This document shows positions 1 through 64,000 of a stretch of 64,000 bases of DNA, piece by piece; positions within the stretch are counted from its first letter, which is position 1, and each line of letters starts with the position of its first letter. This stretch comes from an uncultured Armatimonadetes bacterium. Lineage in GTDB: Bacteria; Armatimonadota; UBA5829; DTJY01. Under the pieces are notes generated by a model. The model did no database searches. It was not told the origin of the DNA and saw only the letters and a program-made list of their open reading frames with translations. A program made the translations under genes and the position numbers. Location of the stretch: the NCBI GenBank assembly GCA_963717145.1, contig OY970325.1, positions 4,800,001 through 4,864,000 of the forward strand, written 5' to 3'.

Positions 1-970
1 ACCTGATCCGGGAGCACCTGAGATTCAGCAAGGAGCTGTTCGGCCGGGAGAAATGGATCTGTTCTTCATCAACTTCCTGACCTTGGACAGAGTGCAGCAT
101 GTATTCTGGCGGTATTTCGACGCGGATGATCCTACATATCCGGGCAGAAATCAGCACTCTGAGGTCATCAAGGAGTTCTACCTGCTGCACGATCGGGTGC
201 TGGGGGAATTCCTCGATATGATAGATGACGACACGACCCTGATGGTCCTCAGCGACCACGGACACGGCCGGCGCTGCACGAAGGCGCTGCTCGTGAACGA
301 ACTGCTCAGGCAGAGAGGCTTGCTCAAGTCCAGCACCCGAGGCAAGCTGGATCCGAAGTACCTTTTGGAAAAGGCCAAGGTCTTCACACTGCGAATGCTC
401 GACAGGTACGACCTCCAGGATCTCAGTTTCAAGATTGCGAGGCTGATCCCCGGGGCGAAGTCGCTCAAGAAGTCGACTTTCGTGATAGACAGCGCCGGGA
501 GTTCCGCTCGAGTGGCACGTTTCGCCGGCATGAACCCGTACGGCGGCATCGAATTTCCGTGGACCGCGTTTGACGGCGATGACCAGGCCTACGAGGTTCT
601 CCTCGAGAGTCTGATCGGCGATCTCAGGACGCTCAAGGATCCGAAGACTGGTCAACAGATAGTGAAATGGGTGAAGAGGCGCGAGGACATGTTCCGCGGG
701 CCGCACGCTAAGGTCTACCCTGAGATCATATTCCAGCTCGATTTCGATTACGGAGTTAGCAGGTCGTTGTTCGGCCCACTGGTAGATATCAACCCGACTC
801 ATAGGAAGATATCCGGCGGACACATGCCGCAGGCGGTACTGGTTGCAAACAGAAGGTCGCCTATCCTGGCGGGTGAAGAGCTGAGCATCGTATCGATCGC
901 CCCTGCGATCCTTGGCATGCTCGGCATCGAGTCGCCTGAGAGCATGGGGGCTGTGATAAGAACACCGTAG
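1..970 (+). CDS. Alkaline phosphatase superfamily (nucleotide pyrophosphatase/phosphodiesterase-like) protein, 5' partial, apparent frameshift near 55
   Basis: DRVQH, LSDHGHG and C-terminal GGH motifs. The upstream frame reads LIREHLRFSKELFGREKW and joins DLFFINF if one G is restored at aaatggatct. Confidence 0.8.
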   Translation, partial: PDPGAPEIQQGAVRPGEMDLFFINFLTLDRVQHVFWRYFDADDPTYPGRNQHSEVIKEFYLLHDRVLGEFLDMIDDDTTLMVLSDHGHGRRCTKALLVNELLRQRGLLKSSTRGKLDPKYLLEKAKVFTLRMLDRYDLQDLSFKIARLIPGAKSLKKSTFVIDSAGSSARVARFAGMNPYGGIEFPWTAFDGDDQAYEVLLESLIGDLRTLKDPKTGQQIVKWVKRREDMFRGPHAKVYPEIIFQLDFDYGVSRSLFGPLVDINPTHRKISGGHMPQAVLVANRRSPILAGEELSIVSIAPAILGMLGIESPESMGAVIRTP

Positions 971-987
971 CTTGAGGAGGAGAAGAG

Positions 988-2049
988 ATGGCATTGAAGA
1001 ACCCGACTATGGCTCTTGCCGCGGCGAATCTGCGCAACCTTGCTGCAGAGAAGCTGTACGTGAAGACAGGCATAGATAACACCCGGCCGATCCAGATCTA
1101 CAGTCTGGTGAACATGCGCTGCAATGCCAGATGCAAGATGTGCGTCTGCTGGAGAGAGAAGGACCCACCTGAGCTGCCCGCATCCGCTTGGATCGCCTTC
1201 CTGAAGGGGCTCAAGGAGTTCTCCGGGACCTACAACGTCAGCTTCAGCGGGGGCGAGCCCCTGGTGAAAAAGGACATGTTCGAGATCCTGGACTTCTGCA
1301 AGCGCGAGCACATTATCTCGGGCGTCACCACCAACGGTCTCCTGCTCAAGGGAGACAACATCAGGAAGCTGATCGACAGCGAAGTGTTCAACATCAACAT
1401 ATCGCTCGACAGCATGGAAGACGCCGTTCACGATGACTTGAGGGGAGTGCCGGGCCTCCTTTCGAAGCTGCGTACCAATATGGACGAGTTGGTCGAGTAC
1501 AGGAAGAGTACCGGCAGCAAGGTGCGCATCATCCTGAAGCCGATGGTCTGCACAGAGACTCTCCCAGGCTTGCCCAAGATAGCCGAGTATGCGAAGGACT
1601 TGGGCCTGGAAGGAGTCAACTTCCAGCCGGTCTTCGATTGGTCGGAAGAGTCGAAGGAGATGTCGAAGGTGGACCGCACGCTTCTGAACGAGGTTATCGA
1701 GCGGCTCATCGAGATGAAGAAGAGCGGCTATCCCATCCTGAACTCCGACGCATCCATGCGCCAATGGATCGAGTATTTCGACGGCACGCTCGCCGGACAT
1801 ACGGGCCCATGCGTGGTGTCGCTGAGGAGTCTCAGTGTCGCGCAGGACGGCACGATCCGCCTGTGTGGGTTCGTCGACGCCAACATCGGCAACATCACGG
1901 ACGGTCATATCAGGGATATCTGGTATCTGCCTGAAACCCGGAAGATCAGACGAGCACTGATCGGATGTCAGAAGGCCTGTCTGGCCACGTGCGTGGTCAA
2001 GCGGGGTGTCAAGGACTACATCAGCCTCTTCCGCAGGCTCATGCGTTAG
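988..2049 (+). CDS. Radical SAM protein with C-terminal SPASM/twitch-like Cys domain
   Basis: CNARCKMC (CxxxCxxC), SGGEP, TTNG, C-terminal Cys cluster; RBS GAGGAGG. Confidence 0.9.
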   Translation: MALKNPTMALAAANLRNLAAEKLYVKTGIDNTRPIQIYSLVNMRCNARCKMCVCWREKDPPELPASAWIAFLKGLKEFSGTYNVSFSGGEPLVKKDMFEILDFCKREHIISGVTTNGLLLKGDNIRKLIDSEVFNINISLDSMEDAVHDDLRGVPGLLSKLRTNMDELVEYRKSTGSKVRIILKPMVCTETLPGLPKIAEYAKDLGLEGVNFQPVFDWSEESKEMSKVDRTLLNEVIERLIEMKKSGYPILNSDASMRQWIEYFDGTLAGHTGPCVVSLRSLSVAQDGTIRLCGFVDANIGNITDGHIRDIWYLPETRKIRRALIGCQKACLATCVVKRGVKDYISLFRRLMR

Positions 2050-2093
2050 GGCAGGGCAAGTGCTGCGCCGGCTCGAAGGAGAAGGACGGTTGG

Positions 2094-3324
2094 ATGAAGA
2101 TACTCGTATGCAACAAATTCTACCGGCCTGTTCGGCGGCCCGGAGACCATAGTATTCGATACTATCCGCGAACTGGAGGCGCTTGGCCACACGGCGATCG
2201 CATTCGCCATGCAGCATCCGGAAAACCTGGAGTCGAAGTACTCCGATTACTTCGTGCCGGGCATCGACTACAACGCCAGGCAGTCGAAAGGGATTGGACA
2301 CCTCGTCAAAGAGGCATCGGGCATCATCTACTCACGCGAAGCCCGAGAGAAGATGGAGAAGCTGATCATCGACACGAGTCCCGAGATCGCTCATCTGCAC
2401 AACATCTATCACCAGCTCTCGCCATCGATCCTGGCTCCACTCAAGAAGGCCGGCATCCCGACCATCATGACCCTGCACGACGGGAAGCTACTGTGTGCGA
2501 ACATGCTCTTCCTGACCCACGGAAAGGTGTGCGAGAAGTGCGCAGGGAGGCGGTTCCACCACGCCGTCTTCAACCAGTGTGTAAAGGACTCCTACGCCAG
2601 CAGCCTCATATGCTGCGTCGAGGAGACGATCCACCGAATGCTGGGGAACTACGAGCGTAACATCGACCTGTTCATAACGCCAAGCCGGTTCCTCAAGGAT
2701 AAGATGGTTGAGCATGGCAGGTTGAAAGCAGAACAGGTCGAAGTTCTCTACAACTACGCGGACACAAAGTCGTTCGTTCCGAACTACACTCCGGGAGACT
2801 ACGGCCTGTTTCTGGGCAAGGTGGAGTCGTTCAAGGGAGTGCTGACTCTGCTGGAGGCCTGCAAGCAGATCCCTGATTTCGAGATCAGGTTCGCGGGGAG
2901 AGGCACACTGCTGGAAGAGGGGCAGCGCATCGCAGCCGACGAGGGGCTCAAGGCGAGCTTCCTCGGCTTCCAGACCGGCGACGATCTCAAGCGTCAGATC
3001 AGCGAATCCCGATTCGTGCTCCTTCCCGCCGAGTGGTACGAGAACTGCCCGATGGTGATCCTGGAGGCATTCTCTGCGGGGAAGCCGGTGATCGCGTCGA
3101 ACATGGGCGGCATACCGGAGCTGATCGATCACGGCGTCGATGGCCTGATCTTCGAGGCGGGCAACGCGGACGAACTCGCGTCGTGCATGCGGCAGTTGAT
3201 CGACAACCCGGATATGGCTCGCGAGATGGGCAAGAGGGGTCGCGCCAAGATGGAGGAACGGTTCTCAATCGAGAGATATATGCAGTCGCTCCTCGGCATC
3301 TACGAACGAATGCTGAACCGGTGA
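2094..3324 (+). CDS. Glycosyltransferase family 4, apparent +1 frameshift near 2127
   Basis: MKILVCNKFYR continues as FGGPETIVF...MQHP in another frame; HLHNIYHQLSPSI and ENCPMVILEA (EX7E) motifs. Confidence 0.88.
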
Positions 3325-3466
3325 TCCGTGAGTGTTCGAAGGAATCGAGGGGCCGAAGCGCGAATCTCTTATATGTTACAACCGCAGTTTTGTTCTCCCG
3401 CGCAGAAGGTGCACTTCGATCGCATCTCGACCGATATGATATAGAGCAAGAATCAGCAGGCCAGAC

Positions 3467-4594
3467 ATGAAGATCGCGATGCTCGGCACAAAAGGAATAC
3501 CGGCGACGTGGGGCGGGATCGAGCGCCATGTGGAGGAGATCAGCACACGTCTGGCTGCGATGGGGCATGACGTGACCGTCTACTGCCGCCCGTATTACAC
3601 GGAAACGCGCGATAAAACCTACAAGGGCGTGCACCTCAAGAAACTGCCGACGATCCCCAGCAAGAACCTCGACGCGATCATGCACACGTTCATCGCCACC
3701 CTGCACGTGATGCTCGAGGATTACGACATAGTGCATTACCATGCGATCGGCCCCGCGACGCTCGCGCTACTGGCGCGGCTTGCGGGCAAGAATGCCGTCG
3801 TAACAGTCCACGGGCTCGACTGGCAGCGCGAAAAGTGGGGCGGAAAGGCCAAGTTGTTCCTCAAGCTCGGTGAGCGCGCTTCTGTGTACCTCCCATACAG
3901 CACGATCACCGTGTCGAAGTTCCTCAAGGGATACCTGGAGGACAAATATCACAGGCCTGTCACTTATATCCCCAGCGCGGTTACCGATCCGATCCACCGC
4001 AAGCCCGACATCATCAAGAAGTATGGGATTGGGGAGCGCGACTACCTGCTTCTCGTGGCGCGCCTCGTGCCGGAAAAAGGCGCCCACTTCCTGATCGAAG
4101 CATACGAGCGCCTGAATCCGGACATGCCGCTCGTGATTGCGGGCGGATCCAGCCACTCGGACGAGTACGTGGCCGAACTCCAGAAGCATGCTTCCGACAA
4201 GATCATCTTCACCGGATATGTCTATGGCGAAGAGCTTCAGGAGCTGTACAGCAACGCGTACTGCTACGTGCATCCATCGACCATCGAGGGCCTGCCCGTG
4301 ACCCTGCTGGAGGGAGTGGCTTACGGCAACTGCGTCATCGCAAGTGACATCCCCGCCAACACCGAAGTGGTCGAGGACAATGGAGTCGTCTTCGAGAGCA
4401 TGAACGTAGACGATCTCTGCGAGGCGCTCAAGATGGTGATCGGAAACCCGGCGCTGGCACGGGAACTCGGCGAGCGGGCCAGGGCGCATGGCGTGGCGGA
4501 ATACAACTACGACAAGGTGACTGCGAAGACCGAGGATCTGTATCGCAGGGTGCTCCGGGGCGAGATGCCGATGCTGGACAGCACCGAGACCTAG
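3467..4594 (+). CDS. Glycosyltransferase family 4
   Basis: GTKGIPATWGGIE, HGLDWQREKWG, EGLPVTLLE. Confidence 0.92.
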   Translation: MKIAMLGTKGIPATWGGIERHVEEISTRLAAMGHDVTVYCRPYYTETRDKTYKGVHLKKLPTIPSKNLDAIMHTFIATLHVMLEDYDIVHYHAIGPATLALLARLAGKNAVVTVHGLDWQREKWGGKAKLFLKLGERASVYLPYSTITVSKFLKGYLEDKYHRPVTYIPSAVTDPIHRKPDIIKKYGIGERDYLLLVARLVPEKGAHFLIEAYERLNPDMPLVIAGGSSHSDEYVAELQKHASDKIIFTGYVYGEELQELYSNAYCYVHPSTIEGLPVTLLEGVAYGNCVIASDIPANTEVVEDNGVVFESMNVDDLCEALKMVIGNPALARELGERARAHGVAEYNYDKVTAKTEDLYRRVLRGEMPMLDSTET

Positions 4595-4604
4595 AGGTTC
4601 TCTC

Positions 4605-5420
4605 ATGGCAAAAGTCATAGTAGTGATGCCGGCTTACAATGCGGCATCCACGTTGCTCAAGACGTACGAGCAGATACCGAAGGACATCGTAACTGAGGTC
4701 CTGCTGGTCGATGACGCCAGCCATGACGAGACAGTCAGCGAGGCCGCCAAGCTCAACATACCGACACTTGTCCATCCCGAAAACCGCGGCTACGGAGCGA
4801 ATCAGAAGACATGCTACACGGAAGCGCTCAGGCGTGGGGCGGACATCGTCGTCATGCTGCATCCCGACTATCAGTACGATCCGACGCTGATCCCCGAGAT
4901 GATCCGCCCTATCCAGGAAGGCAAGGCGGATCTCGTCCTTGGATCCCGCCTCCTTGGGGTCGACGGTCGCCGGTATGGCATGCCGGCGTACAAATACTTC
5001 GCCAATCGGTTCCTCACCTCCGTCGAGAACAGGTCGATGGGCACGGGACTCAGTGAGTTGCACACCGGTTACAGGGCATACTCCAGAAAACTGCTGACCA
5101 CCATTCCTTTCCTGCGAAACTCCGATGATTTCGTGTTCGACTCTCAGGTGCTCTTTCAGACAGTCGCATTCGGGTTCAAGATAGGCGAGATCAGTGTCCC
5201 TTGCCGCTACATGCCCGAGGCATCGTCGATCAACTTCGTCAGAAGTCTCAGGTATGGTTTGTCGACTCTCACCGTCGCCGGGCTCTACACTCTTCACCGA
5301 AAGGGTCGGATCAAATGCCCTCTGTTCCGCCCGGACTTCGCCTCTAAGGTCGTCCTGGCGGAGCGCGATAGTCTCCTTTCTCAGTCGGAAGCAGGGCGGC
5401 CAGGTCCTGAAGCCAAGTGA
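4605..5420 (+). CDS. Glycosyltransferase family 2 (DPM1-like)
   Basis: VVMPAYNA, VDDAS, NRGYGAN, HPDYQYDP, GYRAY. Confidence 0.92.
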   Translation: MAKVIVVMPAYNAASTLLKTYEQIPKDIVTEVLLVDDASHDETVSEAAKLNIPTLVHPENRGYGANQKTCYTEALRRGADIVVMLHPDYQYDPTLIPEMIRPIQEGKADLVLGSRLLGVDGRRYGMPAYKYFANRFLTSVENRSMGTGLSELHTGYRAYSRKLLTTIPFLRNSDDFVFDSQVLFQTVAFGFKIGEISVPCRYMPEASSINFVRSLRYGLSTLTVAGLYTLHRKGRIKCPLFRPDFASKVVLAERDSLLSQSEAGRPGPEAK

Positions 5421-5427
5421 TTTCCAT

Positions 5428-6057
5428 ATGAGCAACAGGACCATGGGTAGAGACGCAACGATAGCCATTGATCGGCCCGGCGCGCTGGGATTCATGGCCC
5501 CTACGGAGTCCGGATTCCAGCAAATGGTCCGATTCGGCATCGTTGGCGCGGTAGCCACTGCTCTCGACTATGCAGTGCTTCTTACGCTCTACAGGTTTGC
5601 ACATGCCCCGAATCTGGTTGCCGTTGCGGGTGGTTACATCGTTGGGCTTGCCTTGAGCTACGTGTTCAGCATAGCCTGGGTGTTCTCCCACCGAAGCGTC
5701 TCGAACAAGCACCTGGAGTTTGCGATCTTCGCCGTCATCGGTGTGATAGGGCTAGTGCTCACCGAGATCGTGATATTGCTCAGTCTGCACTGGTTGCAGA
5801 GCCAACCGGTGATATCGGCAGGCTGCGGTCGCTTCATTCAGGCATGGGTAGACAGGTGTTTCGCAGTCATACCGGGGCTCTCATCGAGAAGCATGCATAT
5901 TACCGTACACGCTTCACAGATCATCGTCGCAAAGTCCGTAGCCGTCGTCCTGGTGTTCTTCTTCAACTTCTGGGCGCGCAAGTTCGTCCTGTTTGCCGCT
6001 CCTCGCAGGGCTGCTCTGAATGTAAGAGTGAGCGAACATGAGTCAGCCGGCCGATAA
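5428..6057 (+). CDS. GtrA-family flippase-like membrane protein (start uncertain)
   Basis: RFGIVGAVATALDY...WVF...FFFNFWARKFVLF; four hydrophobic segments. Confidence 0.8.
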   Translation: MSNRTMGRDATIAIDRPGALGFMAPTESGFQQMVRFGIVGAVATALDYAVLLTLYRFAHAPNLVAVAGGYIVGLALSYVFSIAWVFSHRSVSNKHLEFAIFAVIGVIGLVLTEIVILLSLHWLQSQPVISAGCGRFIQAWVDRCFAVIPGLSSRSMHITVHASQIIVAKSVAVVLVFFFNFWARKFVLFAAPRRAALNVRVSEHESAGR

Positions 6058-6958
6058 GGGAAACGTCATGTCCAAAGTCGAAGCTCTGATACGGCTTGCT
6101 CGCATAGGGCACTGGATCAAGAACGGTTTTGTTCTTGCGCCTCTCGTGTTTGCGGGAAGGATGAGCCACTTGCCGGATGTGATCGCCGCCGGCATGGCCT
6201 TTCTCGCATTTGGGCTGGCGGCGAGCGCGGGATACGCGCTCAACGATATCCTTGATGCCGACTGCGACAAGCTTCATCCGCGCAAGAAGAAGCGTCCGGT
6301 CGCAAGCGGCGCAGTGAGCATTATGGAAGCCGGCGTATTTGCAGGCGTGCTTGCGGCCATGGGCCTGACGCTGGCCATCGAAGTTAGCTGGGCGTTCTTC
6401 TTCGTCGTCGTCACCTACATTCTGGTGAACTTGTTCTACGGTCTGCGAGGGAAGCAGTTAGCGATCCTGGATGCGTTCTGCATCGCCATAGGCTTTGTCC
6501 TGAGGGTTATCGGCGGCGCATATGCGATTCATGTCGAGGCGACCGGATGGATAGTCGTAACGACCTTCTTCCTTTCGCTCTTCCTTGGATTCGGCAAGAG
6601 GCGCGGAGAGATCCAGTTGCTCGAGAACCGCGGTGCTGGCCACCGGCAGGTGTTGGGCGACTATGATCGCAATCTGCTGGATCAGGTTATCGTATCCACG
6701 GGCACGATTGCCATAATAAGTTACGCTTTGTACACTCTGGACGCGGGCGTTGCGGCCAAGTTCGGGACAGACAAGCTCTTCTACACGGTACCATTTGTGG
6801 CATACGGCGTGTTCAGGTACATGCACGTACTCGGCAGGAGCAAGGAAGGCGATCCGACCGAGGTACTTACATCTGATAGCGGCATTGCCATCGCAATCGC
6901 CCTGTGGCTGATCGTCGCCATAGCGATAATATATATCGACGGGACACATTTTCGGTAG
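6038..6958 (+). CDS. UbiA-family decaprenyl-phosphate phosphoribosyltransferase-like protein
   Basis: HWIKNGFV, YALNDILDADCDKLHPRKKKRPVASG, FGKRRGE, GDPTEVL. Confidence 0.88.
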   Translation: MSQPADKGNVMSKVEALIRLARIGHWIKNGFVLAPLVFAGRMSHLPDVIAAGMAFLAFGLAASAGYALNDILDADCDKLHPRKKKRPVASGAVSIMEAGVFAGVLAAMGLTLAIEVSWAFFFVVVTYILVNLFYGLRGKQLAILDAFCIAIGFVLRVIGGAYAIHVEATGWIVVTTFFLSLFLGFGKRRGEIQLLENRGAGHRQVLGDYDRNLLDQVIVSTGTIAIISYALYTLDAGVAAKFGTDKLFYTVPFVAYGVFRYMHVLGRSKEGDPTEVLTSDSGIAIAIALWLIVAIAIIYIDGTHFR

Positions 6959-7116
6959 GGAGCGGCATGGCGCTCCACTAGCGCAAATGTCCTGGTCTAT
7001 CCTCACTCTTTCCCCACAAGTGGAACCCGCGATCCGCAGGATCGTCCGCCCCCTTGTTCGGACCGACGGCGCATGGTATAATCCGGTGGATGCCAGCGCC
7101 CCGTGTCGAGGAACAG

Positions 7117-8190
7117 ATGTCCACCGTTGCCGTGCTCAAGACAACTCCGCAGACCGTGCTGGACGACTACAGTCGTCTGATGGACTTGGCGCGATACAAC
7201 GATTTCCTCCCGCCCGAGTACGATACGCTCATCAAGCTGAACCTCTCCTGGACGAAGTATTTCCCCGCGTGCTCGAGCGCGCCCTGGCAACTCGAAGGTG
7301 TCGTCCGCAAGCTCATCGCGGATGGGCGGGACCGTGCGAAGATCATCCCCATCGAGAATAAGACGGTCGTCACCAACCCGCGAAAGGGCGCGGTCAACAA
7401 CAAGTGGATGCCGGTGCTCGAGGAATGCGGCCTCGAGTTCGTGCCGCTGCCCGAAGTCGAATGGATCAAGTACGAGTTCAAGTCGAAGCTCCTCAAGCTG
7501 AACGACATCTTCCCCGAGGGCATTCTGATTCCCAAGATGTACGTCGGCAGGAACGTTCTCCATCTCCCGACGGTCAAGACTCACGGCCACAGCGTGACCA
7601 CCGGCGCGATCAAGAACTCATTCGGCGGCCTGCTCAAAGAGGTCCGGCACTACGCGCATAAGTACATACACGAGGTACTCGTCGACCTCATGCTCATGCA
7701 GAAGGAACTCCACCCCGGCGTCTTCGGCGTCATGGATGGCACAGTCTGCGGCGATGGGGCCGGGCCGCGAACGATGGATCCAGTCGTGAAAGGCTACATC
7801 CTCGCGAGCGGGGATTCCGTGGCGATAGACGCGATCGCGGCGAAGATGATGGGCTTCGACCCGATGAGCATCCCCTACATCCGCATGGCGACCGAGATGG
7901 GCCTCGGATGCGGCGATCCCAGGGAGATCGAGGTCGTCGGCGAGGACATCTCCGGCGTCAACTTCGGCTTCACGTCGAAACGCAGCTTCGTCATCGCGGG
8001 AGACCAGATGATCCGCAGGGGTTGTCTCCGCCCGCTGGAGAAGTTGCTTCTCCACTCGCCCCTGGTGTTCTGGGCGCCGCTGGCATCCACGATCTATCAC
8101 GACTACTACTGGTATCCCACCAAGGGCCGCAAAGCGATCAACGAGTTCATGGGAACTGAATGGGGCCAACTCTGGCGGGACTACCGCTGA
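7117..8190 (+). CDS. DUF362 domain protein
   Basis: IKLNLSW, LPTVKTH, TTGAIKNSFG, GDGAGP, DSVAIDA; RBS GAGGA and upstream TGGTATAAT. Confidence 0.8.
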   Translation: MSTVAVLKTTPQTVLDDYSRLMDLARYNDFLPPEYDTLIKLNLSWTKYFPACSSAPWQLEGVVRKLIADGRDRAKIIPIENKTVVTNPRKGAVNNKWMPVLEECGLEFVPLPEVEWIKYEFKSKLLKLNDIFPEGILIPKMYVGRNVLHLPTVKTHGHSVTTGAIKNSFGGLLKEVRHYAHKYIHEVLVDLMLMQKELHPGVFGVMDGTVCGDGAGPRTMDPVVKGYILASGDSVAIDAIAAKMMGFDPMSIPYIRMATEMGLGCGDPREIEVVGEDISGVNFGFTSKRSFVIAGDQMIRRGCLRPLEKLLLHSPLVFWAPLASTIYHDYYWYPTKGRKAINEFMGTEWGQLWRDYR

Positions 8191-8226
8191 CGCTTCCCGG
8201 ATCGATCAGCCTCGGAGGTTAGCCAG

Positions 8227-8953
8227 TTGTCACGCAGAAAGAAGCGGCTCGGGCCGAAGCTCGTTTTCATCGCCGTTCTCGTGGTCGTCATCCTGGTCCT
8301 TATGCCTCACCGCGGGGAGAAGCGGCCGGCCCCGCCGCCGGGAGTGCGACTGGTCGAGATCGACCTCACGAAGGGATATCGCATCGAGCCCGTGATGGCC
8401 TCGGACAAGGCGTATGGCGATCTCTTCGCCGAAATGGTGACCCGCCTGAAGCCCTACGCCGCGATCAACGGCACTTTCTACGACGAGAATCTGCGCCCGC
8501 TCGGAGATGTGGTCATCGGCGGTAAGCTCGTGAACCGGGGGCACTATCGGACTGCGATCGGCGTCAGGAATGACGGCACGATCGAGTTCCGACATCGGGC
8601 AAGCGGCAGGTTCAACTGGAGCGGATTCAAGGCTCGGTCTCGCCGCAGGACCTAGGCTGGTCCACGAGGGCAAGATCGACTGCGATCCGGTGGCCGATGG
8701 ATTCGGTCCGGGGAGCGTGACCCTGAGCGCGCCCAGGTCAGGGGTGGGGGTCACCGCCGACAATCGCCTGCTCCTCGTGACGACTACGAGCCGGTTTACG
8801 CTCGCTCAGTTCGCGGGGATGATGCTCGAACTCGAATGCGTGGAGGCGATGAACCTCGATGGAGGGGGCGCGTGCGCGCTCTACCGCGACGGCGACTTCC
8901 TCGAACTCCCCGGCCTTCCGATGGCGAACATCCTCGCGGTGTATAACAAGTGA
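8227..8953 (+). CDS. Phosphodiester glycosidase (NAGPA) family protein, apparent +1 frameshift near 8631
   Basis: AAINGTFY in the first frame; AGPRLV, PRSGVG and AMNLDGGG in the second; N-terminal membrane anchor. Confidence 0.8.
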
Positions 8954-9024
8954 TGAGTGCAGAGCGCGGAGCGTCCAGAGTGACGGGAGTGGTTCCCGTC
9001 TGCTCAGCTCTGTTCGTCGGCAGC

Positions 9025-10290
9025 CTATATCTCCGGGGCATTCTGCAGGAGATACTCCTCGGCCTCCCTGTTCCAAAGCCCGTTTGTCTTCTCAATCAGC
9101 TCTGCCAGCTGCGCAAACATCGGATCGGTCTTTCCCTTTGCCGCAAAGTCGCTTAGGGCAGCTAGCTCCAAGTCTATGTTGTTGTAGATCAGCTTCTTTC
9201 CTCCCGGGGTAGCCGGTAGGTTCACAATGGTATCTGCGACGCAGTTGAGTCCACCAATGTGGGTAATGAGGACCTGCGGATTCATGATGCCTGCTTCAAC
9301 CATCCTCAGATACTCGACCATGTCCTGTGTAGTACCCCCGCTTAGCCCGACCATGTGTGTGGATCTGTAATGGATATTGTAGAAGTTGATCTCGGATCTG
9401 AACGATTTGTCGTAGGGCCCGGCGAACAGGTTCATGCAGCCGTCATGCGCAAGTACCTCATCGCCCAGTTCCACGAGGTCGCGGACCGCGGCATAGAGGA
9501 ATATGTCGTCAAATCCGCTATTCCCACTTGCGTTCAGCAGAAGCTCCCTCTGTTCGCTCAGCAAGAGCCCCTCGACGTTGACGTACTCAAGCTCAACACC
9601 GTTCTGCTTCGCCATTTCCACCGAAACAATGGAGGCAGCTCTGTCGAGTTTCTCCCGGACGTTATCAACCACTACTATCTTGCGGGGCTTTACATCGCGT
9701 TTCACCGCGTAGTCTACCGTACCGATCCCCATCGGACCTGCTCCACCCAGTATAAGGAGCTGTCCGCCCTGTTTGATATCGGTCTTGAGCTCATACGACC
9801 CCGGCAGGGTGTGGAACATCTTCTTGAAACCGCCGATAATGCAGGACATCGGCTCAGCCAGACAGCCAGAGAAGTATGAATCGCCACCGTATCTCAGCAG
9901 GCATCCCATTTCCATCACTTCGTTCGGGATGACCACGAATGTCGCGCTTCCTCCAATGTACTGGTAGGAATACCCTGGGGCAGACGGGCTGCCCTTGTAG
10001 TTGAGTGCGGGCTGGAGAATGAACTTCTCGTTCGGAGAGAAGCTGTCTTGCCATTTGCTTCCCACCTCCAGGATTTCCCCGCAGAATTCGTGGCCGATGA
10101 TGACTGGTCTTTCCGCAACATCATCAGGGATCCGAATGTGCTCTCTCCCCTGCTTCACCGCCTTGTATGTCGAGAGACACAGAGTATCCGTTACCACCCG
10201 CGCCAGGATTTCATCCTCCCTCAGAGCGGGCAACGCGAAGGTTTCCAGCGCCAATCGGTCGCCATAGAATCGGACTGCTTTCGTTTTCAT
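9025..10290 (-). CDS. Zinc-binding dehydrogenase, L-sorbose-1-phosphate reductase-like
   Basis: GHEFCG, APGYSYQYIGG, GGAGPMG, ITHIGGL, PGGKKLIY. Confidence 0.8.
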   Translation of the reverse strand: MKTKAVRFYGDRLALETFALPALREDEILARVVTDTLCLSTYKAVKQGREHIRIPDDVAERPVIIGHEFCGEILEVGSKWQDSFSPNEKFILQPALNYKGSPSAPGYSYQYIGGSATFVVIPNEVMEMGCLLRYGGDSYFSGCLAEPMSCIIGGFKKMFHTLPGSYELKTDIKQGGQLLILGGAGPMGIGTVDYAVKRDVKPRKIVVVDNVREKLDRAASIVSVEMAKQNGVELEYVNVEGLLLSEQRELLLNASGNSGFDDIFLYAAVRDLVELGDEVLAHDGCMNLFAGPYDKSFRSEINFYNIHYRSTHMVGLSGGTTQDMVEYLRMVEAGIMNPQVLITHIGGLNCVADTIVNLPATPGGKKLIYNNIDLELAALSDFAAKGKTDPMFAQLAELIEKTNGLWNREAEEYLLQNAPEI

Positions 10291-10317
10291 ATCAATAGTC
10301 TCCACAGCAAAGGATGG

Positions 10318-11976
10318 TCAGGGCCTCGGGGTATCCTTCAGTTCGCCGGGCATGTATTCGTAGAACGTCGTCCCATCCGGCCCGCCCATGAGACCGCCCT
10401 GGCCCGCTCCTGTGACGACACATTCCTTACCATCACGAATGGGATCGGCGTAGCGCTCGAACCACCCGTCGAGCCGCCGACGCATCTCGCCGACGATCGA
10501 TCTGCACGCCGCATCGGAGATCATGTTCGTCTGCTCAACTGGATCGTCCGTGAGGTAGTACAACTCGTCCGGGCCGTCGGGGTAGCGGCGCACGTACTTC
10601 CACTCCTTCGTCCGCACCATCCGCACCGGGCCGTACTCGTCGATGACCACGACGTGCTCCCGACCCTGGCACGATTCGCCCATCAGCAGCGGGACGAAGC
10701 TCCGACCCGGGAGCGTCTCGGCCTGCGGGTTCTCGATCCCCACGTAGTCGAGCAGCGTCGGCATGAAGTCGTACTGGCTGAGCAGTTCGGAGCAGACGAT
10801 CCCCTCGGGAATCCGGCCGGGCTGCGAGATGATGCACGGTACCTTCACCGACTCCTCGAACATGTTCAGAGGCCGCGTGCCGTTCCCCTTGCCGTAGACT
10901 CCGTGATGGCTCATGCACATTCCGTTGTCGCTCATGAAGACGACGAGCGTTTCCTCGCGCAGGTTGTGTGCATCGAGCCAATCGAGCAGGCGGCCGATGT
11001 TCGCATCCATCGCCGTCACCGCCGCATAGTATCCGCTGAGCATGGTCCGCCTCTTCTCCGGGGTATCGGCGAACCTCTGGACCTTGCGCACCCATTCCGG
11101 CGGGGTGACCATGTTCGGCACGGAGTCGAACGGGCAGTTCTCGAAGTAGTCGTCGTAAATCTCGATGGGGTGATTCCCCCTATCCCACGGCGAGTGAGGC
11201 GAAGTGTAGTGCACGCTCAGGTAGAACGGCGTGCCACCATGTTGGGGATGGCGCCCACGATGTTGGGGATGGAGTTGGACTCCATCCCCCGCGCTCCTGA
11301 TGTTGACAGCCGGACCCACGATGTTGGGGTCGGAGTTGGACTCCGACCCCACACCACTGAGTGTTGCGGGGTCGGAGTCCAACTCCGACCCCAACATCGT
11401 GGGTGCCATCCCCAACGTCGTGGGTGGTGCTGCCCACTCATCCAGAAACACCAGCGCAGTATCCGTGATCGCGTCCGTCACGTAGCGGGGCTCCTCGTAC
11501 GTCTCGCCGTTGTGTACCATCGGCGCATTATAGTATGGCCCTCCGCCCTTTGCATGAACCTCCCAGAACGAGAATCCTTTCTGCGGATGATGGCAGTCGC
11601 CGAGATGCCACTTCCCGCTGATCCCGCACGTGTATCCCGCGGCCGCGAGGTGATCGGTGTATCCGGGCATGCCCGCGAGGTATTCGATCAGCCGCCCGCC
11701 GCCTTCCTTCTCGTACTTCTCGATGGTATCGCCGGTCCGAAGCCAGTCGTGGACACCGTGCGCGGACGGGATTCGGCCCGTCATGATCGACGCACGTGCG
11801 GGAGAGCACACGGGTGACGCGCAGAAGAAGCTGTCGAAGCGCACCCCGGTGTTCGCCAGGCGGTCGAGGTTCGGCGTGCGGATCTCGGTGTTCCCCGCGC
11901 ATCCCATCGCCCACGGCCCCTGGTCGTCGCTCAATATGAAAAGTATGTTCGGCTGTCTCACTTCTGCGGGTTTCAT
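10318..11976 (-). CDS. Sulfatase (Cys-type) with a ~65-aa in-frame palindromic insertion
   Basis: PNILFILSDDQG, CSPARAS, GKWHLG, SDNG motifs; insertion lies before PFYLSVHYTSPH. Confidence 0.92.
   Translation of the reverse strand: MKPAEVRQPNILFILSDDQGPWAMGCAGNTEIRTPNLDRLANTGVRFDSFFCASPVCSPARASIMTGRIPSAHGVHDWLRTGDTIEKYEKEGGGRLIEYLAGMPGYTDHLAAAGYTCGISGKWHLGDCHHPQKGFSFWEVHAKGGGPYYNAPMVHNGETYEEPRYVTDAITDTALVFLDEWAAPPTTLGMAPTMLGSELDSDPATLSGVGSESNSDPNIVGPAVNIRSAGDGVQLHPQHRGRHPQHGGTPFYLSVHYTSPHSPWDRGNHPIEIYDDYFENCPFDSVPNMVTPPEWVRKVQRFADTPEKRRTMLSGYYAAVTAMDANIGRLLDWLDAHNLREETLVVFMSDNGMCMSHHGVYGKGNGTRPLNMFEESVKVPCIISQPGRIPEGIVCSELLSQYDFMPTLLDYVGIENPQAETLPGRSFVPLLMGESCQGREHVVVIDEYGPVRMVRTKEWKYVRRYPDGPDELYYLTDDPVEQTNMISDAACRSIVGEMRRRLDGWFERYADPIRDGKECVVTGAGQGGLMGGPDGTTFYEYMPGELKDTPRP
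11234..11427. repeat. Nested REP-like palindrome inside the sulfatase CDS
   Basis: Perfect 36-bp inverted repeat 11315-11350/11368-11403; each arm is itself a GGGGTCGGAGT-nnn-ACTCCGACCCC hairpin; further degenerate outer arms. Confidence 0.9.
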
Positions 11977-12005
11977 GCTTGCTCCCCCCTTACTCACTCC
12001 ACCGG

Positions 12006-12076
12006 CTGTCATTCTGAGCCCGGCGAAGAATCTGGCTATGCACGGGCCAGATTCTTCGCCGGGCTCAGAATGACAG
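12006..12076. repeat. Perfect intergenic hairpin (GTCATTCTGAG...GAAGAATCT type)
   Basis: 31-bp arms ctgtcattctgagcccggcgaagaatctggc with a 9-nt loop. Confidence 0.9.
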
Positions 12077-12085
12077 ATGTTTGAC

Positions 12086-13972
12086 TCATTTCTGCGGTTT
12101 CAGGACTATACCCACGAGCGCGTAGTTGTCTATCCTGCTGATCTTGACGCGCAGGCGGCCGCCGATGCTCTCAGTGCTGAATGACATCTCCGCGGAGGGG
12201 AAGTCCGGACTCCACACGGAAACCTCATCGGCGCGATAGCCCCTTGGTATCTCGTACTCCACCGAAACCGCGCGATCCTTCAGGGCATCGACATCCCCGA
12301 AGCGGATGAGATGGATCGAGCGCCTGTCACCCTTGCCCCTGATCGCGCTCTCAATGTGCGACGCGGATTCGATCTTGAGTTGCGAGACCAGACCAACGGC
12401 CTCGCAGGCCGAACGGAACTCATCCGACGTGCTGGGAGCAAATGCGATCACGCCTTTGCCCATCGTCTGATCGCCGGCCCAGAGCGCCGAGAGCGACGTT
12501 TCGCGGTTGATGATCTCCTGCCCCGATGAGAAGCAGTCGCCCATCTCGCCGATGATGAGGAGCTTGCCACCTTCGCGGACGTACTTCTCGATGGCGACGG
12601 CATCCTCGTCATCGACGAGAGAAAGCTCCGGGACGACGACGATCTTGTAGCGGCTGAGTCGGCTGCTAAGTCCCCTCTCGACGATCAGGCAGTCCGCGGG
12701 GACTCCCATCTTCGCAAGGACGGACGCGGCGCGCTGATAGTGATCTCTCTTGGGGTCGAACTCGACTTTGGATTCCGCCACGAGGTCGCCTTGCATGAAC
12801 GCCTGGTCGCGCCAGGAGTAGAGCACGGCGACTTCGGCCTCCGACTTCGCGCCGTCGTACCATTCCCAGTGCGACCGGAAGAAGTCGCAGTATGCCTTAC
12901 TGATATCGTTCCCGGTGACGGCGTAGAATGTGCCGCCACCCGACCATGCTTCGGCGAGAGCGACGCGATACCGATAGTCGGGCTTCATCTGCTCGGCATA
13001 GTTGATCAGCCCGATCATCTTCGCCCCGTTCGCGGCCTCGCAACTGCTGTAGAGATAGAGCGAAGAGTCGTCGCCGAGTTTCAGATGCCACAGCTCGGTG
13101 GATGGATACCCTAACGCGCCGTGCAGGGCTTCGTATGTGAAGTCGGGAGTCCCGCCGCCGTGGTTCATAATGATGATGAAGCCGGGATGTGCCTTGCGCA
13201 CGTCGGCCTCGATGGCCTTCACGAAGTCGACGAAGTTCTGAAGCCGCCAGGTCTTGAACGCTCTATCGACCGGTCGCTTGAAGTCCAGCTTGCCGGAATC
13301 GAGACCCGGCATCGGCTGGGGCTCGCCGAAGAGGGACTTACTGTACGTGCTCCATGCCGAGTTGCAGTAACGGCAGCAGCAGAGGTAACCGGGGTCGATC
13401 GCGTAGGGATAGACGTCGAACTGCAGGCCGTCGAACCCGGCATCGGCGGTCACTCGCGCGACTTGCTTCTGCAGCTTGACCCACTTCGGGTTCCTGACGC
13501 AGGAAACCCCCGCGCCGGCCTTGTCCCACATCGTGTTGATGACGCGCGCGCCTTTGCGGTCGATGGCATAGAGATCGTCGGCGGCGATCCCCTCCGGCTC
13601 GAGCATATCGGGGTGGAACATGATGGCATCGGCGTAACCGATCACCTTGATCTTATGTTTGTGGCTGGTGTCGAGTTCGGGCTTCGTGTTGAGGAGCGTC
13701 TTGGCGAGGAGCTTCGGACCCGTCATGCCGACCGCATGCCAACGCTCGCCGCTCTCCGTCAGCGGCCTGTATGCCACACAGACCAGGGTCGCACGCAGAT
13801 CGATCAGCGGCTCGGGATTCCAATGTCTGGTCGTCCCGTCGGCCCTTTTCGAGTCGCCCCACTGAAGAGTGGGTATCTCCATCGAGTCCGCGCCCGCCGG
13901 CCGCCCCGCCGCCAGAGAGCAGACGAGCATTCCCGTCGCGGCAAGAATCAACAATGACATGGCCCGCTCCAT
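12086..13972 (-). CDS. Secreted putative glycoside hydrolase (TIM barrel plus beta-galactosidase trimerisation-like domain)
   Basis: Signal peptide; GFDGLQFD; CCCRYC; AEVAVLYS; YVREGGKLLIIG. Confidence 0.6.
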   Translation of the reverse strand: MERAMSLLILAATGMLVCSLAAGRPAGADSMEIPTLQWGDSKRADGTTRHWNPEPLIDLRATLVCVAYRPLTESGERWHAVGMTGPKLLAKTLLNTKPELDTSHKHKIKVIGYADAIMFHPDMLEPEGIAADDLYAIDRKGARVINTMWDKAGAGVSCVRNPKWVKLQKQVARVTADAGFDGLQFDVYPYAIDPGYLCCCRYCNSAWSTYSKSLFGEPQPMPGLDSGKLDFKRPVDRAFKTWRLQNFVDFVKAIEADVRKAHPGFIIIMNHGGGTPDFTYEALHGALGYPSTELWHLKLGDDSSLYLYSSCEAANGAKMIGLINYAEQMKPDYRYRVALAEAWSGGGTFYAVTGNDISKAYCDFFRSHWEWYDGAKSEAEVAVLYSWRDQAFMQGDLVAESKVEFDPKRDHYQRAASVLAKMGVPADCLIVERGLSSRLSRYKIVVVPELSLVDDEDAVAIEKYVREGGKLLIIGEMGDCFSSGQEIINRETSLSALWAGDQTMGKGVIAFAPSTSDEFRSACEAVGLVSQLKIESASHIESAIRGKGDRRSIHLIRFGDVDALKDRAVSVEYEIPRGYRADEVSVWSPDFPSAEMSFSTESIGGRLRVKISRIDNYALVGIVLKPQK

Positions 13973-14025
13973 CCCGTGTACTCCCTCTTCGACAGCGCTC
14001 ATCGCTCGATCCACTGACCCAGGGA

Positions 14026-14054
14026 AGGATACCATCGCGCCCCCGAGGTGTCAA
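14026..14054 (-). promoter_or_regulatory. Sigma70-type promoter for the glycoside hydrolase gene
   Basis: TTGACA-17 nt-TATCCT with TG extension; the -35 box overlaps the stop codon of the upstream gene. Confidence 0.6.
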
Positions 14055-16033
14055 GGAATGTCACTGGAGTCCGCCACCCCCTCCGTGCTATCATCCAGAC
14101 TCAGAACGCGAATCTCCGGGGTGTCACCATCTGCAAAGATGAACTGAGCCATCTGCGCCAAATCGCTCATGTGCTGGGCCGTCTGGGAGGCAGATTCTGC
14201 CGTCCACCCCTGTGTCTCCACTAGTTTCATCTCTACCTGGTGCTCGATTGAGTTCCCATGAAGTCGATAGGCCTCATAGAACATGCTCTCGAAGATGAGA
14301 GCTCCCGGGAACGCGAGACCCCTGAACACATCGGTGAAAACCGCCAAGATGGCGTTTGCCCACGCCTCGATATCCCAGTCCTGAGCTATCGCAGTCGCCA
14401 ACCACTCCACGTGGGAGGCACCTTCTGTATCCGCAGGTTGCGAGCCCGCAAAGTTGAACCAGGAGAAGCCGCACAAAGGGTCAGCGCGCAGTGCCTCCCC
14501 GGTGACCGCTCGACGCTCTGCCCTGCTAAGCCCTTCCGCACTGCCTGTGATCTCCCGTGCAGCAGGTGGATTGCGGCTAACCACGTCCCCAAACCTATCT
14601 GTAACAAGAGTAGCAAAGAAGTGCTTGAGTACGAAATGGGCGATTGGTAGGTCAGATTGCTCCAGGCAGATCTCCAGTTCGGACACTGCCTCTGCAAAGC
14701 GTCCTTGATGCAGAAGAACATCCCCGAGTAGGCCATGCGCCAGTGGCTGTTTGACCTCAAGCTCAATCGATCTGCGGTAGGCAGCTTCCGACCATCTGAG
14801 CTTGCCTATCCCAAAGAGACACCCCGCTGCCTCGCGCCACCAATACGGGCGGTGAAGGTAGGTAGGATCGGCAGTCGCAGCACTACGATACGCCGATATG
14901 GCTCGCCGGGGCTCGCCAGAAGCCCGCAAGCCGTTGCCCAGGTTGTAGAACGCAACGGCTTTCTCCGAATGCGAGCGCGCATTCTCAGCTATGAGTTCCC
15001 TTGCGCGGTTCGCGCGTGCTGCGTGAAGATCATGGCTGAGACCGGCATACATTGTACTCATGAGAACCCAAGTGGCTTCATGGGCGCACCCCTGATGTGC
15101 AAGGTCCTCGGCAAGAGAGATAGCATCGCCTATTGCGCCCGCTGAGGAATAGATCTTGGGCGACCACGTATGATTGAGTAGGGAGATCAGATTGTCGGGA
15201 ACGGCTTCGAGATCGGAGAACATGTTGCCGATGATGTCAATGGATGCGGTTGCGCAGCCCGCTTCCGCAAGTATTAACGCTACCCCGAATTGCGCCAAGA
15301 ACAGCACCTCCTCTTGATCAGGCCGCCCGGGGTTCTGAATGAGGAATCCATCTAGACCACGCTCAGCGCAGGCGATAACGACGCCCGGGGGCTCATCTGT
15401 GAATAGCAACGTGCCGTCCACGGCGCTCGACCCAGTGTAGGTCACGTGCTTGGATGAGCGGCTGTAGCACAACCGGTCCAGAATGGTCTGTTTGAACACA
15501 TCCCCCCATGTTGGGGTGTCGAATTTCAGCTGAATGGAGAACCTGTCTCTGTCAGGACGGAACTGCCCCATCCTATAGCATTGATGACGAACATCTCTCA
15601 GCAGGATCGATGCGTCAACCAGATCAAGGCGTTGAGCTAGTCGGACGGATACTGACTCCTGAGTATGCCAGCGTTTTGTCTGCTCCTCATCCAGATTGCC
15701 GTATACAACGTGTGTCCATTCATAAAAGAGCCGTTTCCCTTGGGCATCATACAGGACGAGCATCGTTGGGAAAGGGCATGACAGATAGTGAAGTAGTCGA
15801 GATGTCTTGAAGCGATACGTGGGCGCTTGGGTATCTGGGCTGATCTTGTCTGAACCCTTCACCTGGGCGAAGAAGAAGAATGGTGTGGCTTGGCCGTCTT
15901 TAAACGCCTGAACCTGGAAATCAAAGCCGTAGTCCGGCGTTTGATCTCTCGGCACCCATTCGGCGGGGATTGCAGCGCGGAATGCCCGCCTCGATTCGTC
16001 CTCCAGAACGTGCGCTCGTGGTCTTCTGGGCAT
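14051..16033 (-). CDS. DUF4365 (PD-(D/E)XK nuclease-like) domain plus TPR protein
   Basis: PDYGFDFQVQ...FFFAQVKGS motif; TPR helices such as AFYNLGNGLR and AHGLLGDVLLHQGRFAEA. Confidence 0.75.
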   Translation of the reverse strand: MPRRPRAHVLEDESRRAFRAAIPAEWVPRDQTPDYGFDFQVQAFKDGQATPFFFFAQVKGSDKISPDTQAPTYRFKTSRLLHYLSCPFPTMLVLYDAQGKRLFYEWTHVVYGNLDEEQTKRWHTQESVSVRLAQRLDLVDASILLRDVRHQCYRMGQFRPDRDRFSIQLKFDTPTWGDVFKQTILDRLCYSRSSKHVTYTGSSAVDGTLLFTDEPPGVVIACAERGLDGFLIQNPGRPDQEEVLFLAQFGVALILAEAGCATASIDIIGNMFSDLEAVPDNLISLLNHTWSPKIYSSAGAIGDAISLAEDLAHQGCAHEATWVLMSTMYAGLSHDLHAARANRARELIAENARSHSEKAVAFYNLGNGLRASGEPRRAISAYRSAATADPTYLHRPYWWREAAGCLFGIGKLRWSEAAYRRSIELEVKQPLAHGLLGDVLLHQGRFAEAVSELEICLEQSDLPIAHFVLKHFFATLVTDRFGDVVSRNPPAAREITGSAEGLSRAERRAVTGEALRADPLCGFSWFNFAGSQPADTEGASHVEWLATAIAQDWDIEAWANAILAVFTDVFRGLAFPGALIFESMFYEAYRLHGNSIEHQVEMKLVETQGWTAESASQTAQHMSDLAQMAQFIFADGDTPEIRVLSLDDSTEGVADSSDIP

Positions 16034-16234
16034 GATTCCCTCCAAGGCGCTTCCGCTAGTGGCGCAATCATCAAACGGATCAGGTCTTGTGATTCCATAG
16101 CGAGAGGCACGGCCTCAGCAAATGCGATGAGTCATGAGTAAGTATAGACGCATTGACCATGCTTTTCAAGCATGTCAAGTCATATCATAGCCCAGAGGCG
16201 CCCGAACCGCTGCCAGAACCAAGACTCCCACTGG

Positions 16235-16273
16235 ACCCACAAACACCCCGGGAGTTTTCACCCCCAGGGTGTT
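16235..16273. repeat. 39-bp hairpin element, copy 1
   Basis: acccacaaacaccccgggagttttcacccccagggtgtt; 36/39 identical to 17599-17637. Confidence 0.85.
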
Positions 16274-16392
16274 TGCAGGTACCTCACCTCGACACTCAGT
16301 TAGCTCAGTTGCGGTGACACCAGCCGCATCCTGAACCAGGCCGATGCAGTAAGCTGTTGTTGTCGCCATATCCCAAGACCCTGGGGCTCGCC

Positions 16393-17400
16393 TCACTCCA
16401 CTTTTTCGTCATCAGCGCTCTGCCCCTCGTCTATCTTGGGGGTATGGTAAAGCCGACAACACATTCTGACGCTTCCACGCGGCTCTGGAGTCCCAGGTTT
16501 CCAGATCTGCTGACATTCGCGACCAAAAGACCTCATCCAGGCGGAGTCTGTCCCAGGGCTCTGACAAAGCATCACCGAGTCGTCTCGCACCTTTCGGTCG
16601 ATTCGCGGCTCTATCAATGACATCGCATATGCCCCGGTGGCTCCAGATGTTTCCCAATCTGTCACCTGTATTCCCTCCAGCATATCAGGAAGCTCGGCAT
16701 AGTCCACAGGCCTGATGTCCATTCTCTTGCAGATAATGTCCTTATCGCTAGCTCCCAAGATCTTGGACATCTCAGCCCGAAATACCGAGAGAACATACGA
16801 GATCGCTCTGTCAGAGATGCAAGCCGCGTTCCCCGCTGTTCCTCGCAACTGATTGCCGAGTTGTGCACTCTCGACCTCTATCTCCTTGTCTTGGAACATA
16901 AGGACATCCCGCTGAAGTGCATCTAGGAGGTACCTGGACGTCATGAGATCCGTTTGCTTCAGCGCCAGGATCGCGTTTGTGAACAGCTCCTGAACCCTTG
17001 GATCATACCCATACAAATCGGCATACGCTATCTCTATCTGTTCCTGCAGGATCCGCATAGAACACTCCGTGTGCACTTTCACCAACTCGCGCCAAAGAAA
17101 GTCACGGACTGGAATAACCGCCCGCTTCTCGATAAGCATGATATCCGCATCCGTGATCACTGGCTCGATGTCATCAAAGAACCTGAGGTTTAGTTCCTTC
17201 CACCGTTCTAGCTTTGCCACTACCATACCGGCAGTACGGCGGACACGATCGGCGTATTCCTTCCTTCTCAGTTGTCTATCCTTGTACCAACTTCCCGCAA
17301 TGGCTGCCGTCGAGACGATTACAGATGATGCGGTTGCTATGTGCCCGACACTGATCGTCTTATCGATGATGAAGTCCACGCCAATCACCTCTCCAACCAA
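16393..17400 (-). CDS. Hypothetical protein with an N-terminal hydrophobic segment (start uncertain)
   Basis: 335-aa ORF in visibly AT-richer DNA; no motif recognised. Confidence 0.65.
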   Translation of the reverse strand: MVGEVIGVDFIIDKTISVGHIATASSVIVSTAAIAGSWYKDRQLRRKEYADRVRRTAGMVVAKLERWKELNLRFFDDIEPVITDADIMLIEKRAVIPVRDFLWRELVKVHTECSMRILQEQIEIAYADLYGYDPRVQELFTNAILALKQTDLMTSRYLLDALQRDVLMFQDKEIEVESAQLGNQLRGTAGNAACISDRAISYVLSVFRAEMSKILGASDKDIICKRMDIRPVDYAELPDMLEGIQVTDWETSGATGAYAMSLIEPRIDRKVRDDSVMLCQSPGTDSAWMRSFGRECQQIWKPGTPEPRGSVRMCCRLYHTPKIDEGQSADDEKVE

Positions 17401-17598
17401 TCATACGTACCAGCAATCCATCTTGTATCACTCTGGATACCTTTCCAGACCAGAAAGCGGATATCCACTCTATAGCACTATATGAAACTTGGCGCACTGT
17501 GTCAACCTCGTGTGAGGGAGAGGCTCTTGCGAAACTCCACGGAGCAGGCAGTGGGCCAGGCGGACGGAACACCGACAGCATTTAACGCCCTCTCCCAA

Positions 17599-17637
17599 AC
17601 CCACAAACACCCCGGAGGTTTTCACCCCCGGGGTGTT
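17599..17637. repeat. 39-bp hairpin element, copy 2
   Basis: acccacaaacaccccggaggttttcacccccggggtgtt. Confidence 0.85.
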
Positions 17638-17841
17638 CGGTGGTAGATCAACTGCATGTTTCTTTGGTCCCTTTACGGGGGTACTGCTCCCCGCCGCGCG
17701 GGCTACATCTCCGGTGTCCGGCATCCGGTATCCTGCTGATCCTGCACTGCTTCCGGTGACCGGTATCCGACCTCACCCCGCCGACGGAGAATGCGGCGCG
17801 CGATGCATACTCCGCATTCCGCATTCCCAATTCGTCATTCC

Positions 17842-18507
17842 CTACGCGGCGATCGTCGCCTGGAAGACGTCCGACCAGGAGCCGGCCTCGCCTTTCTGGT
17901 TGACCCAGCGCAGACGGTAGTACGCCATCTTGCCGGCGTCTCCCTCCGCGTGGTTCACCACGGCGGGCGTGCGACCCGCGGTCTTGGAGTAGGTCATGTC
18001 GCTCGGCCCGGAAGGGGCTTCGCCGACCTTGACCCAGATCTCGCAACCGCGGATGCCGGCGGGCTTCGCCTTGCTGACGCCCGCGTCCTCTTCGTTCTCG
18101 AAGCTGACGATGTGCTTCAGCGGCTGGCCTCCGTTCGCGCGACCTGTCGGCCTGAGCGTCGGCGGCATCTCCGCCGGGACGTATGCGCTGCCACGGACGG
18201 TGATGCGCATCCCCGTGCGATCGGTGTCCGTGACGAGCGGACCGGCCTGCAGCCGATTGACGAGCGCGCGGATCTGCTGCTCGAGATCCGTCCGCTGCGT
18301 ATCCTTCGTGACTGTCGCGCCCTGGGCCTGCGCTTTCCACATGATCTGCTTGTTCAGCGCATCCTTCCAGAGCGGGGTCGCGGTCGAGATGGGGGTGAGG
18401 TCTGCATCGGTGAAGCCCATCGCCTCCATCCTCGGCGTCGCGTAGGTCAGGAAGTTATCGACCCACTCGTCGAAGTTCGCATCTTTGGTTGGCAAATAAC
18501 TTGCCAT
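17842..18507 (-). CDS. Uncharacterised 221-aa protein: helical N-domain plus C-terminal FN3-like beta domain
   Basis: Strong RBS GGAGAGGAGGT; YLPTKDANFDEW, KPAGIRGCEIW and YYRLRWVNQKGEAGSWS. Confidence 0.8.
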   Translation of the reverse strand: MASYLPTKDANFDEWVDNFLTYATPRMEAMGFTDADLTPISTATPLWKDALNKQIMWKAQAQGATVTKDTQRTDLEQQIRALVNRLQAGPLVTDTDRTGMRITVRGSAYVPAEMPPTLRPTGRANGGQPLKHIVSFENEEDAGVSKAKPAGIRGCEIWVKVGEAPSGPSDMTYSKTAGRTPAVVNHAEGDAGKMAYYRLRWVNQKGEAGSWSDVFQATIAA

Positions 18508-18617
18508 TCTTATCACCTCCTCTCCTGCAATCGTTATCTCCATTATCGGCCAACTTATGGTAGAACCACAGAGTTTCCGGCAGTCGCTTTTATAGAAAAA
18601 TGACTTGGAGTTTGGTA

Positions 18618-18800
18618 TGGCAGAAAGAATCATTCTTTCCGCAGTAGGAACGGCGGATCCTTTCGAGGGAATCATTCGTTCCTTGGAGGCAATGGCGGAT
18701 CCTGTGGAGGGAATCATTCCCCCCGCAGAGGGAACGGCGGATCCTTTCGAGGGAATCACTCATTCCGCAGAGGGAATGGCGGATCCTGCGGAGGGAATCG
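18618..18800. repeat. Tandem array with 42-bp period (two related 21-bp halves), ~4.3 units
   Basis: GGCGGATCC recurs every 42 nt; both halves end in GAGGGAAT-like sequence. Confidence 0.9.
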
Positions 18801-18829
18801 CTCCCACATCAGGCGGAGGGAAGGGTGTG

Positions 18830-19223
18830 GGGGGCGACCAGAGTCGCGGGAACGGCGCCAGAGCGCCTCAGGGGTGTTCGGTGTTGGGTGTTAGGGGCCG
18901 GGAACAGGATCCGTCAGCCCTGAGTGTGCCGGTGAATGACGGCATGTATCGAAGGGCGGCCGGGATCGTGGAACCACGGAGGCACGGAGGACACAGAGAA
19001 GACGGAAGAGGAAACCCGTCAGCCCTGAGTGTGCCGGTGAATGACGGCATGTATCGAAGGGCGGTGGCAGATAGCCCAACCTTTGTGCAGGTCCCACCGT
19101 CCTTCGATACACGCCCAGAGGCGCACTCAGGACTAGCGGGCACTGGGAGGTGGGAGAAAGAAAGCGAGTGTCAGGTGTTGGGGGCGACCAGAGTCGCGGG
19201 AACGGCGTCAGAGCGCCTCAGGG
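18830..19223. repeat. 44-bp direct repeats (18830-18873, 19180-19223) enclosing fragments of hairpin family B
   Basis: gggggcgaccagagtcgcgggaacggcgYcagagcgcctcaggg twice; identical 49-bp arms at 18911-18959 and 19016-19064; degenerate inverted arm at 19097-19139. Confidence 0.88.
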
Positions 19224-19356
19224 ATGTCAGGGGCGGAATCCGGCTCGTACGCGTACTCCTAATCGTAATCGTACTCGGCTTTTCCGCCGTTCGATGTTGG
19301 ACGTTCGATGTTCGATGTTCGCTCCCCGTCCCTCCTCACTCCTCGCCCCTCTCTCC

Positions 19357-21828
19357 TCACTCCTGCTCCTCGATCTCCCGGAGGACGATGTCCAGCCATG
19401 CCTGCACGGTCTTGGTGTTGGGGTGCTCGTCCCCCAGGAACTTGCGGAGTATGGCCAGCGCCCGCGAGATGTGCTCCTTCGCGCCCGGCAGGTCTCCGAG
19501 GTCTCGCATAACGCTGCCGAGGTTGTTGAGGCGGATGGCGACGTTGGGATGATCCGGCCCGTAAGCGGCCACATCGATCCTGAGCGCCCGCTCGATGTGC
19601 TCCTTCGCGCCCGGCAGGTCTCCTAGGTCTTGCAGGACGCTGCCGAGGTTGTTGAGGCGGATGGCGACCGTGGGATGGTCCGGCCCGAGAGTCGCCTCAC
19701 TGATCCTGAGCGCCCGCTCAAATCGCTCCTTCGCGCCCGGCAGGTCTCCGAGGTCTTGCAGGACGAGGCCGAGTGTACTGGCATATATGGCAGCCTGAGG
19801 ATGATCCGGTCCGAGTGTCGCCTCACCGATCCTGAGCGCCCGCTCGAAGTGCCCCTTCGCGCCCGGCAGGTCTCCGAGGGCTCGCAGGACGTCCCCCAGG
19901 TTGTTGGCATATATCGCAACCTGGGGATGATCCTTCCCCAAGGCTTCCTCACCGATCCTGAGCGCCCGCTCGTAGTGCCCCTTCGCGCCCGGCAGGTCTC
20001 CGAGGGCCTTCAGGACACCGCCCAGGTTGCTGATGATGGCAGCCACCTCAATATGGTCTTCTCCGTAGAACACCCCGTGCGCGGCGAGCGCCCGCTCATG
20101 GGCGACCTTCGCCTCCGCGAACTGCGCGCGGCCTCTCAGATAGATTCCCGCCTGATTGAGAACACGCGCTGTGGCGTCGGGAGCTATCCCTAGATCCTCC
20201 GCGTGGCCCGCGGACGCGAGGGCATGGGGTAGGAGGCGCGCGCATTCCTCCCAGGTGCGAACATCATCGCTATGCTGAGGGAAGGCGTCGTTCACGACTT
20301 GGACGGCGGCCTCGGCCCATTTGTTGTGATCGTCTCCGTCGAGGCGCGCGCGGGTTACGGCTTGTACCAGGCGGTGGACGGAGAGCATCCCATCCGCGGA
20401 CTCGACGAGCGAATACTTCCGGAGAGCCGCCACAGCATCATCGAGCGCAAGCGGATCCTTGACCGCTTCGGCGAGAGGCTCGGGAAGGAACTTCGCGCCG
20501 GCAGTGATCGCGCCGAGCGGGATGTCGTCCGGGGCGAAGAAGGCGCAGAGATCGAGCAATTGCGCTCCGGCGGGTGACTCACCCTCGACCGCCTTGAACG
20601 AGATCTCCCAGGTCGTGGCGACCGTCGCTTCGTAGTCGTCGGCGGGCTTCCCGCGAGCGAGCAGTTCCTTCTCCGACCGCCGATAAAGGTCCAGGTACTC
20701 GGCAGGCGTCTTGTTCGCCTCCTCCATATACGCGGCGGCCTGCGCCAGTGCGAGCGGGAAATCGCAGAGAGCCTCCGCCAGGGCGTCCGCTCCCTTCCGA
20801 TCCGTCTGCCCGGAGCGCTTCAGCAGGAGGTCGATCGATTCGGTCCGCTTCATCCTGGTCACGGGCAGCGGCTCGGCCTCCCCGCGCCAGTTCGGATTCC
20901 TGGAGGTCACGATCACGTGTCCGGCCTCTTCGAGCGGAAGATAGGGCACGATGTCCTCCGGCATATTCACGTTATCGAAAACGATGAGCCAGCCGGTCGA
21001 ATCGCTCAGGAACGCGCGGACTGCCTGTGCGATCGCGGGCTCATCGGCGGCGTCCGCCTCCGGAAGTCCGATCCTCCCCGCGAGGGATGCGTAGTCCGAG
21101 ATCAGAGTGGACGGCTTCTCGCAGCGGACCCACCAGATGATGGTGTAATCGCTCATGTGCCGGTACGCATATTCCAGGGCCGCCTGCGTCTTCCCGATGC
21201 CCCCGAGCCCGTGCATCGCCTGAGTGAGCGCGGCAAGTTTGCCCGAGGTCAGCTTCTTGCGCAGATCGTCGAGGAGCTTCCCGCGGCCGGTGAAGTTGCG
21301 ATTGCGCCCGTGCGGGATGTTGTGGACCGTGCGGGCTCCCACGGGGAACTCAGGCCGCTCCGGCATCGCCCGTGTCGCAGTGATAGGGCACGGGGGCTTA
21401 GTGTCGGGCTTCCCTCTCGGCTTGAGGCCGTCGAGGAGTGCCACCCTGATCTCCTCTTCGTCGGTCAGCCCGACCAGGTCGAGATAGCTCCTGGACTTGA
21501 GCAGACCGGGCGGTTCACATTCCTCGATTCGGATGGGAAAGAGCTTTCTCTCCTCACCCGTGGGATCGTCCGCGAAGAACGTCGCCCACTCGGCCTCGAC
21601 AAAGCCTGACTCCAGGGAGTTCGGCGAGAGGACGAGGATGAGGCGGTCGGCCTTCTGCAGGCCCCTGTGCATATCGAGGGCCCAGTTTCCCCCGGGCCGG
21701 AAGTCCCACGCCTGGATGATAACGTGGTATCCCGCTTCCTCCAACTCCCAGGCGATCCACTCCGCCCACTCCCGGTCATCGCCGGTGTAGCTGATGAAGA
21801 AGTCTTTGCTCGGCGCGTCTTCGGTCAT
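19357..21828 (-). CDS. TIR-NB-ARC-TPR (NLR-like STAND) protein 1
   Basis: DFFISY TIR start, FVEAEW, Walker A GLGGIGKT, Walker B WLIVFDNV, VTSR, FPLAL, VHRLV, 42-aa TPR repeats. Confidence 0.93.
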   Translation of the reverse strand: MTEDAPSKDFFISYTGDDREWAEWIAWELEEAGYHVIIQAWDFRPGGNWALDMHRGLQKADRLILVLSPNSLESGFVEAEWATFFADDPTGEERKLFPIRIEECEPPGLLKSRSYLDLVGLTDEEEIRVALLDGLKPRGKPDTKPPCPITATRAMPERPEFPVGARTVHNIPHGRNRNFTGRGKLLDDLRKKLTSGKLAALTQAMHGLGGIGKTQAALEYAYRHMSDYTIIWWVRCEKPSTLISDYASLAGRIGLPEADAADEPAIAQAVRAFLSDSTGWLIVFDNVNMPEDIVPYLPLEEAGHVIVTSRNPNWRGEAEPLPVTRMKRTESIDLLLKRSGQTDRKGADALAEALCDFPLALAQAAAYMEEANKTPAEYLDLYRRSEKELLARGKPADDYEATVATTWEISFKAVEGESPAGAQLLDLCAFFAPDDIPLGAITAGAKFLPEPLAEAVKDPLALDDAVAALRKYSLVESADGMLSVHRLVQAVTRARLDGDDHNKWAEAAVQVVNDAFPQHSDDVRTWEECARLLPHALASAGHAEDLGIAPDATARVLNQAGIYLRGRAQFAEAKVAHERALAAHGVFYGEDHIEVAAIISNLGGVLKALGDLPGAKGHYERALRIGEEALGKDHPQVAIYANNLGDVLRALGDLPGAKGHFERALRIGEATLGPDHPQAAIYASTLGLVLQDLGDLPGAKERFERALRISEATLGPDHPTVAIRLNNLGSVLQDLGDLPGAKEHIERALRIDVAAYGPDHPNVAIRLNNLGSVMRDLGDLPGAKEHISRALAILRKFLGDEHPNTKTVQAWLDIVLREIEEQE

Positions 21829-21918
21829 CTCCTCGGCCCTCCTTTCTCCGGTCACCCTCGGCCCGTTCGCCGCTCGATGTTGGACGTTCGATGTTCGATG
21901 CTCGCTTCCCGTCCCTCC

Positions 21919-24372
21919 TCACACCTGCTCCTCGATCTCCCGGAGCACGATGTGCAGCCATGCCTGCGTGTTCTTGGTCTTGGGATGCTCGTCCCCCAGG
22001 AACTTGCGGCGTATCTCCAGCGCACGCTCGATGTGCTCCTTCGCGCCCGGCAGGTCTCCGAGGGTTCGCAGGACGTTGCCGAGGTTGTTGGCATATAAGG
22101 CAACCTGGGGGTGATCCGGCCCGAGGGCTTTCTCGCCAATGGTAAGCGCCCGCTCCAAGTGCTCCTTCGCGCTCGGCAGGTCTCCGAGGTCTTGCAGGAT
22201 GAGGCCGAGCCTGGAGGCATAGATCGCCACGTATGGCGCGTATCTCGCCTCATCGATCCTGAGCGCCCGCTCCAAATGCTCCCTCGCACCCTGCAACTCT
22301 CCGTGGTCTGCCAGGACGCAGCCGAGATTGCCGGCATAAATCGCCATGTATGGCCCGTATCTCGCCTCATCGATCCTGAGCGCCCGCTCGATATGCTCTC
22401 TCGCGCCCGGAAGGTCTCCGCGGGCTTGCAGGACGAGGCCGAGGTTGTTGAGGCGGATGGCGACAGTGGGATGATCCGGCCCGTAGGCAGCCTCATCGAT
22501 CCTGAGCGCCCGCTCGAGGTGCTCCTGCGCGCCCGGCACGTCTCCGAGTTCTCGCAGAACATTGCCGAGGTTGCTGAGAATTTCAGCCACCTCAGTACGC
22601 TCTTCTCCATACAAGGCTCGGTGTGCCTCAAGTGCCCACTCATAAGCGTCCTTCGCCTCTGCAAACTGCGCGCGGCCACTCAGATAGAGCCCCGCCTGAT
22701 TGAGAACACGAGCAGTGGCGTCGGGAGCGATCGCCAACTCCTCCGAATAGCCCGCGGACGCGATGGCATGGGGAAGGAGACGGGCGCATTCCTCCCAGGT
22801 GCGATAGTCATAGCTCTCCTGCGGGAAGGCATCCTTGATAGTCTCGATGGCGGCCTCGGCCCACTTCTTGTGATCGTCACCATCGAGGCGGGCGCGGGTT
22901 ACGGCCTGAACCAGACGGTGGACGGCGAGGTTGCCGGAGTCCGCGTCTAGCAGCGAAAAGCGTCGGAGAGCCCGCAGAGCCTCATCGAGCAAGAGAGGCT
23001 CCTTGACAACTTCGGCCAGAGACTCGGGGAGGAACTTCGCTCCGGCGGTGATCACGTCGAGCGGGATGCTATCCGGAGCGAGGAAGGCGCAGAGGTTGAG
23101 CAGATCGGCAGCGGCAGGGGATTCCTTTTCCACCTGCTGAAACGATATCTCCCAGGTCGTGGCGACCGTCGCCGGGTAATCAACCGGAGGGTCGCCCTTC
23201 CTCAGGAGTTCCTGCGCGTGTTCGTTGAAAAGCGTCAGGTACTCGGGGAGCGGCCTGCCGGTCTCCTCCATATACGCCGCCGCCTGCTCCAGGGCGAGCG
23301 GGAAATCGCCGAGCGCCTTCGCCAGGGCGTCCGCAGCGATTGTGTCCTCCGTCCCGATGCGTCTCTGGAGGAACTCCACCGACTCCTCGCGCTTCCACTT
23401 TTCGACGGTCACAGCAGAGGCCGTTCGACCCCAGGCCTGATAGCGCGAGGTGATGATCACATTGCCGCCTTTTCCCTGCGGAAGATAGCCGTCGAGGTCC
23501 GGGGGCTTCTCGACGTTATCGAAAACCAGAAGCCATCCGGTAATATGCCCGAGATGCGCGCGCACGGCCTCCACGATCTTCGGCTGCTCGGCGGCGTCCT
23601 TCTCGGGAAGATCGAGTTTCCGCGCGAGGGCGGCGTAGTCGGACGCGAGGGTCGAGGGGTCCTCCGACCGAATCCACCAGACGATATCGTAGAGATCGGC
23701 GTACCGATACGCATACTCCAGGGCGAGCTGCGTCTTCCCCACGCCTCCGAGTCCGGCCATCGCCTGAGTGAGCGTGGCATGCGTGCCGGAGGTCAGGGCG
23801 TTGTGCAGGCTGTCGAGAATCTCCGCGCGCCCGGTGAAGTTCGGGTTCCGATTATGCGGCACGTTCCAGTGCGGCGGGAGAGTCCCGGGGAATCGGGGCT
23901 TCTTCTCGACGGCGCGCCTGGCGGTCGGAGGGAATCCGGGGGGAGTCCCCGGCTTCGCTCGACCTTCCTTGACCTCCGCGAGCAGCTTCGTCCTGGCGGT
24001 GCCCTCATCGAGGCCGCACAGGTCGATATAGATGCGCGGACCGAGCAGACCGTCGGGCTTGCAGTCGCGGATTCTGACGGGAACGAGCTTGCTCTCCCGC
24101 CCTGCGGGGTCCTGCGCGAAGACCGCGCTCCATTCGGCGGCGACGAAATCGGATGCGAGGGAATCGGGCGACAGGACGAGGATGGTCCGCTCGGCGTTCC
24201 TCAGGCCCTCGTGCATATCGACGACGAAGTTCCCCCCAGCCGCAAAGTCCCATGCCTGGATGACGCACGGATGGCCCGCCTCCTCCAGCTCCCAGGCGAT
24301 CCACTCCGCCCACGCCCGATCGGCCTTGTTGTAGCTGATGAAGAAGTCTTTCTTCCCGTCTTCAGTGGTCAT
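21919..24372 (-). CDS. TIR-NB-ARC-TPR (NLR-like STAND) protein 2
   Basis: Same architecture: FVAAEW, GLGGVGKT, WLLVFDNV, GDFPLAL, VHRLV; two 39-aa TPR variants. Confidence 0.93.
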   Translation of the reverse strand: MTTEDGKKDFFISYNKADRAWAEWIAWELEEAGHPCVIQAWDFAAGGNFVVDMHEGLRNAERTILVLSPDSLASDFVAAEWSAVFAQDPAGRESKLVPVRIRDCKPDGLLGPRIYIDLCGLDEGTARTKLLAEVKEGRAKPGTPPGFPPTARRAVEKKPRFPGTLPPHWNVPHNRNPNFTGRAEILDSLHNALTSGTHATLTQAMAGLGGVGKTQLALEYAYRYADLYDIVWWIRSEDPSTLASDYAALARKLDLPEKDAAEQPKIVEAVRAHLGHITGWLLVFDNVEKPPDLDGYLPQGKGGNVIITSRYQAWGRTASAVTVEKWKREESVEFLQRRIGTEDTIAADALAKALGDFPLALEQAAAYMEETGRPLPEYLTLFNEHAQELLRKGDPPVDYPATVATTWEISFQQVEKESPAAADLLNLCAFLAPDSIPLDVITAGAKFLPESLAEVVKEPLLLDEALRALRRFSLLDADSGNLAVHRLVQAVTRARLDGDDHKKWAEAAIETIKDAFPQESYDYRTWEECARLLPHAIASAGYSEELAIAPDATARVLNQAGLYLSGRAQFAEAKDAYEWALEAHRALYGEERTEVAEILSNLGNVLRELGDVPGAQEHLERALRIDEAAYGPDHPTVAIRLNNLGLVLQARGDLPGAREHIERALRIDEARYGPYMAIYAGNLGCVLADHGELQGAREHLERALRIDEARYAPYVAIYASRLGLILQDLGDLPSAKEHLERALTIGEKALGPDHPQVALYANNLGNVLRTLGDLPGAKEHIERALEIRRKFLGDEHPKTKNTQAWLHIVLREIEEQV

Positions 24373-24414
24373 GTCTTCTCCGCTCCCCACCCGCACGTCC
24401 GTCTCGGCGTGTCC

Positions 24415-26745
24415 CTAGCCGGATTCCTTCTCGTCGATCTCCCGGAGGACGATGTCCAGCCAGCTCTGCGCCCTCTCCGTATCAGGGTGATCGTTTCCCA
24501 GGAACTGCCCACATATCCCCAACTCCCGCTTGAAATGTTCCTTCGCGCCCTGCAAATCCCCAAGGCGTCGCAGGACCAAACCGATACCGCCGAGGTGGCT
24601 TACTATCTTGGGATCATTGGGGCCAAAGGCAGTCTCGTCTATTGCCAGTGCGCGCTCGAAATACTCATAAGCTCGACGGAATTCCCCGCATCTGTACAGC
24701 ACAAACCCAAGGTTGCAGAGACGGATAGCGACGGCGGGATGCTCGGGGCCATAGAGATCCCTATCCATATCCAGCGCCTGCTCATAGTACGCTTTTGCCC
24801 CCTCGTGATCTCCCAAGGTGCTCAGGACGAGACCGAGGTTGTTCAGGTTGATGGCGATCTCGGAATGACTTGGGCCATAAGTGGACTTATTAATAGATAG
24901 AGCTCGCTCGAAGTGCTCCTTCGCTGCCTTGGGGTCTCCAAGATCCAGCAGGACAAGGCCGAGGTCGTTCAGGTCCACAGCCACATTGTGATGATTCGGC
25001 CCGCTGCTCCTCTCATCTTCCATAACCGCCTGTTCCAGCACGTGCTGCGCCTCCACGAATCGCGCGCATCTACGCAAGTACAGCCCCACCTCATCCAAGA
25101 CTTTTCCAGTCGCATTGCACTGAATGGCAAGATCGCGCGCATGTGCCACCGCTGCCATGGCATGTGGCACCAGCCACGCGCATTCGTACCACGGCCGCAG
25201 ATCATAGTCCTCCTGCGGGAACGCACGCTTGACAAGGCGCACGGCGGCTTCGGCCCACTTCTTCTGATCGTCTTCGCTGAGACGGTCGAGGGTGACGGCC
25301 TGGACCAGACGGTGGACGGAGAGCTTCCCATCCTGACACTCCGCAAGCGAATAGTGTCCGAGGGCGATTAGGGCTTCGTCGAGCTTCAACTCATCCTGCA
25401 CGACTCCCGCGAGCGGCTCGGGGAGGAACTGCGCGCCCGATCGGATGATATCCAGCGGGATATCGTCCGGGGCGAAGAAGGCGCAGAGGTTGAGCAGGTC
25501 CGCGCCGGCGGGGGACTCCTTCCTGAGGGCTTCGAAGCTGATCTCCCAGGTGGTCGCAACCGTGGCTTCGTAGTCAGTCGCGGGCTTTCCGCGTTCGAGG
25601 AGATCCTGCCGGTGCTTCTCATAGAGCGCAGTGTAATCGGCCAGGGACTTGCCGGCCTTGCGGATATACGCTCCCGCCTGCTCCAGCGCGAGCGGGAAGT
25701 CGCCGAGAACATCCGCCAGCTTGTCCGCATCGTCCGGTTCGTCGCGCCCGGTGCGTCTGAGGAGGAACGCGACCGACTCCTTGCGAGGCCAGACCTTCAC
25801 CGATAACTCGGACGCCGTTCCGCTCCAGTCCGATTCGCGCGAGGTGATGATCACGTGCCCGGTCTCCCCCAGCGGAAGGTATGGCCTCACGTGCTCAGGC
25901 TTCTCGACGTTATCGAAAATGAGAAGCCATCCGGTGATATGCCCGAGGTGGGCTTTCACCGCCGCTGCGATCTCGGGCTGGTTGGAGGGATCGGCTATCG
26001 GCAGGTTCAGCTCCCCGGCGAGGGCCGCGTAATCGGAAGCAAGCGTGCTGGGGTCTTCGGAGCGGACCCACCAGACGATATCGTAGTCGGCTTTGTGCCG
26101 ATACGCATACTCCAGGGCGAGCTGCGTCTTCCCGATGCCGCCGAGCCCGTGCATCGCCTGAGTGAGCGCGGCGGGTTTGCCGGAGGTCAGGGCCTCGCGC
26201 AGATCGGTCAGAATCTCCTCGCGCCCGGTGAAGTTCGGATTCCGCCGGTGCGGGATGTTCCATATCTTAGGCAGCGTTCCCCGGAAGACCTTCAGCCATT
26301 TCGGACACTTGCCCGGAATCCTGGCGGCGGCGGGATCGCATTTGGCGACTTCCAGGAGGGCCTCCCTGGCATCAGGCTCACTCAGGCCGACGAGATCGAG
26401 ATAGATAATCGATCGGAGCAGACCCTCTACCTCGCAACTCCGAACGCGAATGGGGATGAACTTCCGCATCTCGCCCGTGGGGTCTTCGGCAAAGGTGGCG
26501 GCGAACTCGGCCATGGCGAAACCGGATGTGAAGTAATCGGGAGAGAGAACGCCGATGGTATGCTCGGCAATCTTGAGGGCTTCATCCATCATGAGGACGA
26601 AGTTGTTCCCCGGCCGGAAGTCCCAGGCCTGGATGATCGTGGAGTAACCGGCGACCTCCAACTCGTGCGCGATCCAGACCGCGTGGTCCGCGTCGGCCTT
26701 GTTGTAGCTGATGAAGAAGTCTTTCTTCGAGTCCTTAGCGCTCAT
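24415..26745 (-). CDS. TIR-NB-ARC-TPR (NLR-like STAND) protein 3
   Basis: FAMAEF, GLGGIGKT, WLLIFDNV, GDFPLAL, VHRLV; more diverged TPRs. Confidence 0.93.
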   Translation of the reverse strand: MSAKDSKKDFFISYNKADADHAVWIAHELEVAGYSTIIQAWDFRPGNNFVLMMDEALKIAEHTIGVLSPDYFTSGFAMAEFAATFAEDPTGEMRKFIPIRVRSCEVEGLLRSIIYLDLVGLSEPDAREALLEVAKCDPAAARIPGKCPKWLKVFRGTLPKIWNIPHRRNPNFTGREEILTDLREALTSGKPAALTQAMHGLGGIGKTQLALEYAYRHKADYDIVWWVRSEDPSTLASDYAALAGELNLPIADPSNQPEIAAAVKAHLGHITGWLLIFDNVEKPEHVRPYLPLGETGHVIITSRESDWSGTASELSVKVWPRKESVAFLLRRTGRDEPDDADKLADVLGDFPLALEQAGAYIRKAGKSLADYTALYEKHRQDLLERGKPATDYEATVATTWEISFEALRKESPAGADLLNLCAFFAPDDIPLDIIRSGAQFLPEPLAGVVQDELKLDEALIALGHYSLAECQDGKLSVHRLVQAVTLDRLSEDDQKKWAEAAVRLVKRAFPQEDYDLRPWYECAWLVPHAMAAVAHARDLAIQCNATGKVLDEVGLYLRRCARFVEAQHVLEQAVMEDERSSGPNHHNVAVDLNDLGLVLLDLGDPKAAKEHFERALSINKSTYGPSHSEIAINLNNLGLVLSTLGDHEGAKAYYEQALDMDRDLYGPEHPAVAIRLCNLGFVLYRCGEFRRAYEYFERALAIDETAFGPNDPKIVSHLGGIGLVLRRLGDLQGAKEHFKRELGICGQFLGNDHPDTERAQSWLDIVLREIDEKESG

Positions 26746-26782
26746 GAAACCTCTCGCTGGGGTCAGGCTTTCACGCGCTTAC

Positions 26783-26810
26783 ATTATACCAGCCGACCGG
26801 TAGGTGTCAA
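26783..26810 (-). promoter_or_regulatory. Consensus sigma70 promoter of the NLR-like operon
   Basis: TTGACA-16 nt-TATAAT with TG extension, ~40 nt upstream of the ATG. Confidence 0.85.
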
Positions 26811-26974
26811 GGGAAGGGGGGAGGGCGGGAGGGCATCGGAGGATGGGCCCGGCGGATCGATGTGTCGCGCGCGGGTGGGGGATGACCGGCAACTCGCGGG
26901 CTGAGCGATCTACTCCGCAATCCGCACTCGCGATTCTCTGGGCGGCGATCGTCGCGTCGACGAGATCGCACGCG

Positions 26975-27142
26975 GCGACTGTTATCTCGATGGTTGCGAC
27001 CGTTATCTCGATGGGTGCGACTGTTATCGCGATGGTTGCGACGGTTGTCGCGATGGTTGCGACCGTTATCGCGACGGTTGCGACTGTTGTCGCGATGGCC
27101 GCGACTGTTATCGCGACGGTTGCGACTGTCATCGGGATGAGC
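26975..27142. repeat. Tandem array of 8 x 21 bp (consensus near GCGACTGTTATCGCGATGGTT)
   Basis: Units begin at 26975, 26996, 27017 and so on to 27122. Confidence 0.92.
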
Positions 27143-27196
27143 GCGAGCGATCGAGCGATGCCCGGGATCGAAGCGGGCGTCGAGCCGCCCGGGGGA

Positions 27197-27225
27197 AAAG
27201 CGGTGTCGAGCCACCGCACTCCATA
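27197..27225 (-). repeat. Solo GGAG-type REP-like element
   Basis: Minus strand TATGGAGTGCGGTGGCTCGACACCGCTTTT: GGAG foot followed by a GCGGTG/CACCGC hairpin. Confidence 0.6.
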
Positions 27226-27304
27226 TCCCTCGAAGGCGACAGGCCGAGTACGAGTACGATCAGGGGTACGAGTACGAGGGGAAGCGGAGATGATGGCCGG
27301 AGGG

Positions 27305-27333
27305 TTGACCGGGAGGGGTGGGGGACGTATACT
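27305..27333 (+). promoter_or_regulatory. Sigma70-type promoter of the Kelch-SSS operon
   Basis: TTGACC-17 nt-TATACT. Confidence 0.7.
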
Positions 27334-27370
27334 GTCGGCAACGGATTACTCATGGATCGAGGAATCGCCG

Positions 27371-30061
27371 ATGCCGAGATACGCCGCAAAGATGCTCGCA
27401 GTTCTCTTCGCAGTTGTCCTTCTGAGCGCTCTTCCGCTCTGTGCCGGGTCACCGGAGTACAACTCCGGTGACAACAGGTTGGGGGCCGGCGAGAACAGGT
27501 TGGGGGCCGGCGACAAGAGAGAAAGAGCGTTGTCACCGGAGTTGTACTCCGGTGACCCACCACGGATGTTCGACTGGAAGACGCTGCCGACGCTCCCGAT
27601 GCCGCTCTCCGGTCACTTCGCCGGGACATCAAACGGCGCGCTGATCGTCGCGGGCGGGACGAACTTCCCAGTGTCGCTGTTCGAGGGCGGCACGAAGGAG
27701 TGGTACGACTCGGTCTACGTCCTTCCAAAGGGCGAGAAGGCTTGGAAGAAGGGGGGAACGCTCCCGCACTCCCTCGCTTACGGAGCGTCGGTTTCGACCG
27801 ATGAAGGGCTGGTCTGCATCGGCGGCGGGGATGCCGAGAAGCACTATCCGAAGGCATTCCTGCTTCAGTATGCCAAGGGCGCGACTCCGCGAACAGCCGC
27901 CACCATAGAAAGCGTCTCCCTTCCTGATCTGTGGGAGGCAAGAGCATTCTTCGGGGCAGCCCTGCTGGGCGACCTGATCTATGTAGTAGGCGGACAGACC
28001 GATCCGAAGTCGACCGAAGCCCTCAACTCCGCCTGCGTTCTCAGTTTCCGGTCGGACGACGCCATGTGGTTGATGATAGAACCGCTCCCCGGTCCGGGAC
28101 GAATCCTGCCGGTGGTGGCGGCACAGGACGGCGCGGTCTACGTCTTCGGTGGGTGCTCGCTGAGTCCCGGTCCGGACGGCAAGGCGGTCAGGAAGTACCT
28201 CTGGGACGGCTATTGCTATCGGCCCGGAAAGGGATGGAAGAAGGTAGCGGACCTTCCGTGGCCGGTGACCGCCGCTCCGAGCATCGCGCACGGTCCCTCG
28301 CACATCCTCGTCTTCGGCGGCGATGACGGCGCGCTCGTCGATCGCGTGCAGGAACTCAAGGACAAGCATCCCGGATTCAGCCGCCAGTTGATCGCTTACC
28401 ATACCATTACAGACAGATGGGCCTGGATGGGAACGCTTCCGAAGGGGCTCGTCACGACAAACGCCGTCACCTGGGAGGGAAGCATCGTGATCCCCGGCGG
28501 GGAGGATCGTCCGGGCCACAGATCGGCGGAGGTGCTGAGCGCGAAGGGCATGAAGCCGGAGGGACACTTCTTCCCGCTCGATTACGGGGTCCTGATCGCC
28601 TACCTGCTCGGGATGGTGTGGATCGGGTTCATTATGGCCGGCCGTGAGGAGACGACGGACGACTTCTTCCTCGGCGGGCGGCGCGTGCCGTGGTGGGCGG
28701 CGGGGCTCAGCATCTTCGGCACTCAGCTCAGCGCGATCACGTTCATGGCGATACCGGCAAAGGTCTACGCCACGGACTGGGTCTACATCCTCGGGAACAT
28801 GTGCATCGTGCTCGTGGCGCCGCTGGTCGTGTTCTTCTACCTCCCGTTCTTCCGGCGGCTCAATGTCACGACGGCCTATGAGTACCTGGAGAAGCGGTTC
28901 AGCCTTCCCGTGAGGCTCTTCGGGAGCGCGTCGTTCATCCTCTTCCAGTTGGGGCGGATGGGGATCGTGCTCTTCCTGCCGGCGATCGCGCTCTCGGCGG
29001 TGACGGGGATCGGCATCACGACCTGCATCCTCCTGATGGGCGTGCTGGCGACGATGTACACGGTCATGGGCGGAATCGAGGCGGTGATCTGGACCGACGT
29101 CGTGCAGGTGATCGTCCTGCTCGGCGGCGCGATCGTCAGCCTGATATGGATATTGGCCGAGTACGGCGGAGGGATCGGCGAGGCGTTCGCCGTGGCGCAG
29201 TCGGCCGACAAGTTCCACACCTTCAACTGGACCTGGGACATCACGACCGCGGCCGTCGGGGTCGTCGTCGTGGGCAACATATTCAGCAACCTCGTGCCGT
29301 ACACCGCGGACCAGGCCGTGATCCAGCGCTACCTCACGACCAAGGATGAGAATGCGGCGAAGAAGTCGATCTGGCTCAACGCGTGGCTCTCGGTCCCGTC
29401 GGCGTTCATCTTCTTCGGCGTCGGGACGGCGCTCTGGCTCTTCTACCGCAGCCATCCCGGCCTGCTGAACCCGTCGCTCTCGACCGACGCGATCTTTCCG
29501 CTGTTCATCGCGATGGAGCTTCCGGCGGGGATCACGGGGCTCGTGGTTGCGGGACTCTTTGCGGCGGCGATGTCGACCTTGGACAGCAGCATGAACAGCG
29601 TGGCGACGGCGCTGGTCACCGATTTCTACCGCAGATTCAGGCCGAACGCTCCGGATCGGAGATGCCTCAACCTCGCGCGCTGGCTGACCGTGTTCCTCGG
29701 AGTCGCGGGAGTCGGGACGGCGCTCTGGATGGCGAACAGCGGAATCAAGTCGCTCTGGGACGCCTTCATAACGATCCTCGGGCTGACAGGCGGGGCGCTC
29801 GCGGGGATGTTCATCCTCGGGATCTTCACCCGGCGCGCGCACGGTACGGGAACGCTCATCGGCGCGATCGGCGGCGGATTCGTGCTCTACATGGTGCAGA
29901 GCCGCACGAGCGTCCACTTCTTCCTCTACGCGGCGGTGGGGATCGTCGCGTGTGTCGTGATCGGATACGCGGCGAGTCTCATCATCCCCGCGAAGAAGCG
30001 CGATCTCAGTGGGCTCACCATATACACAATCAATGACGGGAGGGGCGATCTCGGATCCTAA
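27371..30061 (+). CDS. Fusion of a Kelch beta-propeller (NanM mutarotase-like) and a sodium:solute symporter (sialic acid transporter-like)
   Basis: Signal peptide; VAGGTNFP, IGGG, VFGG and GGEDRPG Kelch motifs; FFLGGRRVPWWAAGLSIFGTQLSAITFM, QAVIQRY, AAAMSTLDS. Confidence 0.88.
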   Translation: MPRYAAKMLAVLFAVVLLSALPLCAGSPEYNSGDNRLGAGENRLGAGDKRERALSPELYSGDPPRMFDWKTLPTLPMPLSGHFAGTSNGALIVAGGTNFPVSLFEGGTKEWYDSVYVLPKGEKAWKKGGTLPHSLAYGASVSTDEGLVCIGGGDAEKHYPKAFLLQYAKGATPRTAATIESVSLPDLWEARAFFGAALLGDLIYVVGGQTDPKSTEALNSACVLSFRSDDAMWLMIEPLPGPGRILPVVAAQDGAVYVFGGCSLSPGPDGKAVRKYLWDGYCYRPGKGWKKVADLPWPVTAAPSIAHGPSHILVFGGDDGALVDRVQELKDKHPGFSRQLIAYHTITDRWAWMGTLPKGLVTTNAVTWEGSIVIPGGEDRPGHRSAEVLSAKGMKPEGHFFPLDYGVLIAYLLGMVWIGFIMAGREETTDDFFLGGRRVPWWAAGLSIFGTQLSAITFMAIPAKVYATDWVYILGNMCIVLVAPLVVFFYLPFFRRLNVTTAYEYLEKRFSLPVRLFGSASFILFQLGRMGIVLFLPAIALSAVTGIGITTCILLMGVLATMYTVMGGIEAVIWTDVVQVIVLLGGAIVSLIWILAEYGGGIGEAFAVAQSADKFHTFNWTWDITTAAVGVVVVGNIFSNLVPYTADQAVIQRYLTTKDENAAKKSIWLNAWLSVPSAFIFFGVGTALWLFYRSHPGLLNPSLSTDAIFPLFIAMELPAGITGLVVAGLFAAAMSTLDSSMNSVATALVTDFYRRFRPNAPDRRCLNLARWLTVFLGVAGVGTALWMANSGIKSLWDAFITILGLTGGALAGMFILGIFTRRAHGTGTLIGAIGGGFVLYMVQSRTSVHFFLYAAVGIVACVVIGYAASLIIPAKKRDLSGLTIYTINDGRGDLGS
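27446..27558. repeat. REP-like doublet in frame within the Kelch-SSS CDS
   Basis: Perfect 30-bp inverted repeat 27446-27475/27529-27558; each arm GTCACCGGAGT-nnn-ACTCCGGTGAC; 21-bp-period duplication between the arms. Confidence 0.9.
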
Positions 30062-30100
30062 GAAAGCCCACAATGACAAACATGGATACAGGAGGATACA

Positions 30101-30934
30101 ATGGCGGAGAAACGCAGTGAGATTCTCAAGAGATTTCGGGAGAAGATAGCATCAGGCAGGCCGATCATCGGGGGAGGCGCGGGCACGGGCATCAGCGCCA
30201 AGTTCGAGGAGGCAGGCGGCATTGACCTGATCGTCATCTACAACTCGGGCCGGTTCAGGATGGCGGGCCACGGCTCGCTCGCGGGCCTGATGCCCTATGG
30301 AGACGCGAACGGCATCGTCATGGAGATGGCGAACGAGGTCCTGCCCGTCGCGAGGAAGACACCGGTGCTGGCGGGGGTCTGCGGCACCGATCCGATGCGC
30401 CTCATGGACCATTTCCTCGCTGACGTGAAGGCGGTCGGTTTCGCGGGAGTACAGAACTTCCCGACCGTGGGGCTGATCGACGGCACTTTCAGGGCCAACC
30501 TCGAAGAGACGAACATGGGCTACTGCAAGGAAGTCGAGATGATCGGCATGGCCCACGACCTCGACCTCCTCACGACGCCCTACGTCTTCGACACGGAGGA
30601 CGCGAAGAAGATGACGAACGCCGGCGCGGACATACTGGTCGCGCACATGGGGCTGACGACGGCAGGGTCGATCGGCGCATCCACCGCCAGGACGCTCGAG
30701 CAGTGTGTGCCGGTGATCGATGCGATTGTGGACACGGCGAAGGGCATAAGGGGCGACGTCATCGTCCTCTGTCACGGCGGGCCGATCGCCGAGCCTCCGG
30801 ACGCGGAGTACATCCTCAGCCACTGCAAGGGCATCGACGGCTTCTACGGCGCAAGCTCGATGGAGAGGCTCCCGACCGAGCGCGCGATCAAGGAGCAGAC
30901 GGAGAAGTTCACGCGGATCACCTTCAGGCGATAG
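30101..30934 (+). CDS. Phosphoenolpyruvate hydrolase-like TIM-barrel protein (Tm-1 C-terminal-like)
   Basis: [50 protein letters not shown]. Confidence 0.88.
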
Positions 30935-30949
30935 GCTTCCTGCAGAACA

Positions 30950-31066
30950 CACCGTCAGTCCTGAGTGCGCCGGTGAATGACGGCGTGTAACGAAGGACGG
31001 CTCGGTGGAGTAAGGCCGTCCTTCGTTACACGCCGTCATTCACCGGCGCACTCAGGACTGACGGTG
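30950..31066. repeat. Hairpin family B, full copy 1
   Basis: Perfect 52-bp arms, 13-nt loop. Confidence 0.95.
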
Positions 31067-31093
31067 GGGCTTACTAAGAAGGAGGGGAATGCA

Positions 31094-32302
31094 ATGGCTA
31101 AGACGATCGCTCTCCTGGGAGCGCTGGACACCAAGGGCGCGGAGTACGGCTTCGTCAAGCAGGTGATCGAGTCCCGCGGACTGAGCACTCTGCTGATCGA
31201 CGTGGGGGTCATCGATCCACCCGCCATCACGCCGGACATATCACGGACGGAGGTCGCTCAGGCGGCGGGCGCTGATATCGATGTCCTCGCCGCGAAGAGG
31301 GATCGGGGAGAGGCTGTGGCGGCGATGAGTCGTGGGGCGGCGATCCTGCTCCCGAAGTTGTACGCAGAGGGACGGTTCGACGGGATCCTCGCGCTGGGAG
31401 GCACCGGTGGGACGTCTGTCGCGTGCAATGCGATGCGCGCGCTCCCTCTCGGCGTGCCCAAGGTGATGGTATCCACGGTCGCGGGCACGGACGTCTCGGG
31501 GTACGTCGGCGTCAAGGACATCGTCATGATCCCGAGCATCGTGGACGTGTCCGGCATCAACAAGATCAGCCGGGAGGTCTTCGCACGGGCGGCGGGGGCG
31601 ATCTGCGGCATGGTGCAGACGACCGTTCCCACAGGCGAGGACAGACCGCTGGTCGCCGCATCGATGTTCGGTAACACGACGCCGGTGGTCGAGGCGGCAA
31701 AGGCGATCGTCGAAGAGGCCGGCTACGAGGTGCTGGTATTCCACTGCACGGGAACCGGCGGCAGGACGATGGAGAGCCTGATCGAGGCGGGATTGATCTC
31801 CGGGGTGCTCGACATAACGACGACGGAGTGGGCCGACGAACTGGTGGGCGGCGTCTTCTCAGCCGGACCGACGAGACTCGAGGCCGCCGCGAAGATGGGC
31901 GTCCCGGCGATCGTCGTTCCCGGTTGCGTCGACATGGTGAACTTCTGGGCCCCTGAGACCGTCCCGGACAAGTTCACAGGCCGCACGTTTTACCCCCACA
32001 ACCCGAACGTCACTCTCATGCGCACGAATGTCGATGAGAGCAGGCGGCTGGGCGAGATCATGGCGGAGAAGCTGAACATGAGCAAGGGGCCGGTCACCGT
32101 CCTGATCCCGCTCAAAGGTGTCAGCATGATCGACGCGCCCGACGGGCCCTTCTGGTGGCCGGAAGCGGATCAGGCGTTCAATGATGCGCTCAAGAAAAAC
32201 TTGAGGCCCGACATCGCGGTGATCGAGATGGACAACAACATCAACGACCCGGAGTTCGCCGCGAAGTGCGCAGAAACTCTTCTCACAAGTATGAAAGGTT
32301 AG
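31094..32302 (+). CDS. Tm-1-like ATP-binding domain protein (UPF0261)
   Basis: LDTKGAE, GGTGGT, GVPKVMVST, SMFGNTTP, FHCTGTGG, HNPNVTLMRT. Confidence 0.88.
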   Translation: MAKTIALLGALDTKGAEYGFVKQVIESRGLSTLLIDVGVIDPPAITPDISRTEVAQAAGADIDVLAAKRDRGEAVAAMSRGAAILLPKLYAEGRFDGILALGGTGGTSVACNAMRALPLGVPKVMVSTVAGTDVSGYVGVKDIVMIPSIVDVSGINKISREVFARAAGAICGMVQTTVPTGEDRPLVAASMFGNTTPVVEAAKAIVEEAGYEVLVFHCTGTGGRTMESLIEAGLISGVLDITTTEWADELVGGVFSAGPTRLEAAAKMGVPAIVVPGCVDMVNFWAPETVPDKFTGRTFYPHNPNVTLMRTNVDESRRLGEIMAEKLNMSKGPVTVLIPLKGVSMIDAPDGPFWWPEADQAFNDALKKNLRPDIAVIEMDNNINDPEFAAKCAETLLTSMKG

Positions 32303-32308
32303 GCTCAG

Positions 32309-33442
32309 GTGTCAACTCACGCGGTTTTCGCTCTGTTAGCTCTCGCGCTGCTGCTCGGGAGTACGTGCTGTGCCAAACCGGATTCGCCGAAGCAGACGGT
32401 GGTCTGGCATGAGGGAGAAGGCGGCTACCATACCTACCGCATACCGGCGCTGATCGTGACGAAGGCGGGCACGCTCCTCGCGTTCTGCGAAGGACGGAGG
32501 AACAGCCGCTCGGATACGGGAGAGATCAATACGCTCCTGCGGCGCAGTCTCGATGGCGGCACGACTTGGGTGCCCGTGCAGTTGGTCGCTGCGGATGGGG
32601 CGAACACGTTCGGCAACCCATGCCCGGTGGTCGATCAATCGGACGGAACGATCTGGCTGCCTCTGACGAAGAACATCGGCGAGGATCACGAGAGCGAGAT
32701 CAAGATGGGGACCGGCAAGGGCACGCGCACCGTCTGGATCTGCAAGAGCACCGACGATGGCGAGACGTGGAGCACACCGGTCGAGATCACCTCATCGACC
32801 AAGAAGCCGAACTGGGCCTGGTATGCGACCGGGCCGGGCGTCGGCATTCAACTCAAGAGCGGGCGGCTCGTGATCCCGTGCGACTACGCGCTCCTCGGGA
32901 CGCGGGATTACGGCTCGCACGTGATCTACAGCGACGACAAGGGTCAGACGTGGAAGATCGGCGGCGATGTGTTCCCCAAGGTCAACGAGTCGCAGGTCGT
33001 CGAACTCGAGGACGGATCGCTGATGCTCAACATGCGAAGTTATCTGGGCCAATACTGTCGCACGGTGGCCGTCAGCAAGGACGGCGGGCTGACCTTCTCC
33101 GAGGGCAAGCCGGACCAGACGCTGGTGGAGCCGGTCTGCCAGGCGAGCTTCATCAGATACACGGAGAAGGCGGCACACGGGAAGAACCGGCTCTTGTTCG
33201 CCAACCCCGCGAGTCTCAGGCGAAACATGATGACGGTCAGGATGAGCTACGACGAGGGGAAGACTTGGCCGATCATGAAGCTTCTCGATCACCGCTGGGC
33301 GGCATACTCGTGCCTCACGGTGCTGCCGGACATGGAGATCGGGCTGCTCTATGAGTGCGGGGATGCTCACTCGAACCAGACGATCACATTCGCGCGCTTC
33401 GGGCTTGGGTGGCTGACGGACGGGAAAGACAGCATCAAGTGA
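32309..33442 (+). CDS. Secreted sialidase (GH33)
   Basis: YRIP motif, Asp boxes (SLDGGTTW, STDDGETW, SDDKGQTW, SYDEGKTW), AAYS. Confidence 0.9.
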   Translation: MSTHAVFALLALALLLGSTCCAKPDSPKQTVVWHEGEGGYHTYRIPALIVTKAGTLLAFCEGRRNSRSDTGEINTLLRRSLDGGTTWVPVQLVAADGANTFGNPCPVVDQSDGTIWLPLTKNIGEDHESEIKMGTGKGTRTVWICKSTDDGETWSTPVEITSSTKKPNWAWYATGPGVGIQLKSGRLVIPCDYALLGTRDYGSHVIYSDDKGQTWKIGGDVFPKVNESQVVELEDGSLMLNMRSYLGQYCRTVAVSKDGGLTFSEGKPDQTLVEPVCQASFIRYTEKAAHGKNRLLFANPASLRRNMMTVRMSYDEGKTWPIMKLLDHRWAAYSCLTVLPDMEIGLLYECGDAHSNQTITFARFGLGWLTDGKDSIK

Positions 33443-34680
33443 AGAACCCCCGCTTCCACTACGGCTGGATAGTGCTCGGCATGGGCACGTTGGTGGTGTT
33501 CGGGTCGCTGGGATTGGGGCGCTTCGCGTACACCGTCGTGCTTCCCTCTATGCAAGCGGGGCTGGGCATGGACAATACGCAGGCGGGTGCGCTTGCCACC
33601 GCCAATCTGGTGGGCTACCTCGCGTCCTGCGTCATCGGCGGCGCGCTCGCCTCTCGGTTTGGTCCCCGCGTCGTCATCGCAAGCGGGCTCGCGCTGGCAG
33701 CCATCTCCATGGTGATGACGGGCTTCGCCGGGAGTTTCGTTTCCGCTCTGGTCTGGCGCTCTCTCACCGGCATCGGCAGCGGCGCCAGCAACGTACCGAC
33801 ACTGGGTCTGATGTGCTCGTGGTTCGCGCCACGCCGGCGGGGCCTCGCAGCGGGCGCGGCCGTGGCCGGATCGTCCATCGGGCTGATCGTCACCGGCCCG
33901 CTCGTTCCCCGCATCCTGACCGCGTACGGCGGCGACGGATGGCGCACGTGTTGGTTCATCTTCGGTGGAGTGACCTTGGTGCTGGCGGTGGGCGCCGCTG
34001 TGCTGTTGCGCAACCATCCCTCTGACGTTGGCCGAAAACCGGTTGGCGCCGGTCCCGACGAGCCGGTCACCTCCGGCCCGAGTGGAGCGCTGCGACTGGT
34101 CAACGTCTACAACAGGCCGATCGTCTGGCTTCTGGGCCTGGTCTACGTTGCCTTCGGTTTCTCATACATCATCTATATGACCTTCTTCACCAAGTGTCTG
34201 ATTGCCGACGGTGGGTACACGCAGTCCCAGGCTGGGCGGCTGTTTATGATCATGGGCTGGTTCAGCCTGTTCTGCGGGATTATCTGGGGCTCCGTATCGG
34301 ATATCATTGGCCGCAAGAGAGCTTTGGCCCTCGTCTACCTTGTCCACGCCGTCGCCTTCAGCCTGTTTCCCTTGTGGCCGGCGCCCACGGGCTTCTTCCT
34401 CTCAGCGGCTCTGTTCGGTCTTTCGGCATGGAGTATTCCTGGGATCATGGCGGCGACATGCGGTGACCTGCTCGGGCCGAGGCTCGCGCCGGCCGCCCTG
34501 GGGTTCATAACGCTCTTCTTCGGCATCGGCCAGGCTGCCGGACCGTTCGTGGCCGGGGCGATGGCCGACGCCGCCAAGTCGTTCTGGCCTGCGCTCTGGT
34601 TGTGCGCCGGTGTGGCCCTCGTGGGGGCCGTGGGCGCACTCCTCCTCCCATTGAAGCGCGACACCTGTCTGCCTCAATGA
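33439..34680 (+). CDS. MFS transporter (YbfB/YjiJ-like)
   Basis: GLGRFAYTVVLPSM, GSVSDIIGRK; multiple TM helices; GTGA overlap with the sialidase stop. Confidence 0.85.
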   Translation: MKNPRFHYGWIVLGMGTLVVFGSLGLGRFAYTVVLPSMQAGLGMDNTQAGALATANLVGYLASCVIGGALASRFGPRVVIASGLALAAISMVMTGFAGSFVSALVWRSLTGIGSGASNVPTLGLMCSWFAPRRRGLAAGAAVAGSSIGLIVTGPLVPRILTAYGGDGWRTCWFIFGGVTLVLAVGAAVLLRNHPSDVGRKPVGAGPDEPVTSGPSGALRLVNVYNRPIVWLLGLVYVAFGFSYIIYMTFFTKCLIADGGYTQSQAGRLFMIMGWFSLFCGIIWGSVSDIIGRKRALALVYLVHAVAFSLFPLWPAPTGFFLSAALFGLSAWSIPGIMAATCGDLLGPRLAPAALGFITLFFGIGQAAGPFVAGAMADAAKSFWPALWLCAGVALVGAVGALLLPLKRDTCLPQ

Positions 34681-34692
34681 GTTGAATACGGA

Positions 34693-35226
34693 CTACGGCT
34701 TGAGCCCGAAATGCTCGACGATCCTCTGCGCGGCATCGGACGGTGACAGTTCCGACGTGTCGAGGCTGAGCGACTCGCGGCCGGGGATCTCGGAAAAGAG
34801 ATCGGAGAACCCCATGAGCCGCCGAAGCTTCTCCACCGACTTCAGCTTGTTGAAGCGTTGCCGATCCTCCAAGACGACCCTCTCCTCGATCACGGATACC
34901 GGTGCATGGAGCCGCACGAAGTATACTTCCCCGCCGGCCTCCTTCACAATTCCCTCGATGTCGTCGATGTATGGCTCATCAACCAGCGGAACGAAGACAA
35001 ATGTGAAGATCAGGTCGAGATCGTGCTCGGCGGCGGTCTCGAACACGAGCATTCGCGTTCCGTTGACAATCTTCGAGTAGCCGGGCGTGGCGAAGGGAAA
35101 GAACTCTTCGCCGAAGTCGCACGTCATGTGATTGTGGAAGAGCTTGATGCCGGTGAGCTTCGAAAGCTCCTCCCCCACGGTCAGCTTCCCAACCGCCGGC
35201 GGCCCGTAGATGATGATGAGTTTCAT
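34693..35226 (-). CDS. P-loop kinase (shikimate kinase/AAA_33-like)
   Basis: IIIYGPPAVGKLTVG, LFHNH. Confidence 0.8.
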   Translation of the reverse strand: MKLIIIYGPPAVGKLTVGEELSKLTGIKLFHNHMTCDFGEEFFPFATPGYSKIVNGTRMLVFETAAEHDLDLIFTFVFVPLVDEPYIDDIEGIVKEAGGEVYFVRLHAPVSVIEERVVLEDRQRFNKLKSVEKLRRLMGFSDLFSEIPGRESLSLDTSELSPSDAAQRIVEHFGLKP

Positions 35227-35242
35227 GGGAAGTTCTCAGTCC

Positions 35243-35734
35243 TCAGTTGTCAGTTATCAGTCGTTCCATGTACACGTCGGTCAGTATATCAAATCGGTCG
35301 CTTTGTGCCCAGTCGGCGGTCTCCTCGTGGATGACGGTGAATCCCATGCGCTCAAAGATCGGGACGTTGCCGGTCTCTCTGATGGTGTAGAGCGAGAGAT
35401 GCGTCAGCCCCAGGTCGCGGGCGGTCCCGGCGAGCGACTCAAGTATCGCTCGGGCGACTCCCCGACGCCGGTGGTCGGGATGGACCATCAGGCCGATGAA
35501 ATGGAGCCGGCTTCCTTTGACGCCGTATTGCACCGTGCCGACGATCCGCCCCTTGATCTCCGCCACCAGACGAGTGAGCGCGGGCCGAGGGCTCCCGTCG
35601 CTCGGAGGACTCGCGACGAGTCGGTACGTCTCTCGCAGTGTCTCGGTCGCGAGTGCGGCGACTTCCTGCGCAGCCTCGATGTCCTCAGGGGTTGCGTGTC
35701 GGACTCGGATGGCAGTACTCAGGTCCATCGGCAA
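35243..35734 (-). CDS. GNAT family N-acetyltransferase
   Basis: VHPDHRRRGVARAI, NVPIFERMGF. Confidence 0.85.
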   Translation of the reverse strand: MPMDLSTAIRVRHATPEDIEAAQEVAALATETLRETYRLVASPPSDGSPRPALTRLVAEIKGRIVGTVQYGVKGSRLHFIGLMVHPDHRRRGVARAILESLAGTARDLGLTHLSLYTIRETGNVPIFERMGFTVIHEETADWAQSDRFDILTDVYMERLITDN

Positions 35735-35977
35735 TCAACCGAACAGTTGTGCAGCGACCTCGTCTCGCGATAGGCCGAGATGATCGGCGACGTCGCCCAA
35801 GATCGACGCCAGTGTGCCGACGCGCAGGGGACTGTGTTGAGGTATGGTAACGTAATGCTCGCCCTTCCTGGCGGTGACGAGGCGCGCATGGCTTCCGGTC
35901 TGGCGGATAATTGAATAGCCGAAGACGGAAAGCGCTTGGGCGAGTTCCTTCCCGGACACGTCTCGAGGCAGCCTCAT
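35735..35977 (-). CDS. hicA: HicA-family toxin (mRNA interferase)
   Basis: RQTGSHARL, VTIPQHSPLRVGTLASIL. Confidence 0.88.
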   Translation of the reverse strand: MRLPRDVSGKELAQALSVFGYSIIRQTGSHARLVTARKGEHYVTIPQHSPLRVGTLASILGDVADHLGLSRDEVAAQLFG

Positions 35978-36180
35978 GCTGCGATCACTTCCTCCTGCAC
36001 GAAATGCAGGCGAATCACTCTCGGGCGCTTTCCTTCGTCGAAGTGGCAGCGAACGGCATCCCTCACCTGCTCATGAAGCCCCTGCATATCGTCCGCTTCG
36101 GTGAAGATCGACTCTCCGAGCGCACGGGCGGTGAATCCGCCTTCCGGCGCTTGCTCAACCACAAAGATAATCTCTTCCAT
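35974..36180 (-). CDS. hicB: Short HicB-like antitoxin (68 aa)
   Basis: MEEIIFVVEQAPEGGFTARALGESIFTEADD...VRDAVRCHF; ATGA overlap with hicA. Confidence 0.75.
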   Translation of the reverse strand: MEEIIFVVEQAPEGGFTARALGESIFTEADDMQGLHEQVRDAVRCHFDEGKRPRVIRLHFVQEEVIAA

Positions 36181-36265
36181 ATCCCGCCTCCGCTGACATT
36201 CCCTCTCAAGTGCATAGTACGCCGAAAAGAGGGCAATCCCTCCATTCCAACACTCCAGGACTCCA

Positions 36266-37168
36266 TCACTCCATCTTTCCGCCGAACGTGAGCGTCGTCT
36301 CGCCTTCCCACTTCTCGTCGGGGAAGAGGGTGGGGCGTGTCTCGATCGTGCCGGTCTCGATGCAGACCATCCGCTGGTACTCATCATCGCCGAAGTCCGC
36401 CATGCGCTGGGACTTCTCGATCCAGGGATTCCAGACCACCACTTCGGGCATGTCAGTCTTCTCGATGGCGATCGTCCGGCCGTTGCCCTCATCCCTTAGG
36501 CGGAGGGCATCGGGCGTGTCGACGTAGATGCGATCAGTCTCCCCCGCGAACCGGATGGCTTCCCGCGTCTCGACCCATCTCTCCCAGTCCTTCAGGGCGT
36601 CGATGAGCGTGGCTCCATTAAGACCGCCGATTGCGACCTTGCCGATGTCCGCGACCGCGAAGTATGTGTGGAGCGCCGCCTGGAAATCGAACGGCAAGTC
36701 ACCGGTATTGACCGCCTTCATGCCGACGGTGAGCGCATTCTCATCGAGAAAGACTCTCAGGCCGAGTACGAAGTCGTGCGGCCAGAGCGCGAACGATTCG
36801 GCGGACTGGGTGATCTCGAACTCCACGGCCACGATTCCGCTGACGAAGACCTCTGTGCGGATGAGATTCCAGGCGGTGGTTCGAACCAGACCGTGCTGGG
36901 GGAGCGGACCGCGTCCCCCGAACTGCGGGAAGATGACCGGGATGCCTCCCCGGATCGGCTTGTGCGCCGCCCACTGGGACTCGCGGCTGAGGAAGAACAA
37001 CTCCTCGCCGGCGGGGTTCTTCCATGAGGTGACGTGCGCGCCGTGGAGGTAGACCTCCGCGCTCGACCCGGATGCGTGGGTCAGCACGACCTTCGGCAGG
37101 TCGCCATTCCCGGCGGCAATGGTGACGGCATTCGGGATCTGAAACTCGTTGTTCAGCATATCGATCAT
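36266..37168 (-). CDS. D-hexose-6-phosphate mutarotase (aldose 1-epimerase family)
   Basis: HGAHVTSW, IRGGIPVIFPQFG, QHG, ALHTYF, VVWNPW, MVCIE. Confidence 0.9.
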   Translation of the reverse strand: MIDMLNNEFQIPNAVTIAAGNGDLPKVVLTHASGSSAEVYLHGAHVTSWKNPAGEELFFLSRESQWAAHKPIRGGIPVIFPQFGGRGPLPQHGLVRTTAWNLIRTEVFVSGIVAVEFEITQSAESFALWPHDFVLGLRVFLDENALTVGMKAVNTGDLPFDFQAALHTYFAVADIGKVAIGGLNGATLIDALKDWERWVETREAIRFAGETDRIYVDTPDALRLRDEGNGRTIAIEKTDMPEVVVWNPWIEKSQRMADFGDDEYQRMVCIETGTIETRPTLFPDEKWEGETTLTFGGKME

Positions 37169-37278
37169 GGCTTGAATCCTCTCAAGAAGCAGTGTGAACG
37201 CCTGTTCCAGTATGTTCTTTACCCACAGCGGAATCCCTCTCACCGCAGGACACGCGAACATGCACGGCGAACGGTAGA

Positions 37279-37363
37279 TCGACTACGGCTGTAGGGGCGT
37301 GCCTTGTGCCGCCCGGCACGCGGAGACGGGCGGCACAAGGCACGCCCCTACAGCCGTAGTCGA
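37279..37363. repeat. GTAG-type REP doublet hairpin
   Basis: Perfect 37-bp arms containing GTAGGGGCGTGCCTTGTGCCGCCCG; 11-nt loop. Confidence 0.92.
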
Positions 37364-37379
37364 ATGCACGGTAACCAAT

Positions 37380-38979
37380 ATGACGCCGACGAGACGCGAG
37401 TTCATGAAATCGATGGTGGGCCTCACGGGGGCGCTTGCACTGGGGGAGACGACATTGTCAGCAGAGCCAATGACGAAGAAGCCGAACGTCCTGTTCATCA
37501 TGTGCGATCAACTGCGAGCCGACGCAATCGCCGCGCTCGGGAATCCGCACATCTACACGCCGAACTTCGACCGCCTGGTCAAGCGAGGGATCACGTTCAC
37601 TCAGGCGTACTCCACCTGTCCGGTGTGCGTCCCGGCGAGGTATACGATCCGCACGGGATGCGAGCCGCCTACCACCGCCACCTATGACAACGGCGCGGAG
37701 AACCTCGTGCCCGGGCAGCCGGCGGAGATGGAGGCGCGCTGCGGGAAGTATCTCGCTCGCACGATGAAGGAGTTGGGATATCGGACGTTCCACGTGGGCA
37801 AGTCGCATACGCATCCGAGGTACGAGGACATCGGCTTCGACGTGCATCTGCGGAGTGAGGAGCTGTACAGCTCGCCTGAGGTGCGCGCGCAGGACGCCTA
37901 TGCCGCGTTCATCGAGAAGGAGCACCCGGAATACGCGTGGGTCGAGGCGTTGATGGGCGAGCGCACGGAGATGTACTATCAGCCGCAGATGAGCCCGCTC
38001 CCGGCGGAACTCGGCGTCGAGGCGTGGGCGGCTGATCGGGCGGTCGAGCAGATTCAGGCGGGCGGAGATAAGCCGTACTTCGGGTTCGTGTCATTTGTCG
38101 GACCGCATCCTCCGTTCGCCCCGCCACAGCCGTTCAACCGCATGTACAATCCCGACCGCATGCCGAATCCGATCAGGGGCGACATCGCGATCGATCACAT
38201 GGACGAGCAGATTCCATGGATGAACTACGTCATCTGGGCTGAGGACATCAACGATACTCAGGCGCGGACGCTCAAGGCGCGGTACTACGGCGAGATCACG
38301 TACATCGACCAGTGCGTCGGGCGGATTCTCGACGCGGTCGAGGCGAGCCCTCACGCCGACAACACGCTCATCTGCTTCTTCTCCGACCATGGCGATCACA
38401 TCGGCGATCACAACGCCTTGCAGAAGGAGACGTTCTTCGAGGCGTTCGGCGAACGTGCCGTTCCTGGTCAGTTGGCCGAACCGCCTGCCGAAGGGATCGA
38501 AGCGCGAGGAACTCGTCTGCCTGACCGACCTCTTCGGGATCGCCACTCATGCCGCCGGACGCACGGAGGTCCGCGAGGGAGTCGATGTCCTGGGGATCGT
38601 GGAGGGGAAGTCGGAGCCGAGGGAGCACGTGATCGGCTATCACTGCCATCCGGAGACGCCCTGGTTCAGGATCATGGTGCGGGACAAGGAGTGGAAGTAC
38701 ATCTATATGACGAACGGCGGGCGCGAGCAGCTCTTCAATGTCAGGGAAGACCCGAACGAGCTTCATCAGCGCCTGACGGATCGGCCCGAGGTGGCGACCC
38801 GGCTCCGACAGGTCGCGGTCGAGGCGCTCTCGAAGCCGAACGCGGACCGCGCGCTCGATGGCCGTTCACTCCGAAGTGTCGACTACCGCAAGAGGCCCGC
38901 GACGAGGATCTACCAGTTCGACCGCTCGCACGGAGTCACCGGCTTCCCCGAGCATCCAGGCGATCTGCTGCACGACTAG
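37380..38979 (+). CDS. Tat-exported sulfatase, apparent +1 frameshift near 38445
   Basis: TRREFMK, PNVLFIMCDQLR, CVPARY, SDHGD; removing one T restores FFEASANVPFLVSWP. Confidence 0.87.
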
Positions 38980-39668
38980 GATCCCGCCTCTTCGCTGTCC
39001 CAGTTGCGCGCGCCTTTGACCGACTTGTAGAGGGAGAGAACCTTCACCGCCAGCTCCTTGTGTCGCTTGAGGACGCCCTCCTGCTTAGAGGCCACGTGGC
39101 GCACGTCCTCGGCAAGCTGGTTCAGGAGGTCGGTGTACTTGCGCACATCTTCGGGATGATTGTGGAGGAGCATCTTGATCTCCTCGGCGGCATTCGAGGC
39201 CATCTTCACGGACGGACCCTGCGGGACCTGCGCGCAGACGGCGATGACGTCGACCAGGAACTGCCGATACTCCTCCTCACGCTTATTCATCCGGGAGACC
39301 ATGTAGAGCGCGTGGTCGAGAAGCTGGTCGAAGGCATGGGGATCGGCCTCGATCGACTCGGGACTGTCCTTGAGCGTGCCCTTGATGAAGTCGATGCAGC
39401 CGCACACGTCGCGGAACTTCGTGACACCTTCCTCGGCGGCCTCATCGGAGGAGACGAGTTGCAAACCCCGATAGGTCTCCTCGTAGCGCGCCTTGGGAAG
39501 CTCGATCGCGCCGCCGTCCTCGAACATGATCAAAGGCGGCTCATTGTGGCCGCGCTTCTCGATGTGCGCGTCGCCTCTTTCGACCGTCTCGATGACCTTC
39601 TCGACGTGCGGCGACGGCGGAAGCCACCGCTTGTTCACATCCAGGATCTCTTCAGGCGTCTTGCTCAT
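38976..39668 (-). CDS. Hypothetical protein, largely helical
   Basis: 230-aa ORF with typical codon bias and RBS GAGGA. Confidence 0.75.
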   Translation of the reverse strand: MSKTPEEILDVNKRWLPPSPHVEKVIETVERGDAHIEKRGHNEPPLIMFEDGGAIELPKARYEETYRGLQLVSSDEAAEEGVTKFRDVCGCIDFIKGTLKDSPESIEADPHAFDQLLDHALYMVSRMNKREEEYRQFLVDVIAVCAQVPQGPSVKMASNAAEEIKMLLHNHPEDVRKYTDLLNQLAEDVRHVASKQEGVLKRHKELAVKVLSLYKSVKGARNWDSEEAGS

Positions 39669-39702
39669 GATTCCTCACTCCCCACTCTACACTCAACACT
39701 CG

Positions 39703-40999
39703 TCACTTGTACGTCTCCCAGCCCCAGGGCGGGTCGGCACTCAGATCGATCCCGAAGCCCTCGAACTCCTTACCCATGTCGCGGCCGAACATCGCCGAGA
39801 AGATGCCTGCGTAGGTCCTCATCCGCTCGGTCTTCGATGCGCGATGGAGCGGGTAGTCCATCTGCCTGACCGTCGCGAAGAAGTCGGGCCACATACGGTC
39901 GCCGTATTCAGTCCGAAGCTTCAGGAACACATCGTTCAGTATCCGAGTGAACAAGACACCCCACGGGTACTTTTCGGGATCGGGGTTCTTTCGACCTGCC
40001 GCCAGGTACGCCTTATGGGTTTCGTCCCACTGCTTGTGCTCCGGCAGCCAGAATTTCATCAGCGATTTCTTTGGAGACGAGCGTGCGCACGATGTCCTCC
40101 TGGACCGCGACTCCGAGCGCTTCATAGGTGCCGTCGCACTTGTAGTATGACTTGAAGCCGTGCGACATCTCCTCCGTACAGCCGGCGAAGCCGCGGACGT
40201 TACCTGTGCCGTACTGCTTCCACCTGTCGAGCGCTTCCGTCGTGTACCCGATCGTACCCATGCCGCTGATGCCGCCCCATCCGCGCTTGTGACCCGGAGG
40301 GTAGAACTCGATGGAGAACCTGAAGAGCGGATCCATTCCGTAGATGTCGCGCATCTCCCCATAGGCCTTCTCAAGGAACGCTGACAGCGTCTTCGCCTCC
40401 GCCGCGTATGCCTCCGGAGCGAACACGCAGATGTGCGCCGACTCGACCATCGTTCCCTTTGCCCCGAGCGCCTTCTCGTATGCCGCAAGCGATCCGATCG
40501 ACTCGTAGCAGAGCGGCTGGTATTCCCCGGCATCGACAGGCGACAGACGGATGCCCGCCAGTTCGACGGAGCTGGAATACTCGGGAAGTGACTCGATCTC
40601 AAGGACGTGCTCCGATCCGGCGGCGAGCTTGACGGTGAAGTTATCGCGCTGCCAGAAGTAAGGGAGGCGCGTGCTGTCGAGGGTACGGCTCACGCCCGCC
40701 GGGATGCCGTCGATGCTGACCGCGAACTTGTCCGGGCCCTGGGAGCCGCCGGTCCAGACGACTGAGAGCTTCCGGCGGTCACCGCCGGCGTCGGTGAACT
40801 TGATGCAGATCGTCTTGACGCCGAGTTCGTTGAGGTACCTGGGGAACTTGAGGGCTTCGTCCCCGATCTGAACGGTCACCACCTCGTCTAGCACGGGCGG
40901 CCGCTCAGGTCTGGCGTCATCCCTGCGGATCTCCCAGGCCCCCTGGGCGACCGACGAACTGATGATGAGAAACAAACCCAGTACTGCACATGAGCGCAT
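39703..40999 (-). CDS. Secreted hypothetical protein with a metallopeptidase-like EExxH domain, apparent frameshift near 40055
   Basis: Signal peptide; CTEEMSHGF...TYEALG; continues as FWLPEHKQW...YGDRMWPDFF in a second frame. Confidence 0.65.
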
Positions 41000-41069
41000 T
41001 GCGCTCCTCCTGTCATGGCATCGGACTCCATGCCTGTTTCTCATATGAGTCCGACACTCCTCGAGACCT

Positions 41070-42341
41070 TCAGGGCTTCACTGTGACCTCGCGGACGAGG
41101 ATAGCTTTTCTGTGGCCGCTCTCAGTCGAGTGCTTGAAGTGCGAGTAGACGATCAGGAAGCTGTCCGGGCCGGTTGTGAGCAGGCCGGTGTATCCGCAAG
41201 TGTCGGCGCTGACACTATCGGAGGTGATAGGAACGATATCAAACGGGTCAGTCCACTTCTGGCCCTTGCCGTCCGTGCAGAAGCGCAATTGAACGCCCGG
41301 GCGGCCTGCCGCGAGCACAAGGACTCCGTTCTTCAGGCGCAGGAGCCTCGGGAGCACTCCGTTGGGTGTGAACGCCTTCGGTGTGGACCAAGTCTTGCCG
41401 TCGTCCTTCGATCGGCTGGAGTACATCGGGCCGACGCTCGAGTCGGTTGTGCGCATGACGCAGAGGAGCGATCCGTCCGCGAGCACCTCGTATGCCGGCT
41501 CGGTGTATCCGCCTCGCTTGTCGCCAATCGGATCGGCCTTCAGGTCGGGCTGATAGGTGATGCGTCCCTGAATCTTCCAACTGCGGCCTGAGTCGGTCGA
41601 GCGGTAGAAGAACACCCCGCCCTTATCCTCTATCGTCCCATCGTCGCGCACGTAGCGGCCCGGGTAGATCCCCGCGATGACCGAACCATCGGATACAACG
41701 TGCATATCGCCCCACCAGACGATCGGGAAGACGTCGCGCAGGCTGTACCTCAAGGCCTGTGGATCGTCGAGCGCCGCGTGTTCGATGCGCGGCTCGGTCG
41801 ACCCCTTGGCAATCCGGCTGATTCGTATCGTACTGAGCTTGGGTGACAGGTCGCCGAGCCGATAGAGCCTCGTTCCCGGCTTGACCGGTTCGGGCAGCCG
41901 AAGGTTCTTGAGACCGTATGGCCTGGGGGTCGAGATTTCGATCCGATCGCCGTTCGGGAGCAGTAGGCCCGTGACGCCGAGCGGATCGGTGTGCGCCGTC
42001 CATGTCTTGCCGACATCGGATGAGACCATAGTCGGATTCGGCAAGCCATAGCTCTCCGCGGCATCGGTTGTCATGTTGTACTTGACGGCAATACTGCCAT
42101 CCGCCCAGCGCGCGATCGATGGGAACTGGAAGAAGCCCCACTTGTACTCCTGGTCGGCCACCGCGATGACAACAGGCGCGTCGATGTCGACATGCACCGA
42201 AGGCTTGCCTCTGCGGACGTAGTCGGCTGAGTAAGCGCCATAGGCCTCGATCTTCTTCTCGTCCATCGTCGTCTCCGATCCGGTTGCCGTCGATCCGGCG
42301 ATCATCAGAATTGCCAGCGGTATCAGGTAACGAACGTGCAT
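41070..42341 (-). CDS. Secreted BNR/Asp-box (sialidase-fold) protein, paralogue 3
   Basis: STDSGRSW, SKDDGKTW, TEP, TCGYT. Confidence 0.85.
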   Translation of the reverse strand: MHVRYLIPLAILMIAGSTATGSETTMDEKKIEAYGAYSADYVRRGKPSVHVDIDAPVVIAVADQEYKWGFFQFPSIARWADGSIAVKYNMTTDAAESYGLPNPTMVSSDVGKTWTAHTDPLGVTGLLLPNGDRIEISTPRPYGLKNLRLPEPVKPGTRLYRLGDLSPKLSTIRISRIAKGSTEPRIEHAALDDPQALRYSLRDVFPIVWWGDMHVVSDGSVIAGIYPGRYVRDDGTIEDKGGVFFYRSTDSGRSWKIQGRITYQPDLKADPIGDKRGGYTEPAYEVLADGSLLCVMRTTDSSVGPMYSSRSKDDGKTWSTPKAFTPNGVLPRLLRLKNGVLVLAAGRPGVQLRFCTDGKGQKWTDPFDIVPITSDSVSADTCGYTGLLTTGPDSFLIVYSHFKHSTESGHRKAILVREVTVKP

Positions 42342-42353
42342 CAGGTTCCTCCG

Positions 42354-43649
42354 TCAGAGCGGCTTCACGGTGACTTCGCGGACGAGGATAGCCTTCCTCG
42401 GGCCGCTCTCAGTCAGGTGCTTGAAGTGCGAATAGGCGATGAGAAAGCTGTCCGGGCCGGTCGCGAGCAGGCCGGTGTATCCGCATGTGTCGGCGCCCTT
42501 GCCGCCGGGAATGACCGGAACCATCTCGAATGGGTCGGTCCACTTGTCGCCCTTGCCGTCGATGCAGAAGCGCACCTGCACGCCCGGACGGCCGGATGCG
42601 AGCACCAGTACCCCGTTCTCCAGGCGCAGGAGTCTTGGGAGCACGCCGTTCGGGGCGATCACCCTCGGCTTGGACCAAGTCTTGCCGTCGTCCTTCGATC
42701 GGCTGGCGTACATCGGACCGACGCCATTGCCGTCATTCGTCCGCATGGCGCAGAGGACCGATCCATCGGCGAGAACCTCAGAGCCAGGTTCCGTGAAACC
42801 CTCGCGCTTGTCGCCCTTCGGATCAGCCGTCATGTCGGGCCGATACAGAATCCTTCCCTGAATCGCCCAACTCCGGCCACTATCGGTCGAACGGTAGAAG
42901 AAGACATGGCCTTTGGTGTCCATCGTACCGTCATCGAGCAGCCGGTAACCCGGGTAGATGCCGGCGAGGATCGACCCATCGGACGCCAGCCGCAGATCGC
43001 CCCACCAGATGATCGGGAAGACGTCCCGCACGCTGTACCTCAACGCTTGCGGATCGTTCACGACCGCGTGCTCGGTGACTGCACGGTCCGCTCCCTTTGC
43101 GAGTCGGCTGATGCGGATTGTTTGGAGCTTCGGCTGGAGGTCGGTCAAGCGATACGTGATGTACTTTGCGCCGCCGTAGGTGCTGCTGAAGACGCCGACC
43201 GGTTCCGGCAGCCGGAGGTCGGCCACGTTGTATGGCTTCGGGGTCACGACTTCTATCCGGTCGCCGTTCGGGAGGAGCAGACCGGAGTCGCCCGACTTGC
43301 CGTCGAAGGGAGTCCAAGTCTTGCCTCGGTCGCGCGAGATCATGGTCGGGCGGGGACTGCCGTAGCTCTCTGTGGCATCAGCGGCGGCATTGTAGGTCAC
43401 GCAGATCGTGCCGTCCGCCCATTCGCATATTGCCGGGAACTGATACCATCCGTTTTTCGCCGGGGTATCGGACTTGGCGATTACCTGTGGCTCCGCGAAT
43501 TCGACCGAAACCGACGGCTTGCCCTTGCGGACATAGTCGGCTGAGTAAGCGTCATATGCCTCGATCTTGTTGTCCATCGTCGTCTCCGATCCGGCTGAGG
43601 GCAGTCCGATCATCACAATGGCCGGTAGTATCAGGCAGCAAATGTGCAT
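42354..43649 (-). CDS. Secreted BNR/Asp-box (sialidase-fold) protein, paralogue 2
   Basis: SRDRGKTW, STDSGRSW, SKDDGKTW, TCGYT. Confidence 0.85.
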   Translation of the reverse strand: MHICCLILPAIVMIGLPSAGSETTMDNKIEAYDAYSADYVRKGKPSVSVEFAEPQVIAKSDTPAKNGWYQFPAICEWADGTICVTYNAAADATESYGSPRPTMISRDRGKTWTPFDGKSGDSGLLLPNGDRIEVVTPKPYNVADLRLPEPVGVFSSTYGGAKYITYRLTDLQPKLQTIRISRLAKGADRAVTEHAVVNDPQALRYSVRDVFPIIWWGDLRLASDGSILAGIYPGYRLLDDGTMDTKGHVFFYRSTDSGRSWAIQGRILYRPDMTADPKGDKREGFTEPGSEVLADGSVLCAMRTNDGNGVGPMYASRSKDDGKTWSKPRVIAPNGVLPRLLRLENGVLVLASGRPGVQVRFCIDGKGDKWTDPFEMVPVIPGGKGADTCGYTGLLATGPDSFLIAYSHFKHLTESGPRKAILVREVTVKPL

Positions 43650-43661
43650 TGTTTCTCCATG

Positions 43662-44990
43662 TCAGAGCGGCTTCACGGTGACCTCACGGAGCTTGATCGC
43701 CTTGACGAGTTGGCCGTCATCGGCGGGATGCTTGAAGTGCGAGTAGGCGATCAGGAAGCTGTCCGGTCCGGTCGCGAGCAGACTCGTGTATCCGCATGTG
43801 TCTACATGGGGGTCCTTCTGGACCACCGGGACCATCTCGAACGGGTCGGTCCACTTGTCGCCCTTCCCGTCGGTGCAGAACCGCAGTTGGACACCCGGGC
43901 GGCCGGACGCGAGCACCAGTACGCCGTTCTCCAGGCGCAGGAGTTTCGGGAGGACGCCGTTCGGGGCGATCACTTTCGGCGCGGACCAGGTCCGGCCCAT
44001 ATCGGTCGAGCGGCTGGAGTACATCGGGCCGATGCCGACGCCGTCGGTCGTGCGGATGACGCAGAGGAGCGATCCGTCGGCCAGGACTTCGAAGGTCGGC
44101 TCACCGAATCCATCGCGCTTGTCGCCCTTCGGGTCCGCCCTGAGGTCGGGTTCGTAGAGGATGCGCCCCTGGAGCTTCCAACTGCGCCCATAGTCGGTCG
44201 AGCGGTAGAAGAAGATGTGCTTCCGCGGGTCCATGGTGCCGTCCTCGTAGAGACACGATCCGGGGTAGATGCCGGCGAGGATCGAACCGTCGGTGGCCAG
44301 GTGCAGATCGCCCCACCAGATGATCGGGAAGACGTCCCTGAGGCTGTATCTCAGCGATTGCGGATCGTCGACGACGGCATGCTCGGTCACGGCGTCCTCC
44401 GAGCCCTTCCGCAGACGCTTGATGCGGATCGTCTGCAACTTCGGCGAAAGGTCGGTCACGCGATACATGATGTATTTCATCCCGCCGTAGCTGCTGGTGA
44501 TAACCCCGATCGGCTCAGGGAGCTTCAGGTCCGTGACCTTATAGGGCTTCGGGGTCAGGACGCCGATTCGGTCACCGTTCGGGAGGAGCAGACCGGATGC
44601 GCCCCACTTGCCGGTGTGCAGCGTCCAGGACTTGCCCCGATCGCGCGAGGTCATCACGGGCCGGGGAGTGCCGTAGCTCTCGGCGGCGTCAGCGGCCGCG
44701 CTGTACGTGAGACAGAACGTGCCGTCCGCCCACGCGCCGAGAGAGGGAAACTGATACCATCCCCACTTCTCCGGCTTGTCGGACTTCGCGACGATCTGCG
44801 GCTCGGCGAAGTCCACTCTCACCGCTGACTTGCCCTTGTACTCGGTCGAGAGCGCGCCGTATGCCTCGATCTTCTTCTCGCTCATGGTTGCCTCCGAGTT
44901 GGCAGGAAATATGACCAAGCCTGCAATGACCAGCGTCATCAGCATCATTGACGACCTACATCGAATGTTGACGAGCCGTGGGGTTTCCAT
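43662..44990 (-). CDS. Secreted BNR/Asp-box (sialidase-fold) protein, paralogue 1 (start uncertain)
   Basis: SRDRGKSW, STDYGRSW, STDMGRTW, TCGYT. Confidence 0.85.
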   Translation of the reverse strand: METPRLVNIRCRSSMMLMTLVIAGLVIFPANSEATMSEKKIEAYGALSTEYKGKSAVRVDFAEPQIVAKSDKPEKWGWYQFPSLGAWADGTFCLTYSAAADAAESYGTPRPVMTSRDRGKSWTLHTGKWGASGLLLPNGDRIGVLTPKPYKVTDLKLPEPIGVITSSYGGMKYIMYRVTDLSPKLQTIRIKRLRKGSEDAVTEHAVVDDPQSLRYSLRDVFPIIWWGDLHLATDGSILAGIYPGSCLYEDGTMDPRKHIFFYRSTDYGRSWKLQGRILYEPDLRADPKGDKRDGFGEPTFEVLADGSLLCVIRTTDGVGIGPMYSSRSTDMGRTWSAPKVIAPNGVLPKLLRLENGVLVLASGRPGVQLRFCTDGKGDKWTDPFEMVPVVQKDPHVDTCGYTSLLATGPDSFLIAYSHFKHPADDGQLVKAIKLREVTVKPL

Positions 44991-45056
44991 GAGGTAAGAA
45001 TAGCAGTGAGGGCTATCGATGGTCAAGCAGATGCCCGCCGGGGTGGGATGAGAAAC

Positions 45057-45173
45057 CACCGTCAGTCCTGAGTTCGCCGGTGAATGACGGCGTGTAACGA
45101 AGGACGGCTCTGTACTACAAGGCCGTCCTTCGTTACACGCCGTCATTCACCGGCGAACTCAGGACTGACGGTG
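45057..45173. repeat. Hairpin family B, full copy 2
   Basis: Perfect 52-bp arms, 13-nt loop; arms differ from copy 1 by one compensated pair. Confidence 0.95.
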
Positions 45174-45214
45174 TGGGCCATCCGGGAAGCATAGTGAAGA
45201 ATCCGGCTGGGCGT

Positions 45215-47059
45215 CTACTGCCGGCCCGCACGTCGCCCGGCGAGTATTCGGTCCAGATCGCCGAGGATCCGCTTGCGGAACCGGAGCGCGTCCGGCGTCA
45301 CTTCGAGGAGTTCGTCATCGCCGATGAACGAGAGCGCCTGCTCCAGCGTGTAGATCCTTGGCGGTGTGATCATCACGGTCGCGTCTTCGGTCGAGGAGCG
45401 CATGTTGGTCTGTTTCTTCGCCTTGCAGACGTTCACGACCATATCGCCCGGCCGGGAGTTCTCGCCGACGACCTGGCCCTCGTAGACCTCGTCGCCCGGC
45501 GCGGTGAAGAACGCCGCCCGATCCTGGAGAGTGGCGATCGTGTAACTGGTCGCGCGACCGGTTTCCTTCGAGACGAGGCTGCCACGGGTCCGCAGGACGA
45601 TGTCGCCCCGGTGCGCGCCGTAGTACTTGAAGGTGTGCGACATCAGGCCGAGGCCCTTCGTCCACGTCAGGAAGTCCGTGCGGAATCCGATCAGTCCGCG
45701 AGTCGGCACATCGAAGACCAGGCGGTTGATGCCGACCTCGTCCTTGGTCATGTGGGTACACTCGCCCTTGCGGCGGGCGACCTCTTCCATGATCGTGCCA
45801 AGCGAATCGTCGTTGACGTCGATGATCAGCTCCTCGATCGGTTCGCAGAGCACGTGATCGATCGTCTTGGTGATCGCTCGCGGCTTGCTGACGGATACTT
45901 CGAAGCCCTCGCGCCGCATCGTTTCGAGCAGGATGGCAAGCTGGAGTTCGCCTCGTCCGGAGACATTGAGCGTGTCCGGCCTGTCGGTCGGCTCGACTCG
46001 CAGGCTGATATTGACCTTGGTTTCGCGATCGAGGCGGTTGGCGATGCTGCGCATCGTCACCCACTTGCCGCTCCGTCCGGCCCACGGGCTGTCGTTCACG
46101 ATGAAGTCCATCGAGACGGTCGGCTCGTCGATGTGAATCGGGTCGAGCGCCTCGGGGTTGTTGATATCAGCGATGGTCTCGCCGATATCGACGTGGTCGT
46201 AGCCGCTGAGCAGGACGATCTCGCCCGCCGACGCCTCCTCCACTTCGACCCGCTTGAGGCCGTCGTAGATGAACACTCTGGTCACAGAGAACGTATCAAT
46301 TGTGCCGTCGCGCTTCATGATGGCGACCGTTTCCGCTCGCCGTACCGTGCCTCTGAGGATCTTGCCGCCGAACATCCGACCGAGGTGGTCGTCGTAATCG
46401 AGGCTCGTCACCTGCAACTGGAACGGCATCCCCAACTCGGCGGTGGGAGGCGGCACATGCTTCATGATCATCTTGAACAGCGGGTCGATGTCCTTGGGCT
46501 TATCGGCCGGATCGTCGATGGCATAGCCGTCGGTTGCGGAGGCAAATATGTACGGGAAATCGAGCTGGTCCTCGTGGCATCCGAGTTCGATGAAGAGATC
46601 AAGCACTTCGTCGACGACCTCCCATGGGCGCGCGCCGGGCCGGTCGATCTTGTTGATGACGACGATTGGCTTCAGCTTCTGCTCGAGCGCCTTCTTGAGC
46701 ACGAACCGGGTCTGCGGCATCGGGCCTTCGCAGGCATCGACCAGCAGCAGGACGCCATCGACCGATCGGAGGATGCGCTCGACCTCGCCGCCGAAGTCGG
46801 AGTGGCCGGGCGTGTCTACGATGTTGATCTTCACGCCGTGGTAGTGGACGGCCGTGACCTTCGAGAGGATCGTTATGCCCTTCTCGCGCTCCAGGTCGTT
46901 CGAGTCCATCACGCGCTCGGCGACGATCTGGTTGAGGCGGAACGTGCCGCTCTGGCGCAGGATGACGTCAACGAGCGTCGTCTTCCCGTGGTCGACGTGT
47001 GCGATGATGGCGATATTGCGCATGTCCTCGCGGACTTGTGTTCTCGGTTCTGCAATCAT
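45215..47059 (-). CDS. typA: Translational GTPase TypA/BipA
   Basis: [53 protein letters not shown]. Confidence 0.97.
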
Positions 47060-47187
47060 AGTCAGTCGTCAGTTCTCAGCTATCAGTCAAACCGTCCCGA
47101 CGACGGGAGTCGTCGGGGAGTACAAACGCGAAAACGGCCAAAGCTCCTCGCGGAACCTGGCCGCTGGTCTTAATCTTATCTTCCATC

Positions 47188-47217
47188 ATTATAACGGATC
47201 CGAACTGGTTTTGTCAA
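47188..47217 (-). promoter_or_regulatory. Sigma70 promoter of typA
   Basis: TTGACA-18 nt-TATAAT. Confidence 0.8.
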
Positions 47218-47266
47218 GCTCTGTTCGCGATTGCTCGTGGCCACTCACGGATCAGCCAGGCGAGTG

Positions 47267-47791
47267 TCATAGCAACCAGCGAATGACTTGGATCAGACCG
47301 ATCACGGCTAGCGCGGCAGAGAGAGTCCAAAGAAGCATACATCCGATGGGAAAGATGCGATCGCGAAGCTTGCGAGCAGGTCGCGTCACCCATTCTGCCC
47401 TGGACTTCGTGCCATACCGCGGGTATTCCCCGTACTTGCGCATCGATTCCTGCTGGAGGCTCAAGAGCCGCTGTCGCGGGAACTCCGGCAACTGATCGAT
47501 ATCGCCTCGAAACTTCAGCATCCGAAGTATGAACGTGGGGTCTTTGTGCACGGAACCTTCGAACGCAGCAACCGCTTCCTGCATCTCAGGGTTCTTGTGT
47601 TCCTCGAGGTACCAGTAGCGCCCGGCCATCTCGGGGAACTGCAGCCTCCAGAGTATCTCCGCGAGCATAGATCTCAACGACAGGTCGTTCGGATTGGCAG
47701 CGATCAGTCCGTGCAGCCGGTCCCGCGCCTTGCCAAGTCGCCCGCTCTCGATATCCGTTCTGACCCTATGCAGTGGAGACCGATGATTCAC
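47267..47791 (-). CDS. Conserved hypothetical protein (DUF6584-like) with C-terminal TM helix
   Basis: GKARDRLHGLI...AGRYWYL; GTG start overlaps the upstream stop. Confidence 0.65.
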   Translation of the reverse strand: MNHRSPLHRVRTDIESGRLGKARDRLHGLIAANPNDLSLRSMLAEILWRLQFPEMAGRYWYLEEHKNPEMQEAVAAFEGSVHKDPTFILRMLKFRGDIDQLPEFPRQRLLSLQQESMRKYGEYPRYGTKSRAEWVTRPARKLRDRIFPIGCMLLWTLSAALAVIGLIQVIRWLL

Positions 47792-48879
47792 TGGCCCACC
47801 TTTGTCATCTGCTGGAACAGCTCGAGCCAGCCGACCATGAATGCGTCCGACCAGGAGCCGGACTTGCGGCATTCCTCGATCGTCTTGCCCCAGTAGAAGC
47901 CGATCCATCCGGCGGAGTCCTTCTCGGACTTGGCGAGGAACTCCCGAAGCTCGTCGACCGAGCAGTGCATCGGGAACGTCTCCTCGATGACGACCGGCTT
48001 CCCGATGGCGAACGCCTTGAGTATGTCGGACGACTCCTGGAGCTTGGGACTCTCGGGGTAGATATGCACGCAGAGGAAATCGACCTCAGGGGCGACCGTC
48101 TTTGGCGCGAAACCGGACTCGGGATCGTCAGTCGGCTTCCAGGGCAGCAGGCCAACCGTGATGAGATGCCGCTTGTCGTGCTTCCGGATCGCCAACCGCA
48201 TCGCCCTCAGCCAGTGACGGGAGATATCGGTCCGCTTGCGATCGCCCTGATCGAGGGAGATGAACTGAACGTAGTAGTAGACCTCGGCGAATGGCCCGGC
48301 GAGCCAGTCCTCACGGCGGCCCGACGGGACGACCGGCTCGTTCATGATGTCGTAGCAGAACACCCCTGGATGATCGGCGCATCGAGCCGCAACGCTCTCC
48401 CAGAATGTGGCCTGCGCGCGCCACCGATCCTTCTCGGAGAGCTTGTCGTACCAGTCGGGGATATGCTCCTTCTTGTAGCACGCGAGGCCGGTGATGTCGA
48501 GGTACAGGCCGAGACTCTCCGCATGAGAGACGAGGCGTTCGAGCCGGTCGAGCGCCTTCCGGTTCGGCTTGCTCGCAGTATCCATCAACCGCCCGAACTG
48601 CAGGTGAATGCGCACAACGTTCGCCCCGAGTGCCTTCATCTCGGCGAAGTCTTCCTGCACGGTGGGCCATTCGGTCTCCCAGTAGTCCTCCAGCATCCGG
48701 CCGTTCGAGTCGCGGTCGTAGTTGAAGCCACGGGGTGCAAACGGCTTGCCCGATGAGGCGAGGGAAAACGACTTCCCGTCCGTCCCAACCTTGACCCAAT
48801 CGAGCTTCGGTGTCTCCGAATGAGCGACGCCACCGACCAGAAGCGCCAAAAGCACAAGAATCACGGCATGTCCGTCCAT
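47788..48879 (-). CDS. Secreted GH5-like (cellulase family) glycoside hydrolase
   Basis: GANVVRIH, YDIMNEP, VHIYP, KPVVIEE. Confidence 0.85.
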   Translation of the reverse strand: MDGHAVILVLLALLVGGVAHSETPKLDWVKVGTDGKSFSLASSGKPFAPRGFNYDRDSNGRMLEDYWETEWPTVQEDFAEMKALGANVVRIHLQFGRLMDTASKPNRKALDRLERLVSHAESLGLYLDITGLACYKKEHIPDWYDKLSEKDRWRAQATFWESVAARCADHPGVFCYDIMNEPVVPSGRREDWLAGPFAEVYYYVQFISLDQGDRKRTDISRHWLRAMRLAIRKHDKRHLITVGLLPWKPTDDPESGFAPKTVAPEVDFLCVHIYPESPKLQESSDILKAFAIGKPVVIEETFPMHCSVDELREFLAKSEKDSAGWIGFYWGKTIEECRKSGSWSDAFMVGWLELFQQMTKVGQ

Positions 48880-48885
48880 GAGTCC

Positions 48886-48914
48886 AGAATAGCAGCGGTC
48901 CGGGCGGCTGTCAA
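48886..48914 (-). promoter_or_regulatory. Promoter positioned for a leaderless GH5 mRNA
   Basis: TTGACA-17 nt-TATTCT (TG extended), 6 nt before the ATG; no SD. Confidence 0.6.
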
Positions 48915-48935
48915 TCAGTGTTTGCGGGAGAAAGC

Positions 48936-48968
48936 AGACAGGCCCGGCGGACGCCGCCGGGCCTGTCT
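48936..48968 (-). terminator. Probable intrinsic terminator after the DUF3494 gene
   Basis: agacaggcccggcgg/ccgccgggcctgtct stem followed by GCTTTCT on the minus strand. Confidence 0.6.
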
Positions 48969-48978
48969 CGTGAAGAGC

Positions 48979-51465
48979 TTACTTCGAGGGCTGCAGGATT
49001 CCGAGTTGGAAGCCGACGTATTCCGCATCGGCAAGCAACTTGCAGCACGCCGGGTTCTCGAACGTTGCGGCTATACCCGTGCCGTTTCCAGTCGGATTTG
49101 GTCGCGCAGGCGAGACACCGATGCAGGCATCCATGACCTCCATCTCGAAGTCGCCAAGGATCGCGGCGGCCGCAACAAGGTCGGGAGGATCCATGTCCAG
49201 GGCATCCTGGATCGCATCGAGTTTGGCCTGCAGGATCGGATAGAGCACCTCATCCGAAACCAGCGGGACTTCGTCCAGGCCGAACGGTATCTCGTGGAAC
49301 AGTTCCAGTAGATCCTTCATGCTCTGGATAGTTGCGTCCACCTGCCAGGTCCAAACCTCCGTATGGACGAAGGAAGGAAGATTCGGGCCGGGGCCGTCGT
49401 CGTCGAATAAGGCCCCTGTCCCGTAGACGATGGTCAGCGTCCACGTCGTTCCCGGCACCTCATACATCAACGGCCACCAGAGGCGGATGTTCGGTGTGCC
49501 CTGCAGGCAGATTGTGCCCGAGGGGAAGACGTCCGCACACTGGATGATCGATGGATGCTCCTTGCAGAGGAGCACGTTCTTGATCTCGTAGTCAACACCC
49601 AACTGGGCTGCGCTTACGAAGTTGGCCCAGGCGTCGCCGGGAACGATCGCGAACACGCCGGCCATCGACGATATCACGTCTGCGCCCGTCCCATTGTAGC
49701 CCTGGTACGATGTGTTCACGCCCCCCGGAGACTGGAACGCCTGGTAGACCAACTGCGGTCCGATGATCACCGTTTCCTCAGTGGTGTCGGTCACAGGGAC
49801 GGTGCCGACGACGCCGGTCACAGTGACCGAGTTGGTAAGGACCGTCGGGTCGGTAGGCAGCACAGTACGGCTCTCGGTGAACACCACGCATTCGCCGAAC
49901 GGTATGATCGGGCTGCCTCCGTTCGCTGTGAGGAAGTCGGCGATAATGTCGCCGAGATGCGAATCGACCACGCTGGTCACCGTCACGGGAAGCGTTCCGC
50001 AGTTGCAGACGGTGTACGTGTAGGTTATCAGATCGCCGACTGCGGCCGTAGCGCGGTCGGCGACCTTTGCTATACTCACGCACGGGCCCGGGACGATCGT
50101 AATGTCCCAGTTGTCTGTTGCTTCCACAAGTGTGGCCCCGTTGTGGGCGTCCACCGTAACGATGTTCCCAATCGGACTCGTATCCGTGTCCAGCACCGTG
50201 CGGGTCTTGGTGAATGTCGTACACGCGCCGCCGAGAAGGGTCGCGCCGCCATTCGCCGTTGTGAAGTCGGTAGTCAGAGGTCCCAGTAGTGTGTCGGACA
50301 CGCTGTCCACCGTGAGTGTCGCCGTCCCGCAGTTGCAGACCACGAACGTGTAGGTCACCACATCGTCAACCGATGCAATGATGTGGTCGGCGGTCTTCAC
50401 TATGTCCACGCAAACGGTTGGTGTAGTCGGCACGATGTCCACGCTCGCGGATGCGCTGTCCGTCGCGGTGCCTGTGGTGTCATGGACGTTGACGGTAACC
50501 GTGTTGTCGAGCGGATCAGCGTCGGCGCCCGTCACCAGGTGATTCACGGTGAACACCGAGCATCCTCCGACTGGAATCGTCGCGCCCCCGTTCGCCGCCG
50601 TGAACGTGCCGGTCAGGGTGCCAATAGGCACGTCGACCACGCTGTCCACCGTGATCGTCGTCGGTCCGCAGTTGCAGATGGTGTACGTGTAGATGATCGT
50701 ATCACCGATGGCGGCCGAGGGGCGGTTCGCGTCCTTCAGGATGCTGACGCAGGGGTGGCTCGGCACGCAGATGCTGTTGACGAACTCCGAGCCGCTGATC
50801 GTCACATGGGCAGTCCTGGCCAGCGCCCGGCCCTGAAGTGTGCCGCCATCGAGCGTAACACTCGCGAGCGCCATGATATTGCCTACGAAGTCAGTGCCTG
50901 AGAAAATGGTCGCGGATGAGCCGACCTGCCAGAAGACGTTGCAGGGCGATGCACCGTTGATCAGAGTTACGCTGGCGCCTGTGGCGGTGGTCAGAGTGCT
51001 GCCGATCTGGAAGATCCAGCACGCGTTCGGATCGCCCTGGGCGTCCAGAGTCAGATTGCCGGTAAGTGCTGCCGACGTCGAGAAGAAGTAGACCCCGGGA
51101 AGAAGCGGGTTCCCCGCATTGTATGTGCCCAGATCGATGCCGGTGAGAACCCCGGTGGTCGCAGCGCCAGCCGCGGCATTGTAAGCGGCGGTCAGATCGA
51201 CTTGTGCCTGTGCGGTCACTGCATTGGAGGTGGTGTACAGCGTGCCCACGACAACCCCGGGTGGGAATCCCACGACCGCGGGGATGGGAGAACTGCCCAC
51301 GTCGCCCTGTACGACAGTACCAGGGACGGAGTTTGTAACGCCGCTGCCACCGAGCAGTGCAAAGTCAGCCGCTGTCCCAAGATTGACGCAAGCGGCGTGT
51401 GCATTCACCGGCAGCAGCAGGAGAACCAGGAGTACTACCAGTGGTAGAACATGTTGCCCTTTCAA
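48979..51465 (-). CDS. Secreted ice-binding-like DUF3494 protein with three DUF11/Ig-like repeats and an unrecognised C-terminal domain
   Basis: VNLGTAADFALLGGSGVTN, LLPGVY, LTLDAQGDPNACWIFQIGSTL, NVFWQVGSSAT; three repeats like GDTIIYTYTICNCG. Confidence 0.88.
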   Translation of the reverse strand: MKGQHVLPLVVLLVLLLLPVNAHAACVNLGTAADFALLGGSGVTNSVPGTVVQGDVGSSPIPAVVGFPPGVVVGTLYTTSNAVTAQAQVDLTAAYNAAAGAATTGVLTGIDLGTYNAGNPLLPGVYFFSTSAALTGNLTLDAQGDPNACWIFQIGSTLTTATGASVTLINGASPCNVFWQVGSSATIFSGTDFVGNIMALASVTLDGGTLQGRALARTAHVTISGSEFVNSICVPSHPCVSILKDANRPSAAIGDTIIYTYTICNCGPTTITVDSVVDVPIGTLTGTFTAANGGATIPVGGCSVFTVNHLVTGADADPLDNTVTVNVHDTTGTATDSASASVDIVPTTPTVCVDIVKTADHIIASVDDVVTYTFVVCNCGTATLTVDSVSDTLLGPLTTDFTTANGGATLLGGACTTFTKTRTVLDTDTSPIGNIVTVDAHNGATLVEATDNWDITIVPGPCVSIAKVADRATAAVGDLITYTYTVCNCGTLPVTVTSVVDSHLGDIIADFLTANGGSPIIPFGECVVFTESRTVLPTDPTVLTNSVTVTGVVGTVPVTDTTEETVIIGPQLVYQAFQSPGGVNTSYQGYNGTGADVISSMAGVFAIVPGDAWANFVSAAQLGVDYEIKNVLLCKEHPSIIQCADVFPSGTICLQGTPNIRLWWPLMYEVPGTTWTLTIVYGTGALFDDDGPGPNLPSFVHTEVWTWQVDATIQSMKDLLELFHEIPFGLDEVPLVSDEVLYPILQAKLDAIQDALDMDPPDLVAAAAILGDFEMEVMDACIGVSPARPNPTGNGTGIAATFENPACCKLLADAEYVGFQLGILQPSK

Positions 51466-51768
51466 AGTAATCCCTCCTCATGCGAAAATGCTGGCATGGC
51501 TCATGTGGCCGGTCTATCGGCGCATTATGCCATGCTCGGCTGGATACGGGCCGCAGTGTTGCACGACCCGATAATAACTGTATCCGCGACGGGTCTCATC
51601 TAAACATATAACACTATGTCACAGGTCAACTCGGGTATCACTAGCACAAGCGCAAATACTGGAGGCGCTCACTTGGAGAGAGATCGCTCGGACAGGCTGC
51701 CTCCCGCCTCAAAGGAATCCGCACCGCCTGCGACTAACAATCCATCATATCCGGAACAGGGAGGCTGA

Positions 51769-53790
51769 TTGTTGAGACGATTCTTACCGATAACCGTTCT
51801 GATGCTGATCTGCAGTGCCGCGATGGCGGCTCAGACGTATACTTATGTCGATCTGGTCAACCGACTGACCGACCTGGAGGGCCTCTCGGTCCTTCCGGCG
51901 AAGGGCGAGACCTGCACGCAGTGGTCGAGCTACGACCGCGCAAGTTACTACGACGAGAAGACCGGCAAGTACGTGGGCTGGGATGCCAACGGTGACGGCG
52001 GTGGAGTCATTCGTGCTGAGGGCGACGGCTCCCTGGTGGCGGAGATGAAAGGCCCGGGGTGCATCTGGCGCATCTGGTCCGCTCTCGCGCAGGAGGGACA
52101 CGTCAAGATATACCTCGATGGCGCGACCGAGCCCGCAGTCGATCTGCCGTTCGCGGGCTATTTCGATCGAAAGAACGAACCGTTCGTCTTTCCCTCGCTC
52201 GTGCACATAGTGGCGAAGGGCTGCAACAATTACACGCCGATCCCGTACCAGAAGTCATGCCGCATCACGATGGACAAGGGGTGGGGGGCGTACTACCAGT
52301 TCGTCTATACGACTTTTCCCGAGAAGATCAAAGTGCCGACTTTCACCCGCGATCTTTCCGCAGAGGAACACGCCGCTCTCGCGAAGGCCGACCGCTTCCT
52401 CCGCATCAAACTCGGCACTGATCCCGCCGGACGGCGCACCGATCAGATCGTCGAAACCAGGCGCGTCTCGATCGCTCCCGGCAAGAAGGTGACTGTGGCC
52501 GACATCACAGGCAAGCGCGCGATCACCGGCATGCGGGTGAAGGTCGATCCCTCGCTGCTCACAGGTGAGGCGGATGCCCTGCGCGACGTTTCGCTCTCGA
52601 TCAACTGGGACGGCGAGAAGTCGCCGAGCGTCTGGTCGCCTCTGGGCGACTTCTTCGGCACGGGTCCCGGGTTCAACAAGTACAAGTCGCTGCCACTGGG
52701 TGTCACCGACGAGGGTATGTACTCGTACTGGTACATGCCGTTCGCGGAGAAGGCCGTTGTGCGGCTTTCGAACGACGGCAATGCTGCATTCACCGGCGAC
52801 GTCAGCATCACCCATGCGCCGGTCAGAAAGGCAATCGACTCGCTCGGCCGATTCCACGCGAAGTGGCACCGGGACGCGTTCCTCCCAACCGAGCCGGAAC
52901 GATGGATCGACTGGCCGATCGTGAAGACCGAGGGCGCGGGCCGATTCCTCGGCGTCAACCTCGAGGTCTGGAACCCGCGAGGCGGATGGTGGGGTGAGGG
53001 CGACGAGAAGTGGTTCGTCGACGGTGAGAAGTTCCCCTCGACGATCGGCACCGGCTCGGAGGACTACTTCGGGTACGCGTGGTGCGATCCGACCCTGTTC
53101 CAAAACGCCTACCACAACCAGACGAGGGTGAACGGCAACGTCGGCCACGTCGCCGTCAACCGCTGGCACATAGCAGACAACATCCCGTTCGCGAAGTCGT
53201 TCGAGGGCGATATCGAGAAGTACTACGCGAACGCCCGCCCGACGCTTTATGCCGCCACCGCCTACTGGTATCTCGATCGCAACGGCGCCGATCCGTACAG
53301 GGCCGTACCGCTGAAGGATCGCCGGTACTTCGTCCAGCCCAGGGTCGTCAGCAAGCCGGGCGTCATCGAGGGCGAGGCGCTCAACGTCTTGGGCAAGACC
53401 GGCGGTGATACCCAGCGTCAGGACCTCGCGCCGTTCATCGGTGGAAGCTGGAGCGGAGAGGCCCACCTCTGGTGGACTCAGGCCAAGCCCGGCGACAAGC
53501 TCGACCTCGAGATTCCGGTGCAGAAGTCGGGCAGTTATGACCTTATCGTTCGCATGACCAAGGCCGCGGATTACGGCATTGTTCAGATCTATCTCGACGG
53601 GCAGAAGGTCGGCGGACCGTTCGATCTCTACAATGACGGCGTGGTCGCGACCGGCGAGATCTCGCTGGGTAAGATGGACCTGTCGAAGGGTAACCACAAG
53701 CTGACCGTCGAGATCGTCGGTGCGAACGACAGGGCGATCAAGGCCTACATGTTCGGCCTCGACTACATCAAGCTGGCTGCCACAAAGTAG
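51769..53790 (+). CDS. DUF2961 (GH172-like) glycoside hydrolase with a C-terminal CBM-like domain
   Basis: SSYDR, GPGCIWRIW, WWGEGDEK, GTGSEDYFG. Confidence 0.85.
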   Translation: MLRRFLPITVLMLICSAAMAAQTYTYVDLVNRLTDLEGLSVLPAKGETCTQWSSYDRASYYDEKTGKYVGWDANGDGGGVIRAEGDGSLVAEMKGPGCIWRIWSALAQEGHVKIYLDGATEPAVDLPFAGYFDRKNEPFVFPSLVHIVAKGCNNYTPIPYQKSCRITMDKGWGAYYQFVYTTFPEKIKVPTFTRDLSAEEHAALAKADRFLRIKLGTDPAGRRTDQIVETRRVSIAPGKKVTVADITGKRAITGMRVKVDPSLLTGEADALRDVSLSINWDGEKSPSVWSPLGDFFGTGPGFNKYKSLPLGVTDEGMYSYWYMPFAEKAVVRLSNDGNAAFTGDVSITHAPVRKAIDSLGRFHAKWHRDAFLPTEPERWIDWPIVKTEGAGRFLGVNLEVWNPRGGWWGEGDEKWFVDGEKFPSTIGTGSEDYFGYAWCDPTLFQNAYHNQTRVNGNVGHVAVNRWHIADNIPFAKSFEGDIEKYYANARPTLYAATAYWYLDRNGADPYRAVPLKDRRYFVQPRVVSKPGVIEGEALNVLGKTGGDTQRQDLAPFIGGSWSGEAHLWWTQAKPGDKLDLEIPVQKSGSYDLIVRMTKAADYGIVQIYLDGQKVGGPFDLYNDGVVATGEISLGKMDLSKGNHKLTVEIVGANDRAIKAYMFGLDYIKLAATK

Positions 53791-53797
53791 CGCACTG

Positions 53798-53896
53798 TGT
53801 AGGAGGGATCTTCCGGGATGGTTCGTGCCCGGTAATCCCGAATGCCGTCGGTTCGGGATTACCGGGCACGAACCATCCCGGAAAATCCCTCCTACA
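53798..53896. repeat. GTAG-type long hairpin
   Basis: 45-bp arms with one mismatch, starting TGTAGGAGGGAT; 9-nt loop. Confidence 0.92.
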
Positions 53897-53917
53897 AATG
53901 ACATAGAGGTAACAAAC

Positions 53918-55003
53918 ATGCAATACCGCGATTTGGGAAAGACCGGGCTGAAGGTTTCCGCGCTCGCACAGGGGTGCATGCGATTCCCCGAGGACAAGCC
54001 GGAAGTGGGGGAGGAGATCGTCGATTCCGCGATCGCTGCCGGGATCAACTACTTCGAGACCGCGCGACTCTATATCAACGGCAAGTGCCAGCAGCTCACC
54101 GGGCTCGGCCTCAAAGGACGAAGCCGCGGGCTGATCGTCTCGGGCAAGGCGGGGATCAACGCCGAGACAACCGCCGAGAGCTATCGCAAGGAGATCGACC
54201 TCCAGATGGAATGCCTCGGCGTCGACTACCTCGAGTTCTGGCAGGTCGGCTGGATCTCGCTTGACAAGCTCCCATTCCTGACAAAGAAGGGCGGCCCCCT
54301 CGAGGCGCTCGACCGGGCGCGGACCGAGGGGATCATTGGCCACATCGGATTCACCGGCCACGACAAACCCGAGAACTTCATCAAGCTCATCGAGACCGGG
54401 CTGTTCGAGAGCCTGACCATCCCGTACAGCATCCTCGACCGCGCCTATGCCGGCACCATCAAGCGCGCCGGTGAGCTGGGAGTCGGTGTGATCGCAATGT
54501 GCCCGGTCGCGGGAGGGATGCTCGCCAGCCCGTCGCCGCAGATCCAGCAGCTCATCCCCGGCGGCGCGAAGACGACCGCCGCCGCCGCGCTCCAATTCGT
54601 GCTCGCCAATCCCGACGTGAGCTGCGCCTGCTCAGGGATGAACACGATGGAGATGCTTCGGGAGAACATCGAGACCGTGAACTCGTTCCAAGGGCTCGGG
54701 TCGGATGACTTCGCGCGCATGGACGCGATCCTCGATGAGTTCTCATCGCTCGGGAAGCAGTTCTGCACGGCGTGCGGATACTGCAAGGACTGCCCGACGG
54801 GAGTCGATATCCCCGGCAACTTCGGCCTCTACAACACGGCGAACGTCTACGGCCTCACGGACTACGCGCGGGCCCAGTACGCCGCGATGGAGGCCGGCAA
54901 GCGCGCGGATGCATGCGTCCGATGCGGCGAGTGCGAGCCGAAGTGCCCGAACACGCTCCCGATCATGGACCAGCTTGCCGAAGTGGCCGAGTGTCTTGGG
55001 TGA
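53918..55003 (+). CDS. Aldo/keto reductase with C-terminal 4Fe-4S domain
   Basis: YRDLGKTGLKVSAL, GINYFETA, CTACGYC and CVRCGECEPKCP. Confidence 0.9.
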   Translation: MQYRDLGKTGLKVSALAQGCMRFPEDKPEVGEEIVDSAIAAGINYFETARLYINGKCQQLTGLGLKGRSRGLIVSGKAGINAETTAESYRKEIDLQMECLGVDYLEFWQVGWISLDKLPFLTKKGGPLEALDRARTEGIIGHIGFTGHDKPENFIKLIETGLFESLTIPYSILDRAYAGTIKRAGELGVGVIAMCPVAGGMLASPSPQIQQLIPGGAKTTAAAALQFVLANPDVSCACSGMNTMEMLRENIETVNSFQGLGSDDFARMDAILDEFSSLGKQFCTACGYCKDCPTGVDIPGNFGLYNTANVYGLTDYARAQYAAMEAGKRADACVRCGECEPKCPNTLPIMDQLAEVAECLG

Positions 55004-55025
55004 CGCGCACGCAACCCATTGAACT

Positions 55026-55092
55026 GTAGGGGCGAAGCATTGGCCCATCGGACAGCAACCAGATCTGGGACAACATGCCAATGCTTCGCCCC
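55026..55092. repeat. GTAG-type REP family C, copy 1
   Basis: GTAGGGGCGAAGCATTGGC-32 nt-GCCAATGCTTCGCCCC. Confidence 0.85.
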
Positions 55093-55108
55093 GCATGTGG
55101 AGTGACGG

Positions 55109-55480
55109 ATGGCTGCGGAATCGAAGCGAATTCTCTTTCTGGATGACAGCCCGGCCCGCGCGCGGGCGTTCCTCCGAGAGCATCCGGATGCGGTTTGGGT
55201 GAAGACGGCCGCTCAGTGCGTCGAGCGACTCGGGGAGACTTGGGACGAGGTGGACCTCGACTACGACCTCGGATGGGGCGTTCGGACCGATCCCGAGGTC
55301 GAGGAGTCGGGGATGGGCGTAGTCAACTGGATTGTGAGGCACAAGCCGGAGCACGTGCGCAACACGGCGTTCATCGTCCATTCGCACAGTCGGAATGCAG
55401 CAGGCCGGATGGTTGATGAACTGCAGGCCGCGGGATACTATGCCATCCGCCGCCCGTTCGATCAGGCATCAGGGGACTAG
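55109..55480 (+). CDS. Stand-alone receiver-like protein resembling the cyclic-phosphate-processing receiver (cREC) family
   Basis: ILFLDD, LDYDLG, SGMGVVNWI, IVHSHS. Confidence 0.6.
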   Translation: MAAESKRILFLDDSPARARAFLREHPDAVWVKTAAQCVERLGETWDEVDLDYDLGWGVRTDPEVEESGMGVVNWIVRHKPEHVRNTAFIVHSHSRNAAGRMVDELQAAGYYAIRRPFDQASGD

Positions 55481-55488
55481 GTGGGCAT

Positions 55489-55553
55489 GTAGTGGCCGTG
55501 CCTCCGTGCCGGCCATGCCGTGTTGCAGGCCGGCACGGAGGCACGGCCACTAC
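55489..55553. repeat. GTAG-type REP family D, copy 1
   Basis: Perfect 26-bp arms GTAGTGGCCGTGCCTCCGTGCCGGCC, 13-nt loop. Confidence 0.92.
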
Positions 55554-55577
55554 GGTCGAGATGAGTAGGAGCTTGAT

Positions 55578-56579
55578 ATGGAATACGTTCGACTAGGCAA
55601 CGCGGGGATCGAGGTGTCGCGCCTCGGGCTGGGGTGCATGGATTTCCCGGTGCGACTCGGCGAGGCCGAGTCCGCCAGACTCGTGGGCCGAGCGATGGAG
55701 ATGGGAATCAACCTCCTCGACACCGCTGATACATACGACGACGGTCAGAGCGAGGAGATCCTCGGCAAGATCATCAAGGGCAAACGCGACCGGATCATCC
55801 TCGCAACCAAGTTCTGGGCCGTAATGTACAAGCGCCCGAACGGCGGAGGATGCTCGCGGGTCCACATCATGCAGGCGGTCGAGGACAGCCTCCGACGCCT
55901 CCAAACCGACCACATCGACCTCTATCAGCTCCACCATCCCGACATCAACACGCCGGTCGAGGAGGTCCTCTCCACGCTCGATGTGCTCGTCAAGCAGGGG
56001 AAGATCCGGTATATCGGTGTCTCGAACCACTACGCCTGGCAGATGGCGCACATGCTCGGGGTCAGCGCCCTCCACAACTGGGAGCCGCTCGTCTCGATCC
56101 AGTGCCGGTACAACATCATCGACCGCGTGATCGAGAACGAGACCGTCCCGTTCTGCGAGCGGTTCAACATCGCCACATTGATCTACGGGCCGCTCAACGG
56201 AGGCATCCTCGCGGGCAAGCTGCACAAGGGCGAGCCGCCGCCCGAGGGATCGCGCCTCCAGAAAGCTCGGAGCTACCAGGACAAACTGACCGAAGACGCA
56301 TGGCATCTCCTGGACGAGCTTCGAGGGATCGCTGAGAAGAACAATGTCGGGATGAACCAGCTTGCGTTCCTGTGGCTGCTCTCGAAGCGCGTTGTGACCA
56401 CGATCCTGGTCGGTGGCAGTAAGCCTGAGCACTTCGAGCCGATCTACGGCGTGGGCGACTTGAAGATCGATCCGGCGGACCTGGCGCGGATCGACGAACT
56501 CTCGGACAACTGGAGATACGGCCCGTTCCACAACCAGCGCGTGACCCACGGCGCGCCGCTCGCGGAGAACTGGTGGTAG
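55578..56579 (+). CDS. Aldo/keto reductase
   Basis: LGLGCM, DTADTY, ILATK, SLRRLQTDHIDLYQLH, GKIRYIGVSN. Confidence 0.92.
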   Translation: MEYVRLGNAGIEVSRLGLGCMDFPVRLGEAESARLVGRAMEMGINLLDTADTYDDGQSEEILGKIIKGKRDRIILATKFWAVMYKRPNGGGCSRVHIMQAVEDSLRRLQTDHIDLYQLHHPDINTPVEEVLSTLDVLVKQGKIRYIGVSNHYAWQMAHMLGVSALHNWEPLVSIQCRYNIIDRVIENETVPFCERFNIATLIYGPLNGGILAGKLHKGEPPPEGSRLQKARSYQDKLTEDAWHLLDELRGIAEKNNVGMNQLAFLWLLSKRVVTTILVGGSKPEHFEPIYGVGDLKIDPADLARIDELSDNWRYGPFHNQRVTHGAPLAENWW

Positions 56580-56640
56580 GGGGAGGGGAGTATGGGAGTG
56601 CGGGAGTCTACTCCCATACCCCCATACTCCCATACTCTCC

Positions 56641-57915
56641 CTACCCCCGCTCGATCGTCTGAGTCCGCTCCGGGCCGACGCTGATGAATTCGACCGGGAC
56701 CCCGACCAGCGCTTCCACATGCTTCACGTATGCCTGCGCGTTCGCCGGGAGGTCCGCAAACCGCCTGATGTCCGAGATCTCCTCCTGCCAGCCGGGGACT
56801 TCATCGTAGACCGGTACGCACTCGGTGATCGAGTCCCAATCCCCGGGCAAGTCCGCGCTCACGACGCCGTCGCATCGGTACGCCTTGCAGATTCTCAGCT
56901 TATCGATCCCGCCAAGAACGTCCAGCAGAGTCAGCGAGAGGCCGGTCATGCCGTTCACCATCGCCGAATACCGGATGGCGACGACATCGAGCCAGCCGCA
57001 TCGTCTCGGGCGGCCGGTCGTCGTGCCGTACTCGTGTCCGCGCTCGCGGATGTAGTTGCCGGTCTCGTCGAGCAGTTCGGTCGGAAAAACTCCCGCTCCG
57101 ACTCGGGTCGTGTATGCCTTCGCTACGCCGATGATGCGCTCGATCGACCTCGGACCGACGCCGGTTCCGATGCATGCGCCGCCTGCACCGGTGTGCGATG
57201 ACGTCACGAACGGGTACGTGCCGTAGTCGATGTCGAGCAGCGTGCCCTGCGCGGCCTCGAAGAGCAGCTTCTTCCCCTCAGAGGCGGCTCTGGCCACCAT
57301 GTAGTCGGTGTCCGCGACGAAGGGCTTGATGCGCGCCGCATAGGCCGAGTACTCCTCGTAGATCGCCGACTCCGACAGCGGCTCAGCGCCGTAGACCTTC
57401 TCCAGCAGCGCATTCTTGAACGCCATGTTCTCCGCCAGTCGCACTCTGAACCGGTCGGGATCGACCAGGTCGGCGACTCGGATCCCGATACGCGACGCCT
57501 TGTCGGCATAGACCGGGCCGATGCCTCGTGCCGTCGTGCCGATGGCCTTCCCGCCCTTGCGCTGTTCCTCCAGGAGGTCGAGGACCGGGTGATACGGCAT
57601 GATGACGTGCGCATTCCGGCTGATCTTCAGCTTGTCGACAACGATCCCGCGGCCTATCAGCCCGTCCAACTCGCCGACGAGCACCTTGGGGTCGATGACC
57701 ACGCCGTCCGACACGACGGGGATAACGTCGGGGTATAGGATCGCGCAGGGGACGATGTGGAACTTGAACGTCTCCGAGCCGACCACCACTGTGTGGCCCG
57801 CGTTGTTGCCGCCATTATATCTGACGCCTACATCCGCCTTGCCGGCGAGGTAGTCGATGATCTTTCCCTTTGCTTCGTCGCCCCACTGGGCGCCTATGAC
57901 GACGGTGTTTGCCAT
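56641..57915 (-). CDS. purA: Adenylosuccinate synthetase
   Basis: GAQWGDEAKGK, GGNNAGHT, GTYPFVTSS, EYGTTTGRPRRCGWLD. Confidence 0.97.
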   Translation of the reverse strand: MANTVVIGAQWGDEAKGKIIDYLAGKADVGVRYNGGNNAGHTVVVGSETFKFHIVPCAILYPDVIPVVSDGVVIDPKVLVGELDGLIGRGIVVDKLKISRNAHVIMPYHPVLDLLEEQRKGGKAIGTTARGIGPVYADKASRIGIRVADLVDPDRFRVRLAENMAFKNALLEKVYGAEPLSESAIYEEYSAYAARIKPFVADTDYMVARAASEGKKLLFEAAQGTLLDIDYGTYPFVTSSHTGAGGACIGTGVGPRSIERIIGVAKAYTTRVGAGVFPTELLDETGNYIRERGHEYGTTTGRPRRCGWLDVVAIRYSAMVNGMTGLSLTLLDVLGGIDKLRICKAYRCDGVVSADLPGDWDSITECVPVYDEVPGWQEEISDIRRFADLPANAQAYVKHVEALVGVPVEFISVGPERTQTIERG

Positions 57916-58011
57916 GAGCCCACGTCCTTCCAAGCGTTCATAAAACGCGCAAAGTGGATAACTACCCTCATCCGAGGGGCGCTATCCACTCGCTTTTCCC
58001 AAAACCTGTCG

Positions 58012-58040
58012 AGTATACCAGCTTCCCGCCGACCTGTCAA
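58012..58040 (-). promoter_or_regulatory. Sigma70 promoter of purA
   Basis: TTGACA-17 nt-TATACT with TG extension. Confidence 0.8.
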
Positions 58041-58242
58041 CAATCCGGCGGCCTTGGGGTGCATTTCCGCAGAGTGGGTCAGCCTCTCGTTATGCCACCA
58101 GAGTGGCTACTCGAGGAGAACGGTTGGGTGGTCTGCCAGGCTTCCCAAGCCCCAACCGTCTAGTCTCGAGTAGGTTTCTCTGGAAACCATAACGAGAGAC
58201 GGTCGCCACCACTCGACCCGAATGCACCCGCAGCCTTGCAGT

Positions 58243-59106
58243 CTATTCCGCAGCCGGATGCAGAGTGAGAACCGTCATTTCCGGCCGGCAGCGAAAACGC
58301 ACGGGGACAAGGGTCGTCCCTGTGCCGACCCCGCGGTTGATGTACACCGGCATGCCATTGACCTCGTGCAGGCCCGATACCACCTTCCGACCGAGGTCCG
58401 AACTCGACAACAGCGCCCCTATGCCCGGCAGGACGATCAGCCCGCCGTGCGTGTGGCCCGAAAGCACCAGGTCGGCAAGTCGGCCATCCATCCGGAGCGC
58501 CGAATCGGGGTTGTGGGCGAGGACGATGCATGCGTCATCCTCCTCTATGTCCTCGAATGCCTTCGCGAAGTCGGGATCGCCCTCCCAGAGGTCGTCCGTG
58601 CCGACGATCCGGATGCGCCCCGCACCGATCTTCACATCCCGTGACTCGTCGAACAGGACGTCGATGCCGTTGTCGAGCAGGGCCTTCGTGATCGCGTCTT
58701 CGTCCTCCCAGTAGTCGTGGTTGCCCAGGATCGCGTAGACGCCGTGTTTGGCCTTCAATCCGCTGAGCGCCTTGCCGATCCCGGGGATATCCTTCGTCAG
58801 CCTGGTGAGGAAATCGCCCGTGAGGACCACCGCATCCGGCTTCTGTGCGTTCGCAAGCGCGACGAACCCTCGGACCTGCTCGTTCTTCACCCACGCCCCA
58901 ACGTGGATGTCGCTGATCTGCACGATTCGGAAGCCGTCGAACTCCCGAGGGAGGTCAGTGATCGTGATCTGCCGCTGGGTGACCTCGATCATCCTGGGCT
59001 CGATCAACATGGCGTATATCATCAACGCCAGGATCGGTATGCCGATCAGGAGGGCGGCCAGTCTGAATCGCCGGGTGCGGCGCATGAGGTTTCGCAGAGC
59101 GTTCAT
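58243..59106 (-). CDS. Membrane-anchored metallophosphoesterase (YkuE/YaeI-like)
   Basis: SDIH, TGDF, GNHD, HNPD, SGHTHGG. Confidence 0.92.
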   Translation of the reverse strand: MNALRNLMRRTRRFRLAALLIGIPILALMIYAMLIEPRMIEVTQRQITITDLPREFDGFRIVQISDIHVGAWVKNEQVRGFVALANAQKPDAVVLTGDFLTRLTKDIPGIGKALSGLKAKHGVYAILGNHDYWEDEDAITKALLDNGIDVLFDESRDVKIGAGRIRIVGTDDLWEGDPDFAKAFEDIEEDDACIVLAHNPDSALRMDGRLADLVLSGHTHGGLIVLPGIGALLSSSDLGRKVVSGLHEVNGMPVYINRGVGTGTTLVPVRFRCRPEMTVLTLHPAAE

Positions 59107-59149
59107 ACTCTGCTCTACGGAGAAGCAAGCGGTGTGGTTCCGGACACAA

Positions 59150-59216
59150 GTAGGGGCGAAGCATTGGCCAGTCGGATTCGAACTAGTTTCCGGACCTCAT
59201 CGCCAATGCTTCGCCC
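59150..59216. repeat. GTAG-type REP family C, copy 2
   Basis: Same arms as 55026-55092 with a different loop of similar length. Confidence 0.85.
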
Positions 59217-59252
59217 ACTCACATCATACCGTGAAGCCCGGGCGGGAAGCGC

Positions 59253-59283
59253 GTTGGGGCGGGAGTTCAACTCCCGCCCCAAC
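59253..59283. repeat. Solo GTTG-footed hairpin with a GGAGT-nnn-ACTCC core
   Basis: gttggggcgggagttcaactcccgccccaac. Confidence 0.8.
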
Positions 59284-59310
59284 CCCGAACCTTGAACCTC
59301 TGAGTCGCCG

Positions 59311-59841
59311 CTACGGTCGCGTGGATGCGGGCGGTTTTGTCGTGCCACCCACCTGCTGCTCGGTGATGACTCGACCATCCTTTGTCAGTTTGATCGGAGT
59401 CGGCGGCTGTCCCGGTACCATGGCATGGTGACGGCATACCACCACGACTGTATCACCCGGAGCCGTCGGCGCGGGCCGAGTGTACTCATAGGCGCACACT
59501 GCGGCTGTCTGACCGCTCGACGGGCACTGGAGCATCCCCTGGTTCGCTGCATACTTGGGATACAGATCCGCCAGCATAGCCGGGTACTTCCCATTGTTAT
59601 CCGCCGCATACTTGTTGAGGGCCTTGCCGATCTGATCGAGATTCTGGCTGCATCCGGCAATGAGTTGACCCTGCTGCATTGCCCTCTGGAATATCGGGTT
59701 CTTCTTGACGAAAACTACGCCCCAGACGGTCAGACCGATCAGGATCACGATGATGACGCCGCATCCGATCCCTCCGATCTTGAGGCATGAGCTTGTCCCG
59801 CTCTTCTGCGGAGGCTCGCCTGGATACTGATTGGTGGACAT
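59311..59841 (-). CDS. Membrane-anchored protein with a pseudopilin/DUF1559-like soluble domain
   Basis: TM helix, then CSQNLDQIGKALNKYAADNNGKYP...LQCPS. Confidence 0.65.
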   Translation of the reverse strand: MSTNQYPGEPPQKSGTSSCLKIGGIGCGVIIVILIGLTVWGVVFVKKNPIFQRAMQQGQLIAGCSQNLDQIGKALNKYAADNNGKYPAMLADLYPKYAANQGMLQCPSSGQTAAVCAYEYTRPAPTAPGDTVVVVCRHHAMVPGQPPTPIKLTKDGRVITEQQVGGTTKPPASTRP

Positions 59842-59944
59842 ATGCTTCAACCCTCCTGGATTTGGGTGACGAACGCACACATAATAGCCTAGGATATGCT
59901 ATCCGTCAACCATATAGACGCGCGGGGAGCACCAAAGTTGCGCA

Positions 59945-61444
59945 GTAAGAGTTCACGATCATTGATAATCTGAGGAAGGTACCCCAGGATCGGCTGTCGA
60001 ATGGTAGGTTGTGAACGATCTCGGCAACCTATCAAGAGAAGAACTGATCGGCATCGTCTTGGAGCAGCACCAGGCGATCCGAGAGCAGCATCAGGCCGTC
60101 CTGGAGTTGCGTGAAGGTGTAGACACCCTGACCGAACGCGTCCGAGCGCTTGAGAAGGAGAATGAAGAACTCCGGTCCAAGCTCGGTGGCGGCGGCAGGA
60201 CGATACCTGCCTTTGTGAAGGCAAACCGGCCCGAGCGCAAGAAGAAGGATCGCAAGAAGCGGCAGAAGTCGTTTGCCCGCTTGAGGGAGACCCCCACGGA
60301 GATCGTGGAGCACGCGCTCGACACCTGTCCCGACTGCGGCAGGAAGCTCTCCGGCGGCACGATGCATCACAGCCGGCAGGTGATCGAGATACCGGTGATG
60401 CCGGTCAGGATCATCGAGCACCTGGTGATCGGACGGTACTGCGGAGTCTGCCACAAGATACACGTGCCGAAGCTCGACCTCTCCGAAGAGGTGGTCGGGA
60501 CACACCGGGTGGGCATCCGGCTGATGAGCCTGGTGAGCTATCTCCACACGGTCGGTAGAATGCCGGTCGAGCGTGTGCAGAAGCTTCTGGAATCACTCTA
60601 CGGTCTGCATCTCGGGCGCGGAGAGATCACAAAGATACTACATACGGTAGCATCCATGGGGAAGTCGGAGGTAGAGAAGCTTCTTCATGCGGTGCGGGGA
60701 AGCCCTGCGGTGAACGCGGATGAGACCGGCTGGCGGGAAGACGGGAGGAACGGATACATCTGGAGCTTCTCGACGCCACGCGTGCGCTACTTCATCCGAG
60801 ACAAGAGTCGGAGCGGAGAGGTCGCAAAGGATGTGCTGGGAGAGGACTACGGCGGTGTAGTCGTAAGCGACTTCTACTGCGGTTACAACGTGCTCTTGGG
60901 GCGGCATCAGCGGTGCTGGGTGCACTACCTGCGGGACTTGCGAACGCTCGTCGAGGCGAACCCTGACAAGAGAGGGGTAGCAGTCTGGGTCGGCAAGGTC
61001 AAGGCCGTTTACAGACGCGCGAAGAGATATTCGAACGAGGAGTCGAAGGCTCGGCACGAGCAGCGGATCGCATTCGAGGAAGAGTTGTATCGGCTCGCCA
61101 GGCCATACCTGAAGCGGGATGTTCCCCAGCGGATACTGGCTCAGCGGATCGAGAGGTTCCTGCCGGAGCTGTTTGTCTTCGTAGAATGTCCGGAAGTACC
61201 AAGCGAGAACAACGCGGCCGAGCGAGCGATCCGGCCTGCGGTAACGGCTCGCAAGATCAGCGGCGGCACACGGTCGGCCAAGGGATCTGAGACCCGCATG
61301 GCGCTGATGAGTCTATTCGGGACCTGGCACTTGCGTGGTGAAGATGCGATGGAGTCATGCCGGCGGATGCTCATGGGCGTTCCTCAGACACCCGCGACCG
61401 ATCCAGCCTGACAAACTTCACTATCAACGATCGTGAACTCTTTC
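59945..61444 (+). mobile_element. Complete IS66-family element (single-ORF, ISBst12-like), 1500 bp
   Basis: Terminal inverted repeats gtaagagttcacgatcattgata / gaaagagttcacgatcgttgata (21/23); 8-bp direct repeat GTTGCGCA at 59937-59944 and 61445-61452. Confidence 0.93.
60011..61411 (+). CDS. tnpC: IS66 DDE transposase
   Basis: Coiled coil, CPDCG zinc finger, ADETGW, VSDFY, QRCWVH, NNAAERAIRP. Confidence 0.95.
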   Translation: MNDLGNLSREELIGIVLEQHQAIREQHQAVLELREGVDTLTERVRALEKENEELRSKLGGGGRTIPAFVKANRPERKKKDRKKRQKSFARLRETPTEIVEHALDTCPDCGRKLSGGTMHHSRQVIEIPVMPVRIIEHLVIGRYCGVCHKIHVPKLDLSEEVVGTHRVGIRLMSLVSYLHTVGRMPVERVQKLLESLYGLHLGRGEITKILHTVASMGKSEVEKLLHAVRGSPAVNADETGWREDGRNGYIWSFSTPRVRYFIRDKSRSGEVAKDVLGEDYGGVVVSDFYCGYNVLLGRHQRCWVHYLRDLRTLVEANPDKRGVAVWVGKVKAVYRRAKRYSNEESKARHEQRIAFEEELYRLARPYLKRDVPQRILAQRIERFLPELFVFVECPEVPSENNAAERAIRPAVTARKISGGTRSAKGSETRMALMSLFGTWHLRGEDAMESCRRMLMGVPQTPATDPA

Positions 61445-61459
61445 GTTGCGCAGGCTAAG

Positions 61460-61488
61460 TTGACTTTGGCCCCTCACAAACGTATACT
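61460..61488 (+). promoter_or_regulatory. Promoter positioned for a leaderless ispE mRNA
   Basis: TTGACT-17 nt-TATACT, 6 nt before the GTG at 61495; no SD. Confidence 0.7.
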
Positions 61489-61494
61489 ATACGA

Positions 61495-62466
61495 GTGATT
61501 TCCGTCCGAAAAAACGCCATCGTGCGCTCCTTTGCCAAGGTCAACCTGACTCTCGACATCCTGGGAACCCGGTCCGATGGATACCACGACCTCGAGAGCG
61601 TGATGCAGACCATCAGCCTGCACGACACCGTCCGCCTGAGTGTCGGAGAGGGCGACGGAATCCGGCTCGTGTGTGACATGCCGGGTATCCCGACGGACGA
61701 GCGCAATCTGGCGCACCGTGCCGCTTCTCTCCTTTTTGCGGCCACGGGGATCGCGCCCGGCCTCGACATCCGCATCGAGAAGCGGATTCCCGTCGAGGCG
61801 GGACTCGGTGGAGGGAGCAGCAACGCCGCCGCCGTGCTCATAGGCCTGGATCGTCTGCTGGGGCTAGCGACGCCCGTGGACGAGATGTGTGACCTGGCGG
61901 CGCAGATCGGTTCTGATGTGCCGTTCTTCCTGATCGGGGGAACGGCCTTTGTTTCGGGTCGAGGAGAGCGCGTTCGTCCGCTGCCGGACATCCCGCCGAT
62001 GTGGATGGTCATCGTGAAGCCGCCGTTCGGAGTCTCGACAGCCTGGTCGTACCGCCGGCTGGACGAAATACGGGCTACAAATGACCAGTCAACAGTGAAC
62101 AGTGAACGGAAGACGGCTTCACAGCGTATGGTAGAATGTATGCAGTCCGGCAAGCCGCAGTCTGCAGTCTGCGGTTCTCTATCCAACGATTTGGAGTTGC
62201 CGGCCATCGAGCAGCATCCCGAGATCGCCGAGATCAAGACAGCGTTGATCGGCTTCGGCGCGCAGGCGGCGCTCATGTGTGGGAGCGGCTCGGCGGTGTG
62301 CGGGCTCTTTGAAACCGAGGAACAGGCCGTGCTTTGTGGGAGGCGACTCCAGTCAGCGATGGCTTCTCCGGATCGCCGACCGGAGTCGCCTCCCACAAAG
62401 CACGGCGCGAACCAGGTCTTCGTCACGCGGACTATTACTCGCGGGGAGGCGCTCAGCATTGAATAG
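61495..62466 (+). CDS. ispE: 4-diphosphocytidyl-2-C-methyl-D-erythritol kinase
   Basis: AKVNLTL, DGYHDL, KRIPVEAGLGGGSSNAA, GSDVPFF, NDLE, MCGSGS. Confidence 0.95.
   Translation: MISVRKNAIVRSFAKVNLTLDILGTRSDGYHDLESVMQTISLHDTVRLSVGEGDGIRLVCDMPGIPTDERNLAHRAASLLFAATGIAPGLDIRIEKRIPVEAGLGGGSSNAAAVLIGLDRLLGLATPVDEMCDLAAQIGSDVPFFLIGGTAFVSGRGERVRPLPDIPPMWMVIVKPPFGVSTAWSYRRLDEIRATNDQSTVNSERKTASQRMVECMQSGKPQSAVCGSLSNDLELPAIEQHPEIAEIKTALIGFGAQAALMCGSGSAVCGLFETEEQAVLCGRRLQSAMASPDRRPESPPTKHGANQVFVTRTITRGEALSIE
62326..62406. repeat. GTGG-type REP doublet in frame within ispE (81 nt)
   Basis: gccgtgctttgtgggaggcgactcc...ggagtcgcctcccacaaagcacggc. Confidence 0.9.
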
Positions 62467-63241
62467 CACGGACACCAGACTGCCGGCGATAGTTCTCGCG
62501 GGAGCGCCTGCTGATCCCGAGATGGCGGAGAAGTACTCCATCAAGAACCGGGCTGAGCTGCCGATCGCCGGGAAGACGATGATCCAGCATGTCGTTGACG
62601 CCCTTGGCGCTTCCCCGCAAGTTAGGGATATATACATTATTGGGAATATTGACTGCATGGGCGACGTGAAGCACGTCGAGCCGCGTGATACTCTGATAGA
62701 CAACCTGATCGCGGGTACGGAAGCCTGCTCCGACGCTGATCGCATCCTGGTCTGCACGTCGGACATCCCGGCGGTGACTGCTGGCGTGATCGACGATTTC
62801 ATCGGCCGGTGTACGGACCCTGATGTGGATTTCTTCTACCCGGTCGTGACCAGGGAGGACAGCGAGCGGCGGTTCCCCGGTGTGAAGCGGACCTACGCGA
62901 AGATGGCCGAGGGAACGTTCACCGGCGGGAACATCATGCTCTTCCGGCGGCGGTTCATGCTGGAGAACGGCGACACGATCCGCGAGGTCATACGGCAGCG
63001 GAAGAGTGTAACGAAGCTTGCGGGCCTGCTCGGCATTGGAGTGCTTGTGCGGATGGTCGTGGCCCAGACGATCTGGTCGGGTGCGATCCGCCTTTGTGAC
63101 CTCGAGCGGGTCGCCGGCCGCGTCATGAAGGGCCGGGTCAAGGCAGTGCCGACTCCATGCGCCGAGATCGCAGCGGATGTCGACCGGATGGACCACGTAG
63201 CTGATATGGAGCGATGCATGAAGCTCGATCTCAACATGTAG
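62459..63241 (+). CDS. MobA-like NTP transferase domain protein
   Basis: AIVLAG, LPIAGKTMIQHVVDAL, CTSDIP, FTGGN, ADVD; TTG start overlaps the ispE end. Confidence 0.8.
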   Translation: MNSTDTRLPAIVLAGAPADPEMAEKYSIKNRAELPIAGKTMIQHVVDALGASPQVRDIYIIGNIDCMGDVKHVEPRDTLIDNLIAGTEACSDADRILVCTSDIPAVTAGVIDDFIGRCTDPDVDFFYPVVTREDSERRFPGVKRTYAKMAEGTFTGGNIMLFRRRFMLENGDTIREVIRQRKSVTKLAGLLGIGVLVRMVVAQTIWSGAIRLCDLERVAGRVMKGRVKAVPTPCAEIAADVDRMDHVADMERCMKLDLNM

Positions 63242-63305
63242 TGGCCGTGCCTCCGTGCCGGCCAGCGATGCAGCAAGGCCGGCACGGAGGCACGGCCACT
63301 ACATG
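63235..63305. repeat. GTAG-type REP family D, copy 2
   Basis: Arms identical to 55489-55553, different 13-nt loop; its GTAG supplies the upstream gene's TAG stop. Confidence 0.92.
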
Positions 63306-63320
63306 CGGCAACATAAGCTG

Positions 63321-64000
63321 ATGAAGACATTGATCGAAAAGATTCATAGCCCGTCGGACCTCAAGGGGCTCACGGGCGAGCAACTCAGAAAGCTGGCCGA
63401 GGAGATTCGCGACACCATCGTGCAGACCGTCTCCAAGACCGGAGGCCACTTGGCGTCGAGCCTCGGGGCGGTCGATCTCACCATCGCCCTGCATGCGGTC
63501 TACGACTCACCGAAGGACAAGATTATCTGGGACGTCGGTCATCAGTCCTACGCCCACAAGATGCTGACCGGCAGATACGATTGCTTCGGTACCCTGCGCC
63601 AGTACGACGGCATCTGCGGCTTTCCACGTCGCGACGAGAGCTGTCACGACGCATTCGGCACCGGCCATTCGAGCACGTCGATCTCGGCAGCGCTCGGGTT
63701 CGCAAAGGCGCGTGACATCAGGGGCACGGATGAGGAGATCGTGGCGGTGATCGGTGACGGCGCGCTTACCGGCGGGCAGGCCCTGGAGGCGATGAACAAT
63801 GCCGGGCAGCTCGGCTCGAAGCTGGTCGTCATCCTCAACGACAACGAGATGTCGATCTCGCCGAATGTCGGGGCGCTGGCGATGCACCTCAGCAAGCTCC
63901 GTGCGCTTCCCTTGTACCGCAGAGTCGAGGACCGCGCGAAAAGTGTCGTCGAGAACCTGCCCGTCGGTGGAAAGACGCTCTCCCGAACGGCTGAGGGCAT
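63321..64000 (+). CDS. dxs: 1-deoxy-D-xylulose-5-phosphate synthase, 3' partial
   Basis: Manual translation: MKTLIEKIHSPSDLK...GGHLASSLG...IIWDVGHQSYAHK...GHSSTS...GDGALTGG...LNDNEMSI. Absent from the ORF track because the stop is outside the window. Confidence 0.96.
   Translation, partial: MKTLIEKIHSPSDLKGLTGEQLRKLAEEIRDTIVQTVSKTGGHLASSLGAVDLTIALHAVYDSPKDKIIWDVGHQSYAHKMLTGRYDCFGTLRQYDGICGFPRRDESCHDAFGTGHSSTSISAALGFAKARDIRGTDEEIVAVIGDGALTGGQALEAMNNAGQLGSKLVVILNDNEMSISPNVGALAMHLSKLRALPLYRRVEDRAKSVVENLPVGGKTLSRTAEG

Follow-up and report, generated by a model that had tools for sequence, protein, structure and literature searches.

Three neighbouring genes, designated A, B and C, lie in the same orientation on the minus strand of the window, the whole 64-kb stretch of DNA that was analysed, and their open reading frames match the coordinates given in an earlier sequence-only reading of this DNA (Table 1). 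Each gene encodes a protein composed of a TIR_2 domain, an NB-ARC-type NOD, a DUF7779 winged helix and 42-residue kinesin-light-chain-like TPRs. The longest open reading frames of B and C begin at GTG codons and their true starts are likely to be the ATG codons at 24372 and 21828, each of which carries an upstream GGAG-type ribosome-binding site; the corresponding 817-aa and 823-aa products are present in the homologue listing, in agreement with these starts.

The sigma-70 promoter that the sequence-only reading had placed at the head of the array was recovered at every consensus position, together with an extended -10 motif. It lies about 37 nt from the ATG codon of gene A, which is preceded by a GAGAGG ribosome-binding site. 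Perfect TTGACA-N16-18-TATAAT sites occur twice in the 64-kb window as against none in 100 shuffles, and 38 times in the 5.37-Mb genome as against none for a reversed-pattern control. The intergenic gaps are 42 and 90 nt and no minus-strand terminator-like sites were found between A, B and C, such sites being located within gene A and downstream of the array (Table 1). A scan of positions 14000-27500 against Rfam yielded no match at the gathering score. Read from these signals, the array has the organisation of an operon with a strong consensus promoter.

Table 1. Positions of the array genes, their domains and associated sequence signals within the window
Feature	Position	Strand	Remarks
Sigma-70 consensus promoter	26783-26810	(-)	TTGACA-16-TATAAT, extended -10 TG; 12/12 positions match
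Gene A	24415-26745	(-)	776 aa, ATG start; ORF list; NF040586 481.3 bits
Gene A TIR_2	26356-26718	(-)	residues 10-130; Pfam
Terminator-like site inside gene A	26569-26550	(-)	
Gene A NOD (NBD-HD-WHD)	25234-26247	(-)	about residues 167-504
Gene A TPR region	about 24418-25071	(-)	five 42-aa units and terminal capping helix
Gene B	21919-24372	(-)	817 aa from ATG; longest ORF 21919-24396, GTG, 825 aa; NF040586 491.7 bits
Gene B TIR	23983-24345	(-)	
Gene B NOD	22840-23853	(-)	followed by six TPR units, units 3 and 4 of 39 aa
27-nt exact repeat, copy 1	21874-21900	(-)	just past gene B stop; 2 matches, 0 expected
Gene C	19357-21828	(-)	823 aa from ATG; longest ORF 19357-21855, GTG, 832 aa; NF040586 496.7 bits
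Gene C TIR	21451-21801	(-)	
Gene C NOD	20296-21309	(-)	followed by six 42-aa TPR units
27-nt exact repeat, copy 2	19291-19317	(-)	just past gene C stop
Terminator-like hairpin, T-rich tail	19001-19020	(-)	sole such minus-strand site downstream of array; within dispersed 49-nt repeat region

Domain composition and closest relatives

The TIR-NB-ARC-TPR architecture put forward in the sequence-only reading agrees with both the Pfam domains and the profile matches of the NOD. Pfam detected TIR_2 in all three proteins (E 3e-26 to 4e-35), DUF7779 at 42-48 bits and TPR_12 at 182-250 bits, and no DNA-binding domain was detected in any of them. Scores for NB-ARC (PF00931) straddle the gathering cut-off of 23.5 bits, such that C passes (24.9 bits) and A (21.2) and B (22.6) do not. 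By its sequence, the NOD is nevertheless assigned to the AP-ATPase/NB-ARC clade of STAND NTPases; in comparisons with PDB sequences, its profile matched AfsR (1.4e-21), NRC1 (1e-12), Roq1 (2.6e-11), Apaf-1 (6.8e-11) and ZAR1 (2e-8), with CED-4 at 0.04 and Avs4 only at E 0.34. PDB entry 9h2l, considered as a possible prokaryotic relative, was dropped, being cited in a plant NLR review.

The motifs earlier described as intact can all be read in the three translations, namely Walker A GLGG[IV]GKTQ, Walker B L[LI][IV]FDNV, the GxP-like [GC]DFPLAL and VHRLVQ, and they follow the STAND order GLGGxGKT, hhhFDN, TSR, GDxPLAL, VHRLVQ in each protein. Across 72 family members the TSR Ser, the GxPLAL Pro, the MHD-like His and the Walker B Asp are invariant (each 72/72), while the Walker A Lys is kept in 71/72, the Asn following the Walker B Asp in 70/72 and the TIR Glu in 69/72. 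The Glu, which had been reported to occupy the usual TIR position, occurs in the contexts AMAEF (A), VAAEW (B) and VEAEW (C) and lines up with the QKEL-motif Glu in the solved Paracoccus TIR protein 3h16, a position that we take to be that of the catalytic Glu in bacterial TIRs. This conserved Glu is necessary yet insufficient for NADase activity. Around it the three array TIRs deviate from the consensus [FY]TQPEW of the 72 members, and the best PDB matches of the TIR are to non-enzymatic receptor TIRs (Hydra TRR-2, TLR15/2 and TLR1).

The TPRs resemble the peptide-binding TPRs of kinesin light chains (E 2e-23 for a single protein and 3e-47 for the family profile). As had been noted earlier, the TPR regions differ between the proteins, carrying five units in A and six in each of B and C, and end in a common terminal helix, WL[DH]IVLREI.

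Among characterised systems, the plant TNPs (TIR-NBARC-TPR, formerly XTNX; maize ZmTNP-IIa) share the identical three-part architecture, as judged from their description in PMC9806590. Passages of that paper liken bacterial TIR-NB-TPR proteins to TNPs in the nucleotide-binding domain but report no specific kinship for the TIRs and TPRs. The plant TIR-NLRs Roq1 and RPP1 also combine TIR and NB-ARC, and Roq1 is among the NOD profile matches given above, but they employ an LRR sensor where the array has TPRs, and the array is without an EDS1-type downstream pathway. The bacterial Avs and bNACHT systems follow the same logic as the array, with an effector, an NTPase and a repeat sensor, and Avs proteins, as presented in parts of PMC12803255 and the Kibby et al. 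preprint, bind phage proteins via TPR-like sensors and oligomerise. Avs nevertheless belongs to a different STAND clade from the array NOD, and membership of Avs was rejected on the basis of the poor Avs4 NOD match and the failure of PADLOC to match any Avs or NLR model.

Duplication and possible exchange among the paralogues

In a tree with 69 homologues, A, B and C form an exclusive clade (SH-aLRT 88), and the 27-nt exact repeat (Table 1) sits within about 70 nt of 3' flank that is common to B and C and absent after A. The repeat is a footprint of tandem duplication, and the clade and the shared flank together support the earlier view of the genes as tandem paralogues, which arose by local tandem duplication.

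The paralogues are 57-62% identical in the TIR, 57-64% in the NBD and 66-71% in the WHD, whereas TPR identity is 47% for A versus B or C and 68% for B versus C, the TPR being the most similar long domain of the B-C pair. The TIR, being no more identical than the NOD, cannot count as the conserved part, and the earlier picture of a shared effector joined to diversified sensors had to be abandoned. A comparison of dN/dS per domain, which the sequence-only reading had suggested across related genomes, was run pairwise among the paralogues, and in no long domain did the ratio reach 1 (0.27-0.62; TPR 0.32-0.62). For B versus C, dS is 0.40 in the TPR and about 0.7 in the TIR and NBD. An excess of non-synonymous change was seen at 15 of the 42 TPR unit positions (ratio 1.1 versus 0.33 elsewhere), at positions that had been selected on that very statistic and from 28 unit pairs that are not independent of one another.

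The domain trees conflict with moderate support, grouping B with C for the TIR (96) and the pre-TPR region (97) and A with C for the NBD (88). Within B and C, and from one to the other, internal TPR units share 54-79% identity without being positionally orthologous; they appear shuffled, B2 being nearest to C4/C5 and B5 nearest to C2, all at 79%. The array fits the mode of repeat reshuffling set out in the Dyrka et al. 2020 preprint for NLRs of fungi and bacteria whose TPR/WD repeats are internally conserved (Dyrka et al. 2014, 2020), although the unit identity given for these, 80-90%, is higher than that found here. Neither an amyloid signalling motif nor a gene for a Bell-domain partner was seen beside the array.

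The comparison with plant R-gene clusters, raised in the sequence-only reading, holds in part. The tandem paralogues with their duplication footprint are a feature that the array shares with such clusters, and its mosaic domain trees and shuffled units may point to sequence exchange of the same kind; it differs in being one bacterial operon under one promoter and in the pairwise dN/dS below 1 in every long domain. We entertain only tentatively, and with more doubt than conviction, the idea that the likeness of this bacterial locus to an R-gene cluster extends from its parts to its dynamics. On this reading the strongly transcribed operon would make new specificities in situ by tandem duplication, by segment exchange between paralogues and by unequal crossing-over between 42-residue TPR units that are nearly identical, whereby the lineage would carry a small set of TIR receptors that keeps evolving. 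A small, clean prokaryotic example of R-gene-like evolution could be seen in the duplication footprint, the mosaic trees and the shuffled repeats.

Neighbourhood, distribution and the FxsT annotation

The array is surrounded mostly by genes of carbohydrate and sialic-acid catabolism and the neighbourhood is not a classical defence island. Running PADLOC and Pfam, as had been proposed, produced the Pfam domains but no PADLOC system match: for A, B and C, PADLOC-DB 2.0.0 matched no system-specific model (Avs, TIR-NLR, bNACHT) and gave weak domain-level matches to bSEFIR (up to 40.4 bits), Aga TIR, ThsB and TPR. The other 39 ORFs of the window gave a single PADLOC match, a generic radical-SAM protein against pVip (51.5 bits). 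No candidate effector was found adjoining the array, and among 586 flanking ORFs from 80 related loci there was no conserved partner gene; the array genes look like stand-alone, single-gene systems without partner genes. The only suggestive neighbour is a DUF4365 nuclease-TPR gene 3.3 kb downstream of the array, DUF4365 being a nuclease domain tied, in a passage of PMC10810196, to short prokaryotic Argonaute systems. Neighbouring ORFs 16393-17400 and 17842-18759 matched nothing in Pfam, NCBIfam, PADLOC or PHROG, and for the former the protein atlas matches were to unnamed clusters only. A flanking PEP-hydrolase-like gene, used as a query, gave no match in any of 10 same-family genomes.

More than 4,000 homologues are spread over many phyla and plasmids, and TIR_2 is also present in about 112 of 120 close homologues among the matches listed. 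The architecture is abundant and, as the sequence-only reading had allowed, known, and has been described by Kaur (2020, PMC7159879), by Dyrka (2020 preprint) and by Johanndrees (2022); only the three-gene array is unusual. With architecture, wide distribution and repeat reshuffling already published, current concepts are unchanged. Arrays are rare among 80 related loci, of which none carries three copies, three carry two and 66 carry one. Copy number varies among relatives, with an above-cut-off copy in 3 of 40; an invariant copy number was among the outcomes that the sequence-only reading had named as counting against it. Strong matches were found in 44 of 401 genomes of the phylum, and no other genome has its two best matches adjacent, in a scan that scored two candidates per genome and was therefore unable to count triple arrays. 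Homologues occur in 101 plasmid records, where PGAP labels them fxsT; one plasmid carries two copies amid toxin-antitoxin and Abi genes, and in a Methylobacterium plasmid a gene for DUF4231, a SLATT-type membrane domain, lies directly between two family members. No homologue was found in the phage collection. The distribution is patchy, accessory and of a mobile type. The genome itself holds nine TIR_2 ORFs, including one for a TIR-WD40-Ras GTPase protein.

The fxsT label derives from NCBIfam NF040586, for which A, B and C score well above the curated cut-off of 300 bits (481-497 bits; Table 1). They share the NOD-WHD-TPR core of this family, and in actinobacteria the TIR-AP-ATPase gene lies downstream of FxSxx peptide-processing systems, as set out in a section of Kaur et al. 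(2020, PMC7159879). That context, together with the family scores and the plasmid labels, could suggest that A, B and C are the FxsT parts of an FxSxx-COOH peptide (RiPP) or vWA-MoxR ternary conflict system, a reading that we regard as highly improbable. The best match to FxsB (TIGR04269) in the genome, about 117 kb upstream of the window, reaches 112.6 bits against a cut-off of 370, the HExxH peptidase model TIGR04267 has no match in the genome, no vWA or MoxR gene was found in the window and no neighbour is conserved in the 80 loci; a radical SAM/SPASM ORF at 988-2049 falls outside the TIGR04269 matches. Membership of the Fxs RiPP system was rejected since FxsB and the HExxH peptidase are lacking, and the FxsT name is therefore misleading here. 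With the FxSxx peptide, FxsB, HExxH peptidase and vWA-MoxR genes all missing at the array, the name reflects an actinobacterial gene context, and the annotation 'FxSxx-COOH system TPR protein', given in genomes without such a system, hides a likely immune function. In the literature searched for the word 'fxsT', the matches listed concern unrelated subjects.

Proposed function and alternative explanations

To judge from their sequences, A, B and C most likely act as intracellular immune sensors. On balance, we lean slightly towards three paralogous NLR-like STAND receptors, each a stand-alone protein, that are encoded in one operon and in which ligand-triggered oligomerisation would lead to NAD+ cleavage by the TIRs and to abortive infection. 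Each protein would probably rest as an inactive ADP-bound monomer until its kinesin-light-chain-like TPR solenoid binds a ligand, a protein or a peptide that most likely comes from a phage. Binding would release the NOD, and nucleotide exchange and oligomerisation would then gather the N-terminal TIRs, so that composite active sites able to cleave NAD+ could assemble around the conserved Glu; the NAD+ depletion would stop growth of the infected cell. Following local tandem duplication, segments may have been exchanged between the paralogues and TPR units reshuffled, so that the three proteins probably recognise different ligands.

For the maize TIR-NBARC-TPR protein, PMC9806590 reports, in the relevant passage, cell death dependent on the TIR Glu and the P-loop, and TPR sensors enable bacterial STAND proteins to recognise proteins of phages, as outlined in part of PMC12803255; a literature search turned up no experimental work on a bacterial protein of exactly this family. 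If the function were confirmed, the array would provide a compact natural set of three receptors for studying the triggering of NB-ARC-type TIR receptors and recognition by TPRs.

The same machinery might instead serve conflicts other than those with phages. Kin discrimination, stress, plasmids or other mobile elements would then supply the self or non-self cues that induce regulated cell death or dormancy, in line with a proposal made for NLR-like proteins in complex or multicellular prokaryotes. The absence of a classical defence-island context and the nine TIR_2 ORFs of the genome, with the TIR-WD40-Ras GTPase protein among them, would accord with this, as would sections of PMC7159879 and the Dyrka et al. 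2020 preprint in which AP-ATPase/NB-ARC-TPR proteins are linked with fungal allorecognition NLRs and with the conflict systems found in multicellular prokaryotes. We nevertheless consider it unlikely, with relatives located on plasmids beside Abi and toxin-antitoxin genes, and with the bacterial STAND and NACHT systems that were tested proving anti-phage in the portions of the Kibby et al. preprint and PMC12803255 that deal with them. It is decidedly unlikely that the TIRs, rather than depleting NAD+, are signal makers whose cyclic ADP-ribose-type nucleotide activates an effector encoded elsewhere in the genome. Thoeris-type TIRs do make cADPR isomers that activate separate effectors, according to passages of PMC10022894 and preprint 10.64898/2026.03.01.708072, and the DUF4231 gene between two family members on the Methylobacterium plasmid could be such a case, but the 80 related loci share no conserved neighbour and no candidate effector lies beside the array.

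Two further explanations concern the receptors themselves and both strike us as very improbable. A, B and C could form one hetero-oligomeric unit, as a sensor with helpers or as mixed resistosomes, which would explain why three genes are kept in one operon; the single promoter, the short terminator-free gaps of 42 and 90 nt and the conservation of NOD and WHD, the best conserved parts among the paralogues (57-71%), would suit such a unit, but all three proteins keep a complete effector, switch and sensor with intact motifs, and relatives mostly occur singly, with one copy at 66 of 80 loci. Finally, the proteins could be non-immune regulators or scaffolds, a STAND-TPR switch of the AfsR type with the TIR acting merely as a protein-interaction module. 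AfsR (Streptomyces SARP-NB-ARC-TPR; PDB 8k60, 8jke) is the closest solved NOD (1.4e-21), has the Walker B 'DN' in common with the array and carries TPRs after the NOD, and the best PDB matches of the TIR are to scaffold-type receptor TIRs. AfsR, however, is a transcription factor with an N-terminal DNA-binding SARP domain, whereas the array proteins begin with a TIR and carry no detected DNA-binding domain, and the regulator reading also sits poorly with the patchy accessory distribution, the plasmid relatives and a TIR Glu kept in 69 of 72 family members.

Layout, promoter and domains of the array

Three long minus-strand ORFs were called in the window between positions 19357 and 26810. They lie head to tail, and the tandem array of TIR-NB-ARC-TPR paralogues proposed in the sequence-only reading is therefore present; the paralogues are referred to here as genes A, B and C. 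For B and C the ATG starts are likelier than the GTG starts of the longest ORFs, since each ATG is preceded by a GGAG-type ribosome-binding site and yields a product (817 aa for B and 823 aa for C) of the same length as the listed protein product. With these starts, the gaps between the genes would be 42 and 90 nt.

Upstream of gene A, a TTGACA-16-TATAAT promoter heads the array, as had been claimed, with 12 of 12 consensus positions, an extended -10 TG and the -10 hexamer at 26783-26788. The window has two perfect promoter sites of this kind, where 100 shuffles gave none, and the single-contig genome of 5.37 Mb has 38, where the reversed control gave none. The minus strand has terminator-like sites only within gene A and some 340 nt past the end of gene C. 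Given the short gaps, the placement of these sites and the consensus promoter, the array looks like one strongly transcribed operon. The second of the window's perfect sites precedes the gene for the housekeeping GTPase BipA/TypA, as would fit an organism that uses sigma-70 consensus promoters for its well-expressed genes.

Coordinates of the array and of associated features (window positions unless another record is named)
Feature	Position	Strand	Remarks
Gene A	24415-26745	-	ORF, 776 aa
Gene B	21919-24396	-	longest ORF, GTG start; likelier ATG start at 24372
Gene C	19357-21855	-	longest ORF, GTG start; likelier ATG start at 21828
Kelch/NanM-symporter ORF	26804-30061	+	1085 aa; Kelch/NanM-like mutarotase repeats fused to sodium:solute symporter; divergent upstream neighbour
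Repeat-rich DNA	18300-19360		downstream of C
42-nt-period tandem repeat	18627-18836
54-nt repeat pair	18824-18877, 19174-19227
Exact 49-nt copies	18911-18959, 19016-19064
Family-less ORF	17842-18759	-
Family-less ORF	16393-17400	-
DUF4365-TPR gene	14051-16045	-	664 aa; N-terminal DUF4365 (E 4e-15), then TPRs, no NTPase; 3.3 kb downstream of array
bipA/typA	45215-47059
TTGACA-N18-TATAAT site	47188-47217	-	upstream of bipA/typA
IS66-family transposase gene	60011-61411	+	about 33 kb from array
TIR_2-WD40-Ras gene	3112294-3114771 (genome contig)	+	825 aa
Two fxsT-labelled genes	10475-16802 (NZ_AP024150.1)		divergent, flanking a DUF4231 gene

In each protein, Pfam detected an N-terminal TIR_2 domain (E 3e-26 to 4e-35), DUF7779 and strong TPR_12/TPR_10 matches, and NB-ARC was matched weakly, at 21.2, 22.6 and 24.9 bits where the cut-off is 23.5. 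All of the motifs listed in the earlier reading were recovered in the translations of the three genes. When A, B and C were aligned with 69 of their best homologues (n = 72), the TIR glutamate was present in 69 sequences and the Walker A lysine in 71, while the Walker B aspartate (followed by asparagine in 70), the serine of the sensor-1 TSR, the proline of GxPLAL and the histidine of VHRLVQ were invariant. The TIR glutamate, residue 80 from the ATG start in each gene, aligns with that of QKEL in 3h16, a Paracoccus TIR protein of known structure. In bacterial TIRs the conserved glutamate is catalytic.

A profile of the NBD-HD-WHD switch region (NOD) alone, built from 53 sequences and run against solved structures, matched the NB-ARC proteins AfsR (1.4e-21), NRC1 (1e-12), the TIR-NLR Roq1 (2.6e-11), Apaf-1 (6.8e-11), ZAR1 (2e-8) and CED-4 (0.04), and Avs4 only at E 0.34. 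This ranking places the NOD in the AP-ATPase/NB-ARC clade rather than among the Avs or NACHT proteins. The TPRs are 42-residue repeats like those of kinesin light chains. The last helix, WLxIVLREI, is shared by all three proteins, as the earlier reading had stated. In longer homologues its place in the alignment is taken by the degenerate helix A (NNLGxVL) of an additional TPR unit, and A, B and C thus inherited a capping half-repeat from their common ancestor.

Divergence and origin of the paralogues

The domain comparisons do not bear out the proposal that the three receptors share their effector and have diversified in their sensors, because the TIR domains are no more alike than the remainder of the proteins, and B and C are closest to one another precisely in their sensors.

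Divergence among genes A, B and C by domain
Domain	Amino acid identity	Pairwise dN/dS
TIR	57-62%	0.36-0.40
NBD	57-64%	0.45-0.51
WHD	66-71%	0.27-0.31
TPR, A vs B or C	47%	0.32-0.35
TPR, B vs C	68%	0.62

The TPR units do differ in number, as had been noted: A carries five units of 42 aa, B six, two of which are shortened to 39 aa, and C six. The terminal units of B and C are positionally orthologous (B1-C1, 67%; B6-C6, 81%) and the internal units are not, B2 being nearest to C4 and C5, and B5 to C2, each at 79%. Reshuffling of TPR units in NLR arrays has already been described (Dyrka 2020 preprint). When the internal units of B and C are compared, non-synonymous differences cluster at 15 of the 42 positions, chiefly in helix A and the loop between the helices. 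At these positions the pooled pN/pS is 1.1, against 0.33 elsewhere; because this measure also served to pick the positions, and because the 28 unit pairs are non-independent, the contrast locates the variation and is no test of selection.

In the NBD-WHD tree, A, B and C form an exclusive clade relative to the 69 homologues (SH-aLRT 88). An exact 27-nt repeat, within about 70 nt of shared sequence, lies directly past the stop codons of B and C (two matches against none expected), with no copy after gene A, and the most recent duplication thus took its 3' flank along. Trees of the separate domains conflict, the TIR (96) and pre-TPR (97) regions grouping B with C and the NBD grouping A with C (88), and the dS between B and C is 0.40 in the TPR region against about 0.7 in the TIR and NBD. 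Together these contrasts point, with moderate support, to segment exchange between the paralogues. On the boldest reading, which we consider rather unlikely, the operon would be a genuine bacterial counterpart of R-gene clusters and would make new specificities in situ.

The FxsT name and the proposed mode of action

With 481-497 bits, A, B and C all exceed the cut-off of 300 set for the NCBIfam equivalog NF040586, "FxSxx-COOH system tetratricopeptide repeat protein" (FxsT), and PGAP labels plasmid homologues likewise. The name stems from a gene context reported for actinobacteria, in which an FxSxx peptide-processing system, tied to vWA-MoxR ternary systems, has a TIR-AP-ATPase-TPR gene on its downstream side (PMC7159879). 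Such a system was sought here and rejected: the best match to FxsB (TIGR04269) reaches 112.6 bits, short of the cut-off of 370, and does not adjoin the array, the HExxH peptidase model (TIGR04267) has no match across the genome, and vWA and MoxR genes are absent from the window.

Nor was a conserved partner gene found among 586 flanking ORFs at 80 related loci, which were located by two N-terminal TIR peptide patterns and extended up to 10 kb on each side, many being ended by contig ends. The largest cluster of flanking ORFs covers eight loci and reflects Lentzea synteny, and the largest across taxa covers five, with an ABC-type ATPase. Members of the family thus usually stand alone, and the FxsT name does not fit their role in this genome; the locus is a clear example of this misleading label.

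STAND receptors of solved structure and tested function suggest how the proteins may work. By analogy with plant TIR-NLRs, with a maize TIR-NBARC-TPR protein reported to cause cell death dependent on the glutamate and the P-loop (PMC9806590), and with bacterial Avs proteins, in which TPR-like sensors are reported to bind phage proteins (PMC12803255), the receptor would most likely be autoinhibited at rest and bind its ligand on the TPR solenoid; nucleotide exchange and oligomerisation via the NOD would follow, and the TIR domains, switched on by proximity, would cleave NAD+. Because no conserved partner gene was found at the related loci, direct NAD+ depletion may be the likelier outcome, ahead of second-messenger signalling. 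For an enzyme that may be toxic, a strong constitutive promoter would fit tight post-translational control. Literature searches yielded no experiment on a bacterial member of the TIR-NB-ARC-TPR family.

Genomic surroundings and distribution

The annotated start of the divergent Kelch/NanM-symporter ORF overlaps the array promoter and the true start therefore probably lies further downstream. Beyond this ORF are three genes of PEP-hydrolase-like, UPF0261 and BNR sialidase-like type, which with it look like a cluster for sialic-acid uptake and catabolism, and further out are sulfatase, glycosidase and glycosyltransferase genes. On the other side, gene C is followed by about 1 kb of repeat-rich non-coding DNA, two family-less ORFs and the DUF4365-TPR gene. 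The repeat-rich DNA has no Rfam match; its 49-nt element is dispersed, with 19 genome copies at up to three mismatches against none for the reversed control, which suggests a REP- or MITE-like repeat family. Neither family-less ORF matched Pfam, NCBIfam, PADLOC or PHROGs, and the one nearer the array probably starts further downstream, because its N-terminal third is translated from the 42-nt tandem repeat. Around the DUF4365-TPR gene the G+C content falls to 0.55-0.57, from about 0.62. The DUF4365 domain is reported as a nuclease domain linked to short prokaryotic Argonaute systems (PMC10810196), and the protein, which has no PADLOC match, may be another effector-sensor fusion.

The PADLOC check suggested for A, B and C gave weak domain-level matches only, and 39 other window ORFs that were scanned gave a single, generic radical-SAM match; the surroundings are therefore no classical defence island. 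An IS66-family transposase gene lies elsewhere in the window. Within the genome, A, B and C are the only NF040586 matches above cut-off, and no NOD of their type occurs elsewhere. Nine ORFs carry TIR_2, and one protein combining TIR_2 with a WD40 beta-propeller and a Ras-family GTPase represents a different NLR-like or conflict-type architecture.

The earlier reading rightly took the TIR-NB-ARC-TPR architecture as known, since it and its bacterial spread are in print (Kaur 2020, PMC7159879; Dyrka 2020 preprint; Johanndrees 2022, PMC9806590). Among 8,000 candidates scored, the gene C product has more than 4,000 protein matches at E <= 0.001; the best non-self matches show 43-58% identity, and nearly all of these share the architecture. 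Named sources include Thermodesulfobacteriota, Acetobacteraceae, Chloroflexia and Methanosarcinaceae, and many more phyla are represented among the related loci. A copy above cut-off occurs in three of 40 relatives and a strong match in 44 of 401 genomes of the phylum, this one counted; homologues are found on 101 plasmid records and on no phage records.

What the locus adds is a rare set of three genes, apparently one operon, in which the paralogues are mosaic and the duplication has left a clean footprint. Across the same 80 loci, with their contig-end limits, one NOD copy was found in 66, two in three and three in none, the remaining 11 lacking a NOD above threshold and being truncated or TIR-only matches. 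No adjacent matches occurred in nine other phylum genomes with two matches, in a count limited to the two best candidates of each genome. Pairs of copies do occur: a Methylobacterium plasmid of 34 kb has two divergent genes labelled fxsT with a DUF4231 gene between them, in the company of toxin-antitoxin genes (RelE/ParE, BrnT/BrnA) and an Abi-family gene, and DUF4231 is a possible partner in some family members.
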